From assembly GCA_963752285.1 (NCBI GenBank), contig CAVVXN010000005.1, forward strand, positions 1,408,001 to 1,472,000: DNA of 64,000 bases, read 5' to 3'. Numbering within the stretch: position 1 is the first letter of the stretch; each line of letters starts with the position of its first letter. A model generated the notes under the pieces. The model did not search any database and was not told the DNA's origin. It saw nothing but the letters and a program-made list of their open reading frames with translations. The position numbers and the translations under genes were made by a program. The DNA is from an uncultured Planctomycetota bacterium. Lineage in GTDB: Bacteria; Planctomycetota; PLA2; JAEUHO01. Shown piece after piece: positions 1-64,000 of this stretch.

Positions 1-311
1 TCCTTCACGTGCTCGGCCGCGTCGCCGTCCATCACCACGCCGTCCCGGTACTCGAGCCGCCAGAGGCCCTGCCCCACCTGGAGGTGCACCGCGTGCGCGC
101 CGAGGTCCAGGCTCGCGACCTCGAACGCGACGCGCGTGCGGAGCGACGACTGGAAGAACACCATCCCGAGCCGGCGTCCGGACAGGAGCGGCGCGCGACC
201 GCGCGGTCCCGCGAGGACCTCGGCGTCGGAGAGCAGTCCGCGAAACTCCGCGGCGTCCACGTCGCGGAGCGAGAGGAGATGGCGGAGCGGGAGCGGGGCG
301 GGGGCGGTCAC
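1..311 (-). CDS. argF': N-acyl(acetyl/succinyl)ornithine carbamoyltransferase, ArgF' family (3' end runs off the window)
   Basis: Translated by hand from GTG at 311: ...RHLLSLRDVD...LGMVFFQSSLRTRVAFEVASLDLG...LWRLEYRDGVVMDGDAAEHVKE. It has the SLRT carbamoyl-phosphate motif and the W-x-LE...MDGD..EH insert of AOTCase/SOTCase, and lies downstream of argC-argD. Confidence 0.85.
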   Translation of the reverse strand, partial: MTAPAPLPLRHLLSLRDVDAAEFRGLLSDAEVLAGPRGRAPLLSGRRLGMVFFQSSLRTRVAFEVASLDLGAHAVHLQVGQGLWRLEYRDGVVMDGDAAEHVK

Positions 312-406
312 GGTCGCGAAACCTTACCGGCGGGCGGGCGGCGGCGGGAGCCCCGAAGCGATCTCGTCGTCGCGCGCGTCGCGAGGGCGCGCACGGGGGG
401 CCTCGG

Positions 407-1618
407 CTACCCGAGCGCCGCGGCGAGCGCCGGCGGGAACGTCGCCGCCTCCGCCTCCGTCAGCACGAGCGGCGGGAGGAGGCGGATCTGCTCGGGTCGC
501 CCGGATCCGCCGACGAGGAACCCCGACGCGCGGAGCCGCTCGACGACCGGGCGCGCCGGCCGGTCCAGGTCCACGCCGAGGAGGAGGCCCTTCCCCTGGA
601 CGGCGACGACGCCGTGGACCTCGCGAAGCCGACCCGCGAGGAGGCCCCCCACGCGGCCCGCGGCCTCCGGGAGGCGGTCCACGACGATCGTCGTGGCCAC
701 CGCCGCGATCGCGGCCGCGGCGAGCGGACCGCCGCCGAACGTCGTGCCCTGCTCACCGACCCGGATCCTCGCCGCGAGGTCCTCGCGCACGAAGACGACC
801 CCGGCGGGAAAGCCGCCGGCGACGCCCTTCGCGCCGGTGATGAGGTCGGGCCGGACGCCCACGCCCTCGCCGAAGAACAGGGTGCCCGTGCGCCCGAAGC
901 CCGTCTGGACCTCGTCGAACACGAGCAGCGCGCCCGTCCGGTCGCACACGCGGCGGAGCGCGGCGAACCACGCGTCGGGCGCTACGCGGACCCCCCCCAT
1001 CGACGGGATCGGCTCGAGCAGCACGGCGGCGACCTCGTCGGTGACCGCGTCCTCGAGCGCGTCCACGTCGCCGTACGGGACGAAGACGTGGCCGGGGGGC
1101 AGGGGGTACGCGGGGTCGCGGTACGACGCGAGCCCCGTGGCGCCGAGCGCGCCGAGCGTTCGACCGTGGAACCCCTCGCGCATCGAGACGACCTTCGGCC
1201 GTCCCGTGTGCTTGCGCGCGATCTTGAGCGCGGTCTCGTTCGCCTCGGCACCGCTGTTGCACAGGAAGACGCGGCGGAGTCCCTCCGGTGCGAGGTTCGC
1301 GAGCAGGTGGACCGCGCGGGCGCGCACGTCCGAGTAGACGAGGTTGCTGTAGAAGACGAGGCGCCGGGCCTGGGCCTCGAGCGCGCCCAGGAGGCGCGGC
1401 GGGCGGTGGCCGACCAGCGCGACCGCGTGGCCGCCGTACAGGTCGAGGTACCGCCGGCCCTCCGCGTCTACGACGGTCGAGCCCTCGCCCTCTACGAGCA
1501 CGACCGGGATCTTCGCGTACGTAGGGACTTGCCAGAGGTCCTCCTCGCGACGCGCCGCGTCGGCGTCGGCCGGCAGCGGACCGACGAACCGCTCGAGGTC
1601 CTCGCGCGCAGAGCTCAC
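407..1618 (-). CDS. argD: Acetylornithine/succinylornithine aminotransferase (class III PLP)
   Basis: Motifs YLDLYGGHAV, FLCNSGAEANE, GFHGRT, DEVQTGFGRTG, AKGVAGGFP, GTTFGGGP. GTG start at 1618 overlaps the argC stop (GTGA). Confidence 0.88.
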   Translation of the reverse strand: MSSAREDLERFVGPLPADADAARREEDLWQVPTYAKIPVVLVEGEGSTVVDAEGRRYLDLYGGHAVALVGHRPPRLLGALEAQARRLVFYSNLVYSDVRARAVHLLANLAPEGLRRVFLCNSGAEANETALKIARKHTGRPKVVSMREGFHGRTLGALGATGLASYRDPAYPLPPGHVFVPYGDVDALEDAVTDEVAAVLLEPIPSMGGVRVAPDAWFAALRRVCDRTGALLVFDEVQTGFGRTGTLFFGEGVGVRPDLITGAKGVAGGFPAGVVFVREDLAARIRVGEQGTTFGGGPLAAAAIAAVATTIVVDRLPEAAGRVGGLLAGRLREVHGVVAVQGKGLLLGVDLDRPARPVVERLRASGFLVGGSGRPEQIRLLPPLVLTEAEAATFPPALAAALG

Positions 1619-2637
1619 AGCCCGAGCCCCGGCCGCGACAGGCCCGCGCGCTCCTCGAGGCCGAACACGAGGTTCAGGTTCTGCACGGCCGCGCCCGCCA
1701 TGCCCTTGCCGAGGTTGTCGAGCGCCACGGTTACGCAGGCCATCTCGTCCTCGACGAGGACGCTCACGTCGGCGAGGTTCGTCCCCACGACCGCGCGGAG
1801 TTCGGGAGGCGCATCGAGGAGGCGCACGAACGGCTCCGCGCCGTACGCCTCCTCGAACGCGGCCCGAACCGCCTCGCGCCCCGCCGTGACGGGGACGAGC
1901 GCCGTCACGTAGATGCCGCGCGCGAACGGCGCGGAGCACGGGACGAAGCCGAGTCGCGTGGCGGGCCCGAGCGCCTGGCGGATCTCCGGGAGGTGCTGGT
2001 GCGCGAGCGGACGGTAGGCCTTGAAGTTCGAGAAGCGCTCCGGGTGGTGGGTCCCCGGCTTCGGCTCGGCGCCGGAGCCGGAGGAGCCCGTGACGCTCGT
2101 GACGCCCGCGGGGCCCGCGAGGAGGCCGCGCGCCGCGAGGGGCCAGAGCGCGAGGATCGTCGCCGTCGCGTGGCAGCCCGGGTTCGCCACGAGGCGCGCG
2201 CCCCGGATCGTCGCCCGCCGGCCGATCTCGGGGAGACCGTACGCGGCCTTTGCGAGGCGTTCGGGGTGCGGGTGCTCGAACCCGTACCAGACGGGGTAGA
2301 GCGTCGGGTCCCCGAGGCGGAAGTCGCCGGAGAGGTCGATCACGACCAGGTCCGGCGCCTCGTCGAGCAGGCGCGGCGTCTCCTCCGCCGAGACCCCGTG
2401 CGGACGCGCCTGGAACACGACGTCCACGGAGCGGGCGATCTCGAGGACCCGTCCCGGCTCCTCGCGCGTCAGCTCGAGGTCGGTGAAGCCCCGGAGGTGC
2501 GGGTGCACCGCGGCCACGGGGCCCACGCGACTCCGACTCGTGACGGCCACGACCTCGACCTCGGGGTGGTCGAGGAGGAGACGGACGAGCTCCATCCCCC
2601 CGTAGCCGGTGCCTCCGAAGATCGCGGCCCGGATCAT
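1615..2637 (-). CDS. argC: N-acetyl-gamma-glutamyl-phosphate reductase
   Basis: GGTGYGG Rossmann motif, DLSGDFRL, YGLPE, catalytic ANPGC, DNLGKGMAGAAVQNLN. ATG at 2637 overlaps the mdh stop. Confidence 0.92.
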   Translation of the reverse strand: MIRAAIFGGTGYGGMELVRLLLDHPEVEVVAVTSRSRVGPVAAVHPHLRGFTDLELTREEPGRVLEIARSVDVVFQARPHGVSAEETPRLLDEAPDLVVIDLSGDFRLGDPTLYPVWYGFEHPHPERLAKAAYGLPEIGRRATIRGARLVANPGCHATATILALWPLAARGLLAGPAGVTSVTGSSGSGAEPKPGTHHPERFSNFKAYRPLAHQHLPEIRQALGPATRLGFVPCSAPFARGIYVTALVPVTAGREAVRAAFEEAYGAEPFVRLLDAPPELRAVVGTNLADVSVLVEDEMACVTVALDNLGKGMAGAAVQNLNLVFGLEERAGLSRPGLGL

Positions 2638-3569
2638 CCGACGGCGAGGGCCTTCACTTCCTCGATGCCTTGCGAGACGGACGCGGCCGACTTCTGGAGC
2701 GCGGCCGTCTCCTCGGCGTCGAGCGGCAGCTCGACGATGCGCTTCACGCCGCGCGCGCCGAGGGCCACGGGCAGGCCGCAGTACGTGCCGTGGAGCCCGT
2801 AGACGCCGTCCGCCCACGTGCTGCAGGGCAGGATCCTGCCGCTGTCGTGGAGGATCGCCTCGGCCATCACGACCGCGCTCGAGCCCGGCGCGTAGTACGC
2901 GCTGCCGGTCCCGAGGAGCTTCACGATCTCGCCGCCGCCCTTGCGCGTGCGGTCCACGATCGCCGCGAGGCGGTCCTTCGGGACCAGCTCGGTCACGGTC
3001 ACGCCGTTCACGGTGCTGAAGCGCGGGAGCGGGACCATCGTGTCGCCGTGGCCGCCGAGGACCATCGCCTTGACGTCCTTCGGCGAGCAGCCGACCTCCA
3101 TCGCGATGAAGGCCGCGAAGCGCGCGGAGTCGAGCATGCCGGCCATGCCGACGACGCGGCCCGGCTCGAAGCCGGACTCCTGCTGGACCACCCACGTCAT
3201 CACGTCGAGGGGGTTCGTGACGGTGACCACGACGGCGTCGGGGGCCTGCTCCCGCAGGATGCGGCCGGCCGAGCGTGCGATCTCGACGTTCTTCCGGAGC
3301 AGGTCCATGCGGTCCATGCCGGGCTTGCGGGGGAAGCCGGCCGCGACGATCACGACCTCCGAGCCCTCGAGGACCGCGGGGTCGTGCGACCCGGTGATCC
3401 GCGCGTCGTAGGCGAGCACGGGGCCCGCCTGGGTCATGTCCAGGGCCTTGCCGGCGGGAACGCCCTCGCAGATGTCGTACAGCGCCACGTCGCCGAGGTC
3501 CCGCGTCGCCGCCACGAACGCCGCCGTGGCGCCCACGTTGCCGCCGCCCAGGATGCCGATCTTCCGCAT
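2634..3569 (-). CDS. mdh: Malate dehydrogenase (LDH-like type)
   Basis: MRKIGILGGGNVG, AGFPRKPGMDRMDLL, TNPLD, GMAGMLDSARF, GGHGD, GSAYYAP. Confidence 0.95.
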   Translation of the reverse strand: MRKIGILGGGNVGATAAFVAATRDLGDVALYDICEGVPAGKALDMTQAGPVLAYDARITGSHDPAVLEGSEVVIVAAGFPRKPGMDRMDLLRKNVEIARSAGRILREQAPDAVVVTVTNPLDVMTWVVQQESGFEPGRVVGMAGMLDSARFAAFIAMEVGCSPKDVKAMVLGGHGDTMVPLPRFSTVNGVTVTELVPKDRLAAIVDRTRKGGGEIVKLLGTGSAYYAPGSSAVVMAEAILHDSGRILPCSTWADGVYGLHGTYCGLPVALGARGVKRIVELPLDAEETAALQKSAASVSQGIEEVKALAVG

Positions 3570-3712
3570 CGTCGCTCCTCGTCGGACCCGGGGATGGGCC
3601 CCTCGCGAGGATAGGAGCCTCCCCGCGCACCCCCAAGGCGAGCCGGGGGCGCGAAGGGGACCGGGACCGTAGACCGCGCGGGCCGGCCGCGGTCCCCGGG
3701 GGCGCGAGGGAC

Positions 3713-5149
3713 TCAGAGGAGCGGGGCGAGGAGGCGGGCGCCGCCCGAGAGGAGACGGCGGACTCGGGAGCGGGCGGCGAGGCCGTCCAGGGTGTAGGGG
3801 GTGGACCGCGCGAGGATCCGCCCGAGCGCGTCCTCGAGCTCCGACACCTCGCGCGCGCCGTCCAGGACGGCCATCTGCTCGAAGTTCAGGTGGAGCGAGC
3901 GGTTGTCGAGGTTGGCGGTGCCGATCATCCCCCAGGCGCCGTCTACCGCGACCGCCTTCGCGTGCATCATGCCCGGCCGGTACCCGTGGACCCGGACGCC
4001 GGCCTCGAGGAGCTCGCTCATCATCCACTCGCCGCAGAGCTGCGCGATCCGGATGTCGCCGGGCGGCCACTGGGTCACGATGTCCACCTCGACCCCGGAG
4101 CGGGCCGCCGACGCGAGGGCGTCGCGGAGCGTGGGGTCGGGCACCAGGTACGGCGTCGCGACGAGGATCCGCGTCCTCGCCCGCACGAACGCCCCGAAGA
4201 ACGCCTCGCGGATCGCGTTCACGTCCTGGTGCGGCCCCCCCGGCAGGATCTGGACGGTCGCGTCGCCCGCAGGCTCGAGCCGGGGGTAGTAGGCCGGGGC
4301 GGCGAGCAGCGCGCCCGTGGCGAAGTCCCAGTCGTCCACGAACATCCGCTGGAGGTCCACGACGCTCGGCCCGCGGAGCTCGACGTGGAGGTCGCACCAG
4401 TCCCGGCCCCGCCCGTAGCGGCCGAGGTACTCGGCGCCCACGTTCAGGCCGCCGAAGAACGCGACGCGCCCGTCGCAGACGACCGTCTTCCGGTGGTTTC
4501 TGAGGTTCGGCGTGACGCGCTTCCCGAAGGGCCGCACGGGGAGGAACTCGGCGAGCTCGCCGCCGGCCCGCTCGAGGCGGCGGAACATGCGCCGCGCCCC
4601 CATCGAGCCGATCGCGTCCACGAGCACGCGGACCTCGACGCCCGCCCGCGCCCGCTCGGCCAGGAGCTCGGTCGCGTACCGACCGAGGTCGTCGTCGCGC
4701 ACGATGTAGAACTCGACGTGCACGTGGTGCTCGGCGGCCCGGACCGCGTCCTCCATGGCCTGGAAGGCGGCGATGCCCTCCGTGTAGAGGACGAGCCGGT
4801 TCCCCGTCCGTCGCGGCCCCTCGCCGAGGTCCTCGAGCACACGACCGAGCCGACGCCACGGCGGGTCGGCCCCGTCGCCGCCCTCCGTCTCGCCCGGCGC
4901 GGGGAGCCGGCGCGCGAACGACTCATGGTGGCGGATGCGACGGCGGAGGCGCCGCGGCACGCGGTTCGAGCCGAACACGAGGAACAGCCCGAGCCCGAGT
5001 CCCGGCAGGAACACGATCGCGAGGGACCACCCGAGCGCGGCCGCCGGCTCGCGACGTCGGAGGAGGGCCGCCACCACGCCGGCCACCATGAGGACGAGCC
5101 AGAGCCAGCCGAAGACGCCGAGGAGCCACGATCCGATCGCGGCGACCAC
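3713..5149 (-). CDS. cls: Cardiolipin synthase (PLD family)
   Basis: N-terminal TM/PLDc_N segment and two HKD motifs (NHRKTVVCDG, MHAKAVAVDG...GTANLDNRS). Confidence 0.92.
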   Translation of the reverse strand: MVAAIGSWLLGVFGWLWLVLMVAGVVAALLRRREPAAALGWSLAIVFLPGLGLGLFLVFGSNRVPRRLRRRIRHHESFARRLPAPGETEGGDGADPPWRRLGRVLEDLGEGPRRTGNRLVLYTEGIAAFQAMEDAVRAAEHHVHVEFYIVRDDDLGRYATELLAERARAGVEVRVLVDAIGSMGARRMFRRLERAGGELAEFLPVRPFGKRVTPNLRNHRKTVVCDGRVAFFGGLNVGAEYLGRYGRGRDWCDLHVELRGPSVVDLQRMFVDDWDFATGALLAAPAYYPRLEPAGDATVQILPGGPHQDVNAIREAFFGAFVRARTRILVATPYLVPDPTLRDALASAARSGVEVDIVTQWPPGDIRIAQLCGEWMMSELLEAGVRVHGYRPGMMHAKAVAVDGAWGMIGTANLDNRSLHLNFEQMAVLDGAREVSELEDALGRILARSTPYTLDGLAARSRVRRLLSGGARLLAPLL

Positions 5150-5158
5150 CGGACCGGC

Positions 5159-6664
5159 TCAACGCACGTTCGGCGAGCGGACGATCGGCGGAGGAGGAGG
5201 CGGCGGCGGCGGCGGGCTCGACGCCCCGGAACCGCCGGAGGGCACGCCGCTGGAGCCGGCGGGCACGGACGCGCCCGGCGGCGACGACGCGCGCGGCGAC
5301 GACGCGCGCGGCGCGTTCTCCTCGAGCAGCCGCGTCAGCCGCTCCTCGAGTGCGTGGTAGTCCTCGACGCTCGACTGGAACGACGCGAGCGCCCGACGGA
5401 GCAACGCCTGGGCCTCGGGGTCCGCGGGCGGCGAGCGGAGGGCGTCGCGGACGGTGGCGGCCGCGCGGTCCATGCGCTCCATCGCACGCACGTAGCTCTG
5501 CATGGTGGCGCGCAGGTTGTCGAACGCGACCTCCTCGCCGGAGGGCTCGTTCAGGAGGACCCACGGCTGCGACCGGATCTTCTCGGTCGCGTCCACGAGG
5601 TTCTGGCCCGCGTCGGTCAAGAGGTTCATGAGGCCGTGCACGTCGGTGCCCACGCCCTCGAGCAGCCGGGAGACGCGCGGGCCGTTGGAGCGGAGGTCGT
5701 CCGAGAGCGCGGCGAGGTTCGTGCCCACCCGCCCCACGTCGTCCAGGAACGCGTCGAGCTTGGGGCCGGCCTTCGCGACGATCGCGTCGAGCCGCCCCGT
5801 CGTGGTCTTCATCCGGCCGAGGATCTCCCCCACGTCCTTGTCGGCGTTCTCGGCGAGGTGCGCGCCGCTCGCCGCCATCCGGCGGAAGTCGGCGAGGGTC
5901 GCCGTGAGGCCGTCGGCGATGCCGCCGATCCGGTCCCCGAGGGTCGTCGCGGTGGCGCGGAGCGACGCGGTCGCCGCCGCGACGTCGTCGAGGGCTTGCT
6001 TGACCTTCTCGCTCTCGATGACGTTCTTGCGCAACGAGGAGATCGTGTCGCGCGCCTCGTCCGCGGCCGCGCCGGCCTTTTGGAAGGTCGTACGCGCCTC
6101 GCCGATGAGCCCCTTCAGGTCCTCCGCCACCTCGTCCGCGCGCTCCGCGATCTCGGTGAGGCCCGGGGACTGGAGCACGCGGATCGGGCTCTTCGCGATC
6201 TCCTCGTCCGAGAGGTTCTGCCGGGACAGCCCGGGGACCAGACGGAGGTTCCGCGAGCCGGTGATCGTCTCGCTGATCTTCCCCGCCGTGCCGACGGGGA
6301 CGACGAGGTCCGCGCGCACCTCGGCGACGGCGAGGACGTACGTCACGCGGGCCGCGGCGTCCGGAGGCAAGGTCTCGAGGCCCGACTCGAGGAGGAGCTG
6401 CTGTCGCTCGGAGCTCGTGAGCTCGTCGCCGCGGTGGACCTCCGTCCGGAACGCGACGTCCTTCACCTTGCCCACCTCGACGCCGCCCACGTTGATCGGG
6501 TCGCCCGCCCGCGGCGCGAGCGCGCCCGGTTCGATCCAGAGCGTGAGGGTGCGCCAGTGGCCGAAGACGCGTCCCCCGGTCGCGAGGAGGAGGAGCGCGA
6601 CCAGCACGCCGCTCGCGACCAGCACGACGAGACCGGCCTTGACCTCGGCGCTCCGAGACTGCAT
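5159..6664 (-). CDS. MlaD/MCE-family lipid transport protein with long helical region
   Basis: N-terminal anchor EVKAGLVVLVA, MCE-like GDPINVGGVEVGKVKDV, long coiled region ending in IRSQPWVLL, Pro-rich tail; adjacent to an MlaE-like gene. Confidence 0.8.
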   Translation of the reverse strand: MQSRSAEVKAGLVVLVASGVLVALLLLATGGRVFGHWRTLTLWIEPGALAPRAGDPINVGGVEVGKVKDVAFRTEVHRGDELTSSERQQLLLESGLETLPPDAAARVTYVLAVAEVRADLVVPVGTAGKISETITGSRNLRLVPGLSRQNLSDEEIAKSPIRVLQSPGLTEIAERADEVAEDLKGLIGEARTTFQKAGAAADEARDTISSLRKNVIESEKVKQALDDVAAATASLRATATTLGDRIGGIADGLTATLADFRRMAASGAHLAENADKDVGEILGRMKTTTGRLDAIVAKAGPKLDAFLDDVGRVGTNLAALSDDLRSNGPRVSRLLEGVGTDVHGLMNLLTDAGQNLVDATEKIRSQPWVLLNEPSGEEVAFDNLRATMQSYVRAMERMDRAAATVRDALRSPPADPEAQALLRRALASFQSSVEDYHALEERLTRLLEENAPRASSPRASSPPGASVPAGSSGVPSGGSGASSPPPPPPPPPPIVRSPNVR

Positions 6665-6832
6665 CCGTACGTGCCCTCGCCCCGTCCGCCCGCTGCCGAC
6701 CGGACCGTCCTCGACCTCCCAGCGCCACCAATCCTAGCAGGCCGCCCGGTCCCGCCCGGCGTTCCTCGTCTCGGGCCTCGGCGGACCCGGCGGGGACCCG
6801 CGCGGTCCACCCGCGACTCGATCCCCGGCTCG

Positions 6833-7648
6833 TCAGAGGCGGAAGAGCAGGAAGTAGTTGAGGATCGCGTCCGTGATGATGATCGCGATGATCGACGTCA
6901 CGACCGCGTTCGTCGTGACGCGCCCGACGCCCTCCGCACCGCCCTTCACCTGGAAGCCCTGGTAGCAGCCGACCGTCCCGATGATCGTCCCGAAGACCGC
7001 GGCCTTGAAGAGGCCGCGCCACACGTCCGACCCGGTGAGCTGCGTCCAGGCCTGTTCGAAGAAGATCTGCGGCGAGAGCCCGAGCACGCCGACGGCGACG
7101 ATCAGGCCCCCGAGGATCCCCAGGACGTCTCCGAGCAGCGTGACGCAGGGGATCATCACCATGGTCGCCAGAACGCGCGGCGCCACGATGTAGCGCACGG
7201 GGTTCAGCGCCATCGTCTGCATGGCGGTCGTCTCCTCCGTGACGACCATCGTCCCGATCTCCGCCGCGAAGGCCGCGCCGATGTAGCCGGTCATGATGAT
7301 GCCGGTCAGGAGCGGCCCCAGCTCGAGCACGACCCCCACGCTCATCAGGTTGCCGACGTAGCGCGTGAACCCGAGCGTCAGGAGGATGTTCCCGCCGATC
7401 AGCGCGAGGATCAGCCCCACGAACAGGTTCACCAGGAACACCACGCCGAGCGACTGCGGCCCCACCCGGAGCGACTGGGCCACGAAGTCGCGCTCGCGAA
7501 CCGGCCGCCCGCGCCAGGGCCCGACCGCCGCGTGGTAGAGGGCGGCCCGGAGCATCAGGAACACCCCGCCCACGAAACGGGCCAGCCCGAGGGACCGCGC
7601 GCCGAGGGCGGCGACCGGACCGGAGGACCTGGAGGCGGGCTCGGCCAC
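6833..7648 (-). CDS. mlaE: MlaE-family ABC permease
   Basis: ELGPLLTGIIMTGYIGAAFAAEIGTMVVTEE...LNPVRYIVAPRV...GGAEGVGRVTTNAVV. Confidence 0.88.
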   Translation of the reverse strand: MAEPASRSSGPVAALGARSLGLARFVGGVFLMLRAALYHAAVGPWRGRPVRERDFVAQSLRVGPQSLGVVFLVNLFVGLILALIGGNILLTLGFTRYVGNLMSVGVVLELGPLLTGIIMTGYIGAAFAAEIGTMVVTEETTAMQTMALNPVRYIVAPRVLATMVMIPCVTLLGDVLGILGGLIVAVGVLGLSPQIFFEQAWTQLTGSDVWRGLFKAAVFGTIIGTVGCYQGFQVKGGAEGVGRVTTNAVVTSIIAIIITDAILNYFLLFRL

Positions 7649-7653
7649 GGCGT

Positions 7654-7983
7654 TCAGACCCGGAGGGCCTCGTCGCGCGTCTCGCGGATGTCGAAGATCG
7701 AGGTCAGGTTCGAGAGGCGGAACAGGTTCTTCACGCCGGGCGCGAGACCGACGAGCCGGAGCTTCCCGCCGTACCGGCCGGCTCCCTGCAGCGCCTCGAT
7801 GAGCGTCGCGAGCCCGCTCGAGTCGATGAAGGAAACCGACGTGAGGTCGGCGACGAGCGGCGTCGCGCGCCGGTCGAGGGCCTGCCTCAGGTGCTGCCGG
7901 AGCTCGGGGCTCGTGTGCATGTCCACCTGACCTTCCACGATCAGGAGGATGGCGGATCCATGGTCTTCACGTTGCACGTTCAT
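7654..7983 (-). CDS. STAS-domain anti-sigma factor antagonist (RsbV/SpoIIAA-like)
   Basis: 109 aa, with GQVDMHTSPELR and DLTSVSFIDSSGLATL (phospho-acceptor Ser motif). Confidence 0.9.
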   Translation of the reverse strand: MNVQREDHGSAILLIVEGQVDMHTSPELRQHLRQALDRRATPLVADLTSVSFIDSSGLATLIEALQGAGRYGGKLRLVGLAPGVKNLFRLSNLTSIFDIRETRDEALRV

Positions 7984-8441
7984 CGGGGGTGGTCCTCGGG
8001 GGGGGGCGACGGCTCGGGCTCCGCTCGGCGCCTGAGGAGGGTGAGCGTCGTGCCCCCGTGCTCGTTCTTGCGGTACTCGACGCTGTCCATCGTGGATCGC
8101 ATCAGGTGGACGCCCAGGCCGCCCGGTCTCAGGTCTTCGAGCGCGCGCGACCGGATCTGCGCCGGGTCCACGAACTCGCCGTAGTCCTCGATCTCGAGGC
8201 GGAACGTGCCCGGCGGGGCGTAGAGCCGGAGGTCGATCGCCTGGTCGGTGGCGCCCCGGTACCCGTGACGCATCACGTTCGTCACGCCCTCGGTGACGCC
8301 GAGGACGATGCGCTCGCGGTCCTCGCCCCGGAAGCCGGCGGCCTCGGCGCCCTCGGCGGCGAGCGCCCGGACGAGGGGCAGGAAGCGCGGGTGGCTGGGG
8401 AGCCGGACGAAGACCTCGTCCGGGCGGGCGGAGGTGCTCAC
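7980..8441 (-). CDS. RsbW/SpoIIAB-like anti-sigma Ser kinase (HATPase_c)
   Basis: EGVTNVMRHGY (N box), IEDYG, GGLGVHLMRS, GTTLTL. GTG start at 8441 overlaps the upstream stop. Confidence 0.85.
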   Translation of the reverse strand: MSTSARPDEVFVRLPSHPRFLPLVRALAAEGAEAAGFRGEDRERIVLGVTEGVTNVMRHGYRGATDQAIDLRLYAPPGTFRLEIEDYGEFVDPAQIRSRALEDLRPGGLGVHLMRSTMDSVEYRKNEHGGTTLTLLRRRAEPEPSPPPEDHPR

Positions 8442-8812
8442 GGGGTGCCTCCCGGTCGGGTCGCCGACGCGCCGCCGTTCGCGGCCCACCACGCCCGCCA
8501 GTCCCGGATCGCCTCGCGCTGCGACTCCGGCGGCGCCCAGGGGACGTAGGAGGTGTGGTGTCCCGTCAGCTTCTCCAGGCTCCCGCTCGCGGCGAGCCGC
8601 ACGGCCGGGTCCTCGTCGTCGAGGAGACCGATCAGGTCGGGCACGCGCTCGCGGTCGGCGTGCGCCCGCACCAGGAGCACCGCGCGCGTGCGCCGCGCCG
8701 GGTCGGGGTCCGTGAGGCCCTCCTCGACCTGGAGCGGGCGTCGTGCCGTGCCTCCGCATCCGAGGACGAGGAGAAGGGACAGGGCGGCGACCCGTCCACC
8801 CCTGATCGCCAT
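8438..8812 (-). CDS. Small HEAT-repeat lipoprotein
   Basis: Lipobox VLGC; HEAT-like LIGLLDDEDPAVRLAASGSLEKLTG...WRAWW. Confidence 0.7.
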   Translation of the reverse strand: MAIRGGRVAALSLLLVLGCGGTARRPLQVEEGLTDPDPARRTRAVLLVRAHADRERVPDLIGLLDDEDPAVRLAASGSLEKLTGHHTSYVPWAPPESQREAIRDWRAWWAANGGASATRPGGTP

Positions 8813-8873
8813 CGAGCGGCCTCCCGCGGCCCACCCGGCCGCGGGCGGATTCTCGGCCTATCCATGGGCATCG

Positions 8874-9887
8874 TCAACGTGCCGGAACGTTTCCCCGGCG
8901 TCCCGCGGGCGCGAGCCAGCCCGCCTCGCGGTACCAGACCGCGGTCCGCCGGGTGCCCTCGGCGGCGCCGACCTCGGCGTGCCAACCGACGTCCGCACGG
9001 AGCGCGTCCGCGCTGCACACGTACGCCGTGCCTCCGAGCTCGAGGACGCGCTGGCGGTTCAGGAGCGGCGCCCGGCGCTGGAGCTGGCCCACGACCTCCG
9101 AGGCCGAGGCGAGCAGGCGGAGCGTGCTGTCCGGCACGCGGACGAGGCGCGCGGGCCGCCCCACCGCCCGCGCCACGTGGGCCAGGAAGTCCTCGACGGG
9201 GAGGCGCTCCGGGTGCGTGAGGAAGTACGTCCGCCCGACCGAGGTCGGGTGCCGCGCCGCGGCGAGCATGCCCGCCGCGACGTCCTCGGCGTAGACGAAG
9301 TGGTAGGTGCGGCCCCCGTCCCCCAGCCGCGGCAGGATCCCCCGCGCCGCGGCCTTGAACACGGCGAGGAAGTCGCGGTCGTAGGGACCGTACACGGCCG
9401 GGGGACGCAGGATCGTCCACGCGATCCCGTCGGACTCGAGGCGCACCACCTCCTCGGCGACGCGCTTGCTCTCCCCGTACCAGGTGACCGGGCGACAGGG
9501 GTCCCCCTCCCGCAGGTCGTGACCGTCTGGTGACGGCCCCGCCGCGGCGAGGCTCGAGCAGAGGACGAAGCGGCCCGCGAGCCCCGCGCGCCGCGCCGCG
9601 CGGACCAGCGACCGCGTCGCCTCGACGTTCGTCTCGAACATCTCGCGGCGCGTGCGCGAGCGCGTCAGCGCCGCGAGGTGGTAGACCTCGTCCACGCCGC
9701 GAACCGCCCGGGCCACCGCGTCGGGGTCGCGGACGTCGCCGGGCACCATCTCGACCTCGAGGCCCGCGAGCGTCTCGGGACGGGTGCGGCGTCGCGAGAG
9801 GCAGCGGACCGCGTCGCCCTCGGCGAGGAGGTGCCGAACGAGGTGACTCCCCACGAAGCCGTGGCCACCGGTCAACAGGACCCGCAT
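8874..9887 (-). CDS. NAD-dependent epimerase/dehydratase (extended SDR); candidate ceramide/3-keto-sphingolipid reductase
   Basis: MRVLLTGGHGFVG, VYHLAA, SSLAAAG, YGESK (YxxxK), LRPPAVYGP; divergent from spt. Confidence 0.82.
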   Translation of the reverse strand: MRVLLTGGHGFVGSHLVRHLLAEGDAVRCLSRRRTRPETLAGLEVEMVPGDVRDPDAVARAVRGVDEVYHLAALTRSRTRREMFETNVEATRSLVRAARRAGLAGRFVLCSSLAAAGPSPDGHDLREGDPCRPVTWYGESKRVAEEVVRLESDGIAWTILRPPAVYGPYDRDFLAVFKAAARGILPRLGDGGRTYHFVYAEDVAAGMLAAARHPTSVGRTYFLTHPERLPVEDFLAHVARAVGRPARLVRVPDSTLRLLASASEVVGQLQRRAPLLNRQRVLELGGTAYVCSADALRADVGWHAEVGAAEGTRRTAVWYREAGWLAPAGRRGNVPAR

Positions 9888-9949
9888 CCGACCGAGCATA
9901 GCGGCGGCGCCGCTCGCGAGGTGCCGCCGCGGGGGCCACCAGGGCCAAG

Positions 9950-9977
9950 TTGACGGGGAGGGGGCGGTCCCTACCAT
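9950..9977 (+). promoter_or_regulatory. Putative sigma70 promoter for the spt operon
   Basis: TTGACG-N16-TACCAT in the divergent intergenic region. Confidence 0.45.
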
Positions 9978-10136
9978 GGGGCGGCTCTCGGCCGACCCCT
10001 CCGGCCCCCGACCGGCGCACGGGGCCGGGAGCGACGGTGGGCGAGGGCCGCGGACCCGGTGGTCGGGTATCGTGGCGGCGGGGCGGGAGTCGCACTCGGT
10101 TGGGCCCGGGGCCTCGCCCCGCGAGGACGAGCGGAT

Positions 10137-11330
10137 TTGGACCTGTTCGCGAAGATCGCCCGGTGGCACCGGGCCGACGACTTCATGGAAGCGGGGATCT
10201 ACCCCTACTTCCGCGCCATCGAGGAGACCACCGGGGGAACCCGGGTCGTCCTGGACGGGCGGGACGTCGTCATGGCGGGGTCCAACAACTACCTCGGCCT
10301 GACCCACGACCCGCGGGTCATGGAGGCCTCCCGGCGCGCGGTCTCGCGGTTCGGGACCGGCTGCACGGGCTCGCGGTTCCTGAACGGCACGCTCTGCCTC
10401 CACGAGGAGCTCGAGGAGCGCCTCGCCGACTTCCTGGGGAAGGAAGCCTGCATCACGTCGGGCACGGGCTACCAGACGAACGTCGGGGCGATCGCGGCGC
10501 TGAGCGGGCGCGAGGACCTCATCTTCGGCGACCGCGACAACCACGCCTCCATCATCGACGGCTGTCGCCTCTCGTTCGCCAAGCTCCTGAAGTACCGCCA
10601 CAACGACGTCGAAGACCTGGAGCGTCTCCTCGCGGAGACGAGCGTGACCGGCGAGGGCGCACGCCTCATCGTCACGGACGGCGTGTTCTCGATGCTCGGC
10701 GACCTCGCCCCCCTGCCCGACCTCGCGCGCCTCGCGCGCGAGAACGACGCGCGCCTCCTGGTGGACGACGCCCACGCGATCGGCGTCCTCGGCGCCCACG
10801 GGCGCGGCACGGGAGAGCACTTCGGCGTCGAGAAGGACGTGGACCTGGTCGTCGGCACGTTCTCCAAGTCGTTCGCGTGCCTCGGCGGGTTCGTGGCCGG
10901 GCCGAAGCAGATCGTCCACTACATCAAGCACTGCAGTCGCTCCGTCATCTTCTCCGCGAGCATGACGCCCGCGAGCGTCGCGACGGTCCTGGCGTGCCTC
11001 GACATCATCGAGCGCGAGCCCGAGCGCCGGCAGCGCCTCTGGGACAACGTCCAGTACATGAAGCACGGGTTCGAGGAGCTGGGGCTGGACGTGATCGACG
11101 GCGGGAGCCCCATCCTCTCCGTCGTGATCGGCGAGGAGGTGGCGACGCTCGAGTTCAACCGGCTCCTCTACCAGCACGGGGTGTTCGTGAACCCCGTGCT
11201 CCCGCCGGCCGTGCCCGACGGGATGAGCCTGCTCCGCACCTCCTACATGGCGACGCACACGAGCGAGGACCTCGACCGGATCCTCGAGGCCTTCAAGGCC
11301 GTGGGCGATCAGCTCCGCATCGCTCGGTAG
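10137..11330 (+). CDS. spt: Serine palmitoyltransferase-like alpha-oxoamine synthase
   Basis: GIYPYFR, GSNNYLGL, GTGCTGSRFLNGT, NHASIIDG, DGVFSM, DDAH and GTFSKS (PLP Lys). This pattern fits Spt rather than BioF. TTG start at 10137 follows GAGG. Confidence 0.78.
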   Translation: MDLFAKIARWHRADDFMEAGIYPYFRAIEETTGGTRVVLDGRDVVMAGSNNYLGLTHDPRVMEASRRAVSRFGTGCTGSRFLNGTLCLHEELEERLADFLGKEACITSGTGYQTNVGAIAALSGREDLIFGDRDNHASIIDGCRLSFAKLLKYRHNDVEDLERLLAETSVTGEGARLIVTDGVFSMLGDLAPLPDLARLARENDARLLVDDAHAIGVLGAHGRGTGEHFGVEKDVDLVVGTFSKSFACLGGFVAGPKQIVHYIKHCSRSVIFSASMTPASVATVLACLDIIEREPERRQRLWDNVQYMKHGFEELGLDVIDGGSPILSVVIGEEVATLEFNRLLYQHGVFVNPVLPPAVPDGMSLLRTSYMATHTSEDLDRILEAFKAVGDQLRIAR

Positions 11331-11343
11331 GCGGTCGGTCCCC

Positions 11344-12471
11344 GTGCCCGATCCCGTCCGCGTCCTCCCCGAGTCCGGCCCGAAGGACCGCGCGCGGTTC
11401 ATCGACTTCCCGTACCGGCTGTACCGCGGCCACCCCGTCTGGGTCCCGCCGCTCCGCGTCGGGGAGCGAGACCTGATGGACCGGAGGAAGAACCCCTTCT
11501 TCCGGCACGCGACCGTCGAGCACTTCCTGGCCTGGCGCGGCGACCGCGTGGTCGGACGCGTGGCGGCCATCGAGAACCGTCTGCACAACGAGACCCACCA
11601 CGACCGGCTCGGCTTCTTCGGGTTCTTCGACGTCGAGCCCGACGCGGAGGCGGCGCGCGGCCTCCTCGACGCCGCCCGTGCCTGGCTCGCGCCGCGCGGC
11701 CTAGATCGCGTGTGCGGACCCGTCAATTACAGCACGAACGACTCGTGCGGGGTCCTGGTGGACGGCTTCGAGCACCGGCCGGCGATCCTGATGCCGTACA
11801 ACCGCCCGGACTACGACGAGCTGGTCGTCGGCGCCGGATTCGAGGGCGTGAAGGACCTGCTCGCCTTCCTCATCACCCACGAGGGGGAGGTCCCGGAGCG
11901 CTTCCGGAACGTGGTGAACCGTCGGGTCGCGAAGTCGAACCTCACCCTCAGGGACATCGACACGAAGCACCTCGACGACGAGATCGACGGGCTTCTGGAC
12001 GTCTACAACCGGTGCTGGTCGGACAACTGGGGATTCGTGCCCGCGACGGCCGACGAATTCCGTCACGCGGCCAAGCAGATGGTCCCCGTGCTCGAGCAGG
12101 ACATGTCGTGCGTGGCCGAGCTCGACGGCAAGCCGGTCGGCGTGAGCCTGATCCTCCGCGACCTGAACCGCCTCCTCCCCGGCACGAACGGGCGGCTGTG
12201 GCGCGCGCTGCCGCGCCTCCTCTTCGGGCTCTCGAAGCTCAAGCACATGCGGATCATCGCGCTGGGGGTCGTGCCCGAGTGCCGCGGCCGCGGCATCGTC
12301 GAGGCGATGTTCCTCCGCTCCACGGACGTCGGCATCCGGAAGGGGTACCTGACGGGCGAGGCGTCCTGGATCCTCGAGGACAACCGCCTGATGCAGGCCC
12401 CCATCGTGGCCGTGGGCGGACGGGCTTGGAAGCGCTACCGGATGTACGAGGCCCCGACGGCCCCGGCCTGA
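11344..12471 (+). CDS. GNAT-family acyltransferase, probable bacterial ceramide synthase (bCerS-like)
   Basis: FIDFPYRLY...WVPPL...NPFF...VGRVAA...GFFGFFD...GP...STND...GF...MPYN...NWGFVP...EASWILEDN; starts 13 bp after spt. Confidence 0.72.
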   Translation: MPDPVRVLPESGPKDRARFIDFPYRLYRGHPVWVPPLRVGERDLMDRRKNPFFRHATVEHFLAWRGDRVVGRVAAIENRLHNETHHDRLGFFGFFDVEPDAEAARGLLDAARAWLAPRGLDRVCGPVNYSTNDSCGVLVDGFEHRPAILMPYNRPDYDELVVGAGFEGVKDLLAFLITHEGEVPERFRNVVNRRVAKSNLTLRDIDTKHLDDEIDGLLDVYNRCWSDNWGFVPATADEFRHAAKQMVPVLEQDMSCVAELDGKPVGVSLILRDLNRLLPGTNGRLWRALPRLLFGLSKLKHMRIIALGVVPECRGRGIVEAMFLRSTDVGIRKGYLTGEASWILEDNRLMQAPIVAVGGRAWKRYRMYEAPTAPA

Positions 12472-12494
12472 GCCCGGGGCGCGGTCCTCGCGGC

Positions 12495-13583
12495 TCAGCC
12501 TCCGGCGGGCGCCGGCTGGCCGAGGCGCGCGCGGAGCGAGCCCTCGTTCTCCTTGAACCAGTCGCGCCAGCGCTTCTGGAGCTTGTGCCGCTCCTGGCGG
12601 CTCATGCCCGCGAGGAACTCGAACTGCTGGCCCGTGATGGCCTGCAGCGCGTCGTTCGCCGCGGTGCGTACCAGTTGGTCGTCGTCGTCGAGCGCATCGA
12701 TCAGCGGTTCCACGGCGTCCACGGCCTTCAGGTCGCCGAGCGCGGTCGCCGCGCCGAGGCGCACGTAGTAGTCCTTGTCGTTCTTGAGCACGTCCACGAG
12801 CGGGGCCACCGCGCGGAGGTCCTTCAGCCGGCCGAGCTCGAGCGTCGCGCTGAATCGGATGTTCTCGTTCGCGTCCTTGAGCCGCTTGATCCACTTCTCC
12901 ACGTCCCCGTCCGTGGCCGCGCCGCCGGGGGGCGGCGTCGGCGTGGCCCTCGGGGGCGTGGGCCCGGGCGTCGGCTCGGGGGTGGGCTCGGGCGTCGGCT
13001 CGGGCGTCGGCGTGGGCGGAGGCGCAGCCGTCTTCTGGTGCTCCAGCCGGTCCGCCTGGTCCTTGATCTCGCGAAGCAGGCGGTTCAGCCCGTTGACCTC
13101 CTTTTCGAGGTCGCCGATCCGGACGCCGTGCTGCGAGAGGTGGTCGGCGGCCAGCCGGTCGCTCTCCTCGAGGCGGGACTGGAGCCCGGCGAGTCGCTGG
13201 TCCACGTCCTTCTTCACGCCGGCCAGCGCCGCGTCCGCCGCCTGGTCGGCGTGGGCCCGAAGCTCGGTCGCGACCGTCGCCGTCCGCGCCGTGGCGCGCG
13301 CCTCGCCCGCCCCGACGGCGGTGTCGATGGCGTCCTTGACGGCGGCCGTCACGGCCGGCGGCTCGGACCGTCCGAGCTCGGTCACGAGGAGCCACGTGGC
13401 GACGCCGGCGGCGTAGAGGGCGAGCACGAAGGCCAGCCAGGTGCGAGGCCCACCGACGGAGAGGCTCCGGGCCAGGGCGCACGACCCGTGATAGTGCCGT
13501 CCGCCGACCGTCACGGCCTTCCCGGCGTCGAAGTCGCCGTCCGGGATGCTCTCCGAGCAGCGGTCACAGAATCGGATCTCCAT
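12495..13583 (-). CDS. Membrane protein: N-terminal Zn-finger, TM, coiled coil, Pro/Thr linker, HEAT repeats
   Basis: FCDRC...HYHGSC, a hydrophobic helix, (PTPE)n linker, HEAT repeats RAVAPLVDVL...VRLGAATALG. Confidence 0.75.
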   Translation of the reverse strand: MEIRFCDRCSESIPDGDFDAGKAVTVGGRHYHGSCALARSLSVGGPRTWLAFVLALYAAGVATWLLVTELGRSEPPAVTAAVKDAIDTAVGAGEARATARTATVATELRAHADQAADAALAGVKKDVDQRLAGLQSRLEESDRLAADHLSQHGVRIGDLEKEVNGLNRLLREIKDQADRLEHQKTAAPPPTPTPEPTPEPTPEPTPGPTPPRATPTPPPGGAATDGDVEKWIKRLKDANENIRFSATLELGRLKDLRAVAPLVDVLKNDKDYYVRLGAATALGDLKAVDAVEPLIDALDDDDQLVRTAANDALQAITGQQFEFLAGMSRQERHKLQKRWRDWFKENEGSLRARLGQPAPAGG

Positions 13584-13684
13584 GGGCTCCCCGGGGTGTT
13601 CAGGTTTCGTGGCTCTCCCCTATGGGAACGCGCAGGCCCGGGGAAGGGGGAGAACGCCACCTCGTCCCCGGCGCGGGCCCCCCC

Positions 13685-14032
13685 TCAGCTCGGAGGCGGT
13701 CGGCGGTCGTTCGCGGCGTCGAGCTCCTCGGCGAGGCGGGTGACCTGCTCTTTCATGAGCCGGCCGACCTTGAACTTGACCACGTGTCGCGCCGGGACCC
13801 CGACCTTCTCGCGCGTGCGGGGGTTCAGGGCCTTCCGGGCCGCGCGCTCCTGGATCTCGAACACGCCGAACTCCCGGAACTCCAAGCGGTTGCCGCGGCC
13901 GAGCTCGAGGATGATCTCGTCCAGGAACGCCTGGATCACGTCCTTGACGACGACCTTCGTCTGCCCGGTCCGGTCCGCGATCCGCGTCACGAGCTCCTTC
14001 TTCGTGACGGTTCGCTTGGCGAGCGTCCTCAC
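13685..14032 (-). CDS. HU/IHF family DNA-binding protein
   Basis: VTKKELV...IQAFLDEI...LEFREFGVFE...ARKALNPRT...VVKFKVG. Start is uncertain (GTG at 14032). Confidence 0.9.
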   Translation of the reverse strand: MRTLAKRTVTKKELVTRIADRTGQTKVVVKDVIQAFLDEIILELGRGNRLEFREFGVFEIQERAARKALNPRTREKVGVPARHVVKFKVGRLMKEQVTRLAEELDAANDRRPPPS

Positions 14033-14146
14033 CGAGGACGGGTGCTCGCGTCTGGAGGGCGACGGACCGGGCATTCTCGCGACCTCCCCGGGCCTCCTGA
14101 CGGGGCCACGCCTCCCCGCCGATCCTCGTAGGTCCTTTGCAGCCAG

Positions 14147-14176
14147 AGTTTTAGGGCCGATCCGGCCCGCTGTCAA
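14147..14176 (-). promoter_or_regulatory. Putative sigma70 promoter upstream of the HU gene
   Basis: Minus strand TTGACA-N17-TAAAAC(T). Confidence 0.55.
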
Positions 14177-14280
14177 AGGGGCGGTCCCCGGCCGGGGCCT
14201 GCCGCGGGGGGGCCAAGGCCACCCCCGCCGGGCGACCCCGGTGTAGGTTCTCGGGGCCCGCGCCCGCCCCCGGAGTCCCG

Positions 14281-14694
14281 ATGGCCCGCCGAGAGATCCC
14301 CCTCGCGCTCGAGATGCGCGACATCAAGTACGTCCGCCGGTCGGACGCCGAGAAGGACCGGGTCGCGGCGCGGCTCCGGGAAGCCGGACGCCGCAGCGAG
14401 GCGATCCTCCTCTTCGAGCACCGCGCGGACCACCCGTTCCTCGCCGAGGAGAAGACCTGGGCCGTCTCGGACGGCCGGACCTTCCACCTCCTCGGTCTGA
14501 GGCGCCTCGGCGTGCCCGTGGCGCCCGAGGAGCTGCGGGCCACCGCCAGAGCCGCCGAGGCCGCGGGCCGCTGGCTCGAGGCGCGCCTCGCCTACGTCCA
14601 GCTCTCGGACGAGGAGGCGGTCCGGCGGATCGCGGAGCACCTCCCCGAGAGCGTGCGCCCGGCGCCCGAGGTCGAGGAGGAGCCGGCCGAGTGA
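14281..14694 (+). CDS. Hypothetical protein
   Basis: 137-aa ORF with codon usage typical of this genome; no motif recognised. Confidence 0.6.
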   Translation: MARREIPLALEMRDIKYVRRSDAEKDRVAARLREAGRRSEAILLFEHRADHPFLAEEKTWAVSDGRTFHLLGLRRLGVPVAPEELRATARAAEAAGRWLEARLAYVQLSDEEAVRRIAEHLPESVRPAPEVEEEPAE

Positions 14695-14721
14695 GCGCGG
14701 CCGCGCACGGCGCGGCGGCCC

Positions 14722-16971
14722 CTACCTCGGCGGCTGGGCGTCCTCGCCATTCCCCTCGTTCGGGTCGTCCTGCGCCGCGACCAGCCGCTGGAGCTTCTCC
14801 CGCTCCGCCTCGAAGCGTCTCAGCTCCCCCGCCGCGCGGTCGTCGAGCGGCGCGCCCGTCGGCGTGCGGAGGTGCTTCTCCGCGCGGTCGATGACGTCGA
14901 GGGCGTCGCGGTAGCTTCCGAACCACTCGCCGTAGAGCCACGCCAGGCGGTGGGCGCCCTCGAAGCGGGTCGGGTCCGCGTCGAGCGCCGACTCGTACTC
15001 GTCCCGCGCCTCGCGGTACCCGTCGGCCCCCCTCGACTCGGCGTCGTGCGCCCGCTTCATCGCGGCGTCGGCCACGCCGCGGGCCGCGCGTCGCGCGTCC
15101 TCGTAGACGGTGCGCACGTGGTCGCGTTCCTCGGGCGTCCGTGACGCGGCGAGCGCGCGGAGCAGGGTCGCCCGCGCGTCCGTGAAGCGGTGGGCCTTCA
15201 CGAGGAGCTGGCCCGCGCGCAGGAGCACGTCCGCGTCGTCGGGCGCGAGATCCACAGCCGCGGTGTGCAGCCAGCTCCCCGCCTCGTCCACCCGGCCCTG
15301 CGCCTCCACGGCGCGCGCGAGCCGCAGGTACGACTCCGTGAGGAAACGCCGGCGCGCTTGGGAGAGCGTCGCCAGGGCCTCGCGCGACCGTAGGCCCGGC
15401 TCGAGGGAGAGGCCGCGCTTCAGGCTCTCCTCCGCGTTCTGGAAGTCGGCCCGGAAGAGATCCACGGCACCGAGCCCGAGCCAGCCGTCCGGGAAGTCCG
15501 GTCGGAGCTCGGTGGCGGTCACGAAGTCGGGCCGGGCCGCCGCGCTCCGTCGGTTCGCCGAGGCCACGAGCGCGCGGCAGCGCGGGTCGTCGCTCGGGAG
15601 GCCGGCCGCCGCCTCGCGGTCCGCCTCGGCGTCCCGGATCTCGACCCAGGCGAGGCGCGCGGTGAAGCGGACGTCGTGGGGATATCGGTCCACCAGCGCA
15701 CGGGCGAACGAGAGGTCGTCCTTCCAAACGCGCCCCTCGGCGCGCGCGAGCGAGCCCAGCGCGACGACGAGGCCGCCGGCGCACGCGACGGCCGCCACGC
15801 GGACCGCGCGGCGGCCGAGTCCGACGCGCGCGGCGAGCGCCTCGACGAGGACGCCGCCCACGACGGCGAGCCCGGGCAGGGCCACGTACGCGAACCGCCC
15901 GACCACGACGGAGCCCGCCGGCGCGAGGAGGGACTGCGCGAGGAGCAGGAGCACGAACGCGACCGCGCCCGCCGCCGCCGGCGCCACGCGACGCGACCGC
16001 CACGCCGGGACGAGCCCGGCCAACGCGACGATCGTCACCACGGCCCCCAGCGCGAGGTCCCAGCCCCCGGTGAGCGCGCCGACCTCGGAGACGTCGCGCG
16101 TGACGGAGAGCGGCACGAAGAACGCGAACGCCGTCCGGCCCACGCCGATCACGCCGGCCGTGAGCGAGCCGGGGAACGCGGGCCAGCGCGCCGCGGAGAG
16201 GAGGAGGTAGACCGCGAGGCCGACCGCGAGGGCGGCGCCCCCCAGGAGGCGCCGCCGTCGGTCGGGGCGAAGCCCGCCGCCGGCGTCGAGGACGAGCAGC
16301 GCGAGCGGGAGGCCGACCGCCGACTCCTTCGCGGCGAGCGCCAGGAGGTAGCCGAGGCCCACGAGGGGGAGCAGGGCGGGCGCGTCCCGCGTGGCGCGGC
16401 GCCACACGAGCGCCGTGGCGAGACACAGGACCGAGGCGAGCAGGTCCGCACGCCCCGCGAAGGAGGTCACGGCCCCCGTCGCGAGCGGGTGCACCGCGAA
16501 GAGGAGCGCCGCGGCGCCGGCGAGCCACGACCGGCCCGGAAGCGCCCGCACGAGGACCTGGAAGAGCAGCAGCGCCGCGAGACCATGGAGGAAGAGGTTC
16601 GTCAGGTGGAACCCGAAGGAGCGCGCGAACGCGCCCTCCTTCCCCCAGACCGGCGCCTCGACGGCGAAGGTCGCGACGGCGAGCGGCCGCCACGCGTCCG
16701 GCTCGCTCGGGGTGGACCACGCGTGGGCTCCGAATCCCTGGACCGCGCCGGCGACGCCGCGCCGAACGACCGGGTCGTCCCGCACGAGAGCGCGCCCGTC
16801 CACGGACCACGCGCTCGTGAGCGCCCCGCCCTGCGCGATCCACGCCGCGGCCACGACGAGGAGGGGCAGCCACGGGGGCGCGTTCCGTCTCCCGGCCGCG
16901 AGGTCCGGCGCGCTCCCGCGCCGCGGGGCCGACGCGGCCGTCGCGTTCGTGTCGTGCGATTCCACGGTCAC
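14722..16971 (-). CDS. TMTC-like GT-C membrane glycosyltransferase with C-terminal TPRs
   Basis: WRPL, FHLTNLFLH, LLFAVHPL...AV...GRADLL, KESAV; multiple TM helices followed by TPR-like helices. Confidence 0.7.
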   Translation of the reverse strand: MTVESHDTNATAASAPRRGSAPDLAAGRRNAPPWLPLLVVAAAWIAQGGALTSAWSVDGRALVRDDPVVRRGVAGAVQGFGAHAWSTPSEPDAWRPLAVATFAVEAPVWGKEGAFARSFGFHLTNLFLHGLAALLLFQVLVRALPGRSWLAGAAALLFAVHPLATGAVTSFAGRADLLASVLCLATALVWRRATRDAPALLPLVGLGYLLALAAKESAVGLPLALLVLDAGGGLRPDRRRRLLGGAALAVGLAVYLLLSAARWPAFPGSLTAGVIGVGRTAFAFFVPLSVTRDVSEVGALTGGWDLALGAVVTIVALAGLVPAWRSRRVAPAAAGAVAFVLLLLAQSLLAPAGSVVVGRFAYVALPGLAVVGGVLVEALAARVGLGRRAVRVAAVACAGGLVVALGSLARAEGRVWKDDLSFARALVDRYPHDVRFTARLAWVEIRDAEADREAAAGLPSDDPRCRALVASANRRSAAARPDFVTATELRPDFPDGWLGLGAVDLFRADFQNAEESLKRGLSLEPGLRSREALATLSQARRRFLTESYLRLARAVEAQGRVDEAGSWLHTAAVDLAPDDADVLLRAGQLLVKAHRFTDARATLLRALAASRTPEERDHVRTVYEDARRAARGVADAAMKRAHDAESRGADGYREARDEYESALDADPTRFEGAHRLAWLYGEWFGSYRDALDVIDRAEKHLRTPTGAPLDDRAAGELRRFEAEREKLQRLVAAQDDPNEGNGEDAQPPR

Positions 16972-17020
16972 GGGGTCGGGGGGGACGCGCCCGTCCTGGC
17001 GACGGGGGCGTCCCGACGTC

Positions 17021-19216
17021 CTACTTGTCCTGGGATTCCGACGAGCCGCTCATCTGCTCGTCGTTGAACGTCATGCCCTCGGGCCAGTCGTCGGGACCCG
17101 GCGGCGTGTACTCCCACTCTTTCGTGTCGTCGGACATCTTGAAGATGACGTCCTTCATGTACTTCGTCCACTCGCTCTCGATCTCGTCCCACTCGTCGTC
17201 GTCGCGGATCCGGAAGCAGCGCATGAAGGTCTGCTTCTTCTGCTCCGCGCTCGCCTGACGCTGGAGGACCGCGCCGAAGAAGTCGAGCCACCGATCCTTG
17301 TACTTGCCGTTCTCGAAGTGGTTCAGGAAGTACGTGAACGCCCAGACCTGCTGGTAGAAGAGGTCCATCGCCTGGCCGTACTCGACGCCCCAGGCCTCGT
17401 TCGCCCACTGCCCCATCTCGGCGTAGGACGAGAACGCCATCATGTGCTGCACGGGGAAGATCGGGTAGTCCTTGTTCTTCTTCGCGAAGGCGGCGCGCTC
17501 GCCCTTGATGCTGTGCAGTCGGGGCACGTTGACCTCGATGAACTTCAGGTGTCGCGCCTTGTCCATCTGCACCGAACCCAGGAACTCCGCGATGCCCTCC
17601 GAGAAGCCGTTCTGCGAGTTCGGCGGGAAGCCCCACTTGCTCTGCTGGCGGGTGAACCAGTACTCGAGCATGTGGGTGCCCTCGTGCACCGTCTTGTTGA
17701 TCTCGAAGCCGCGGTCCTCGGGGTTCGGCTCGTCGAAGAGGAAGATCCAGCCCCCGGTCGGGCCGTTCGAGGGGTCGAAGTAGCCGGCCACGCCGGGCGG
17801 CAGGCGGCCGCCCAGATGCTTCTCGTGGTAGTCCTGGAACGACTTCTCGTCGCTGAAGATCCAGATCGTCATCGGGACGCCGTCGGGGTAGGAGCGCACG
17901 CCGGGCGGGTAGTCCTGGCGGCCGCCGTACTCGTCGGTCAGGGGCTTCAGGCCGAAGCGGTCCGCGTAGCGCCGCATGAACTCCTGGTAGAGCTGCTGGA
18001 AGATCATCGCCTTCTCGTAGGCGACGCGGTCCCACTGGTGCCGCTTCTTGTTGAGCTCCTCCTTCTTCGCCTTCCGCTCGTTCTTGTCCTCGATCTTGCG
18101 AAGGTCCATCTCCGACATGATCTCCTCGGCGCTGGAGTAGCAGACGAGGTACGGGGGCTTCCAGCACGTCGTGTAGTTCAACAGCTTGAGCTGCGGGTTC
18201 TGCGCGATGTTGGAGCGGATCGAGTCGCCGAGGCGGAAGAGGTGGTCGGTCTCGAGGAGGTGGAGGTGCCGCTTCATCCGCGCGACCGCCTTCTTGGCGT
18301 TCGCGATGTCGTCCTCGTCGTCGAGCCAGCGCTTCGAGGCGAAGTCCGTCACGAGGTCGAGGTAGTCGTAGCCGCGCCGGTTCGCGATGTCGGGCGGGAT
18401 GGCGTCTTCGTTCTCCTGGAGCTTTCGGCCGAGGATGTCGGTCTGGAAGTCCGTGTACCCGAGGTACTTCCGCGCCTCCAGGTCGTCCGGGTCCACCTTG
18501 CGGATCAGCTCCTCGTACAGGTGCTTCGCCTCGTTCTTGCCCTCGTCGGTCCCGAGGTCCAGGAAGCGCTTCGCGAAGCCGTGGTAGTCGGAGGCCTTCT
18601 TGAGCTCCGAGCGGCGGAGGTCGTCCTGGACCGTGGCGAGGGTGTCCACGGAGGCCGTCACCGTCGCCCCGGCGTTCGAACCCGCGGCCGGCGCCACGCT
18701 GCCCGAGCCCCCCGCCGTCGCGCCGCCGCCGGACGCGTCGCTCTTGCCGCCGCCGATGACGAGGAAGAGGAGGACGCCGGCGACGAGGAGCCCGCCCGCC
18801 CCGTAGATGAGGGCCGGCGAGGGGCCGCCCTTCCGCTCCGCGCGGGCGGGGCGCTCCATGCGCGCCGCGCGCTGGCCGCGCTGGGGACGGCGTTCCGTCG
18901 CGCGGGCGTCGGCGCGCGGGTCCTGCCGGCGCTCGGGGGGTCGGTACTGGGGGCCCCGCGTCCCGACGGCCGCCCGCTCGGTCCGCGCCGAGGCGGCCGC
19001 CGGCTGGCGCAGGCCGCCCGAGGGGGCCGCCCGGCGGGAGCCCGGAGCCCGACCCGAGACCGCCGGCGCGACGGGCGCGGCCGGCGCGGGCGGCGTCGCC
19101 GCCTGCGCGTGCGCCGTGAGGACCGTTCCACAGGATCCACACGTGAACTTCTGGCCGGGCGCGAAGGTGGACACGTCGAACTGCGCGCCGCAGCTGGTGC
19201 AGGCTTGGAGCTTCAT
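17021..19216 (-). CDS. Zn-ribbon/TM protein with C-terminal DUF1570-like zincin domain
   Basis: CTSC...CGSC at the N-terminus, a TM helix, VHEGTHMLE (HExxH), FSEGIAEFL, FYQQVWAFTYFL. Confidence 0.72.
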   Translation of the reverse strand: MKLQACTSCGAQFDVSTFAPGQKFTCGSCGTVLTAHAQAATPPAPAAPVAPAVSGRAPGSRRAAPSGGLRQPAAASARTERAAVGTRGPQYRPPERRQDPRADARATERRPQRGQRAARMERPARAERKGGPSPALIYGAGGLLVAGVLLFLVIGGGKSDASGGGATAGGSGSVAPAAGSNAGATVTASVDTLATVQDDLRRSELKKASDYHGFAKRFLDLGTDEGKNEAKHLYEELIRKVDPDDLEARKYLGYTDFQTDILGRKLQENEDAIPPDIANRRGYDYLDLVTDFASKRWLDDEDDIANAKKAVARMKRHLHLLETDHLFRLGDSIRSNIAQNPQLKLLNYTTCWKPPYLVCYSSAEEIMSEMDLRKIEDKNERKAKKEELNKKRHQWDRVAYEKAMIFQQLYQEFMRRYADRFGLKPLTDEYGGRQDYPPGVRSYPDGVPMTIWIFSDEKSFQDYHEKHLGGRLPPGVAGYFDPSNGPTGGWIFLFDEPNPEDRGFEINKTVHEGTHMLEYWFTRQQSKWGFPPNSQNGFSEGIAEFLGSVQMDKARHLKFIEVNVPRLHSIKGERAAFAKKNKDYPIFPVQHMMAFSSYAEMGQWANEAWGVEYGQAMDLFYQQVWAFTYFLNHFENGKYKDRWLDFFGAVLQRQASAEQKKQTFMRCFRIRDDDEWDEIESEWTKYMKDVIFKMSDDTKEWEYTPPGPDDWPEGMTFNDEQMSGSSESQDK

Positions 19217-19442
19217 CTCGGCCCTTTCGGAGTCTTCGGGCGAAGCGCGGGAAGAGCCCGAGTTATAGCACGTTGGATACGCGTTCCGGGCCGGCGAGCG
19301 GGGTCCGAGACGCCCTACCGGGGCGCGCCATTGCGTGGGGAGCCTCGCCCGCGCGCCCCGCGGGCCGGCCGGGGAGGCCGTACGTCGCGGGCGTCGGGGA
19401 AGGGCGCGCGTCGGGCCCACGTCCGCCCCGCCGTCGAGGAGG

Positions 19443-20456
19443 ATGCGGGGCGTGCCGAACGCCGCCGGAACCGTCCGTCCCCTGCTCGGCCCGCTCCTCG
19501 AGGCGGAGGTCCGGCGCTACGACCGGGCGTGGCTCGCGTCCGACCCCCTCTGGTGGCCACGGCGCTTCGAGGATCGCGCCGACCGGGAGGTGGTGGCGAT
19601 CGTGGCCGCGCTCCTCGCGTACGGTCGCGTCGCCACGATCCAGCAGACCCTCGGTCGCGTGGTCTCGTCGCTCGGCCCGGCGCCGAGCCGCACGGTCGAG
19701 GAGGCCGACGAACGAGAGCTCGGTCGGAGGCTCCGTCCTGTGGTCCACCGCTTCACGCGGGGCGAAGACCTCGCGTGGCTCCTCGCGGGCGTCGGGGCGA
19801 TCCGCCGACGGCACGGCAGCGTCGGCCGCCTCGTCGAGGACGCCGCGCGGGAGGGGGCGCCGCTCCGTTCGGCGCTCGTCGCGTTCCGCGCCGCGCTCCA
19901 CGCGCGGCCCGGGCGCGCCGCGCGGGCAGGGGCCCGGGCCTTCCTCGTGCCCGACCCCGCGCTGGGCGGCGCGTGCAAGCGACTGCTCCTCCTCATGCGC
20001 TGGTGCGTGCGGGGCGACGACGGGCTCGACCTCGGCCTCTGGGGCGGCGAACGGCTCACGCCCGCGGACCTCCTCCTGCCGCTCGACGCGCACGCGTTCC
20101 GGTTCGCGCGCCACCTCGGCCTCACGCGGCGCGCCCGCGCGGACTGGCGCACGGCGGAGGAGGTGACCGCGGCGCTTCGCCAGATCGACCCGGACGACCC
20201 CACGCGCTTCGACTTCGCGCTCGTCAGGCCCGGCATCGTGGGGCGCTGCCGGCACCGGCACGTGCCGGCGGTCTGCGGCGCGTGTCCCCTCGCCCCCGCG
20301 TGCGACCACGGCGGACCCGCGCGGCGCGGGTCGTCGGCCGCGGGACCGCCCCGACCCGAACAAGCGCCGGGACCGCGGACCGCGCGCGCTACCAGTGGAA
20401 ACCGAACGTCGCCTCGTTGGCCTCGAACCAGGCCTTCGCGTCGGCCGTCGTCTTGA
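19443..20456 (+). CDS. TIGR02757/DUF2400 family (HhH-GPD-like) protein
   Basis: SDPL...DREVVA...ALLAYGRV, ACKRLLLLMRWCVR...DLGLW, PLDAH, DPTRFDFAL, C-terminal Cys cluster. Start is uncertain. Confidence 0.82.
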   Translation: MRGVPNAAGTVRPLLGPLLEAEVRRYDRAWLASDPLWWPRRFEDRADREVVAIVAALLAYGRVATIQQTLGRVVSSLGPAPSRTVEEADERELGRRLRPVVHRFTRGEDLAWLLAGVGAIRRRHGSVGRLVEDAAREGAPLRSALVAFRAALHARPGRAARAGARAFLVPDPALGGACKRLLLLMRWCVRGDDGLDLGLWGGERLTPADLLLPLDAHAFRFARHLGLTRRARADWRTAEEVTAALRQIDPDDPTRFDFALVRPGIVGRCRHRHVPAVCGACPLAPACDHGGPARRGSSAAGPPRPEQAPGPRTARATSGNRTSPRWPRTRPSRRPSS

Positions 20457-21204
20457 AGTTCTTCCCGGTCAGGTCCTCGAGCGCCTCGAGGGCCGACGCG
20501 TGCTCCTCGTGCCAGAGCTGCCACCGGCGTTCCCACCACTCGGCGGGGGGGTTCGTGGGCGAGTTCACGTCGGTCGCCTCGGGACGGTCGATCTCCTCGG
20601 CGAGGAGCCGGCAGAAGCGCTTGTCCTTCACGTCGCGGACGTAGCGGCAGATGTCCACGATCGCGGGCGCGTAGTCGCGGCGCGGGTCGCCGACGATGGT
20701 GCGCCAGGTGTCCTCCACGACGCGGTAGCGGTCGTCGTCGAGGGGCGACGGCTGGAGCCCGGACACGGCGAGGAGGATGTGCGTGCGAACGAGCAGGCGC
20801 GTCCGGTTCACGCTCTTCGACCAGCCGAGCTTCCAGACCTGGTCCACGAGCTTCTGGCGCTCCTTGTCGTCCTCCACGCGCTGCACGCGGAGGATCTCGG
20901 CGGCCTTCATCGCCACCTCCGGCGCGTCGTGCGTGAGGCACGCGAGCAGGGGCTTTCGGACCTCGGGGTGGCTGCGCAGGCCGATCGCCTCGAGCGCCGG
21001 CAGCACGTCGGCCGCCTTCTTCTTCTTGCGGGCCCGGTCGAGGGCCTTCGCGAGCTCCTTCGCCTCGCCGTCGGGGATCGGCGCGCCCGCGACGTCCGGG
21101 CCCGCCGGCGCCGCCGCGTCGCCGTCGTCGGCGCGCGTCGTCGCGGGGAACGGGAGGAGGAAGAGGAGGACGAGGGCGGGCGCCAGGACGCGACGCGACT
21201 CCAT
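20389..21204 (-). CDS. Secreted helical (HEAT-like) hypothetical protein
   Basis: Signal peptide (TRA-DD), helical body ending ALEDLTGKNF...AKAWF. Confidence 0.65.
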   Translation of the reverse strand: MESRRVLAPALVLLFLLPFPATTRADDGDAAAPAGPDVAGAPIPDGEAKELAKALDRARKKKKAADVLPALEAIGLRSHPEVRKPLLACLTHDAPEVAMKAAEILRVQRVEDDKERQKLVDQVWKLGWSKSVNRTRLLVRTHILLAVSGLQPSPLDDDRYRVVEDTWRTIVGDPRRDYAPAIVDICRYVRDVKDKRFCRLLAEEIDRPEATDVNSPTNPPAEWWERRWQLWHEEHASALEALEDLTGKNFKTTADAKAWFEANEATFGFHW

Positions 21205-21274
21205 GGTGGGCCTCCGACCGGAGATCCTACTCCCGCGGGCCCGTCGCCCCGGGCGCGGTGAGGGGCGGCGCGGC

Positions 21275-21344
21275 GGACGACGCGACGGACGACGCGACGG
21301 ACGAGGGGGACGAGCGGCGGACGACGCGGCGGACGACGTGCGGC
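21275..21344. repeat. Short imperfect tandem repeat (about 12-bp unit GGACGACGCG(A/G)C)
   Basis: About 5 degenerate copies in the intergenic gap. Confidence 0.6.
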
Positions 21345-21387
21345 GCAGGGCGGCCCCCGAAGCGTCCTGGGCGGGACGGCGCGGAGG

Positions 21388-22812
21388 CTACGGCGCGCCG
21401 CGGTTCGCGTACACGTCGCCGGGCCCGTCCCGGTCGTCGCTCCACACCACGAGCGCCTCCGTCCCCCGGGGCGCGAGGTCGGGCTCCAGCGCGTTCGTCG
21501 AGCCGAGCGGCGTCGTGTCGAGCCGCACCTCGGGCGCGCTCCACGTGAGGCCCTGGTCCGCGGAACCGACCAGGAGGAGGTCGAACGCGCCCCGCCGGTC
21601 GTCGGCGAACGCCACGAACGCGCGCGACGCGGAGAGCCCCGCGACCGGCTGGAGCGAGCGCGCGAGCCCGGGGCCGTCCGTGTCGAGGCGGACGTCCTCC
21701 GAGAGCCACGTCCGACCCCCGTCGAGAGAGCGGCTCGCGTGGACGTCCGCGAGGCCCGCGCGGAGGTCCTCCCAGGCGACGAGGGCCAGGGCGCCCCGGA
21801 GCGCGAGGGTCGGGTGGACGGAGTCGGCCGAGCCCGGCGGGTCGGTGTCGAGACGCAGGTCGGCGGGGAGCCACGTGCGCCCCGCGTCGTCCGACGCGTT
21901 CGCGCGCACGTCGAACGCGCCGTCCCGGTCGTCCTGCCACACGACCACCACGCGGTCGCCGTCCATCGCGATCCGAGGACCGCGCGAGTCGCCGACGCCC
22001 GGCGCGTCGGTGTCGAGGCGGAGGTCCGCCGGGAGCCACGTCTGTCCGGCGTCGGACGACACGTTCACGCGCACGTCGAACGCGCCGTCGCGGTCGTCCT
22101 GCCACACGACCACCACGCGGTCGCCCGACGCCGCGACGCGCGGGCCGCGCGAGGCGGCGACGCCCAAGACGTCGGTGTCGAGGCGCCGGTCGGGGCTCCA
22201 GGTGGCGCCGGCGTCCGTGGAGCGCGCGAAGTAGACGTCGTCCGCGCCGTTCCGGTCGTCCTGCCAGGCGGCGTACACGAGGTCGCCCTGCTCGGCCACC
22301 GAGACCTCGAGCGAGGAGCCGTCGGGGCCCGTCCCGTCGTCGAGCCGGACGTCCTCGCCGAGCCAGGTCAGGCCCGCGTCGAGCGACCGGTTCGCGCGGA
22401 CCTGGGAGAGCCCGCCGCGCGTGTCCTCCCACAGGACGACCACGCGGTCGCCGTCGCAGGCGATCACCGGCACGTTCGAGGAGGCCGCCCCGGGGAGGTC
22501 CGTGTCGAGCCGGACGTCGGTGCGGCGCCAGTGGACGCCGCCGTCCAAGGAGCGGTTGAAGTACACGTCGGTGTCGCCCGCGCGCCGGTCGTACCAGGCG
22601 ACGTAGAGATGGTCGCCGGACGCCGCGATCCGCGGGAAGACCGACAGCGCCGCGCCGGGCGCGTCCGTGTCCAGGCGGCTCTCGGCGGCCTGCGGGGGCG
22701 CGTAGGGACCCGTGGGCGTCGGTGCGCCCGCCGGGGCCCGCCCCGACCCGCCGCACGAGACGCCGAGGATCGAGGACGCGAGCGCCAGGGTCCACGCCGA
22801 CACGAGCCGCAC
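21388..22812 (-). CDS. Exported BNR/Asp-box repeat beta-propeller (sialidase-like fold), probable lipoprotein
   Basis: About 7 repeats of about 62 aa: RLDTD...P.IA..GD.V.VVWQDDRDG..DV....S.D.G.TW. Signal peptide ends in VSC. Confidence 0.8.
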   Translation of the reverse strand: MRLVSAWTLALASSILGVSCGGSGRAPAGAPTPTGPYAPPQAAESRLDTDAPGAALSVFPRIAASGDHLYVAWYDRRAGDTDVYFNRSLDGGVHWRRTDVRLDTDLPGAASSNVPVIACDGDRVVVLWEDTRGGLSQVRANRSLDAGLTWLGEDVRLDDGTGPDGSSLEVSVAEQGDLVYAAWQDDRNGADDVYFARSTDAGATWSPDRRLDTDVLGVAASRGPRVAASGDRVVVVWQDDRDGAFDVRVNVSSDAGQTWLPADLRLDTDAPGVGDSRGPRIAMDGDRVVVVWQDDRDGAFDVRANASDDAGRTWLPADLRLDTDPPGSADSVHPTLALRGALALVAWEDLRAGLADVHASRSLDGGRTWLSEDVRLDTDGPGLARSLQPVAGLSASRAFVAFADDRRGAFDLLLVGSADQGLTWSAPEVRLDTTPLGSTNALEPDLAPRGTEALVVWSDDRDGPGDVYANRGAP

Positions 22813-22885
22813 GCGCGGGAATCTACCCCCGTCGCGCGAGGACCGCTATCCTTCGGCCCTTTCGTGCCCAGAGAGGAGCGCGGCC

Positions 22886-23371
22886 ATGCCCCCGAGAGCC
22901 CTCTTCCCGCTCGAGCGAATCGATCCCGCCCACGTCGTGGCCGACATCGAGGCGATCCGCCGCGCGAACCCCCAGCGCTTCGAGATGGAGCAGCTCTCCC
23001 GCATCTGTTACGCGAACGTGGAGACGGGCGAGGTGGCGGGCGTTCTCGAGGTGGGCGAGGAGCCGTTCTGGGCCCGCGGCCACATCCCCGGCCGCCCGCT
23101 CATGCCCGGCGTGCTGATGCTCGAGGCCGCCGCGCAGCTCTGCTCGTGGTTCGTGCGCCAGGTGTACGACCCCGCGGAGTTCTCCGAGCGGTTCTTCGGC
23201 TTCGGGGGGATCGACGACGTGAAGTTCCGGGGGGTGATCTTCCCGGGGCAGTCGATGCTGCTCCTCGGGAGGAAGACCGAGATCCGCCCGCGTCGCGCCG
23301 TCTTCGCGACGCAGGGCTGGATCGAAGACCGCATGACGTTCGAGGCGCAGATCACCGGGATGTGGGTCTGA
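22886..23371 (+). CDS. fabZ: Beta-hydroxyacyl-ACP dehydratase (FabZ/FabA hotdog fold)
   Basis: NPQRFEM, GHIPGRPLMPGVLMLEAAAQ, FGGIDDVKFRG; GAGGAG RBS. Confidence 0.82.
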   Translation: MPPRALFPLERIDPAHVVADIEAIRRANPQRFEMEQLSRICYANVETGEVAGVLEVGEEPFWARGHIPGRPLMPGVLMLEAAAQLCSWFVRQVYDPAEFSERFFGFGGIDDVKFRGVIFPGQSMLLLGRKTEIRPRRAVFATQGWIEDRMTFEAQITGMWV

Positions 23372-23404
23372 GCGCGGGCGCCCCGCGTCGCGACCGGGCG
23401 TACG

Positions 23405-23935
23405 TCAGGGGCGCGGCGGGAGCGGCGCGGGCGCCTCGCCGGCCGCCGTGCGGCGCGACTGCTCGACGTAGCCGTTCGCCATCCACGCCGCCTCGGCGCG
23501 CCGCGCGTCCTCGGCGTACGTCTTGACCACGCGGGCGGGCACGCCGACGGCGAGGGAGAACGGGGGGATCTCCATCCCCTCCGAGACGACCGCGCCGGCC
23601 CCCACCACGGCGTGCTCGCCGATCACGCTCCCCGAGAGCAGGATCGCGCCCATCCCGACGAGCGCGCCGTCCTGGACGAGGATCCCGTGGCAGATCGCGC
23701 CGTGGCCGATCGTGACGCCGTTCCCGATCACGTTCGGGCAGTCGGGGTCCACGTGGACGACGGTGCCGTCCTGCACGTTCGTGCGCGCTCCGATCCGGAT
23801 GGGCGCCACGTCGCCCCGGATCGTGACCCCGAACCACACGTTCGCGTCCTCGCCGAGCTCGACGTCGCCGGTGACGACGGCGTTCTCGGCGATCCACGCC
23901 GCGCCCACGCGACGGAGCCGGTACGCGCCGCTCAC
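23405..23935 (-). CDS. Gamma-class carbonic anhydrase family protein
   Basis: Hexapeptide repeats: GDVELG..ANVWFG..IRGD, NVQDGTVVH, TIGHGAICHG. Confidence 0.88.
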   Translation of the reverse strand: MSGAYRLRRVGAAWIAENAVVTGDVELGEDANVWFGVTIRGDVAPIRIGARTNVQDGTVVHVDPDCPNVIGNGVTIGHGAICHGILVQDGALVGMGAILLSGSVIGEHAVVGAGAVVSEGMEIPPFSLAVGVPARVVKTYAEDARRAEAAWMANGYVEQSRRTAAGEAPAPLPPRP

Positions 23936-25038
23936 AGGACGCCCTGCACCCGCGCGATGATCATCGGGACGATGTTCGACGCGTTGAAGAGGGCGTGCGC
24001 GACCATCGTCGTGGCGAGGGAGTCGGTGTGCTCGACCACGGTGGCGAACACCATCGCGAGCCCGAAGAGCGGCAGCAGGGACGGGCCGTGCGCGTGGATG
24101 CCCGCGAAGAGGAGCGAGCTCACGACCGCCCCGATCCAGTAGCCCCGACGGCCGCCCCCGGCGGCGTGACGAAACGCCGGGAAGAGGAGGCCTCGGAACA
24201 CGGCTTCCTCCGTGACGGGCGCCACGAGGACGGCGAACGCGCCGATCCAGTAGAGGTAGCTCGGGTGCTCGGGGGCGAGCGCTTCCTGCACCACCCCGTA
24301 GACCGAGACCTCGCGGCCGAAGAAGACGTAGATCGCCACCGAGATCGCCATCAGTCCGGCCGCGGTCGCGACCCCGACCGCATAGGTGACGAACCCTCGG
24401 CCGGCGACCCGGAGCGGCCGGAGCGCCGGCGCGCCGCGCGCGTGCCGGCGCCAGAGGGTGAACGCGGCCGGCACGCCGAGCGCGACGAGCGTGGTCAGGA
24501 GCCGCGCCGCGAGGGCCCACGAGTCGGGAAGGCCCCGCGCGAGGAGCTCGCCGAGCGTGCCGAGGACCAGGTAGGAGCCGAGCGCGAGGGCGAGCGCGGG
24601 GACGACCTCGAACGCGACCGTCGGGCCCGCGCGAAGCGGCGGCGGCATGCCGAGCCGCCGGCGCTCGTCGTAGCGCCCGTACGCGCGATAGAGGAGGAGC
24701 AGCATCACGAGCACCCCGAGGCCGATGGGCACGATCGTGAGCGCCCACCGCGCCACCCGGAGCTCCGGCGTGCTCATCAGCTTCTCGGCCAGCGCCAGGC
24801 TGTCGGCGAGCGACGGGGGGACGGGCTCCGCCGTGGCGTCGCCCGCCCGACCGTCCGGCGCGCCGCCCGGCGCCGGGGGGAGCCCGGGCGCCGGGACCGG
24901 TCCGGGCCCGGGCGCGGGGGCGGGCGCCGGGGCCGGCGCGACCGGCGCGCCACCCTCGGCCCGAACGACGCCCGCGGTCGCGCCCGCGAGGACGAAGAGG
25001 AGGACCGCCGCGAGGACGGCGCGCCGGCGCCCCGTCAT
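23932..25038 (-). CDS. CPBP (CAAX protease/Abi) family intramembrane metalloprotease
   Basis: [22 protein letters not shown]; signal peptide and Pro-rich N-terminus. Confidence 0.85.
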
Positions 25039-26054
25039 GCGCCCCTCGGCGCCGCGGGGAGGACGCCCTCGGTCGGCGAGGAGGCGCGGGGCTTCCCCTT
25101 GGGGATCCGGCCCGCGAGGAAGGCGTTCCGCCCGGCGACGCACGCATCGCGCATGGCCATCGCCATCCGGACGGGGTCCTGGGCCTTCGCGATGCCGGTG
25201 TTGAGGAGCACGCCGTCCACCCCGAGCTCCATCGCGAGCGCGACGTCGGAGGCCGTGCCCACGCCCGCATCGACGATCACGGGCACGCGGGACTGCGCCA
25301 CGATCTGCTCGACGTGGAGGGGGTTCAGGATCCCGAGCCCGGTGCCGATCGCGCTCCCGAGCGGCATCACGGCGGCGGCGCCGGCCTCCTCGAGGCGCCG
25401 CGCGGCGACCGGGTCGTCGTTCGTGTAGACGAGCGCCGTGAACCCCTCGCGGACGAGCGTCTCGAGGGCCACGACGGTCTGGAACACGTCGGGGAGGAGG
25501 CTCTCGGGGTCGGCGAGGACCTCGAGCTTCACGAGGTCGGAGAGGCCGAGCTCCTGCGCGAGGCGGCACGTGCGGACGGCCTCCTCGGCCGAGAAGCAGC
25601 CCGCGGTGTTCGGGAGCAGCGTGTAGCGGTCGCCGAGCGCGTCGAGGAGGTTCGGACCGTCCTTCCGCTGGAGGTCCACGCGGCGGAGCGCCACGGTCAC
25701 GCACTCCGTCCCGCTCGCCTCGAGCGCGCGAAGCGTCTCCTCGTGCGAGCGGTACTTGCCCGTCCCGACGAAGAGGCGGCTTCGGAACGCGTGCGTCCCG
25801 ATGCGGAGCGGCTCGTCCTCGAAGGCCGGGTCGCCGCCGCCGACGAACGCGACGACCTCGAGCACGTCGCCCGCCGCGAGGTGGACCTCACCGAGCCGCG
25901 CGCGAGGCACGACCTCGCCGTTTCGCTCGACGGCGACGCGCCCCGCGCCGAGGCCCAGCGTGCGGAGCAGGTCGAGAACGGTCGGCGGCCCGCCGGCCGC
26001 CGGGACCTCCCGCGGGGTGCCGTTCACCGTGAGCGCGATCGTCTTCGGGTCCAC
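25035..26054 (-). CDS. thiG: ThiS-ThiG fusion (sulfur carrier + thiazole synthase)
   Basis: ThiS part LTVNG...[10 protein letters not shown]...[10 protein letters not shown] runs in frame into Thi[37 protein letters not shown]. Confidence 0.9.
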
Positions 26055-26220
26055 GCGCCGAAGGGTACGAGACGGGGCGGCGGGCGGGGCCCTTTCCGGG
26101 ACTGCGCCGGCCCCGCCGGGGACCCGTCCTTCGCCCCCCCACCGCGCCCGGGCACGCCCCGGGACGCCCCGGCGGGGACCCGCGCGGTCCACGAGCCGGT
26201 CGGGTCCCCGCGCCCGACGT

Positions 26221-27558
26221 TCAGGACCCGCCGCCGACGACCTTCTTCTCCCACTTGTAGAGGTCGGTCACCTGCGCGAGGGTCGAGCCGCCGCCCTCGA
26301 TCTCGGCCCGGATCCGGTTCTCGGCCTCCAGGCAGTACATGGCGCGGTTGGCGATCTCCACGGCGCGCGCGCGCGGCACGATCACGACGCCGTCCGCGTC
26401 GCCCAGCACGAAGTCGCCCGGCCGGCACTCGATCCCCTCGTGGCGGATCACCACACCGATCTCGCCGAACCCCTTCGGCTCGCCGGCGTTCGGGGCGATC
26501 GCCGTCGCGTGGATCGGGAAGCCCATCCGGCGGATGTCCTTCGTGTCGCGGATCGCGCCGAGCACGACGGCACCCGCGAGGCCGCGGTTCAACGCGGAGT
26601 GGGTCGCGAGCTCCCCCCACACGGCGGGGGGACGGCCGCCGGCGTCGATGACGAGCACGTCGCCCGGGCCCGCGCGGTCGATCGCCTCGACGGGCTTCGC
26701 CCAGTCGCCGGGGACCGTCCGGACCGTGACGGCACGGCCCACGACCCGGACGTCGGGCGCGGTCTGGTGAAACCCCGACCAGGCGGGCGCGCGGTGCATG
26801 GCGTCGGTCACGTTGGGCGTCGAGACGAGGCCGAGGAGGCGGAGCACGTCGTCCTCGCCGCTCCCCCGCTCTGCGGTCGCGCCGGCGCCGGCGACGCCCG
26901 AGCGCATGGCCTCGAGGATCTCCCGGGTCGCGGCCTCGGCGTCCTCGGCCTTCGTGATCGCGCCCCCCACGATCACGACGTCGGCGCCGGCGGCGACCGC
27001 GCGGGGCGCGGTCCGCGGGGTGATGCCCCCCGCGACCGTGACGGGGATCCTCACGGCGGCGCGCACGGCCTTGAGGACCTCGAACGGGTCGCCGCCGCGC
27101 ACCTGCTCGTCGATCGGGCAGTGGACGTTCACCGCGTCCGCGCCCATCGCCTCGACCTCGCGGGCCCGCGCGGCCGGGTCGGAGACGCCGAGGAGGTCCA
27201 CCAGCACGCGGATGCCGTAGTTCGCCCCGGCCTCCACGCACTCGCGGATCGTGCTGTCGGACGCGACGCCGAGGACGGTCCCCCACGTGGCGCCGGCCTT
27301 CGCCGCGGCCTCGAGCTCGAGCCGACCCGCGTCCATCGTCTTCCCGTCGCAGACGATGTCGAGCCGCGGGAACTCGGCGCGGAGGGCACGCACCGCGCCG
27401 AGGCCCTCGGCCTTCAAGAGCGGCGTGCCCACCTCGAGGAGGTCCACGCCGCCGCGGACCGCTTCGCGCGCCGCCAGGAGCGCGCGGTGGAGGTCCACGT
27501 GGTCCAAGGCGAGCTGGAGTCGAGGGCGGGGACCGGAAGAAGGCTTCGGATCGGACAT
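26221..27558 (-). CDS. 3-hexulose-6-phosphate synthase fused to an RraA/MenG-like domain
   Basis: [40 protein letters not shown]. Rra[35 protein letters not shown]. Confidence 0.85.
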
Positions 27559-27733
27559 GGCGCCCCAGGCTACCGGTCGAGCGCCGCGCCGGCGAGCCGT
27601 TGGGGGGCCGCGTCGCTTGACGACGCGCCCGGTCGCCCCGAAGATGCCCGGCCCGACATACCGTGCACCCGAGGGGGCGGGCTTGGGCCCGCCCGCTTTC
27701 GTGTATGGGCCCGAACCCCCGAGAAACCGCCCC

Positions 27734-28957
27734 ATGGATCCCGCCGACATCCTTCGGTTCGCCGACGTCGTCCACCGCGATCGCGGGATCGACAAGGAGA
27801 TCGTCTTCAGCGCGATCGAGCAGGGCCTGCTCACCGCGGCGCGCAAGCGCTTCGGCGAGGAAGCCGTGATCGAGGTCCACCTCGACCGCAAGTCCGGCGA
27901 CATCCAGTGCCTGGTCAACGGGTCGCCGAAGCGCATGGACTTCGGCCGGATCGCCGCCCAGACCGCGCGCCAGGTCATGAACCAGAAGATCCGCGAGGCG
28001 GAGCGCGACAAGAACCTCGAGGAGTACAACCGCCGCCTCGGCACGATCGTCACCGGCTCGATCCAGCGGATCGAGGGCGGGAACCTGATCGTCAACATGG
28101 GCCGCGTCGAGGGGATCGTCCCCCGGTCCGAGCAGATCCGGGGCGAGACCTTCAAGGTCGGCGACCGGATCCGCGCGTACCTCTTCGAGGTGCGGCCGCA
28201 GGGCCAGCGCGTCCGCATCGTGCTCTCGCGGAGCCGCCCGGACTTCGTGAAGAAGCTCTTCGAGCTCGAGGTGCCCGAGATCGCCGAGGGTGTGATCGTC
28301 GTCAAGGCGATCGAGCGCGAGGCCGGCTACAAGACGAAGCTCGCCGTGGCCTCGCTCGACCGCAAGGTGGACCCCATCGGCGCGTGCGTGGGCGTCCGCG
28401 GCAGCCGGATCCGCAACATCATCGACGAGCTGAACGGCGAGAAGGTGGACATCCTGAAGTGGGAGGAGCAGCCCGAGGTGATGATCTCGACGGCGCTCAA
28501 GCCCGCGCAGATCAACTCGATCACGCTGAACTGGGACGAGCGCACCGCGGACGTGCTGGTGGACGAGGACCAGCTGTCCCTCGCGATCGGCCGGCGCGGC
28601 GCGAACGTCCGGCTGGCCTCGCGCCTCGCCGGCTGGGAGATCAACATCCGCGGCGAGGCCATGGAGCGGGCCGCGGAGGGCCCGGTGGCGGCCGGGGCCG
28701 AGGCACCCCCCGCGGCCGAGGCCGAGGGCGACGGCGCCCCGACGGGCGAGGCGGCCGACCCCGTGTCCCCGGCCGACGAGCCGGCGCCGGCCGAGGCGGA
28801 CGAGGACGCCGTCCGGGTACCCGAGCCGACCCCCGCGAGGCGCGAGGACCACGACGCCGACGCGGACGCGGACGCCGACCCTGGCGACGCGGCCGCGGGC
28901 GAGACCGGACCGCCCGCCTCCTCCACCGGGGCCGAGCCCGCCTCGCGCGGCTCGTAG
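27734..28957 (+). CDS. nusA: Transcription termination/antitermination factor NusA
   Basis: FGRIAAQTARQV, S1 and KH domains, LFELEVPEI, DPIGACVGVRGSRI, LSLAIGRRGANVRLA; acidic tail. Confidence 0.96.
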   Translation: MDPADILRFADVVHRDRGIDKEIVFSAIEQGLLTAARKRFGEEAVIEVHLDRKSGDIQCLVNGSPKRMDFGRIAAQTARQVMNQKIREAERDKNLEEYNRRLGTIVTGSIQRIEGGNLIVNMGRVEGIVPRSEQIRGETFKVGDRIRAYLFEVRPQGQRVRIVLSRSRPDFVKKLFELEVPEIAEGVIVVKAIEREAGYKTKLAVASLDRKVDPIGACVGVRGSRIRNIIDELNGEKVDILKWEEQPEVMISTALKPAQINSITLNWDERTADVLVDEDQLSLAIGRRGANVRLASRLAGWEINIRGEAMERAAEGPVAAGAEAPPAAEAEGDGAPTGEAADPVSPADEPAPAEADEDAVRVPEPTPARREDHDADADADADPGDAAAGETGPPASSTGAEPASRGS

Positions 28958-29074
28958 GGCGGGCCTCCCATGTCCACGTTCCCGGCGGCGATCCGGGACA
29001 CGCCGGCCCCCCTCCGGTACGATCCACGGTTCATGCCCCTCGCCGGGGCTCGACACGAAGGAACCCCATTCCCC

Positions 29075-31624
29075 TTGGCCAAGCGCTTCTACCACATTGC
29101 CTTCGAGCTCGGCGTGCCGCCGCGCACGTTCATCCGAGAGCTCGCGGGCGCAGGCCTCTCGGTCGGGAACCAGATGATCGTGATCCCGGAGGACCTGGAG
29201 TCCCGGATCCGGGAGGTGTGGGCCCAGGTGAACGCCCCGCCCGCGCCCGAGGCGCCGGCGCAGGTCGCCGCCGTCCCCGGCACGGACGGGCAGACGGAAC
29301 CGAGCGTGGGCGCCGAGGGGGTGGGCGAGCCCATGGATGTGGAGGAGGCCGAGCCTGCTTCGGAGCCCGCGACCCCCGTCGAGAGCGAGCCCCAGGAGGA
29401 GCCCGAGCTCGAGCCGGTCACGGCCGAGGCCCCGGCGTCCGAGGAGGCGGTCGAGCCCTCCGCGGAGGTCGAGGCGGAGGACGCGGCCGAGCCCACGCCC
29501 GCACCGCGAAAGCGCCGCGCGCGCACGGTGGACAAGGCGGGCGAGGCGCCGCCGTCCGTGGACCTCGTCCCGACGATCGACCCGCGCGCGGGCCGGCTCG
29601 TCAAGGAAGCGCCGCGTGCCGGCGTGCCCGGCGTGACGGTGCCGACGCGCGGACGTCCGGGCGACGTGCCGGTGCAGGACCTCAACCCGACGATCCCGCA
29701 GTCGGAACGGGCGCCGGGCCAGCGCCGCGACAGTCATCGCCGCAGCACGGTGCCCGACCGCTATCGCGGCAAGCGCGGCACCGAGACCTTCCACATGCGG
29801 CGCCGCTCGCCGACGAAGCGCATCGAGCCCGCCCGGCCGCGGCCCACGGAGCTCGAGGTCGAGCCGCCCATCAGCGTGAAGCGCCTCTCCGAGCTCTCGG
29901 GGCTCAAGGCGGCCGACATCGTCAAGGTGCTCTTCACCAAGCACAAGATGGTCGTGAACGTCAACTCGAACCTCGACAAGGACCAGCTCGAGCTCATGGG
30001 GCTCGAGTTCGACATCGACATCAAGTTCGTCAAGCGCGAGACCGCCGAGGACTCGCTCCTGGCGAAGGCGATGGTCGCGGACTCGGCGGAGGACCTCGCA
30101 CCGCGGCCCCCCGTGGTGACGATCCTCGGACACGTGGACCACGGAAAGACCACCCTCCTCGACTGCATTCGCCGCACGGACGTGGCGGCGCACGAGGCGG
30201 GCGGCATCACGCAGCACATCGGCGCGAGCCAGGTCACCCTCCCCGACGGCCGCAAGGTGACGTTCATCGACACGCCGGGCCACGAGGCGTTCACCGAGAT
30301 GCGCGCCCGCGGCGCCCAGGTCACGGACGTGGTGGTCCTGATCGTGGCGGCCGACGACGGCGTGATGCCCCAGACCATCGAGGCGATCAGCCACGCGAAG
30401 GCGGCCGGCGTGCCGATCATCGTGGCCATCACGAAGGTGGACAAGGCGAACGCCCAGCCGCAGCGCGTTCGCCAGCAGCTCGCCGAGCACGACGTCTACG
30501 TCGAGGGCTACGGCGGCGACGTCTCCGTCTTCGAGGTGTCGGGCATCACCGGCGACGGGGTCCCGCAGCTTTTGGAGCACCTCGCCCTGTTCGCCGAGGT
30601 GGAGGCGGAGCGCTTCCGCGCGAACCCGACGCGGCCTGCGCTGGGCACCGTGATCGAGGCCCAGAACAGCCCGCGCCGCGGCGTGGTGGCGACGGTCCTC
30701 GTCCAGAACGGCACGCTCCACCGCGGCGACGCGGTGCTCGCCGGCGAGTCCTGGGGCACGGTCCGCGCGATGTTCAACTACCTCGCCCAACAGGTGGACG
30801 AGGCGCGGCCCGGCGACCCCGCCGAGATCATCGGCCTCGACGACCCGCCCGAGGCGGGCAGCAAGTTCTACGTCCTCACGGACACGAACCTCGCGCGCCA
30901 GATCTCGGAGAAGCGGCGCCAGGAGAAGCGCGAGCGCGAGCTCGCCTCGCAGAGCAAGCCGACCACGCTCGAGTCCCTCTTCGGCAAGATCGAGGAGGGC
31001 AAGATCCAGGAGCTCAACGTCGTCCTGAAGGTGGACGTGCGGGGCTCGCTCGAGCCGGTCCGCGCGCTGGTGGACCGCCTCGGCACCGAGGAGGTGCGCG
31101 TCAAGGTGATCCACAGCGGGGTCGGCGCGGTGAACGACTCCGACGTCATCCTGGCGAGCGCGTCCACGGCGTGGATCATCGGCTTCAACGTCAACGTCGA
31201 TGAACGTGCGCGCGACCGCGCGAAGATGACGGGCGTGGACATCCGCACGTACCGCGTCATCTACGACATCGAGCAGGACGTGAAGGCCGCCCTCGAGGGC
31301 AAGCTGGCGCCGGAGCAGCGCGAGGTGGTGCTCGGCCACGCCGAGGTCCTCGCGATCTTCGCCTCGAGCCGGCTCGGCAAGATCGCGGGCTGCCGGGTGC
31401 GCGACGGCGTGATCCGCCGTGACGGCACGATCCGCGTCGTGCGGGGCGGGCAGGTCGTCCAGACCGCGCGGATGGCCGGCCTCCGCCGCGAGAAGGACGA
31501 GGCCCGCGAGGTGAAGGAAGGCTTCGAGTGCGGCATGCGCCTCGAAGGCTGGGACGCGTTCGAGGAAGGCGACATCCTCGAGTGCTTCACCGTCGAGGAG
31601 GTCGCCCGGACCCTCGGCGCGTAG
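29075..31624 (+). CDS. infB: Translation initiation factor IF-2
   Basis: [51 protein letters not shown] start at 29075 inferred from an upstream GAAGGA. Confidence 0.97.
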
Positions 31625-31653
31625 CCGCACCGTTCGCGGGAGGCCCGACGTCG

Positions 31654-32199
31654 ATGCCGACCGAGCGACGCATCCAGCGCCTCGAGCAGCTGATCCTGGA
31701 GGTCGCGGCCGAGACGATCCAGCGCGAGGTGAGAGATCCGCGCATGGGCATGACGTCCATCACGCGGGTACAGCTCACGCGCGACCTCTCGCACGCGACC
31801 GTCTACTGGTCGAGCCTCGGGACCGAGAAGGCCCGTCGCCGCGTGGCGGACGCGGTGGAGAGCGCGCTGCCGCTCGTCCAGCGGCGGGTCGCCCAGGCGA
31901 TGCACACGCGTGTCACCCCCGCGCTCACGCTGACCTTCGACCCGTCGCTCGAGCGGGCCCAGCGGCTCGACGAGATCTTCCAGCATCTCCGTGAGGAGCG
32001 CGGCGAGCCCCCGGAGGCGGAGCTCGGAGACCGGACCGGAGCGGAGGGCGGGGACGAGTCTCCGCCGGACGCGGACGAGGACACCGACCCGGGCGACGAC
32101 GGGGACTCCGGCGACGGGGCCGGGGACGAGCCCGACCACGACGCGGCCGACGCGGCCGACCGGGCCGACGAGGACCGCGAGGCCGACGAGGAGCCGTAG
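31654..32199 (+). CDS. rbfA: 30S ribosome-binding factor RbfA with long acidic C-tail
   Basis: RRIQRLE...EVRDPR...ITRVQLTRDLSHATVYW...RVTPALTLTFDPS; follows infB. Confidence 0.92.
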   Translation: MPTERRIQRLEQLILEVAAETIQREVRDPRMGMTSITRVQLTRDLSHATVYWSSLGTEKARRRVADAVESALPLVQRRVAQAMHTRVTPALTLTFDPSLERAQRLDEIFQHLREERGEPPEAELGDRTGAEGGDESPPDADEDTDPGDDGDSGDGAGDEPDHDAADAADRADEDREADEEP

Positions 32200-32241
32200 G
32201 GCTCGGCCGCGCGCGCAGGAGGGCGCGGGCCCCCCCGTCGG

Positions 32242-32271
32242 TTGACCCCCGCCCGCGCGCGGAGATACTCT
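32242..32271 (+). promoter_or_regulatory. Putative sigma70 promoter of tRNA-His
   Basis: TTGACC at 32242 followed 16-18 bp later by GATACT/TACTCT. Confidence 0.45.
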
Positions 32272-32285
32272 CGCCCCGAACGCGC

Positions 32286-32363
32286 GGTGACAGTAGCTCA
32301 GATGGTTAGAGCGCCGGACTGTGGCTCCGGAGGTCGGGGGTTCGATTCCCCTCTGTCACCCCA
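32286..32363 (+). tRNA. tRNA-His (GTG)
   Basis: G-1 plus acceptor GTGACAG/CTGTCAC, D arm GCTC...GAGC, anticodon arm CCGGA-CT-GTG-GC-TCCGG, T arm GGGGG-TTCGATT-CCCCT, C discriminator, encoded CCA. Confidence 0.97.
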
Positions 32364-32646
32364 CCCCCCTTCGTGACCCGCGGATCGGTCCCGCAGCGCC
32401 CGCCGACCGCTCCGGAACGCGGCGACCGCGAAGCGCGCGGCCCCGGGTCCTCGACGCACCGCGTCGCGACGGGTTCGAGGTGATCCACGAACGTCTCGAA
32501 CGACGTCCCGCCCCGGCGGAGCCCGCACACCGGGTCGGCCGCGACGGGAAGGGCCGCGATGGCGAGTCCGTGCCCCCCGCCATGGATGTCGAGCTACGCG
32601 GGACGGTCGATGACCGATCGCGCGACGTGGGACCCGACGTCCAGGG

Positions 32647-33573
32647 TCACGAGGACGCGTCTCTCAGCCACGCGAGCGCCCCCGGCACGATCGTCCAAAC
32701 CCGCCCCTGGGCCGCCACGTAGTGGATCGCCTCGCTCTCGTCGCCGAATCCCTGATAGGCCGGGAGCCGTGACGGCATCTCCTCGTCCCCCAGCAGGTAG
32801 GCGGGCACGTGGGGATTCCCTTCCATCGCCCGCGAAAGCACCGTGCGGACCGCCGGAGTGTCTCCCTCCCGCTGGAAGTCCAGCGGCACGCGCGCGTACG
32901 TCCAGCTCGCCATACCGTCGCCCTCGTACGCCGCGTAGAGCCTCTCGGCCTCGTCCCACGCCCCGATCTCCAGGAGACATCCAATGAGCACGTAGCGAAG
33001 CTCCTGGTTGTCCCCCGGGTTCAGCCGGAGCATGTCTTGGTAGTGCTCGATGGCCTCCGACTCGTGGCCGGTCGCCCAGAGCGAGGCCGCCAGGCCCGCG
33101 CGGGCGCGCATGTAGGGACGCGTCTCGAGGAGGCCCCAGAAGTAGCCGACATCGTCCTCGAAGGCCTGAGGGCCGATCGCCCTCTCGCCTGCGGCCACGC
33201 CCTGCCGGTAGAGCTCGGTGGCCTTCGTCCGGGACGGAGCGCTCCGCGCCAGGATGCAGTAGGCGTCGGCGCAGTCGGCGGAGATCTTCAGCGCCTGCTT
33301 CGCGAGCGCCAGCGCGCGCCGCAGCGGCGACTCCCACGCCTCGTAGATGAGATCCTGCGCGTCGGCAACGGGGTCGGTGTAGGCGTCCGCTCCGCGCGTC
33401 GCGGCGAGCAGCCGTTCCACGGAGTGCAGAGGCGGGAGGTCGTCGAGGTTCGGCCCCGATGCGGCCTTCGGCGGATCGGTCCAGTGCGGCGTCGGAGGGC
33501 CCTGTCCCGCCGTCCTCTTCCCGGGCTTCTTCTTGGGTCGCTCCTTCGCTATGGGCAGCTCCCGGGGCTCCAT
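32647..33573 (-). CDS. TPR-like hypothetical protein
   Basis: AQDLIYEAWE...ALKISADCADAY...FWGLLETRPYMRAR...LRLNPGDNQELRY...NPHVPAYLLG. Start is uncertain. Confidence 0.7.
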   Translation of the reverse strand: MEPRELPIAKERPKKKPGKRTAGQGPPTPHWTDPPKAASGPNLDDLPPLHSVERLLAATRGADAYTDPVADAQDLIYEAWESPLRRALALAKQALKISADCADAYCILARSAPSRTKATELYRQGVAAGERAIGPQAFEDDVGYFWGLLETRPYMRARAGLAASLWATGHESEAIEHYQDMLRLNPGDNQELRYVLIGCLLEIGAWDEAERLYAAYEGDGMASWTYARVPLDFQREGDTPAVRTVLSRAMEGNPHVPAYLLGDEEMPSRLPAYQGFGDESEAIHYVAAQGRVWTIVPGALAWLRDASS

Positions 33574-33783
33574 GGCCAATGCTACGCCGTCGGGAATCGG
33601 CGAGCACCCCTGGCCCGGGTCGTCCCGGGACGCCCCGCCACGGATCCCCGGGGCCCACGCCCCGACTCCCACGGAACCTGTGGGCCGCCGCTCGCCCGGC
33701 GCCGCCACACGTTCGGCGCGCTCCGGCTTCGAACCCGACAGGAGCTGCCGGGCACGCCGAGTACGTCCCCCGACCACCGGCGT

Positions 33784-34137
33784 CTACGTCCGGAGGATCT
33801 TCTCCATCGGCCGGCCCTTCGCCAGTTCGTCCACCAGCTTGTCCATGTAGCGAATGTTGCGCATGAGCGGACGCTCGATCTCCTCGATGCGAACGCCGCA
33901 GATGGTGCCCGTGATCCTCTGGGCGTTGGGATGCAGCTTCGGCGCCTCGCCGAAGAAGGTCTCGAGGGTGCTCCCCTTCTCGATCTGCTTCGCAAGCGTC
34001 TTGCGCGTGTAGCCCGTCAGCCAGCAGATGACCTCGTCCACGTCTTCCTTCGTCCGCCCCTTCTTCTCCGCCTTCTGGACGTAGAGGGGATAGACGCCAG
34101 CGAACGACATCGCGAAGACTCGCTCCAGGTTCGCCAT
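33784..34137 (-). CDS. DUF2200 family protein
   Basis: [20 protein letters not shown]...ICWLTGY...[14 protein letters not shown]...[14 protein letters not shown]...EKILR. Confidence 0.9.
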
Positions 34138-34472
34138 GGTGATCGCTCCCGCGGGTAGCGCCGTGGCCGAGGAAGTGTATCGCACCCCGGAATCCGCGAG
34201 CGCACCGGTCCTGCTCCCAGCTCGGCAACGGGCACGCAACGCCCCCGCCTCTGTCGAGCGACTCCCGCGACTTCGGAGCTGTCCCGGAGCGTCTTGGAGG
34301 CGGAGCCGCCGTGCCGCGTGGCGAGTGCCTCGCAGCCACCGAGCATCTCAGGCCCGTCATCGACGACGTGTTCCTCTGGGCTTCGAAGAGGCGTGCCCGG
34401 GCCTGGGCGTGGCAGGGCATGTCCCTCCCGTAGTCCCGGTCGGTATGCTCCTGCGGCTTCGGAGGGTATGGG

Positions 34473-37400
34473 ATGGACCCAGGCAGAGAGTACCGGGAGC
34501 TCCTCGCCGCCGACGCAGCGCTGATGCTGGGCGTCGCCGAGGCGCATGACGTCGCGGCGGCCCTGATGCGCTACTGGCCACGGCGGGATGAACCGGGCGC
34601 GTCCTTCGGGTCGGAGCTCGCCCACATCGCGCGGCTCTCCCCCGAGGTCGTGAAGAGGATCGAGGCCGAGGTCGAGCGCCTACTAAGCGAGGCAGGCGCG
34701 GACGCGAAGGTCGCGCTCACGCGCCACGGGGGGCTCGATCGATCCATCCACCTGGCGCTGGGCCAGGGCGGCGCGAACCTGACGCGCGCGCTCTCGGTGC
34801 TCGGGATCCCGATTCGCGCGCCGCTGCGCTCTCTGCCCGAGGACCGCTACGTCGGATTCGAGGCCGCCGGCATCGGCGGGATGGGGGTCGTCTACGCCGC
34901 GATCGACACGGAGATGAACCGGCGCGTGGCCTTCAAGATGGTGCGGCTCCACGCCGAGCGGGGGAAGACGGAGCAGACGCCGTCCCATCCCCTCGAGGCA
35001 TCGCGGCCTGGGAAGGACACGCCCGAGTCGGAGGTCTTCGAGCAGTTGAAGGCCCGGCTCGTGCAGGAGGCGTGGGTCACGGGCGGGCTCGAGCACCCGG
35101 GGATCGTCCCGGTCTACGAGATCGGCCAGACGCCCACCGGGATCCCCTACTACACGATGCGCTACGTCCGGGGCGAGCGCACGCTCGGCGACGCGATCGG
35201 CGAGAAGCGGAACGCTCCGATCGAGGAACGGCTCGCGCTCCTGGAGCCCTTCCTCAAGGTCTGCGACACGCTCCGCTACGCCCACGACAAGGGCGTCGTC
35301 CACCGGGACTTGAAGCCCGCGAACGTCGCTCTCGGCCAATACGGCGAGGTGGTGCTCCTGGACTGGGGCCTGGCGCGGCTGGAGGGCAAGGAGGACGTGG
35401 CCTCCTCGGCCTGGCAGGAGCGGGTGGAGGAGATGCGCCACGACGCGGGCTTCCACACGATGGAGGGGGGCGCGATCGGGACGGCGGGCTACATGTCGCC
35501 CGAGGCCACGCTGGGAAGGCTGGCGGAGGTGGACCCGCGAAGCGACGTCTACTCCCTCGGGGCGATGCTCTACGAGATCCTGACCGGGCGTCTCCCCTAC
35601 GAGTTTCGCTCCTACGCCGAGTACGCGGCGCTGCTGCTCCGGAAGGACCCGCCCGAGGCCCGGGAGGTGGATCCCTCGGTGCCGGAGGCCCTCTCCTCGC
35701 TCTCTGCGAAGGCGCTCGCCCGGGAGAAGGAGGCGCGGCCCGCCTCGGCCGAGGAGATGGCGAAGGCGGTCCGAGCCTGGCAGGTCGAGGACGCGGCGGA
35801 GCGGGAGCGGGAGGGGCTGCTCAGGGACGCCCGCACCGCGCTCGAATCGGCCGAGCGCCTGACGGGCGAGGCGAAGCTCCAGCAGGTGGACCGGGCGGCG
35901 GCGGCGCTGGCCCAAGCGGAGAGCAAGCGGCCGGGCGGGCGGCGGGCCAGGGCGCTCACCGAGCGGGCGCAGGCGCTTCGGGAGACGGCGATCCGGGAGC
36001 GGGAGCGGGCCAGCACGCGGCGGACGCTCCGCCGGGTCGGGGTCGCCGCGCTGGCGGTCGTGGCGGTCGCAGCGTTCGTGGTGACGACGGTGATCGAGGG
36101 GAAGCGCAAGGAGGCGGAGAAGGCGCGGACCGAGGCGGTCGAAGCGAAGCATGCGACCGAGGCGGCGCTCTCCGAGAAGGCCCAGGCGCTCGTCGAGGTC
36201 GGCAAGGAGCGCGACCGGGCGAACCAGGAACGCGACGCGAAGGCGACGGCACTCGACGACGTGCTGCGCCTCGCGGACTCGAGGAAGGTGGCCGACCTCC
36301 TGGCAGAGGCGGACCGGCTCTGGCCGCTCGTGCCCGAGCAGGCCGCCGACATGGAGGCCTGGATCGAGCGCGCCAAGGACGTCCTCGCCCGGCGTAGGGA
36401 CCACCAGAAGCGCCTGGCCGCGATCCGCGAGGGAGCCCTTCCCTACACGGAGGAGGCGAGGGCGAAGGACCACGAGGCCGATCGAAAGGCCATCGGGGAG
36501 GGGATGAAGCGCCTCGTGGAGATCGAGGCCGCCAGGGTGACGGTCGAGGGCGACGACGCGGAGGCGAAGAAGAGGGCGCTCGACGAACAGGCCGAGGCGG
36601 TGAGGAAGGAGGTCGCGAGGCTCGAGACCGGGCTCGACGAGCGGCACGCTTGGGCCTTCGAGGACCCGCAGGTGGACTGGCAGCACGGGGTGCTCGTGGA
36701 CCTGCTGGCGGGACTCGACCGGATCGACGGAGGCGGGAGTGAGGGGGAGGGCGGATTCCTCGCCGACATCGAGAAGCGCCGCGACCTCGTGACCGCGCTC
36801 CGCAAGCGTTCGATCGACGACTGCGAGAAGGCCTGGGAGGACACGATCGCGGCGATCGCCGCCTCTCCGCGGTACGGGGGCCTGAAGATCACGCCGCAGC
36901 TCGGGCTCGTCCCGTTGGGGGAGGACCCGGACTCCCACCTCTTCGAGTTCGCGCACCTGGGCTCGGGGTCGGTCCCCACGCGGGACGAGAAGGGACACCT
37001 CGTCCCGGAGGAGGACGCCGCGGTCGTGCTGGTCCTGATCCCGGGGGGGACGTTCCAGATGGGCGCGCAGAAGGAGGACAAGGACGGGCCGAACCACGAC
37101 CCCGAGGCCGAGGACGACGAGTCGCCCGTCCACGAGGTGACGCTCTCGCCCTTCTTCCTGTCGAAGTACGAGTGCACGCAGGCCGAGTGGAGGGCGCTGA
37201 CGGGGGGGCTCGACCCGAGCTACTTCAAGGCCGGCACGACATTCCGCGGGCGGGAGGTCACGCCGAGGAACCCGGTCGAGCAGGTCTCCTGGGAGGACTG
37301 CGACCTATGGCTCTCGCGAAACCGCCTCGTGCTCCCCACGGAGGCCCAGTGGGAGTACGCGTGCCGGGCGGGGACGGACACGCCCTGGATCACGGGCCGG

Positions 37401-37781
37401 GATGTCGCGAAGTTGGGAGAGGTCGCCAACATCGCCGACGCCTGGCTGAAGGGGAACGGGTGGGCGACCTGGACAGTGACGCCCGAGGTGGACGACGGGC
37501 ATACAGTCCACGCACCCACTGGCGCTTTCGCACCGAACGCGTTCGGACTCTACGACGTGCACGGGAACGTCTGGGAGTGGTGCGCCGACGCCTACCGCGA
37601 CTACGAAACAGGAGCTGTGACCGACCCGCTCGTCCAGCAGGGCTCCGGCCTCCGCGTGCTCCGCGGCGGGTCGTGGCTCAGCGCCGCCAGGTACGCGCGT
37701 TCGGCCTTCCGCTTCGGGGCCGCCCCGGGGTTCTGCGACCAAGACCTCGGCGTGCGTCCCGCCAGGCCCGTCACCCCTTAG
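34473..37781 (+). CDS. Ser/Thr protein kinase, TM, coiled coil and C-terminal FGE-sulfatase (CLec-fold) domain
   Basis: Kinase: GIGGMGVVY, VAFK, HRDLKPAN, DWG, GTAGYMSPE, SDVYSLG. FGE: FQMG, PVEQVSW, LPTEAQWEYACRAG, NAFGLYDVHGNVWEWC, RVLRGGSW...R...P...LGVR. Confidence 0.93.
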   Translation: MDPGREYRELLAADAALMLGVAEAHDVAAALMRYWPRRDEPGASFGSELAHIARLSPEVVKRIEAEVERLLSEAGADAKVALTRHGGLDRSIHLALGQGGANLTRALSVLGIPIRAPLRSLPEDRYVGFEAAGIGGMGVVYAAIDTEMNRRVAFKMVRLHAERGKTEQTPSHPLEASRPGKDTPESEVFEQLKARLVQEAWVTGGLEHPGIVPVYEIGQTPTGIPYYTMRYVRGERTLGDAIGEKRNAPIEERLALLEPFLKVCDTLRYAHDKGVVHRDLKPANVALGQYGEVVLLDWGLARLEGKEDVASSAWQERVEEMRHDAGFHTMEGGAIGTAGYMSPEATLGRLAEVDPRSDVYSLGAMLYEILTGRLPYEFRSYAEYAALLLRKDPPEAREVDPSVPEALSSLSAKALAREKEARPASAEEMAKAVRAWQVEDAAEREREGLLRDARTALESAERLTGEAKLQQVDRAAAALAQAESKRPGGRRARALTERAQALRETAIRERERASTRRTLRRVGVAALAVVAVAAFVVTTVIEGKRKEAEKARTEAVEAKHATEAALSEKAQALVEVGKERDRANQERDAKATALDDVLRLADSRKVADLLAEADRLWPLVPEQAADMEAWIERAKDVLARRRDHQKRLAAIREGALPYTEEARAKDHEADRKAIGEGMKRLVEIEAARVTVEGDDAEAKKRALDEQAEAVRKEVARLETGLDERHAWAFEDPQVDWQHGVLVDLLAGLDRIDGGGSEGEGGFLADIEKRRDLVTALRKRSIDDCEKAWEDTIAAIAASPRYGGLKITPQLGLVPLGEDPDSHLFEFAHLGSGSVPTRDEKGHLVPEEDAAVVLVLIPGGTFQMGAQKEDKDGPNHDPEAEDDESPVHEVTLSPFFLSKYECTQAEWRALTGGLDPSYFKAGTTFRGREVTPRNPVEQVSWEDCDLWLSRNRLVLPTEAQWEYACRAGTDTPWITGRDVAKLGEVANIADAWLKGNGWATWTVTPEVDDGHTVHAPTGAFAPNAFGLYDVHGNVWEWCADAYRDYETGAVTDPLVQQGSGLRVLRGGSWLSAARYARSAFRFGAAPGFCDQDLGVRPARPVTP

Positions 37782-37806
37782 GACTTCACGGCCTCACCTC
37801 GTGGCC

Positions 37807-37843
37807 CGCCGCCCCGGCCGTGCGAAGCCGGCCGCGGGCGGCG
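37807..37843 (+). other. GC-rich hairpin/cruciform with GAA triloop (candidate DGR target-recognition element)
   Basis: CGCCGCCC-CGGCCG-(T)-GC-GAA-GC-CGGCCG-(C)-GGGCGGCG, 25 nt after the kinase-FGE stop codon; no U-tract follows. Confidence 0.55.
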
Positions 37844-37943
37844 TCCCTCCGGCGTGGGATCCTCCCGGTGGGTTCTCTGGCAGGTAGGCGGGAAGGATCA
37901 GGGTGGGCATGGACACGCCCGATTCCCCGCCGCCGAGCGCGCC

Positions 37944-38036
37944 ACGCTCGTAAAGGTGGTCACACTCCAGTACACCCCCTCGCTCGGCGGCTTCGACGAG
38001 CGCCCGCTCGCCGACGTCGTGCGCGACAAGGAGATC
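37944..38036 (+). pseudogene. N-terminal remnant of an HRDC-domain (DGR accessory-type) protein
   Basis: LVKVVTLQYTPSLGGFDERPLADVVRDKEI resembles, from memory, the N-terminus of HRDC proteins found beside DGR RTs. It lacks a start codon and is truncated. Confidence 0.45.
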
Positions 38037-38185
38037 CGTCGCACGGGGAAGAATGGCTACGCCCCGGTGCTCAGCGACAACTAGATCGGTGCACCCTTCT
38101 AGTTGACGCCAGCCACCCCAGCCTGCGGGAGGGAGTGGGTGCGGGGCGTCTGCGAGAAGCCACGCATCCGTTGCGGCGTCGGTTC
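38037..38185 (+). pseudogene. Fragments of a primase/DEAD-helicase (TOTE-associated type) N-terminus
   Basis: RRTGKNGYAP...stop...PACGREWVRGVCEKPRIRCG matches the recalled motif GKSGYSPACxNEWxxGVCEKPRIKC; interrupted. Confidence 0.5.
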
Positions 38186-38292
38186 GAGCGTTGGGCGCGC
38201 GGATACCGGGCCATGGGGCATCACGAACCTGCGGCAGCGCCGACCTCCCCTCAACTTGGAGTGGGGTCGCGCGCCCTCGCTCGTATGGGCAA

Positions 38293-38811
38293 TCAGCCGC
38301 GCCGGGGGCGGGGCCGTGAGCGCTTCGGCGTTGAACGAGCTTCCGCGGCCCCCGGCGACCTCGTGCCGGCACCCCCCTTGCGCTCGACGCGGGCGTGGAA
38401 CATGCGGTAGTGCTCCTGGATGCGCGCCGCGTAGGCAGGGTCGCTGCGGAGCAGCTCGGTCACGAGCCCGAGCAGGGGCCGGGCGAGCTCCGTCTCGGGG
38501 CTCCCGAGGTTCAGGGCCGGCCCCTGCAGGCTGTCGAGCAGCACCTCGTCGTCCTCGCCCGACCAGCGGGCGTAGAACTCCCTCGGCTCCCACCCCCACG
38601 CGATCACCGCTTCCGGGCCCCGACGCCGGGACGACAGGACGCAGAGGAACACGCGCCGGCAGTCGCAGCCGCGCTCGTCGCAGAACATCTCGGCGAGGCC
38701 GTACTCCCCCACGGGGAGCGCGGCCTTCGTGGACCCCGGCGGCACGATGAGCGTCCGAGTCTCCCGCTCGGCGATCTCTGGGAAGAAGTCGTGGAACAGG
38801 CGGTACGGCAT
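38293..38811 (-). CDS. Hypothetical Cys-motif protein (family often fused to SEC-C)
   Basis: MPYRLFHDFFPEIAERETR...GEYGLAEMFCDERGCDCRRVF...IAWGWE...Y.ARIQEHYRMF. Confidence 0.65.
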   Translation of the reverse strand: MPYRLFHDFFPEIAERETRTLIVPPGSTKAALPVGEYGLAEMFCDERGCDCRRVFLCVLSSRRRGPEAVIAWGWEPREFYARWSGEDDEVLLDSLQGPALNLGSPETELARPLLGLVTELLRSDPAYAARIQEHYRMFHARVERKGGAGTRSPGAAEARSTPKRSRPRPRRG

Positions 38812-39403
38812 GGGACTCCCCGGCCGGGTGGCGCGCCCCATCGTCCATGCCGACACGGACACCGGGGCCGTCGCGGGCGCCGCCCGGACCGGGGATCCGC
38901 GAAGGCTGAGAGCCTGCATCGCCGTCGGGCGGGGCCCCGGCTTGGGCCCGACGATTCTTCCAGCGGCCCTGCGGCGGGTGCTGGAGGAGCCCGGCCAATT
39001 GACGCGCCCCTTCTACCCGGTCCCGGGGACATCCGGGCGGCCCCGGGTCGCCGGAGAGGAGGCTGGGCAGGGCCAGCCCCCGGAACGAACTCGGGGGCCG
39101 CGGTCGCCAGGTCGTGGACGTCCGCGGCGGCGACTTGGCCCTGCATCGCGAGAGGGGCAGCGGCGGCGCGGACGGGGACGAGGACGCCCACGGGGGGCCG
39201 CCCGCACTCACGGCAGAGGGGCTCGTCGCGGGAGACCGGGGCCCGGACGGACTGCCGCCGTACGGATCCGTGGATGCGAGCCACGACGGAGTCGCGGCGG
39301 GAGCCGTTGCGCGGCACGGGCTTTGACTACCATGATCGGGAGCCACCTCGGGGCCCGTCCTCACCATCGAGATCCCACGCGTCGAGAAGGGAGACGACCG
39401 AGA

Positions 39404-40840
39404 ATGCGGCGCACCCTCGCGATCCTCGCTGCGCTCGGTGTGCTGTCGGGCCTGGTCTGGGTGGTGCGCGGGTTCGCCCTCCTGCCCGGGTCCTCGACCT
39501 CGAAGGCGGGCACGAGTCAGTACGCGCCGAACATCCGTCCCCATGACCTCCCGCCGGCGCCAACACTCGTAGGTCGAGCCGAGGACACCGCCTCGCCCGT
39601 TCCAGGAGACGAAGCGAAGCCGATCACTCTACGGGTCCACGTGCAGGACGAAGAGGGCCGACCCATAGGCGGCGCGCATCTATGGGTGCGCGGGGAGTCC
39701 GTCGGCGCGACGAGCACGGATGGATCCGCTATCGTGACGTGGTCCGAGCCATTTTCGTACGTCGTGACCGTCGCTCCGGGTTTCGTGGCCGGGGAGGACG
39801 AGCTGAGCGTGGCGGACGGCGGGACCTTGCTCGTGGAACTGCGGCGAGGAGCCGTGCTCGAAGGTAGGGTTGTTGAAGGGGGCACCGGGAAGCCGATTGA
39901 GAATGCACGCGTGTTGACGGGCAAAGAGGGCCACGCCGACGGTGCAGAGGCGTTCCCATGGTTCCAGGAGGCCACCACCGACGCGACGGGCCGGTTCCGA
40001 CTCGACTCGCTTGGGACGGATGATGCGCGGCTTTGGGTGGAGGCACGCGGATGGTCGCGGGCGCGGGCGCGTATTCACGTGACGGACGACGGGCGCGTAG
40101 ACCCGGAACATGTCCTACTCGAGGTCCGGCCCGCTGGGTGGCTCGCCGCCCGCGTGACACGATCGAACGGCGCGCCCGCGGCATCGGCGCTCCTCATCCT
40201 CCAGCCCGAAGGAGTCCAGCCGTTCGCGCCGGGAGCGTACGTCGGCCCCTCGACTCTCCGCGACCTCTGGTTCGATTCCGCGACACTGCTCGCAACGACG
40301 GATGAGCGGGGTCATGCCTTGATTCCAGGGCTCCCGTTCGGCGCTAGATTCACTCTGTCCGTTTGCGACACCGTCGAAGCCGATGTCGCCGCACCGCCGA
40401 CTGTGCACGCAACCGCGGAGGTCCCCGAGATCTTGCTGGAACGACGCCTGCGCGCACCGGCTACGCTGCACCTGCGCTGCTCAGGGATCGAGCCGGCCGC
40501 CGTCGCGTCCGTCGATATCGAGATCGACGGCCAGGAGGCACCGCAGTGCACTGCTCCCGGGCCGCGTATCGCGGCTGCAACGGGGGTCGTACCGGGTCAC
40601 CACGCGGTAGTTGCCACTGCTCCGGATCACCTACCCGTCGCCCTCGATGCTGACTTCGGCGAGGGAACTACCGTCGAACGGGATGTCACCTTCGAGCCCG
40701 GCTCTGAACTCTCTGGGGTGGTAGTCGATGACCGCCCGCGTGACGGCGATCGGCGCGGCCCCCCTTCTTGCCGTCGCGGCGGCGGCCATCCTCCGCCTCG
40801 CACCCGACATCCAAGAGCAGATCCTGTTCCTCGGGGATAG
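39404..40840 (+). CDS. Exported carboxypeptidase-regulatory-like (Ig-like) repeat protein, probably 3'-truncated near 40735
   Basis: Signal anchor and repeated V.DEEGRPIGGA, GRVVE..TGKPIENA...TDATGRF units. The last repeat breaks off at GVVVDDR into low-complexity sequence. Confidence 0.65.
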   Translation: MRRTLAILAALGVLSGLVWVVRGFALLPGSSTSKAGTSQYAPNIRPHDLPPAPTLVGRAEDTASPVPGDEAKPITLRVHVQDEEGRPIGGAHLWVRGESVGATSTDGSAIVTWSEPFSYVVTVAPGFVAGEDELSVADGGTLLVELRRGAVLEGRVVEGGTGKPIENARVLTGKEGHADGAEAFPWFQEATTDATGRFRLDSLGTDDARLWVEARGWSRARARIHVTDDGRVDPEHVLLEVRPAGWLAARVTRSNGAPAASALLILQPEGVQPFAPGAYVGPSTLRDLWFDSATLLATTDERGHALIPGLPFGARFTLSVCDTVEADVAAPPTVHATAEVPEILLERRLRAPATLHLRCSGIEPAAVASVDIEIDGQEAPQCTAPGPRIAAATGVVPGHHAVVATAPDHLPVALDADFGEGTTVERDVTFEPGSELSGVVVDDRPRDGDRRGPPSCRRGGGHPPPRTRHPRADPVPRG

Positions 40841-40920
40841 GGCGCCCACGCACCGGAGCCTGCTGGGGCTCGTGGCCAACCCACTCTGGGCGGCGCAGCG
40901 GAGGGCGAGGAGGGCACTCT
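40728..40920 (+). pseudogene. Remnant of a serine-recombinase-associated small protein
   Basis: ARVT...LRLAPDIQEQILFL...L.....W.AQR matches the recalled motif RARVTQIMNLL.LAPDIQE.ILFL...W..QR. Confidence 0.5.
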
Positions 40921-41091
40921 CCTCCCATCCGTCGCCTTCGTGGCGCCGGCTACGGATCCCAGCGAGCGTGCGCAGCTTCGACGGCTTGGTGCCCTCGGGG
41001 CGCGCCCGCTGGGATGAGCGCGCAGGGGAGACTACCACGACAACCCCCTTCGCATAGCCCACGAGAGGGGTCGTCGAGTAAGATCGCCCAC

Positions 41092-42300
41092 ATGCCGCAA
41101 CAGCAGAAGGCCGCGTGGCGTGGAATCGCGATCGGGATCGCCGTGGGGCTCACGATCGCGGGTACTGCGGCTGGGACCTGGCTGTGGATTCGCTCTCGGA
41201 GTTCTGGCCCGAAGCGCCGCAGGTACATGCCTACCCTTGAGTCTGAGGTCGAGCGGTTCACGCCGAAGTTCCCGCGCACGGACCTGACGGCAGGCTTGAT
41301 CGACGTCCCACTGCAGCTCAAGACGGGTCTATTCCAGCCCAACTACGACATTGGCGACGCACCGGACGGGCGCTCTGCGCTCTGGCGCATGGATGGTCAC
41401 CGCTGGCAGGCGTTGAATGCGGATCTGTCCACAAGGATCGAGGTTGTAGTCCCCGAGGCCACTACTCCTGTCGTTTGGCTAGCGACGGCCTCGGGGAAGA
41501 CACTGCGAATCGACGACGGAACCCCCGGTGGCAAGCCTGGATTGACTGCATTCCGAGATGATGGATCGACCGCGTGGACTTGGGAGTCTCCCTTTCCAGA
41601 TGATGACTTCGGTTGGTCGGAGATCCTCTACGACGACGACGGCGCGGCCGGACTGGCACTTTCATTTGGGGGGGACGCAGGTCTAGTTGCGGTCAATTTG
41701 CAGGGTCAGCAACTCTGGCACGTTCCGAAGCAGTACGTCTCATACGAGATGTCGACTCACCGGGCCTTGCCGGGCTACCTCCTGCACATCGGTGGCGACG
41801 CCGTATTGTTCGGCTCCGCTGCCTCGGGAGCATCGCCGAAGGTTCTCCTAGGCTCAACCGGCGATGAAAGGGGGCGCTACAACGCTGGCACATACATCAC
41901 GCATGGTCGCATATTCCCGGACCGCAGCGGGCGTCCGGCTCTCTTGTTGACCGGCCAGAGCGGGAAGACCCCGCCGGTTCTGATTCGGTCTGACGCAGCG
42001 GGAGTAGAGATTTGGCGCGCGGAACTCCCAAGCGAGGCGGAGGCTATTGAAATGGTCGAACCGCCCGGCATGCCCCGGGTGTTCCTTGTCGCGACGAGCG
42101 GAGGCGAACTACTTGCCGTTGGCGACGACGGAACACTGTACTGGACTGAGCGTCTTCCGGATACGTCAGACGGCGATCGTACTGCTGTCTACCACCTGAG
42201 CGCCGGCGAACTCAGCCCTGGAGCTTGGGGTGTGTGCGTTCGTCTTCTGAAGCAACAGCTTCTGTTTCGGGTTCATCCAGAACGGCTCCGACATCGCTGA
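41092..42300 (+). CDS. Membrane-anchored hypothetical protein, PQQ-like beta-propeller; lower GC
   Basis: N-terminal TM; repeated (A/L)...DG...W units (AFRDDGSTAW, AVNLQGQQLW, DAAGVEIW, AVGDDGTLYW); many A/T-ending codons. Confidence 0.65.
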   Translation: MPQQQKAAWRGIAIGIAVGLTIAGTAAGTWLWIRSRSSGPKRRRYMPTLESEVERFTPKFPRTDLTAGLIDVPLQLKTGLFQPNYDIGDAPDGRSALWRMDGHRWQALNADLSTRIEVVVPEATTPVVWLATASGKTLRIDDGTPGGKPGLTAFRDDGSTAWTWESPFPDDDFGWSEILYDDDGAAGLALSFGGDAGLVAVNLQGQQLWHVPKQYVSYEMSTHRALPGYLLHIGGDAVLFGSAASGASPKVLLGSTGDERGRYNAGTYITHGRIFPDRSGRPALLLTGQSGKTPPVLIRSDAAGVEIWRAELPSEAEAIEMVEPPGMPRVFLVATSGGELLAVGDDGTLYWTERLPDTSDGDRTAVYHLSAGELSPGAWGVCVRLLKQQLLFRVHPERLRHR

Positions 42301-42312
42301 CAAGTGCGCCAC

Positions 42313-42651
42313 TTAGCGAGCGCCGTTCGCCTTGCTTGCGCAGTCGGTGCACGGCCTCGCGAGATCAGTGTCGCTGTCGTCCCCGCAGACCGGGCACGGC
42401 CACGGCCCCCAGCCGCGATCGTCGTGGTCGGCGATGCGCCCGTCGCACCCGCACGGGCACGCCGGGTCCTCGTCGATGGCGAATCCGCGGAACACGCCGC
42501 GCGCGTAGAGGGCGCGGTGCTCGCGGACTCACCGCGCGCAGGGGTCGTAGCCCATCGCGTCGGCGATCCGTGCGACCGCCGGGCGGTCGAGCATGTTCGT
42601 GAGGCCCGAGAGCCGGACGGCCTCGAGTGCCTCACAGACCGCGTGGATCAC
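42313..42651 (-). pseudogene. DUF5049-like gene with internal stop, plus Cys-rich tail
   Basis: EALEAVRLSGLTNMLDRPAVARIADAMGY...R*VREHRALYARGVFRGF; in-frame TGA at 42529-42531 where Trp would be expected. Confidence 0.6.
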
Positions 42652-43251
42652 GTGTGGCGTGGCATGCCGACTCGTGGCGGCCCACTATTTCGCACCCAGA
42701 GTGGACCCCATTCCATATCGACGAGTCGGGCGAACGTCGGCGGTCACTGCGGCGGCCCCGACATCAGCCACATCGCCGGGCCCAGCCGACCGCTGCGAGG
42801 GTCGAGCGTTGGGACGCACCATTCACCGCCTTGGCCGCGATAGGCGCGAAGCTCCACCGCTTCGTCCTGAACCTGCTGTGTGTCGCCTTTCAGACGCAGA
42901 TCCCAGATGTCCATGGTCGTGCGACCGAACTGGGGGTCGAACCAGGCACGGAGGTGACCGCAACGCCCGAGAATCCGGGGGCGACGACGGCCGGTCGGGG
43001 AACGGGCTGCCGGGCGTAGGAGCGGGAATCCGAGCCGGACCGGGGCTTGGAGAGCAGGAGCGAGATCCTGACGCGCCCCGGCCGGAGCCCCTGTCGAGAG
43101 AAGACGGGCGTTGCGCATGCCGGGGCCGTTCGGGGGGGCGGCGAGGGGCGGGGCGCGACCTTCGTCCCGGGCGCGGCCGGATTCGGCCGGGGGAACCTCC
43201 CGGGGCCTGCGCATCACCCTTCGGCGCCCCTCCGCGCCGGGAGCTCGTGCG

Positions 43252-46113
43252 ATGTGGAAGATCGTCCGCGGTTCGTCGTTCCTCCTCCTCTTCTGCCTCC
43301 CCGTCACGGCGCTCTCGGGTGGGCTCGTCGGCTGCGGCGGCGCGGGCTTCGCGAGCGGGACCGAGGTCGGAGGCGTGGGGAGCCCGCCCTACGCCTCGAT
43401 CGGCGAGCTCGAGGACGACATCGCGGCGAAGGCGAACTCGACCGTGGCCGAGGAACGCGCCGACGCCGACGGCGACGGGCTCCCGGACCTGGTCGAGGCG
43501 CGCCTCGGCACCGACCCGGCCGAGCGGGACACCGATCGAGACGGACTCGTGGACGGGTTCGAGCTCCTCGGCGCGCCGCACGCGCGGCTCGATCCCCTGC
43601 CCGACCGCGACCACGACGGGCTCATCGCGCCGCTCGACAGCGACGACGACGGGAACCATCAGAACGACGGGCTCACGATCGACACCGACGGGGACGGCGT
43701 TCCCAACTACCTCGAGCTCTACGGCTACACGTACGACGTGCTCTCGGGACGCTTCGAGCTCTGGAACGGCGACCCCTCGGTCCCCCACTTCTTCACCGAC
43801 CCGCTCCAGCCGTCTACCGACCAGGACGCGTACCCCGACGGCATGGAGGCCTCCGGAGCGCTCGAGGATCCCACCGTCAGGTCGCCGGGCGACGACCCGC
43901 TGGTTCCCGCGTGCCCGGACATCGTGTGCGAGGTCGTGAGCTACTCCGTCACGCTGAACGAGGACGTCCAGGTCTCGCAGTCGGAGTCGTACTCCAAGGG
44001 CGAGTCCTGGTCCCGGCAGACGGACCAGTCGCACTCGTTCGGCGTGGAGACGAGCTGGGAGGTGGGCGCCGAGTACGACTTCAGCGCCACGGGCGGTTTC
44101 AAGGCCAGCGCGAAGCTCGGCCAGTCGTACCAGTTCACCAACTCGACCACCACCTCGGTCGCGAAGGGAACGTCGATCACCGACGACACGGGCTGGTCGG
44201 AGGCCCGGAGCGCCAACCCGACCCGTGCCGCGCTGCTGAAGCTCTACCTCCGCGTGACGAATCGAGGCACCGCGCCCGTGAGCAACATGGTGCCCACGCT
44301 CTCCCTCAAGATTGGAGGGCTCAACGTGGCGACCTTCGAGCCGGCGGGAGCGAACGTGAACCTGCTGGTCCCGGGGGCCACCTACCCCGCCGAGCCGGGC
44401 TGGCTCTGGGTCGTCGATGCGCGGAACACGGGCGGCGGGACCGAGCCCCTCACCCTCACCATGTCCGAGCTCCGGGCCCTCGAACGCGGCGCGCCGATCT
44501 CTCTTACGGTGACGCAAGTGAAGGGCGACGCGATGCGCCTCGCGGACGGCGGCGCCTGGGAGAGCGTCGGCGACACGACCGAGTTCACCGCGCGTTGCGA
44601 CGCCGTCTGCGCCAACCTGCAGATCGAGCTCGGGGACGGCACGCGGGTCCACGACATGGTGTACGCCGACGACGCCCCCTCGTCGCCGCCGATGACGCTG
44701 GGCCAGGCGCTCGCCAAGCTCGGCGTGGACGAGGGGGGATCTCTCCACTACGCCGATGAACACGGCACGCCGAACACCCAGTCGCTCGAGGGGTTCGACA
44801 TCGCGATCGACGCCCCGACGCTGCGGGCCGACGGGTGGACGCTCGCCGCGGACGATCCCACCGGCGCCACCGCGAACGAGGCACCGCCGGGATTCGTCTT
44901 CTCCGACATGCGCCTCCGTCCCGGCTCGGTGGTCTACGTCCGCGCCCCGCGCCCCGCCCTGGAGCCCCCCGGACCGACCGTCTACTTCGCCACGCTCGAC
45001 TCGGACACCGGGGAGATCCAGGTCTCGGCCGCCGACTACGAGGGCATCACGCGCGTCGTCGTCCACAATCAGCTCGACCCCGCCGAGGAGGGGTACCGCG
45101 AGCAGGTCCTGTACGAGACGGTCCCCGGGGCGGGGCTCTTCAGCGGCAACGCCCGGGGGCCGGGCGGATTCGACGGCTCCGACGACCTCACGGCCGACGT
45201 CGTGAACCTCGCGGGCTTCGTCGAGTCCCGTCCCCTCGGCTCGCTCTACGTGGCGCCGGGTCCCCAGAAGCCGTTGATCCACGAGGCGAGCCTCGACCTG
45301 AACGCGCTCCGTGTCTACGCCAACGTCGAGAGCGGGAACCCCGACAACCCCAACTCGAACATCCAGTGGGTCCGCGCGTACCACCCGGACTTCGCCGGCG
45401 GGTTCGTCGAGCTCACAGAGGTCTACGACTACTACCGCGACCCGTACGGCTTCGAGGCGCCCCTCCCCGCGGACTTCGGGAAGGACCATCCCCAGGACGT
45501 CGAGGTCGTGGCGTACGTCGAACCCGGGGTCTTGACCACCACCCTGCTGAGCATCGAGGACGCGCAGCCGGCCGCGGTCCGGCACATCGAGACGCGGACC
45601 CTGCGCGCGGAAGCGAAGGCCACCGTCGCGGGGGGTGCGACCGCGTGGGAAACCCCGCAACTGACGCTCGACGCGGCACCCACCGCCTCCGTGGTCGTTG
45701 TCGCCAAGACGACCACGCCCAACGACATCCTGAACCGGTCCCAGCCCCCCGCCCCACCGCCCCCGCCGGTGGACCTCGTCCTGCAGATGGACGCGAACAG
45801 CCTGAGCGCATGGGCACGATTCCTGTGGAACGCCCAGTACGAGAAGCTCGCCGTGGGCGGCCTGGACACCTACCGGTCGATGACCCGCGAGGACATCCTC
45901 ACCCGCTTCCCCGAACTCACGAGCCAGGACGAGCAGAAGGTGGGCTCGAACAGCAACGCCGACCTCAAGCCGGGGGACGTCCTCGCGATCAAGACCACGG
46001 CCGGCTTCCCCGCCAAGCTCTACCTCGAGAGCGTCACGTACGACCACAACCTCCTGTGGGGCGACTTCTGGGCCTTGGTGCGGGTGCGGTACGTGGTCTT
46101 CGAGAAGCCGTAG
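43252..46113 (+). CDS. Lipoprotein homologue of anthrax protective antigen/binary toxin B (beta-pore-forming), 953 aa
   Basis: Lipobox LVG-C28 and DxDxDG repeats. Collinear PA-like motifs: DTDGDGVPNYLELYGYT, STDQDAYPD..E, PLVPACP, NED, Ser/Thr-rich stem, NRGTAPVSNMVPTLSL, LVPGATYP, PLTLTMSELRALE, QVKG, MTLGQAL, LRPG. Confidence 0.88.
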   Translation: MWKIVRGSSFLLLFCLPVTALSGGLVGCGGAGFASGTEVGGVGSPPYASIGELEDDIAAKANSTVAEERADADGDGLPDLVEARLGTDPAERDTDRDGLVDGFELLGAPHARLDPLPDRDHDGLIAPLDSDDDGNHQNDGLTIDTDGDGVPNYLELYGYTYDVLSGRFELWNGDPSVPHFFTDPLQPSTDQDAYPDGMEASGALEDPTVRSPGDDPLVPACPDIVCEVVSYSVTLNEDVQVSQSESYSKGESWSRQTDQSHSFGVETSWEVGAEYDFSATGGFKASAKLGQSYQFTNSTTTSVAKGTSITDDTGWSEARSANPTRAALLKLYLRVTNRGTAPVSNMVPTLSLKIGGLNVATFEPAGANVNLLVPGATYPAEPGWLWVVDARNTGGGTEPLTLTMSELRALERGAPISLTVTQVKGDAMRLADGGAWESVGDTTEFTARCDAVCANLQIELGDGTRVHDMVYADDAPSSPPMTLGQALAKLGVDEGGSLHYADEHGTPNTQSLEGFDIAIDAPTLRADGWTLAADDPTGATANEAPPGFVFSDMRLRPGSVVYVRAPRPALEPPGPTVYFATLDSDTGEIQVSAADYEGITRVVVHNQLDPAEEGYREQVLYETVPGAGLFSGNARGPGGFDGSDDLTADVVNLAGFVESRPLGSLYVAPGPQKPLIHEASLDLNALRVYANVESGNPDNPNSNIQWVRAYHPDFAGGFVELTEVYDYYRDPYGFEAPLPADFGKDHPQDVEVVAYVEPGVLTTTLLSIEDAQPAAVRHIETRTLRAEAKATVAGGATAWETPQLTLDAAPTASVVVVAKTTTPNDILNRSQPPAPPPPPVDLVLQMDANSLSAWARFLWNAQYEKLAVGGLDTYRSMTREDILTRFPELTSQDEQKVGSNSNADLKPGDVLAIKTTAGFPAKLYLESVTYDHNLLWGDFWALVRVRYVVFEKP

Positions 46114-46195
46114 ACCACGCGGCCACCGGGCGTTCACGGGCGCCCGGTGGCTCCGCTTGTCGGCCGGCCGGTCGAGCCGGTAGGCTCACCCGGGC

Positions 46196-49100
46196 GTGGG
46201 GACTCCTCTCGACCGCGTGGCAGAGCTCTTCGGGCAGGCGCGTCGGCTCGCCGCGCCGGAGCGCGGTCCCTTCCTCGATCGGGCGTGCCCGGGCGATCCG
46301 GCCCTCCGGGCCGAGGTCGAGGAGCTCGTTCAGATCCACGAGGCGTCGGAGGGTGCGAGCGAGGTCCATCCGCTCGCGCGCGCCCTGCCGGCGCTCGCGC
46401 TCCCGGCCGCGGCGGAGACCGACGCCGCGGCCGAGGCCCTCCCCGAAATCGACGGCTTCTCCGTGCTCCGCCGCCTCGCGGACGGCGGCATGGGGACCGT
46501 GTACCTCGCGGAGCAGGATCGGCCCCACCGCGCCGTCGCGTTGAAGGTGCTCCGGCCGGAGGCGGCGACGCCCGAGGGGCGACGCCGCTTCGAGCGCGAG
46601 GCGGAGGCCCTCGCGCGCCTGGAGCACCCGGGCATCGCGCGCGTGCTCCTCTTCGGCTCGACGAGGGGGCCGGGCGCGCCGAGGCCCTTCCTCGCGATGG
46701 AGCTCGTCGAAGGCGAGCCGGTGACGAGGGCCCTCGCCGGGCGGGGCCTCCCGACGCGCGTCGCGGTCCTCGCCGAGGTGGCCGAGGCCGTGGCGCACGC
46801 CCACGCGAAGGGCGTGATCCACCGCGACCTGAAGCCCGACAACGTGCTCGTCGGCCCGGACGGACGACCGAAGGTCGTGGACTTCGGCGTCGCGCGACTC
46901 GTGGACGACGCGCTGACGTGGCAGACGCGTGCGGGCCACGTGATCGGGACGCTCGCGTACATGAGTCCCGAGCAGGCGCGCGGCGACGCCGCGGGGGCCG
47001 ACACGCGGAGCGACGTCTACGCGCTCGGCGTCGTGCTCTACGAGGTGCTGACGGGCCGTCATCCGCTCGGCGACCGCCACGGCACGTTCACGGAGATCGT
47101 GCGGCGGATCCTCGAGGAGACGCCGCCGCCGCCCGGCGCCCTCGACCCGCGACTCCGTGGCGACCTCAGCCTGATCGTCACGAAGGCGATGGCCAAGGAC
47201 CCCGCCGAGCGCTACTCCGGCGCGGGCGCGCTGGCGGAGGACCTGAGACGGCACCTCGCGGACGAACCGATCCTCGCGCGGTCCCTGACCGGAACGTACG
47301 CGGTTCGCCGGTTCCTCCGCCGGCATCGCGCGCTCGTCGCGGCGTCGGCGGCCGCGCTCGTCGCCATCGTGGCCGGGCTCGTCGGGGCGCTGGACCTCGC
47401 GCACGCCGAGCGCCGCGCGCGCGAGCGTGCGGACGAGAGCGCCGCGGCGACCGAGCGTGCGCTGGCCGACCGGAGCATCGAGCTCGCGGCGAGCGCACTC
47501 CGGGAGCACGAGGCGGAAGGCGCCGCGCGGGCCCTCGAGAGCGTCCCGCTCGCACTCCGCGGATGGGAGTGGAGGTACCTCCACGCCCACGCCGACCAGA
47601 GCGCGGCGTGGGAACCGCTCGACCTCGGCCGGATCGCGGGCGCGGCGCTGGGACCGGAGGGGGACGGGTACGTCGTCGCGACGGAAGACGGGCGCCTCGC
47701 GTTTCGCGGGCCAAAGGACGACGCGGCCCGCCCGCTCGCGGTGCCCGCCGGCGCCGCGCCGCGCGCGGTGGGCGTGCTCGGCGGCGATCTCGTCGGCGTC
47801 CTCCAGGCGGGGGGACGCTTCACGCTCGTGGACGCGTCGGGCCGGACGCGGCTCGAGGGCGAGACCTCCCACGGGCGCCACCTCCATGCCCTCGCCACGT
47901 CGCCCCGGGCCGACCGGGTGGCCCTCGCGTGGGACGGGGGCACGGGCTGGTGCCCCCTCGAGGTCCTGGACGCCGAGACCGGCGAGCCGGTCTGGCGCAC
48001 CGCGGGCTCGCTGATCGAGACGCGTGCGCTCGCGTTCTCGCCCGACGGGCGGCTCCTCGCGACCGCGAGCGGCTGGGACGGCGTCGTTCGTCTGCTGGAC
48101 CTCGAGGAGAAGAAGGCGCTCCCGACCGAGATCCGGGGCCACACGGGGTCGGTCTGCGCCGTCGCGTTCTCACCGGACGGCCACCGTCTCGCGACGGGCG
48201 GCGACGACCGGACCGTGCGCGTGTGGGACGCCCGTTCCGGCACGGAGCAGGCCCGCCTCGTGGGCCACCAGGGTCGCGTGCTCGCCGCCGCCTTCGCGCC
48301 CGCAGGCGACCGGCTCGCGACCGCGAGCGAGGACGGGACCGTCCGACTCTGGGACCCGGAGGGAGGGGAGGCCGAAGCGGTCCTGGTGGGGCACCGCGGC
48401 GCGGTCCACGCGGTGGCGTTCTCGGCCGACGGCCAGACGCTCGTCTCGCTCGGAGACGACGGCCGGCGCACGTGGCGCCTCGGCACGGACGCGTCCCTGC
48501 TCCGCGTACACGCCGCCGCGGACGAGGGCAACCGGTATCCGTACGTGTACGCCGCGCGGTTCTCCCCGGACGGCCGACGCCTCGCCTCGGCCGGATGGGA
48601 CGGCACCGTCCGCGTCGTGGACGTGGAGACGGGTCGCCTCGAGCGGACGCTGACGCTCGACCTCGGCCCCGTCCTCGACGCGCGCTGGAGCGCCGACGGG
48701 AGGTCGCTCCTCGCCAGCCGGGGCGGCGTGGTCCGATGGGACGTCGCGACGGGCATTGAGGTCGCGCGCTGGACGACTTCGAGCTCGGTGAACGCCCTGC
48801 TCGTGACCCCGGACGGCGCACGCGTGGTCACCGCGGACGAGGGCGGGACGGTGCGCCTCCACCGGCTCTCGGACCTCGAGCCGGTGGCCACCTTCGCGCG
48901 CCACCTCGGGGGGATCCAGGAGGCGGCCCTCGCGGGGGACGGCCGCGCCGTGGCGACGGTGACGGACCGCGGCGTGGTGGACGTGCTCGCCCTGCCGGAC
49001 GGCGCGCCGCGGTGGCACCGCCGCGTGAACGCGCCGGGTCCGTTCGGCAGCGTCGCGTTCTCGCCCGACGGACGGACGCTCGCGACCGCCGGCGCCGACG

Positions 49101-49402
49101 GACGCGTGCGTCTCCTCGACGCAGCGACGGGCGAAGAGCGAACGGTCCTCGCGGGTCACGCCGCGCCCGTGTACGCGCTCGCGTGGCTCCCGGACGGATC
49201 GCGCCTCTTCTCGGGCGATCGGCGCGGCCTGATCCGCGTCTGGGACCCGCGCTCGGGGCGGCTTGGCCTGGAGCTCCGCGGCCACCAGGGCTACGTGTAC
49301 CGGCTCGACGTCTCCCCCGACGGCACGCGCCTCGCCTCGGCCTCCGGCGACGACACGGTGCGCGTCTGGTCGGCCCCCCGCGACGAGGAGGGCGGGCGAT
49401 GA
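46196..49402 (+). CDS. Ser/Thr protein kinase with TM helix and WD40 repeats
   Basis: DGGMGTVY, VALK, HRDLKPDN, DFG, GTLAYMSPEQ, LRGDL..I..KA..KDP; WEWRYL; many GH...V..VAFSPDG..LAT...D.TVRVWD repeats. Confidence 0.93.
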   Translation: MGTPLDRVAELFGQARRLAAPERGPFLDRACPGDPALRAEVEELVQIHEASEGASEVHPLARALPALALPAAAETDAAAEALPEIDGFSVLRRLADGGMGTVYLAEQDRPHRAVALKVLRPEAATPEGRRRFEREAEALARLEHPGIARVLLFGSTRGPGAPRPFLAMELVEGEPVTRALAGRGLPTRVAVLAEVAEAVAHAHAKGVIHRDLKPDNVLVGPDGRPKVVDFGVARLVDDALTWQTRAGHVIGTLAYMSPEQARGDAAGADTRSDVYALGVVLYEVLTGRHPLGDRHGTFTEIVRRILEETPPPPGALDPRLRGDLSLIVTKAMAKDPAERYSGAGALAEDLRRHLADEPILARSLTGTYAVRRFLRRHRALVAASAAALVAIVAGLVGALDLAHAERRARERADESAAATERALADRSIELAASALREHEAEGAARALESVPLALRGWEWRYLHAHADQSAAWEPLDLGRIAGAALGPEGDGYVVATEDGRLAFRGPKDDAARPLAVPAGAAPRAVGVLGGDLVGVLQAGGRFTLVDASGRTRLEGETSHGRHLHALATSPRADRVALAWDGGTGWCPLEVLDAETGEPVWRTAGSLIETRALAFSPDGRLLATASGWDGVVRLLDLEEKKALPTEIRGHTGSVCAVAFSPDGHRLATGGDDRTVRVWDARSGTEQARLVGHQGRVLAAAFAPAGDRLATASEDGTVRLWDPEGGEAEAVLVGHRGAVHAVAFSADGQTLVSLGDDGRRTWRLGTDASLLRVHAAADEGNRYPYVYAARFSPDGRRLASAGWDGTVRVVDVETGRLERTLTLDLGPVLDARWSADGRSLLASRGGVVRWDVATGIEVARWTTSSSVNALLVTPDGARVVTADEGGTVRLHRLSDLEPVATFARHLGGIQEAALAGDGRAVATVTDRGVVDVLALPDGAPRWHRRVNAPGPFGSVAFSPDGRTLATAGADGRVRLLDAATGEERTVLAGHAAPVYALAWLPDGSRLFSGDRRGLIRVWDPRSGRLGLELRGHQGYVYRLDVSPDGTRLASASGDDTVRVWSAPRDEEGGR

Positions 49403-49968
49403 AGGAGGCCGACCGAAGGGCCGAGGCCACACGGATCCTCTGCGACGCGGGCGACGGACCGGACGTGGACCTCCAGGCGCTCCTGCCGCTGCTCTACGAG
49501 GAGCTTCGCGCGCTGGCGGGCGCGCTCCTCCGGCACGAGCGTCCCGGCCACACCCTGCAGCCGACCGCCCTCGTGCACGAGGCCTGGCTTCGCCTGATCG
49601 ACGCGGACCAGCTCCGATGGCAGGGCCGCACGCGCTTCCTCGCGTTGGCCGCCCGCGTGATGCGCCGCACCCTCGTGGACCACGCGCGCCGCCACGACGC
49701 GAAGAAGCGCGGGGGCGACCGGCACCGCGTCACCCTCTCCGACGCCACGCCGCTCGTCGGCGGCCCCGACGTGGACGTCCTCGCGCTCGACGAGGCCCTC
49801 CTCGCGCTCGCCGGCCTGGACGACCGGAAGTCGCGCGTGGTCGAGTACCGGTTCTTCGCCGGCATGACGATGCAGGAGGTCGCCGAGGCCCTCGGCGTCT
49901 CCGAGACGACCGCGGAGGACGACTGGTACTTCGCGCGGGCGTGGCTCGCGCGGCGCCTCGGCCCGTGA
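49399..49968 (+). CDS. ECF sigma factor, TIGR02999/kinase-associated type
   Basis: LLPLLYEELRALA...HTLQPTALVHEAWLRL...AARVMRRTLVDHAR...KRGG...VVEYRFFAG...DWYFARAWL. ATGA overlap with the kinase. Confidence 0.92.
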   Translation: MKEADRRAEATRILCDAGDGPDVDLQALLPLLYEELRALAGALLRHERPGHTLQPTALVHEAWLRLIDADQLRWQGRTRFLALAARVMRRTLVDHARRHDAKKRGGDRHRVTLSDATPLVGGPDVDVLALDEALLALAGLDDRKSRVVEYRFFAGMTMQEVAEALGVSETTAEDDWYFARAWLARRLGP

Positions 49969-50124
49969 GCCGTGGACCGCGCGGGCCGGAGGCCGTGCGG
50001 GAGGGCGGGGCGAGCGCGGCGGTCGAACGCCGCGGACGGGACCGAGGCCCCGCCCGCGGCCGGCGGAGGCGGGAGGAGGGCGCTCGCGTTGTCTAGGGGG
50101 ATGGATCTCGACCCCGGAGGACCC

Positions 50125-50346
50125 ATGAAGCTCCTGTACGCGCTCGCCTTCGCCCTCTCCCTCGCCGGGTTCGCCCGCGCCGACGGCGACACCTGCCCGC
50201 TCGAGGGTTTCGGCTGCGACAACCAGTGCCCTCTCGCCCGGGAGGCGAACCAGCACCGCGCGCTCGGCGACGAGGCCGCACGGGTGTCGCCGGTGGTCTC
50301 GAGGGACCTCGCGCTGCGGATCCAGGCGAATCTCGCGCGCATCTGA
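50125..50346 (+). CDS. Small secreted Cys-containing protein (73 aa)
   Basis: GGAGG RBS, signal peptide ARA-DG, CPLEGFGCDNQCP. Confidence 0.65.
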   Translation: MKLLYALAFALSLAGFARADGDTCPLEGFGCDNQCPLAREANQHRALGDEAARVSPVVSRDLALRIQANLARI

Positions 50347-50397
50347 CGCGCACGCGGGCCGCGGGCGCCGCCCGCCCGCGGCCCGTCCCCGCCCCTC

Positions 50398-50931
50398 GTG
50401 AGCCCCGAAGCGTTCCGACAAGCGTTCGAGACCCACCGCGACCCGGTGTTCCGGTTCCTCCTCCGCCTGTGCCGGGACCGCGCGGACGCCGAGGACCTGC
50501 TCCAGGACACCTTCGTCATGCTCTGGCGGAAACGAACGCTCTACGACGGCCGGGGGTCCTTCGAGGGCTACCTGAAACGGATCGCGTTCCGGCTCTACCT
50601 GAACCAGAGGACGCGGTCCTCGCGCCGGGCCGAGCTGGCGCCCGCGACCTCGGCGCCGGCCGACGAGATCGCGTCGCCGGCGCCCGACCGGGCCGACGAC
50701 GCGGTCCTCCCGCTGGTCGAGCGCGTGCGCGCCGTCGTGCGGGACCTGCCGGACGGACCGCGCGAGGTCTTCGTGCTCCACCGCTTCGAAGGCCTCTCCT
50801 GTCGCGAGATCGCGACGCTCACGGACGCTCCGCTCTCGACGGTCGAGAGCCGGCTTCGCCGCGCGACCGAGAGGGTCCAGGAACTCCTCCGAGGACGTGC
50901 CCAGCCCACCTGCGAGGAGCGGAACGGATGA
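50398..50931 (+). CDS. ECF RNA polymerase sigma factor
   Basis: DAEDLLQDTF, F.GYL.RIA, LP...REVFVL...EGLSCREIA...STVESRLRRA. Confidence 0.9.
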   Translation: MSPEAFRQAFETHRDPVFRFLLRLCRDRADAEDLLQDTFVMLWRKRTLYDGRGSFEGYLKRIAFRLYLNQRTRSSRRAELAPATSAPADEIASPAPDRADDAVLPLVERVRAVVRDLPDGPREVFVLHRFEGLSCREIATLTDAPLSTVESRLRRATERVQELLRGRAQPTCEERNG

Positions 50932-52073
50932 GCGACGACCCGCAGGCCTTCCGACGGACGCTCGAGGACCGGGTTCGCGACCGCCTCCTCGGACGTCTCT
51001 CGCCCGCGGCCTCGGCCGCGCTCTCCGAGGAGCTGGCGGCCGACCCCGAGTCCGCGCGCCGCGCGATGGACTACGAGGAGGCGCACCGCCTGACCGCGCC
51101 GCTCGAGAGGGACGACGCGCGGTCTCGTTCGACGTGGGCGGACCTCCGCCTCGAGCGACGGCGAATCGCGCCGCGAACCGCGGTCCTCGCCGCGGCCGCG
51201 CTCGCCCTCGCCGCGGTCGGGCTCTCGCTGCTCCTCCGCCGCGCCGCGCCCGAGCCGGTGGCCCTCGCGGCCGTCCCGCGGGCGCCCCTCCTCCTCGGCG
51301 CCGCGGCCGACCGGGACCTCCTCGCGGCGCCCCTCGTGCCCCCCTCGCTCCTCCCCTACCGCTCCACGGACGCGAAGGGCGTCCGGTGGCTCGGCGACGA
51401 GACCGCGGCGCGCGCGCTCGCGCGGTGGACCGGACGGCCGGTCTTCTCCTTCGGAATGATCCCGGGCTGCCCGTACTGCCGGCACATGGAGGTAGGGCCG
51501 CTCCGCGCGCCCGCCGTCCTGGAGCGGATGGACGGGTACGTGCCGCTCGAGCTCGACCTCTCGGGCCGCGACCCGGACGAGCTCCGCCGGATCCTCTCCG
51601 ACGGCTGGCCACGGTTCCGCATCGAGGACGCCGACGGCGCCGTGCTCGAGCGCTTCGACGGCATGTGGGAGGCGCCCGACGTCCTGCGCCGGCTCGAGAC
51701 GCCGCGGGCCGCGGCGGCGCCGGTCGCGTGGGCGGTCGCAAACCGCTGGCTCGAGACCGTGGAGCGCGCCCGCGTCGCGCTCGTCGATCGCCGGTACGGC
51801 GACGCGTGGGTCGCGCTCGACGCCGCGCGAGCGGTCGATGGCGCGCGCGAGCGTCCGGCGTGGCAGGACGCGCTCGACCGGATGGCCCGCCACGTCACGG
51901 CCGCGGCCGCCGAGGCGCTCGCCACCGCCCGTGCGGCGAGCGATCCCGCGTCGCTCCTCGAGGCGTCCGCCCGGCGCTTCCTGGGCTCGCCGTACGCCCC
52001 CGACTTCCAACGCCTCGCCGCGCGCGTTCGCGCCGACGGGACGTTCCCGCCCCTGGTGGAGGATCCCCGATGA
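50928..52073 (+). CDS. Putative anti-sigma factor with TM helix and extracytoplasmic thioredoxin-like (CPYC) domain
   Basis: Overlaps the sigma stop; anti-sigma-like N-terminus, TM, then W..D..AA..LA..TGRPVF.F...GCPYCRHME. Confidence 0.7.
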   Translation: MSDDPQAFRRTLEDRVRDRLLGRLSPAASAALSEELAADPESARRAMDYEEAHRLTAPLERDDARSRSTWADLRLERRRIAPRTAVLAAAALALAAVGLSLLLRRAAPEPVALAAVPRAPLLLGAAADRDLLAAPLVPPSLLPYRSTDAKGVRWLGDETAARALARWTGRPVFSFGMIPGCPYCRHMEVGPLRAPAVLERMDGYVPLELDLSGRDPDELRRILSDGWPRFRIEDADGAVLERFDGMWEAPDVLRRLETPRAAAAPVAWAVANRWLETVERARVALVDRRYGDAWVALDAARAVDGARERPAWQDALDRMARHVTAAAAEALATARAASDPASLLEASARRFLGSPYAPDFQRLAARVRADGTFPPLVEDPR

Positions 52074-52945
52074 CGACCCGCCTGCTCTCTCGTTCGCTCC
52101 TGCTCCTCTCGGCCCTCGCCTTCGTCGCGCCGGCGCGCGCCGGCGAGCCGAGCGCGCTCGACGCCTCGATCCGGGCGCTCAGCGAGGGCCACTGGAAGGA
52201 CGCGGCGGACCTCGCCGCGACGGTCACGCCGAACGACGCGGACTACGCGAAGGCGCGCTACGTCCTCGGCGAGGCCCAGCTCGTCCTCGGGGATGCGGAG
52301 GCGGCAGAGAAGGCGTTTCAGGAGGTGCTCGCGACGCGGCCCGAGGCCGTGCCCGCGGCCGTGGGGCTGGCGCGTGCGCTCGTCGCCCTGGGGCACGCCG
52401 ACGAGGCCCTCGAGCGCCTCGAGAAGACCCTCGCCGCGGCGCCCCACGACGTGGACGCGCTCCGCGTCCGTGGCGAGGCGTACCTCGCGAAGGGCGAGAC
52501 GAAGAAGGCGCTCCACGCGCTCGACCTGGCCGCGAAGGCGGATGCGAAGGACGTTCTCGTCGCCCGCGCGCTCGTAGAGGCGAACCTCGCGGCCGACGAC
52601 CCGAAGGAGGCCGAGCGCGTCGCGAAGAAGATCGCGAAGGCGCGGCCGAAGCATCCGATGGGCCCGTTCCTGCTCGGGCTGGTCCTCGAACGCCGAGGGA
52701 AGGACGACGACGCGATCGAGGCCTACGAGAAGGCGCTCGCGCTCGACGACGCCTTCCTCGACGCGCACAAGAACCTGGCCATCCTCTGCCACACCATGAG
52801 CCGCACGTACCAGGACGTCGAACGCGTGAAGAAGGCGATGGTGCACTACGCGCGCTACTTCGAGCTCGGCGGGCACGACCCCAAGCTCGAGGAGACGTAC
52901 CGGACCACGAAGGCGTTCCTGGAGAGCCAGGGTCTCGTGAAGTGA
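52070..52945 (+). CDS. Secreted TPR protein
   Basis: Signal peptide (ARA-GE) and successive TPR helices; ATGA overlap. Confidence 0.8.
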   Translation: MTTRLLSRSLLLLSALAFVAPARAGEPSALDASIRALSEGHWKDAADLAATVTPNDADYAKARYVLGEAQLVLGDAEAAEKAFQEVLATRPEAVPAAVGLARALVALGHADEALERLEKTLAAAPHDVDALRVRGEAYLAKGETKKALHALDLAAKADAKDVLVARALVEANLAADDPKEAERVAKKIAKARPKHPMGPFLLGLVLERRGKDDDAIEAYEKALALDDAFLDAHKNLAILCHTMSRTYQDVERVKKAMVHYARYFELGGHDPKLEETYRTTKAFLESQGLVK

Positions 52946-52966
52946 GCGGGGGCCGCCGTCGCCCCG

Positions 52967-53368
52967 TCACGCGCCGCGCGGCGCGTCCGCGGGAACCGGC
53001 GGGACGGGCGTCGGCCGGTGGTCGTCGTCCAGAGCGACCATCACGACCGTCGCGCGGGTGCAGCGCCATCGCCGGCCGGTTCGGAAGTCCTCGCCGTACG
53101 CCTCGACCGCGATCTTCATCGACGTGCGCCCCGTCGCGACGAGACGCGCGGTGACCTCCGCGAGCTGACCGACCCGCACCGGCTCCTCGAAGTCCACCTG
53201 GTCCATGTGCGCCGTCACGACGTCCCGACGCGAGTGTCGCCGCGCCACGACGGCCGCGGACTCGTCGATCATCGAGAGGAGCACGCCTCCGAAGACGGTG
53301 CCCTGGCTGTTCGCGTGGCCGGGCATCACGATGCGGATGAGGGTCGCGGTGATCGCCGAGGGTTCCAT
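52967..53368 (-). CDS. Acyl-CoA thioesterase (hotdog, YciA-like)
   Basis: MPGHANSQGTVFGGVLLSMIDE, VVTA...F..PV.VG, GRTSM, MVALD...PTPVP. Confidence 0.9.
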   Translation of the reverse strand: MEPSAITATLIRIVMPGHANSQGTVFGGVLLSMIDESAAVVARRHSRRDVVTAHMDQVDFEEPVRVGQLAEVTARLVATGRTSMKIAVEAYGEDFRTGRRWRCTRATVVMVALDDDHRPTPVPPVPADAPRGA

Positions 53369-53437
53369 CGCCTGAGGATAGCGGGGCCGGTCCCCGTGGA
53401 GGATGGGTAGGCTCTCCGAGGTCCCTGGGAGCCCCCG

Positions 53438-53794
53438 ATGCCTCGAATCGCGCCTCGTTCCTTCGCTCTCGTCGCCGCCGGCGCGCTGCTCGCGGCGACC
53501 CTGGCCCTGTTCTTCGCGCCGCGTCCCGCCGTCGCCGACGCGTCCACGCACCGGATCGCCTTCCTCACCATCACGGGCGAGGGCGCGACGGCGCGCGCCT
53601 GGTACAAGGGCGCGCCGCCCGCGGGGGTCCCCGTGCAGGACGCGCTCGACACGTTCGCGGCGGACGGCTACCGGGTCCGGAACATCAGCCCGTCGCAGCG
53701 CCCGATCATCCAGGCGGTCGTGCAGAACAGCGGCAACGTGATCCAGCCCTCGGACGTCGAGCAGTACTTCATCGTCCTGCTCGAGCGTCCCTGA
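53438..53794 (+). CDS. Small exported hypothetical protein
   Basis: Signal peptide; LDTFAADGYRV...YFIVLLERP C-terminus. Confidence 0.6.
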   Translation: MPRIAPRSFALVAAGALLAATLALFFAPRPAVADASTHRIAFLTITGEGATARAWYKGAPPAGVPVQDALDTFAADGYRVRNISPSQRPIIQAVVQNSGNVIQPSDVEQYFIVLLERP

Positions 53795-53800
53795 TCGGCG

Positions 53801-54712
53801 TCAGGGAGACCAGGCCCGCCCGACCACGCCGAGCGCGCGGGCCGACACGAGCCAGACGTAGACCATCGCCGCACGGGCCGCCGCCGAGACGAGGAGCGCG
53901 ACGCCGAGGTCGAGGGCGAGTCCCGAGACGAGCGACCGCTCGATCACGGCCGCGACCACCCAGCCCGCGGCGCCGACGAGGAGGGCGAGCGGACGCGCGA
54001 GCATCCAGCCCACCGCGACGTCGATCCGGCGGACGCGGAGGTCCCCCACGACGGACGCCAGGGCCCACGTGGCGAGGTAGAGCGCGGCGCCCGCGACGAG
54101 GAGTACCCCCGCGACCACGCTCGCGAAGTGGAAGACGAGGAGCGTCGCGACGGTCGCGAGGACCAGCCAGACCGTGAACCATCCCACCTCGCGAAGCGCG
54201 CTCGTCGAGAGGTCGATCGCGTCGATCCAGCGGCCGGGCCGGTCATGGCCGCTCGCGGAGCGCCTCGCGACGTGGAGCTGCCAGGCGAGGAAGAACACGT
54301 AGAGGGCGAGCCGCGGGACGTAGCCCGCGAAGACGTTCCACTGGCCGAGCGCGTCCAGCAGGACGAACGCCGCCGTCCCGCCGGCGATCTGCGCGGGGCC
54401 CGGCGCGCGAAGCGGGAACGAGAGCGCCTCGAGGGGCCAGCCGGGGGGCGGCGGTCGCGCGCCCGCGATCCGTTCGACCTCCTGCCCCAGCCGTTCGGCG
54501 ACGGTCCGCTCGTCCACGTCCGAGAGGGCGCCCGAAGCGACGACGCGCGGCGGGGCCTCGGGCGTCTCGTCGAGCGTCAGCTCGGGGGGCTCGCCGACCG
54601 GCCGGGGCGGCGGCGGGACCGGCGCCCGCGGGGGACGCGGCGCGGGGCCGCTCCGGTCCCGACGCTCGTCGTCGTCGTCCTCGAGCCGGAACGGTCGCTT
54701 CTCGTCGGGCAC
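53801..54712 (-). CDS. Hypothetical multi-pass membrane protein
   Basis: Pro-rich soluble N-terminus, ALSFPLR, then about 6 hydrophobic helices. Confidence 0.6.
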   Translation of the reverse strand: MPDEKRPFRLEDDDDERRDRSGPAPRPPRAPVPPPPRPVGEPPELTLDETPEAPPRVVASGALSDVDERTVAERLGQEVERIAGARPPPPGWPLEALSFPLRAPGPAQIAGGTAAFVLLDALGQWNVFAGYVPRLALYVFFLAWQLHVARRSASGHDRPGRWIDAIDLSTSALREVGWFTVWLVLATVATLLVFHFASVVAGVLLVAGAALYLATWALASVVGDLRVRRIDVAVGWMLARPLALLVGAAGWVVAAVIERSLVSGLALDLGVALLVSAAARAAMVYVWLVSARALGVVGRAWSP

Positions 54713-54745
54713 GGGAGCGAGCGTAGCCCGGGCCCGGAGGCCCGG

Positions 54746-57700
54746 CTATCCCGCCGCGACCGTCTCGGCGGGGTCGTAGGCGGTGAGCTTCACGGCCACC
54801 TTCTTGCTGACGCCGGGCTCCTCCATCGTCACCCCGTAGAGGACGTCCGCCGCCTCCATCGTCGTCTTCGCGTGCGTCACCATGAGGAACTGGCTCTTGT
54901 CGGTGAACTCGCGGACGAGCGAGACCAGGCGCCGGACGTTCGCCTCGTCGAGCGCGGCGTCCACCTCGTCCAGGATCGCGAAGGGGCTCGGACGGGCCTT
55001 GAAGACGGCGAAGAGGAGGGCGACCGCCGTCAGGGTGCGTTCGCCGCCGGAGAGGAGGCTGATCGTTCGCTGCTCCTTCCCCGGCGGACGCGCGACGACG
55101 TCCACGCCCGACTCGAGCACGTTCGACGCGTCGTCGAGCACGATGTCGGCGCGACCGCCGCCGAAGAGCCGCCGGAAGGTCTCGCGAAAGTGCTCGCGCA
55201 CCTCCTCGAACGTCTTCGAGAAGCGCTCGGTGCTCACCTGGTCGAGCTCGACGATCACGCGCTCGAGGTCGGCCTTCGCGTCGATCAGGTCCTTCTCCTG
55301 GGTCCGGAGGAAGCCGACGTGGGTCTCGACCTCCTCCAGCTCCTGGATCGCGTTCAGGTTCACGTTCCCCAGGCCCTCGAGCCGACGGCGCAGGTCCTCG
55401 ACCTCCGCGTCCACCTGGTCGAGGTCCACGGTCTCCGCCGCCTCGGTCTCCTCGGCGACGGCCGCGAGGTCGAGGCCCTGGTCCTGCCGCACCTGCTCGA
55501 CGAGCGACTCCATGCGGACCCGGAGCTCGGAGTCCTTTCGGCGAAGCTCCTCGAGGCGCTCCCGGAGTTCCTCGTGCAGGCGGCCGACCTCCATGCGGCG
55601 CGCGGCCTCGCCGCCCGCGGCGCCCTCGAGCGCAACGAGGGCCTCGCGCTCCCGCTCTGCGGCCTCGCCGGCCGAACGCCGGTCGGCCTCGCGGCGCGCG
55701 GCGAGCGTCTCGAACCGCGCGATCTCGACCTCGGCCTCGCCGACCCGCTGCTCGAGGTCGGCGCGCTCCGTCTCGAGCGCGGCGGCGCGCGACTCGAGGG
55801 AGCGGATCTCGTCGTGCGTCCGCGCGCCGCGGGCGCGCGCGCCGTCCCCGCGCGCCTTCGTCTCGGCGAGCGCGAGGCGGATCTCCATGCGCCGCTCGCC
55901 GGCCTGGCGGCGCTCGGACTCGAGCGCCGCGAACCCGCGGGCCGCCTCGTCCGCGCGCACCTCGAGGGCCCGCCGCTCGGCCTCGAGCACCTCGAGACGA
56001 CGCACGACGACGGCCGCCGCCTCGTGCGCGAAGGAGAGCGTCTCGAAGAGATCCTCGCGCTCGAGGTCGAGCGTCTCGAGGCCCTGGAGCACGTGCGAGA
56101 GTTCCTTCTCGGTCCGGGCCAGGCTCTCTCCCCCGCGGTGGCGGTCCTCCGCGTGGCGAACGATCTCGTGGCGGATCTCCCGGATCCGCGCCTCCGCGTC
56201 CGACACCGCGACCTCGGCCGCCGTCGCCGCGCCCCGCGCGAGGAGCAGCTCCTCGTCCAGGCGCTCGACCTCGGCCCGGAGGCGGTAGCGCTCCGCGGTC
56301 CGTCCGACGAGCCCGAGGGCGTCGCCGTCCGCGCCGCCGAGGAGCGACCCGGACGCGGTGACCCGGTCGCCGTTCGGGGTGACGGCGTTCGTGGGCCCCT
56401 CGGTGCGCCAGAGGCGGACGCCCTCCGCGAGGTCCTCGACGAGCCGGGTGCCGGCCGCGACGGAGCGGACCAGCGGCTCGAGCCACGCCGGCCCGCCGGT
56501 GCCGGCGGCCCCCTCGGGGAGCGCCGGCGCGTCCCCCTGGACGAGGTCGAGGGCGAGGAACCGCGCGCGCGCCGAGCCGTGCTCGTGCCGGAGCCACGCG
56601 ATCCACCGGGCGGCGTCGTCGGCCGACCGGACGACGATCGCGCCCGCGGCCGGACCGAGCAGGCGGTCGAGCACCCGCGCCTCGTCGGCGCCGGGCCGCA
56701 GGAGGTCCGCGAGGATCCCGAACACGCCGTCCCGCGCGCCGTCGGCGTCGGGGAACGCGGCGTCCACCGCCTCGAGCACGCGACGCGCGCCCTCGTCCAC
56801 GCCCTCGTGGGCCGCGGCGAGGCGCTCCAGGAGGTCCATGCGCGCGGCCTTCGTCGCTCGGGACTCGGACGCCTGGGCCGCGCGGTGCCGCGCCTCCAGC
56901 GCCGCCGCGCGCCGCGCCTCGCGCTCACGCTCGGCCTGGGCGAGACGCTCGGCGCGCGCCCGACCCTCCGCCTCGAGCCGCTCGGCGTCCTCGCGCAGGC
57001 CCGCGAGGTCCGACTCGAGACGGTCGCGGCGAAGGACGAGGTCCTCCGCCTGGCGGCCGAGGCGCGTCAGCCGCTCCTCCGCCTGGCGGACCTCCACGCG
57101 CCGCTCCGCCTCCTCGTTCCGCGCGTCGGCGATCCGGCCGAGGGCCACGAGCGCGTCCTTCTTCGCGCCCTCGTGCGCGTCGCGGATGCCGGCGACCTCG
57201 GCGTCGAGACGCACGAGGTCCTCCTCCGCCGACGCGAGCCTCGCCCCGAGGGACTCCGCCTCCCGGGCGGCCGCCTCGGCCTCGCGGTCGAGGTCCTGGA
57301 CGTCGCCGAGCAGCGCGGCCGCGCGCGTGCGCGCCGCCGCCGCCTGGTCGGTCGAGGCCGCGATCCTCGAGACGAGGTCGTCCCGCGTCTTCGTGGCGAA
57401 CACGACGCGGTCGCGGCTCGCGCGGACGTCGGCCGCGGCCTCGGCGACCTCGGCCTCGCGCGCGTGGACCGCCTCGCTCGCCTCGCGGCGCCGGGCCTCG
57501 AAGAGGCGGGTCGCCTCCTCGAGGGCCTGGAGCTCCTCGGCGGCGCGACGCTCCTCCTCGAGGGCCCCGGCCATCCGACCCGAGAGCGCCTCGCGCTCGC
57601 TCGCGACCCGCCGGTAGCGGAGGACGCCGCGGAGGACCCGCTTCTTCTGGAGCTCGTCCCGGAGCTCCTGGTAGCGCCGCGCGCGGCCCGCCTGGTTCTT

Positions 57701-58315
57701 GAGCGAACGGAGGCGCTTCTCCTCGAGCTCGAGCACGTCGAGCAGGCGTTCCAGGTTCTCGCGCGTGCGCTCGAGCCGCTGCTCGGCCTCCTTCTTGCGC
57801 TGCTTGTAGCGGCTGATGCCGGCCGCCTCCTCGAAGATCCCCCGCCGGTCGGCGGGGTTGGCGGCGAGGAGGGCGTCGATCTGGCCCTGCTCCATGATGG
57901 CGTTTCGCTCGACGCCGAGACCGGTGTCGAGGAACAGCTCGCGGATGTCCTTCAGGCGCGCGGCCTCGCCCCCGACGAGGTACTCGGACTCGCCCGAGCG
58001 GTGGAGGCGGCGGGTGATCTGGATCTCGGTCCGCTCGGAGGGCAGGGAGCCGTCGGAGTTGTCGAGGAACAGCGACACCTCGGCCAGCCCGTGGGCCCGC
58101 CGGTGGCGGCTCCCCGCGAAGATCACGTCCTCCATCCGCTTGCCACGGAGGCTCCGGGGGCTCATGTCGCCGAGCACCCACTTCACGGCATCGACGACGT
58201 TGCTCTTCCCGCACCCGTTCGGGCCGACGATGGAGGAGATGCCGTCGCCGAACTCGAAGACGGTCCGGTCGGCGAAGGACTTGAAGCCGAGGATCTCGAG
58301 GCGGCGGATCTTCAT
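54746..58315 (-). CDS. smc: Chromosome segregation protein SMC
   Basis: GFKSFAD, Walker A GPNGCGKSN, FEEAAG, coiled coils and hinge, LSGGE, FAILDEVDAALD. Confidence 0.97.
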   Translation of the reverse strand: MKIRRLEILGFKSFADRTVFEFGDGISSIVGPNGCGKSNVVDAVKWVLGDMSPRSLRGKRMEDVIFAGSRHRRAHGLAEVSLFLDNSDGSLPSERTEIQITRRLHRSGESEYLVGGEAARLKDIRELFLDTGLGVERNAIMEQGQIDALLAANPADRRGIFEEAAGISRYKQRKKEAEQRLERTRENLERLLDVLELEEKRLRSLKNQAGRARRYQELRDELQKKRVLRGVLRYRRVASEREALSGRMAGALEEERRAAEELQALEEATRLFEARRREASEAVHAREAEVAEAAADVRASRDRVVFATKTRDDLVSRIAASTDQAAAARTRAAALLGDVQDLDREAEAAAREAESLGARLASAEEDLVRLDAEVAGIRDAHEGAKKDALVALGRIADARNEEAERRVEVRQAEERLTRLGRQAEDLVLRRDRLESDLAGLREDAERLEAEGRARAERLAQAEREREARRAAALEARHRAAQASESRATKAARMDLLERLAAAHEGVDEGARRVLEAVDAAFPDADGARDGVFGILADLLRPGADEARVLDRLLGPAAGAIVVRSADDAARWIAWLRHEHGSARARFLALDLVQGDAPALPEGAAGTGGPAWLEPLVRSVAAGTRLVEDLAEGVRLWRTEGPTNAVTPNGDRVTASGSLLGGADGDALGLVGRTAERYRLRAEVERLDEELLLARGAATAAEVAVSDAEARIREIRHEIVRHAEDRHRGGESLARTEKELSHVLQGLETLDLEREDLFETLSFAHEAAAVVVRRLEVLEAERRALEVRADEAARGFAALESERRQAGERRMEIRLALAETKARGDGARARGARTHDEIRSLESRAAALETERADLEQRVGEAEVEIARFETLAARREADRRSAGEAAEREREALVALEGAAGGEAARRMEVGRLHEELRERLEELRRKDSELRVRMESLVEQVRQDQGLDLAAVAEETEAAETVDLDQVDAEVEDLRRRLEGLGNVNLNAIQELEEVETHVGFLRTQEKDLIDAKADLERVIVELDQVSTERFSKTFEEVREHFRETFRRLFGGGRADIVLDDASNVLESGVDVVARPPGKEQRTISLLSGGERTLTAVALLFAVFKARPSPFAILDEVDAALDEANVRRLVSLVREFTDKSQFLMVTHAKTTMEAADVLYGVTMEEPGVSKKVAVKLTAYDPAETVAAG

Positions 58316-58421
58316 GGGTTTCTGATCGGCGGCGCAGTCGTCCGTCGGGCGCGTGACGGCCCTCGTGTGGGAAGGTCGGTCGGCGAAGCCTTCGTCCGCA
58401 CCTCGCAGGTACCAGCGAGAC

Positions 58422-60581
58422 TCACGAGGTCGGCTGCGATCCGGCCCCCTCTCTCCTCACCCAGCGGTGTGGCCAGGGATCCAGAGCGTATTCCACGACC
58501 CGGGCGTCGTCGGCCGCGGCCAGGAGGTCGGCGAGGAGCTCGTCCACGGGCGGCCTCGACTCCGCGTCGATCCGGTGGCGGACGCGCTGCAGGCGGACCG
58601 CGCCGCGCGTCCGCGCGGGGCCGACGAGCTCGCGCCGCGCCTCCCCGACGTCGAGGAGCGGGTCGGCGTACGACGGCTCCAGGCCGTCCGGCCACCACGG
58701 GCCGGCGGCGGGGAAGCGCAGGAGGTCCAGGCGCGCGAGCCGGGCGGCGGCCTCCCCGCCGGGCACCGGCGAGAGCGCGACCTCCAGGCCGCGCTCGGGA
58801 CCCGCCCGGGCGAGGGCCCTCACCATCACGGCTTCGACCTCGTCGGCGAGGCGCGCCCGATCGTCGGCGGTGCCGGCGGGTACGAGCAACCGGACGGCGC
58901 GGTCGAGGCCCACCGGCTCGACGAGGTGGAGGGCGCCGTCCACGTCCACGAGGGGAACCGGACCGCGGCGCACCGCCCAGAGCGCGAGACCGGGTTCCTC
59001 GCCGGCGCGGACGAGGAGGTCGCGCCGGGCCGCCGCGACGTCCACGGCCAGACGGGCCAGACGCTCGACCTCCTCCCGGAACGCGGGCGCGCCCGCGGCC
59101 GCCGTCCGCAGCGCCGCGGCGACGAGGTTCACGGCGGTCGCCGTCGCCACCGTCACGTCGCCGTTCGCGAAGCGGAGCGGGTCCACGACCTCCGCCTCGC
59201 GGCGCCGGAGCCACCGGCCCCCGCGCGAGGGCTGGTCGCCCTCCTCGAGCGCGAGCCAGGGCTCCCCCGCCTCGGCGGCCGACGCGAGGGCCTCGCGCAG
59301 GAGCCCGCGCATCGCGGCGTCCCGGCGGCCGCGGCGCGGCAGGACGAGCGTCAGGGAGACCCCGCCGAGGCGGCCCCGCCGGCGAAGGAGCGCGGCCTCC
59401 CGCAGGATCGCGCGCGCGACGCGGAGCGCCTCGTCCGCGTACGCGCCGAAGGGCCGCCCCGGGGGGGCGGGGTCGGGGGGTTCGAGACCCCGGAGCCGCC
59501 CGGGGACCTCGGCCGAGAGCCCGATCTCGAGCTCCAGCCGGCCACCGCGCCCGGGGAACGAGGCGAGTGCCGGCGAGAGGAGGAGCTGGCGGACCTCCTG
59601 GACGAGCTCGTCGTCGGTGAGGTTCGAGAGGTGCGGAGCGAGGTGGACGTTCAGGTCCTCGAGCACGAGCGCGCGGGCGAGGAACGGGCGGTAGCGCTGG
59701 ACGATCTCCTCGAGCGACCGGAGCGCGCGCCGGGCGCCCGACGGCCGGTCCACGAGGTCGCCCTCGAGCGTCGCCTGGAGGAGCGCGCCGAACGGCAACG
59801 CGCTCGCCGCGACCGCGAGGGGCGCCCCCAGGTCGTACGCGTGGAGGTCGCCGAGGCGGTGCGCCTCCGCGGCGGGGCCGGGCAGGACCTCCTCGAGCAT
59901 CCACGCCTCGAGCACCTCCTCGCCGAGCGCGTGGGCGAGCGCCCCGGGGTCGGTCGCGCGCGCGCACTCGGGACCGCGCTGGAGCGCGGCCCGCACGCGG
60001 TCGAACGCCACCGCGGCGGACGCGCGGCTCCCGAGACGGCTCGTGCGGCCCCGGTCGAACATCTCCGAGTGCACGAGCGCGACGATCAGCTCGGGCGCGG
60101 CGCGGGCCACGCCCGCGTCCACGAGACGGGTCTCGACGCTCCGGGCGACGTCCTCGGCCTCCGTGCGGTCCAACCCGTCCGCCGCGACGAGCGCCTCCAC
60201 GAGACGCGCCTTCGAGAAGAGGGAGGCCTCGGGCTCGGCCTCTCCGCTCACCAGGGGCCGCGCGTGCCCCCGCGCGGCGTCGCGGGCGGCGCGCGCCGCG
60301 GCGCGGCGCTCCCGGTAGAGGATGTAGGCCTTCGCGGTCCGCGCGTGCCCGGTCTCGATCAGGACCTTCTCGACGGCGTCCTGCACGTCCTCGATCGTCG
60401 GGACCTCGCGTTCGATCGTGCGCTCCACGTGGGCGACCACGAGGCCGGCGAGCTCCTCGGCGAGGAATCGGTCCTCGCCCCCCACCGCGCGCGCCGCCCG
60501 GAAGATCGCGTCGGCGATCTTCTCCCGCCGAAAGGGGACGAGGCGGCCGTCGCGCTTCTTGATCTGACGAAGGCGCCTCAC
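58422..60581 (-). CDS. ATP-cone protein homologous to class III ribonucleotide reductase NrdD but lacking catalytic motifs (719 aa)
   Basis: ATP cone IKKRDGRLVPF...IEDVQDAVEKVL...AKAYILYR and NrdD-like AHRLGDLHAYDL, LNVHLAP, AVNL, PGGEAAARLARLD. Only one Cys; no Zn-finger and no RxxGY. GTG start overlaps the nrdR stop. Confidence 0.75.
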   Translation of the reverse strand: MRRLRQIKKRDGRLVPFRREKIADAIFRAARAVGGEDRFLAEELAGLVVAHVERTIEREVPTIEDVQDAVEKVLIETGHARTAKAYILYRERRAAARAARDAARGHARPLVSGEAEPEASLFSKARLVEALVAADGLDRTEAEDVARSVETRLVDAGVARAAPELIVALVHSEMFDRGRTSRLGSRASAAVAFDRVRAALQRGPECARATDPGALAHALGEEVLEAWMLEEVLPGPAAEAHRLGDLHAYDLGAPLAVAASALPFGALLQATLEGDLVDRPSGARRALRSLEEIVQRYRPFLARALVLEDLNVHLAPHLSNLTDDELVQEVRQLLLSPALASFPGRGGRLELEIGLSAEVPGRLRGLEPPDPAPPGRPFGAYADEALRVARAILREAALLRRRGRLGGVSLTLVLPRRGRRDAAMRGLLREALASAAEAGEPWLALEEGDQPSRGGRWLRRREAEVVDPLRFANGDVTVATATAVNLVAAALRTAAAGAPAFREEVERLARLAVDVAAARRDLLVRAGEEPGLALWAVRRGPVPLVDVDGALHLVEPVGLDRAVRLLVPAGTADDRARLADEVEAVMVRALARAGPERGLEVALSPVPGGEAAARLARLDLLRFPAAGPWWPDGLEPSYADPLLDVGEARRELVGPARTRGAVRLQRVRHRIDAESRPPVDELLADLLAAADDARVVEYALDPWPHRWVRREGAGSQPTS

Positions 60582-61069
60582 CGCCCCTTCTTGCCCTTGC
60601 GCCCGGTGGGACGGGCGGTCTCGGAGAGCATCGGCTTCAGCTCGTCCACGAAGTCGCTCAAGTCCTGGAACTCCCGGTAGACGGACGCGAAGCGTACGTA
60701 GGCCACCTGGTCGAGCTTGCGCAGCTCGTCCATCACGAGCTCGCCGACGTACGAGACCGGCACCTCGCCCTCGTACTCCTCGAGCACGCGGTTCTCGATG
60801 CGGCTCGTGATCTCCTCGAGCGCGTGGATCGGGATCGGGCGCTTCTCGCAGGCCTTGATCATCCCCAGCAGGATCTTGCGGCGCTCGAAGGGCTCGCGCC
60901 GCTGGTCCTTCTTGACGACGCGGAGCGGGCTCTCCTCGATGCGCTCGTACGTCGTGTACCGGCGGCCACAGGCGACGCACTCGCGCCGTCGCCGGATCGC
61001 GAAGCCGTCGTTGCTCGCCCGCGAGTCCACGACCCGGTCGTCATCGACCTTGCAGAAGGGGCAACGCAT
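60578..61069 (-). CDS. nrdR: Transcriptional repressor NrdR
   Basis: MRCPFC...VVDSR...IRRRRECVACGRRYTTYE, ATP cone, VAYVRFASVYREF. Confidence 0.97.
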   Translation of the reverse strand: MRCPFCKVDDDRVVDSRASNDGFAIRRRRECVACGRRYTTYERIEESPLRVVKKDQRREPFERRKILLGMIKACEKRPIPIHALEEITSRIENRVLEEYEGEVPVSYVGELVMDELRKLDQVAYVRFASVYREFQDLSDFVDELKPMLSETARPTGRKGKKGR

Positions 61070-61313
61070 TCAGCGCGACCGTTCCACGGGGCCGCGTGCC
61101 CCGCGGCGTCCCGCGCGGCGCCGGTCCCGCCGTCCGGCCGGCCCCGCCTCGTTCTCGCCGGGGCGTCCGGGGAGGCGCGGGACGGCGCTCCGTGGCCGAG
61201 AGCGCCGGCAAAGCCCGATCCGCACTCGTCGTCCCGTCCGCACCTCGGTCTGGCTCACCCCCGGACTCGCGAACCGATCGGGCTCGGGGCCTCGTCGAGG
61301 CTCGGCGCCCGGC

Positions 61314-61361
61314 CCCCAACCCCTGGGGTCCGGGGCAACCTACCACCCGCACCCATGGGGC
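61314..61361. promoter_or_regulatory. Two degenerate NrdR-box-like 16-mers, 32 bp apart
   Basis: CCCCAACCCCTGGGGT (61314) and CCCGCACCCATGGGGC (61346) upstream of nrdR; both lack the central AT of the consensus. Confidence 0.25.
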
Positions 61362-61471
61362 GCAAAGAGCGCCCTCGGCCCGCGCGAACCCCGACCAGAT
61401 TTCCATCCGGGAGGCAACGGCCGATCCGCATAATGTCCGCGCTCGGGGCGTCCTGAGCGGGAGCCCTGGCG

Positions 61472-62230
61472 GTGTCCGTCGCGATCCTCGCCGACATCCA
61501 CTCGAATCTCGAGGCGCTCACGCGCGTCTTCGACCACATGGCGGAGCGCGGCGTCCAGCGCATCGTCTGCCTCGGCGACATCATCGGCTACGGCCCCAAC
61601 CCCCGCGAGTGCCTGAAGCTCCTCTTCTCGTCCGAGATCGCCATCATGGGGAACCACGAAGAGGCGGTCATGTTCTACGGCGAGGACTTCAACCCGAAGG
61701 CCCGCGCGTCGCTCGAGTGGACGAAGGACCAGCTCAACTCCACCAGCTACGAGCGGACCGAGAACTACGACATGTGGAACTTCCTCGGGACCATGCAGCA
61801 GGTCGTCGAGGACGGTGACGTCATGTATACGCACGGCAGCCCCCGCGTGCCGACCCGCGAGTACGTGGTGCCCCAGGACGCGCGGAACCGCGAGAAGATG
61901 CAGGGCATCTTCGACCTGATGAAGCGCGTGTGCTTCATCGGGCACAGCCACGTTCCCCACGTCTACACGTCCGACATGAAACACGCCGCCCCCGAGTCGG
62001 TGGGCGGCGCGATCGACCTGAGGAAGCTCGGCGACCGGAAGGTCCTGATCAACGTCGGGAGCGTCGGCCAGCCCCGGGACGGGGACCCGCGCCTCTCCTA
62101 CGCCACCTTCGACGGCTCCATCGTCCGGTTCTGGCGTCTCGACTACGACTTCCATCAGACGGTGGAGAAGATCTACTCGACGCCGGAGCTCCCGAACTTC
62201 CTCGCCGACCGGCTCCTCGTCGGCCGCTGA
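61472..62230 (+). CDS. Metallophosphoesterase family protein
   Basis: DIHSN, LGDIIGYG, GNHE, HGSP, GHSH, NVGSVGQPRDGDPR. Confidence 0.92.
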   Translation: MSVAILADIHSNLEALTRVFDHMAERGVQRIVCLGDIIGYGPNPRECLKLLFSSEIAIMGNHEEAVMFYGEDFNPKARASLEWTKDQLNSTSYERTENYDMWNFLGTMQQVVEDGDVMYTHGSPRVPTREYVVPQDARNREKMQGIFDLMKRVCFIGHSHVPHVYTSDMKHAAPESVGGAIDLRKLGDRKVLINVGSVGQPRDGDPRLSYATFDGSIVRFWRLDYDFHQTVEKIYSTPELPNFLADRLLVGR

Positions 62231-62358
62231 GACCGGGGGTCGGCCCGGCGCCGGGGGCCAAGGCGCCCGCCGCGACCTCGGAGCGCCCCGAACCGTCGCC
62301 CCGCGTCGCCCCGACCGGACTACACTTGTTCCCTTTCCTAGGCGGAGGCCGGGACCCG

Positions 62359-64000
62359 ATGGAACGCCGGATGCTCCTGGCGGTGGCGCTCTCCTTCATG
62401 GTGATCACCATGTACTCCGCCGCCACCGGCCAGTGCTCCCCCCCGCCGAAGAAGGGCTCGGAGCCGGCGACCGAGGCGCCGCCCGACGGCACGGGACCTG
62501 TGACCGCCCCCACACCGGGAACGCCGGGGGACGAGAGTGCGCCGGCCGCCGGGTCGAACCCGCCCGCGCCCGGCCCGGCCCCCGCGCCCGCCCCGGGCGC
62601 GGTCCAGGACGAGAGCCCGGTCTCGGAGGCGCCCGCGGTCGAGCGCGCGACGCTCCAGTCCGACGAGCTCCTCGTCACCTTCTCGAACGAGGGCGCGGCG
62701 GTCGAGTCGGTCCAGCTCCGCCACGCCTACGAGGGCGACAAGAAGACGCCCCTCGACCTGATCGTGCCGGAGGGCGATGGCTTCCTCTTCGGGGGGATCG
62801 ACCGGACCGCCCTCGTCCCGGCCGACGGCGCCCCCGGGGGCGGCCACCGGCACGAGGACCCGCCGGGGAAGCTCCGGACCGCCCGCTGGAACCGCGATCC
62901 CGCCGCCGAGGCGGCCACGCCCGAGACGGACGTCGTCTACACGCTCACCACGGACGCCGCGGTGTGGACGAAGCGCTGGATCCTCGAGCAGGGCGCGGAC
63001 CACTACGGCCTCCGCGAGCGCATCTCCCGCCGCGCCGTGGAGGGCCAGCCGGCCGACCCGGTGCCGCTCAAGGTGCTCGCCGAGTGCGGATTGCTTCGCG
63101 AGCCGGACTCGGGCGCCGCGTTCCTCCAGCCGAACGCCGCCCTGCTCCGGAACTCGCGCGCCGCCGACGCCGTGGAGAAGCCGACGGGTCTCCCCGTCAC
63201 CGAGGGCGAGGAGGTCCACGACCTGCGGCTCCTCGGCGCGCGCAGCCACTACTTCCTCTCGGCGTGGTACGTCGAGAAGGACTGGCCCCAGGCGCCCTCG
63301 CTCGTGCGCTGCTGGGCTACGGGCGCCGAGTACGACCGGCGCCCCCGGATCCAGACCTCGATCGCGTCGTTCTTCCGCGAGGTCCGGGACCGCGACCCGT
63401 CGAACGACCCGGCGCTGCTCGACCGCATCGTCACGGGCGTGGAGCAGATGCACCACGCCTGGATGGTGCTCACGATGCCGACGGGCGCCGACGCGGCGGC
63501 GGCCGAGCAGTCGGCGGTGGAGCTCCGCTACTTCATCGGTCCGATCAGCCGGCACGTGCTCCGCGCGGACGAGTACGCGCCCATCAAGCCGGTGATCACG
63601 TACCGCTCGGCCTTCGACGTGCTCGCGGACGCGCTCCTCGGCGTCTACGACCTCTTCCGCGGCCTCCTCGGGAGCGCCGGGCTCGGCGTGATCCTGATGA
63701 CGCTCGTCGTGCGCGGGTTGATGATGCCGCTCTCCATCAAGAACCAGCTCGGCATGCGCGTGTACAGCCGCAAGATCGCGAAGATCAAGCCCAAGCTGGA
63801 CGTCCTGAAGAAGCGGTACGCGAACAACCCGAAGCGGCTGCGCGAGGAGCAGGCGAAGCTCTATCGAGAGCACGGCGTCGGGCTGCCGACCGGCTGCCTG
63901 TTGATGTTCGTGCAGATCCCGATCTTCCTGGCCCTGTTCTCGTGCCTCCGCGCGGAGTACTCGCTCCGGAACGCCGGCTTCCTGTGGATCGCGGACCTCG
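62359..64000 (+). CDS. yidC: Membrane protein insertase YidC (3' end runs off the window)
   Basis: Translated by hand: MERRMLLAVALS..., FSNEGA, then GLGVILMTLVVRGLMMPL...KIKPKL..LKKRY...LYREHGV...GCL.MFVQIPIF...FLWIADL. Confidence 0.93.
   Translation, partial: MERRMLLAVALSFMVITMYSAATGQCSPPPKKGSEPATEAPPDGTGPVTAPTPGTPGDESAPAAGSNPPAPGPAPAPAPGAVQDESPVSEAPAVERATLQSDELLVTFSNEGAAVESVQLRHAYEGDKKTPLDLIVPEGDGFLFGGIDRTALVPADGAPGGGHRHEDPPGKLRTARWNRDPAAEAATPETDVVYTLTTDAAVWTKRWILEQGADHYGLRERISRRAVEGQPADPVPLKVLAECGLLREPDSGAAFLQPNAALLRNSRAADAVEKPTGLPVTEGEEVHDLRLLGARSHYFLSAWYVEKDWPQAPSLVRCWATGAEYDRRPRIQTSIASFFREVRDRDPSNDPALLDRIVTGVEQMHHAWMVLTMPTGADAAAAEQSAVELRYFIGPISRHVLRADEYAPIKPVITYRSAFDVLADALLGVYDLFRGLLGSAGLGVILMTLVVRGLMMPLSIKNQLGMRVYSRKIAKIKPKLDVLKKRYANNPKRLREEQAKLYREHGVGLPTGCLLMFVQIPIFLALFSCLRAEYSLRNAGFLWIADL

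Follow-up and report, generated by a model that had tools for sequence, protein, structure and literature searches.

P0001, a protein of 953 residues, shows homology over residues 144-566 to the anthrax protective antigen (PA) and to the binary-toxin B components of clostridia and Bacillus, across domains 1', 2 and 3. P0001 is of lipoprotein type, and is encoded at positions 43252..46113 of the 64,000-nucleotide stretch of DNA analysed here (the window), on the + strand, as are all features described below unless otherwise stated. It falls within a large clade of homologues, predicted to be lipid-anchored, that carry neither a pro-domain nor a phi clamp. To our knowledge, what is known of how proteins with the PA/binary-toxin-B fold work has been learnt entirely from toxins that Gram-positive pathogens secrete. 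A 2026 survey of the family covers Gram-positive genera only (PMC13462110).

We tentatively read the protein as a surface-tethered, stand-alone pore former that resembles Vpb4 and acts on a foreign membrane, a reading that is quite possible rather than probable. It draws support from the homology of the core, the conservation of the lipobox cysteine and of the insertion hairpin, the invariant acidic residues of the calcium site, the glycine at the clamp position, the lack of conservation at the positions equivalent to K397 and D425 of PA, the absence of an A-like gene among the 44 window ORFs scanned with Pfam, the single PA-like gene of the window with a hairpin directly behind it, and the binding modules fused to the protein's longer relatives. 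If pores are formed, the fold would be known from more hosts and in more ecological roles, which might include warding off grazers or attacking algae or protists. The clade would also offer a natural open-clamp variant from which to learn what separates leak pores from translocases, and possibly new nanopore scaffolds.

Homology of the core to binary-toxin B components

An earlier note, made from the sequence alone, proposed that the protein is a true homologue of PA and binary-toxin B across domains 1'-3, and Pfam, phmmer, the family profile, Foldseek and tblastn agree on this point. In Pfam, Binary_toxB (PF03495) matches residues 144-218 with 35.7 bits and Binary_toxB_2 (PF17475) matches residues 234-426 with 41.8 bits, each against a cut-off of 25. 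A phmmer search of the PDB recovers PA63 at E 1e-22, with residues 144-428 aligned to PA 174-460, and further matches C2-II, CDTb, Ib, Vip4 and Vip1. The profile built from 50 family sequences aligns to PA 174-596 with an E-value of 1.3e-42, and hence spans domains 1', 2 and 3. With the AF2 model of the protein (pLDDT 84.6), Foldseek retrieves CDTb, Vip4, Ib and PA at E 1e-20 to 9e-25, while tblastn against plasmids finds pagA, with 25% identity across residues 144-567 (E 1e-19). All 198 records of the plasmid search come from Firmicutes, and no Gram-negative plasmid copy is among them. Seven motif pairs listed in the earlier note are all present in the HMMER alignments (phmmer against the PDB and the family profile), and the resemblance extends beyond the DxDxDG repeats, to which it might have been confined, in the matches to Binary_toxB and Binary_toxB_2 as well as in Foldseek.

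The reading frame is open throughout, with no internal stop. Its start at ATG 43252 is backed by 50 relatives that align from residue 1 onward and by a GGAG approximately 10 nucleotides upstream, and its GC3 of 0.93 is typical for the genes of the window, which has a GC content of 73%. Chance similarity and a wrong frame were considered and are ruled out by the E-values and the GC3. A long antisense open reading frame at 42823..46137 is a high-GC artefact.

The domains follow one another in the order common to PA. Domain 1', the calcium-binding domain with the dual calcium site, occupies residues 144-218 (43681..43905) as delimited by the PF03495 match, and D144, D146, D148, E155 and other acidic residues within it do not vary among 50 relatives. 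The pore-forming domain 2, to which PF17475 matches, covers approximately residues 219-455 (43906..44616) and is aligned to PA 259-487; its boundary was fixed by alignment to PA numbering, using what we take to be the domain limits of PA. A domain 3-like region follows at approximately residues 456-566 (44617..44949). No match to the Pfam family for this domain, Binary_toxB_3 (PF17476), was found in the protein; the family profile aligns across PA 488-596 here, and the Foldseek alignment also spans the region. By fold, the best match is CDTb (E 8.7e-25, approximately 710 aligned columns), which likewise possesses extra beta-sandwich domains past domain 3, and the sequence match to CDTb, Ib and C2-II extends to residue ~500. 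The structures of Vip4 are matched at E 1.5e-17 by sequence and at 7.5e-24 by fold.

Beyond the core, the resemblance to PA ends. As the earlier note had stated, the C-terminus is unlike that of PA: residues 567-953 have no sequence match in the PDB. In place of the receptor-binding domain 4, the C-terminal 387 residues (44950..46110) form an array of beta-sandwich (Ig/FN3-like) domains with a terminal mixed domain, modelled by AF2 with a pLDDT of 92.7. A Foldseek search of this region against the PDB returns generic Ig/FN3 tandem arrays (best E 1.7e-5, TM <=0.25), its Atlas matches all score <0.8 and are leads only, and neither these searches nor Pfam provide a clue to a ligand.

Lipoprotein signal, calcium-binding linker and insertion hairpin

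Whereas PA is secreted by means of a Sec signal, residues 1-28 of the present protein (43252..43335) read as a basic n-region and a hydrophobic core followed by a lipobox, L-V-G-C28, and thus as a putative Sec/SPII-type lipoprotein signal, assigned at the level of the motif. The lipobox, already pointed out in the earlier note, retains its cysteine in 47 of the 50 relatives. The cultured relative in Tautonia rosea (WP_169981349.1) is without it, so tethering is not universal in the family.

The signal is followed by a calcium-binding linker at residues 66-143 (43447..43680), which takes the place of the PA14/PA20 pro-domain of PA. Its four DxDxDG (TSP3-type) motifs, at residues 71, 93, 118 and 129, all precede the PA-type motif at 144; both these extra repeats and the replacement of the pro-domain behind a lipoprotein signal are as first described. 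Pfam gives a weak match to TSP3_bac in the linker and no match to PA14 at E up to 1, and the NCBIfam matches to CglD and MtsD are weak and repeat-level only. Residues 29-143 are occupied by DxDxDG repeats rather than by a PA14 pro-domain that a protease could remove; there is no furin-type site, and residues 29-170 hold no dibasic motif. The lack of a PA20-like removable pro-domain or dibasic site to control oligomerisation weakens the case for a pore in a foreign membrane.

Domain 2 contains a Ser/Thr-rich stem at residues 252-312 (44005..44187; 33% Ser/Thr), aligned to the 2beta2-2beta3 region of PA, which itself has an amphipathic insertion hairpin and a Ser/Thr-rich stem at this position. 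Within the stem, column-wise hydrophobicity over 50 relatives reveals a hairpin of alternating hydrophobic and polar residues at 269-277 and 283-293 (44056-44130). This alternation and the Ser/Thr-rich flanks are conserved among the relatives, while the length of the tip varies. The pLDDT of the AF2 model is low across residues 262-300, as expected for a loop that unfurls. The amphipathic stem of the earlier note is thereby confirmed, and the conserved hairpin fits the activity predicted there, that of a beta-barrel pore former.

The hairpin also bears on whether the protein might form no pore at all and instead be a surface adhesin or structural protein, its PA-like core serving as a calcium-dependent scaffold and its beta-sandwich array as the means of attachment. 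The C-terminal array does resemble the stalks of adhesins and receptors, albeit generically only, and the TSP3-type repeats resemble those in CglD and MtsD, two surface lipoproteins of Myxococcus, a weak likeness at the level of the repeats. However, the persistence of the alternation and of the Ser/Thr-rich flanks around a variable tip would be hard to explain without membrane insertion, and we consider a non-pore role to be rather remote.

The clamp loop and the question of translocation

The loop matching the phi-clamp loop of PA comprises residues 386-399 (44407..44448), and two independent alignments place G394 at the position of PA F427. The clamp column is Gly in 43 of the 50 relatives, none of which has an aromatic residue (F, W or Y) anywhere in the loop, and among 189 PA-core proteins only two have F or Y in this column. 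Among the 50 relatives, conservation is also lacking at the positions that align to PA K397 and D425, the D425 column being variable. By alignment, the Phe clamp and its supporting Asp (D425), the mark of the translocating members, are thus missing in the family. That F427, K397 and D425 of PA are not conserved had been overlooked in the earlier note; it favours a stand-alone pore over a translocating toxin B. The invariant W386 (50/50) was considered as a shifted clamp and rejected, as it lies 7 residues past the conserved YP anchor, compared with 15 for F427, and is located in the preceding strand of the AF2 model.

The genes for CDTb, Ib and C2-II adjoin an ADP-ribosyltransferase gene. Neither such a neighbour nor the Phe clamp, which these three proteins retain according to the survey (PMC13462110), is seen here. 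In that survey, loss of the Phe clamp marks a non-translocating clade, and Vpb4Aa2, with an Ala clamp and Asn replacing D425, works as an independent cytolytic pore (PMC13462110). As in Vpb4 (Vip4) from Bacillus thuringiensis, a PA-family protein with a small clamp residue, no D425 equivalent and no partner enzyme, the clamp residue of the present protein is small, the D425 equivalent is lost, and no partner gene is found among 44 window ORFs. Vpb4, in contrast, is secreted, Gram-positive, equipped with a pro-domain and devoid of a lipid anchor. A further difference concerns the lumen, which is reported as neutral for Vpb4 (PMC13462110), whereas the polar face of the hairpin in the present family carries conserved acids (E266 in 38/50, E270 in 30/50 and E274 in 26/50). 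Judged from the alignment, this acidic face is closer to the charged lumens found in translocases than to the neutral lumen of Vpb4, and the conservation of the three acids weakens the stand-alone pore reading.

These acids would suit a genuine binary-toxin B translocase, whose A enzyme would be encoded elsewhere and threaded through the ring despite the non-aromatic clamp. The fully conserved architecture of domains 1'-3 would suit it as well, including the dual calcium site, which docks A components in the characterised members (PMC13462110). Moreover, the missing Phe is no proof that translocation does not occur, as BECb has a Ser clamp and yet still translocates BECa (PMC13462110). The composition of the clamp loop, with its prevalent Gly and no aromatic residue, nevertheless speaks against translocation, as do the unconserved K397 and D425 equivalents. 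A Pfam scan of 44 window ORFs yielded no candidate A gene, whether ADP-ribosyltransferase or LF-like, and PA differs in this respect, since no LF/EF-like gene lies nearby here. A fused enzyme is likewise found in 0 of 23 long relatives. Finally, the N-terminal tether would emerge at a face of the ring that we take to be the docking face for A components in PA. On balance, a translocase appears unlikely.

Genomic context, family distribution and the target membrane

The host is a planctomycete, as the earlier note had presumed: the NusA it encodes shares 83-93% identity with the NusA proteins found in Planctomycetota MAGs. Unlike that of PA, the host is Gram-negative and environmental, a bacterium of soil or water. 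The gene neighbourhood is core chromosomal (NusA, IF-2, SMC) and the codon usage native, which is atypical for a mobile toxin gene and weakens the reading of a pore directed at foreign membranes. The window contains one PA-like gene. Directly 3' of its stop codon lies a GC-rich hairpin (46116..46159; fold energy -39.3 kcal/mol, z -2.4), a possible terminator that is absent from the consensus terminator scan because it has no T-run; its position straight after the stop codon suggests that the gene is monocistronic. The gene appears solitary rather than part of a system.

The environmental family to which the protein belongs is large and unstudied: searches gave about 100 clusters at 90% identity, and 155 representatives at E <=1e-30, some of which match the DxDxDG repeats only. 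Named members come mainly from Planctomycetota MAGs, across which the family is widespread at 33-56% identity, and some from Myxococcota-like MAGs. A contig scan for the loci of relatives drew DxDxDG-repeat loci only, with a PA-like core in 0 of 54 (hmmsearch with a PA-core HMM). Databases annotate the family by domain only, as 'binary toxin-like calcium binding domain-containing protein'. A literature search, with subscription journals and bioRxiv supplements outside its scope, found no paper on planctomycete PA homologues, and a term search of PMC3482391 and PMC8567305 gave no mention of them. The suggestion of an undescribed system goes too far, given a gene that appears solitary and a family already domain-annotated in public databases, although no paper on it was found. 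In 23 of 23 longer relatives, what is fused to the protein is a set of modules for extracellular binding (Ig-like, BACON, Calx-beta, fn3, cohesin and dockerin, ricin lectin and propellers), and in none of the 23 is there an enzymatic toxin domain.

In PA63, the N-terminus lies on the face of the cap that points away from the target membrane, while domain 4 and the stem point toward it. With this geometry of prepore and pore, a lipid anchor at the N-terminus would leave the stem pointing away from the membrane that holds the anchor. A stand-alone pore acting on a foreign membrane would then begin with Sec export and lipidation at Cys28, as the conserved lipobox suggests, followed by display outside the outer membrane on a DxDxDG tether stiffened by Ca2+. 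Domains 1'-3 would form a ring, as their homologues do in PA, CDTb and Ib, and upon a trigger the Ser/Thr-rich amphipathic hairpins of domain 2 would join as a long beta-barrel and enter the membrane opposite the lipid anchor. Contact with the target would be made by the C-terminal beta-sandwich array, in place of PA domain 4. Because the constriction loop has Gly instead of the Phe clamp, the resulting channel may be an open, stand-alone leak pore like that of Vpb4 rather than a protein translocase. The target would probably be foreign, for instance the membrane of a protist that grazes on the bacterium or of some other eukaryotic or wall-less cell, with the producer's own envelope less likely. 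Surface exposure is itself putative, as a lipoprotein could also face the periplasm.

CsgG, the curli secretion channel, is a lipoprotein whose oligomer makes a composite beta-barrel through a membrane, and its barrel enters the outer membrane of the producer. By analogy, and by function only since the two share no relationship in sequence or fold, P0001 might form a periplasmic oligomer with a composite beta-barrel in its own outer membrane, as a conduit for secretion or uptake. The conserved lipoprotein signal, the native composition and the core chromosomal neighbourhood would all be consistent with such a channel, for which a Gly-lined constriction would be suitably permissive, and the wide spread across Planctomycetota MAGs, at 33-56% identity, would fit a trait of the lineage better than a toxin of sporadic occurrence. 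Yet the modules fused in the longer relatives are typical of extracellular binding and adhesion (cohesin and dockerin, lectins), the geometry of PA sets the stem opposite the N-terminal anchor, and no secretion-system or substrate genes adjoin the gene. In addition, a pore as large as that of PA, standing open in the cell's own outer membrane, would need gating, of which there is no suggestion here. We regard a channel of this kind as improbable, and there is but a slim chance that the PA-type ring is a built-in planctomycete envelope channel, a wide, clamp-less conduit for the export or uptake of macromolecules. Own-envelope channels would have implications for how the toxin fold arose in evolution: the anthrax-toxin translocase fold would have been derived from, or co-opted as, a Gram-negative envelope machine.

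Two membrane-anchored proteins encoded upstream were considered as partners and set aside, with no toxin-related domain in either. One carries CarboxypepD_reg (Pfam); the other has no Pfam match even at E <=5, and its Atlas lead is to PQQ-type propellers (0.82-0.87).

Relationship to the PA/binary-toxin-B superfamily

The gene at 43252..46113 (+) runs for 953 codons without a stop in a window of 73% GC, and its GC3 (0.93) and GC2 (~0.5) are similar to those of the window's other genes. The start ATG at 43252 is preceded by GGAG, and the alignment of 50 relatives begins at residue 1 of the product, P0001. The stop codon is followed by a hairpin of high GC content (46116-46159; -39.3 kcal/mol, z -2.4). 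A longer antisense ORF opposite the gene is an artefact of composition.

The earlier note had proposed, from motif pairs, that P0001 is a homologue of anthrax protective antigen (PA). In Pfam, Binary_toxB (residues 144-218) and Binary_toxB_2 (residues 234-426) both exceed their gathering scores, and phmmer against all PDB chains matched 39 distinct sequences, exclusively PA, C2-II, CDTb, Ib, Vip4 and Vip1, with PA63 at the top (E 1e-22; residues 144-428 on PA 174-460). A profile built from the 50 relatives aligns with PA 174-596, corresponding to domains 1', 2 and 3 (E 1.3e-42), and all of the note's motif pairs are present in these phmmer and profile alignments. The AF2 model of P0001 (pLDDT 84.6, pTM 0.65) retrieved CDTb, Vip4Da, Ib, PA and Vip1 in Foldseek (E 1e-20 to 9e-25), while tblastn against 72,556 plasmids returned 198 records, Firmicutes without exception, with 25-27% identity across residues 144-567 and pagA at E 1e-19. 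The agreement of Pfam, phmmer, the family profile, Foldseek and tblastn therefore confirms homology to PA far beyond chance, and P0001 is securely a member of the PA/binary-toxin-B superfamily.

None of the acidic Ca ligands of domain 1' varies among the 50 relatives. Residues 567-953 have no sequence match in the PDB, in keeping with the claim that the C-terminal domains are unrelated to those of PA; they are predicted with high confidence (pLDDT 92.7) to form beta-sandwich domains with only a generic likeness to Ig/FN3 arrays (best E 1.7e-5, TM <=0.25). In a helix at the domain 2/3 border lies a CxxxC pair (residues 449 and 453, window 44596-44610), of which C449 is kept in 45/50 relatives and C453 in 28/50. 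The two may be linked by a disulfide, as would suit a location outside the cytoplasm.

Constriction loop and insertion hairpin

In two independent alignments, G394 aligns to F427, the phi-clamp phenylalanine of PA. This column is Gly in 43/50 relatives, none of the 50 carries Phe, Trp or Tyr in the loop D389-P399, and the columns aligned to the helper residues K397 and D425 are Gly/Ala and variable, respectively. Of 246 proteins gathered, 189 align to the core HMM over more than 200 positions; their clamp column holds Gly in 133, Asp in 15, a gap in 9, Asn in 8, Ala in 6, Thr in 5, Ser and Glu in 4 each, and Lys, Tyr, Phe, Gln and Val once each, the alignment being less certain for the most distant proteins.

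Translocating members possess a Phe clamp, whereas P0001 has Gly, and a 2026 family survey describes loss of the Phe as the signature of non-translocating members (PMC13462110). Three features of the translocating subgroup are absent from P0001 or its surroundings: it has neither a Phe clamp nor a PA14 pro-domain, and the 44 window ORFs scanned include no nearby A gene. Functionally, its nearest precedent is Vpb4Aa2, which has Ala at the clamp and Asn for D425, shows higher conductance and is active without a partner (PMC13462110). Together, the three missing features and this precedent favour the reading that P0001 would act as a stand-alone pore.

The insertion region shows strict hydrophobic/polar alternation by column at 269-277 and 283-293, with a tip of variable length and Ser/Thr-rich flanks (33% S/T across residues 252-312), bearing out the proposed Ser/Thr-rich amphipathic stem. 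Its low AF2 confidence is expected of a loop that refolds upon insertion. Conserved Glu residues at 266, 270 and 274 lie on the polar face of the hairpin. Because these acidic residues are like those of translocase lumens, and because BECb is described in the same survey as translocating despite a Ser clamp (PMC13462110), a translocase served by a remote cargo gene keeps some weight; we nonetheless consider it unlikely, and the stand-alone pore remains the favoured reading.

Relatives, proposed tether and orientation

A word-indexed search found 97 full-length-type relatives (E <=2.6e-84, 33-56% identity), labelled by NCBI as 'binary toxin-like calcium binding domain-containing protein'. Of the 17 with an organism name, 13 belong to the Planctomycetota, Tautonia rosea among them, and four carry the labels 'bacterium' (two), Deltaproteobacteria and Anaeromyxobacteraceae. 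When 1.84 billion representatives were searched exhaustively, 4897 matched at E <=1e-3, many of the weaker ones being DxDxDG-repeat giants, with 988 at 1e-10 and 155 at 1e-30. The extra domains of 23 longer relatives comprise Ig-like (Kre9_KNH, Big_7), BACON, PQQ-type propellers, Calx-beta, fn3, cohesin and dockerin, LVIVD, ricin lectin, crystallin and PA14, and an enzymatic toxin domain occurs in none of the 23. Two giant environmental relatives, P0215 (3194 aa) and P0245 (2862 aa), carry PQQ-type beta-propellers, Calx-beta, fn3 and a cohesin and dockerin pair after the PA-like core, an architecture suggestive of surface scaffolds of the cellulosome type built from PA-like modules.

Residues 1-28 of P0001 read as a signal peptide ending L-V-G-C, as the lipobox claim (LVG-C28) held, and the Cys is kept in 47/50 relatives. 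Four DxDxDG motifs lie within residues 66-143, Pfam gives no PA14 match in P0001, and residues 29-170 contain no dibasic site; the substitution of repeats for the pro-domain is thus upheld. Lipidation and surface display would form the first two steps of the proposed mechanism (steps 1-2), followed by ring assembly (step 3) and by membrane insertion and a leak pore in the target (steps 4-6).

PA63 has its N-terminus on the face of the cap remote from the target; its domain 4 and stem are directed at the target. Anchored by lipid at its N-terminus, P0001 would thus direct its barrel and C-terminal binding array away from the membrane that holds it. This geometry and the extracellular-type partner domains of the relatives favour a surface-tethered pore that would act on an apposed foreign membrane. 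The lipobox Cys is missing from the Tautonia rosea homologue, and this leaves the rivals some weight, among them a pure adhesin, to which we attach a very low probability.

No paper on planctomycete PA-homologue proteins was found in a full-text literature search, and the 2026 survey names Gram-positive genera only (PMC13462110), yet the P0001 family is already visible in public annotation via Pfam domains. The designation 'undescribed' is therefore overstated: what is new is a variant, a PA-fold protein with a lipid anchor, found in a Gram-negative phylum and lacking pro-domain and clamp alike, rather than a new category.

Genomic surroundings

The window belongs to the core chromosome, carrying NusA, IF-2, SMC, NrdR and ThiG, and its NusA is 83-93% identical to that of Planctomycetota-labelled MAGs, which agrees with the presumed planctomycete origin. 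The gene itself seems vertically inherited and housekeeping-like in context, which lends something to the reading as a channel in the producer's envelope; with the barrel expected to point away from the anchoring membrane, we regard such a channel as improbable, and the pore on a foreign membrane as the favoured reading. The window holds no second PA-like gene, and the scan of 44 window ORFs revealed nothing similar to an ADP-ribosyltransferase, an LF/EF-type enzyme or a secretion system.

The locus is flanked by two large Ser/Thr protein kinases, one upstream with an FGE-sulfatase (formylglycine-generating enzyme-like) domain (34473-37781, +), the other immediately downstream with a WD40 propeller of at least 8 repeats (46196-49402, +). 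Upstream, a stretch at about 39.2-42.2 kb has lower GC (0.60-0.69 vs 0.73) and weaker GC3 bias, and was possibly acquired horizontally. It includes two membrane-anchored ORFs, one with CarboxypepD_reg domains (within 38729-40840, likely start near 39404) and one with an N-terminal TM helix (within 40768-42300, likely start 41116); the latter matches no Pfam family, and its Atlas matches to PQQ/BamB-type propellers (0.82-0.87) are a lead only. Between this stretch and the gene, a small Cys-rich frame of high GC3 (CPCGC...CPVC...CTDC; 42313-42595, -) is broken by a single in-frame TGA (42529-42531) and could represent two tiny ORFs, a pseudogene or read-through.

Downstream lie an ECF-type sigma factor (PF07638; within ORF 49012-49968, +), a second one (50398-50931, +) and a TPR-rich protein (50897-52945, +), which may together constitute an envelope-stress regulatory module. 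ORFs 5162-6733 (524 aa), 17024-19516 (831 aa), 20392-21387 (332 aa) and 53801-54712 (303 aa), all on the reverse strand, have native codon bias and no Pfam family at E <=1e-4. An apparent ThiS-ThiG fusion, with both domains matched in one ORF, occurs at 25038-26267 (-), and tRNA-His (GTG), at 32287-32363 (+), was the sole RNA gene identified across the window.
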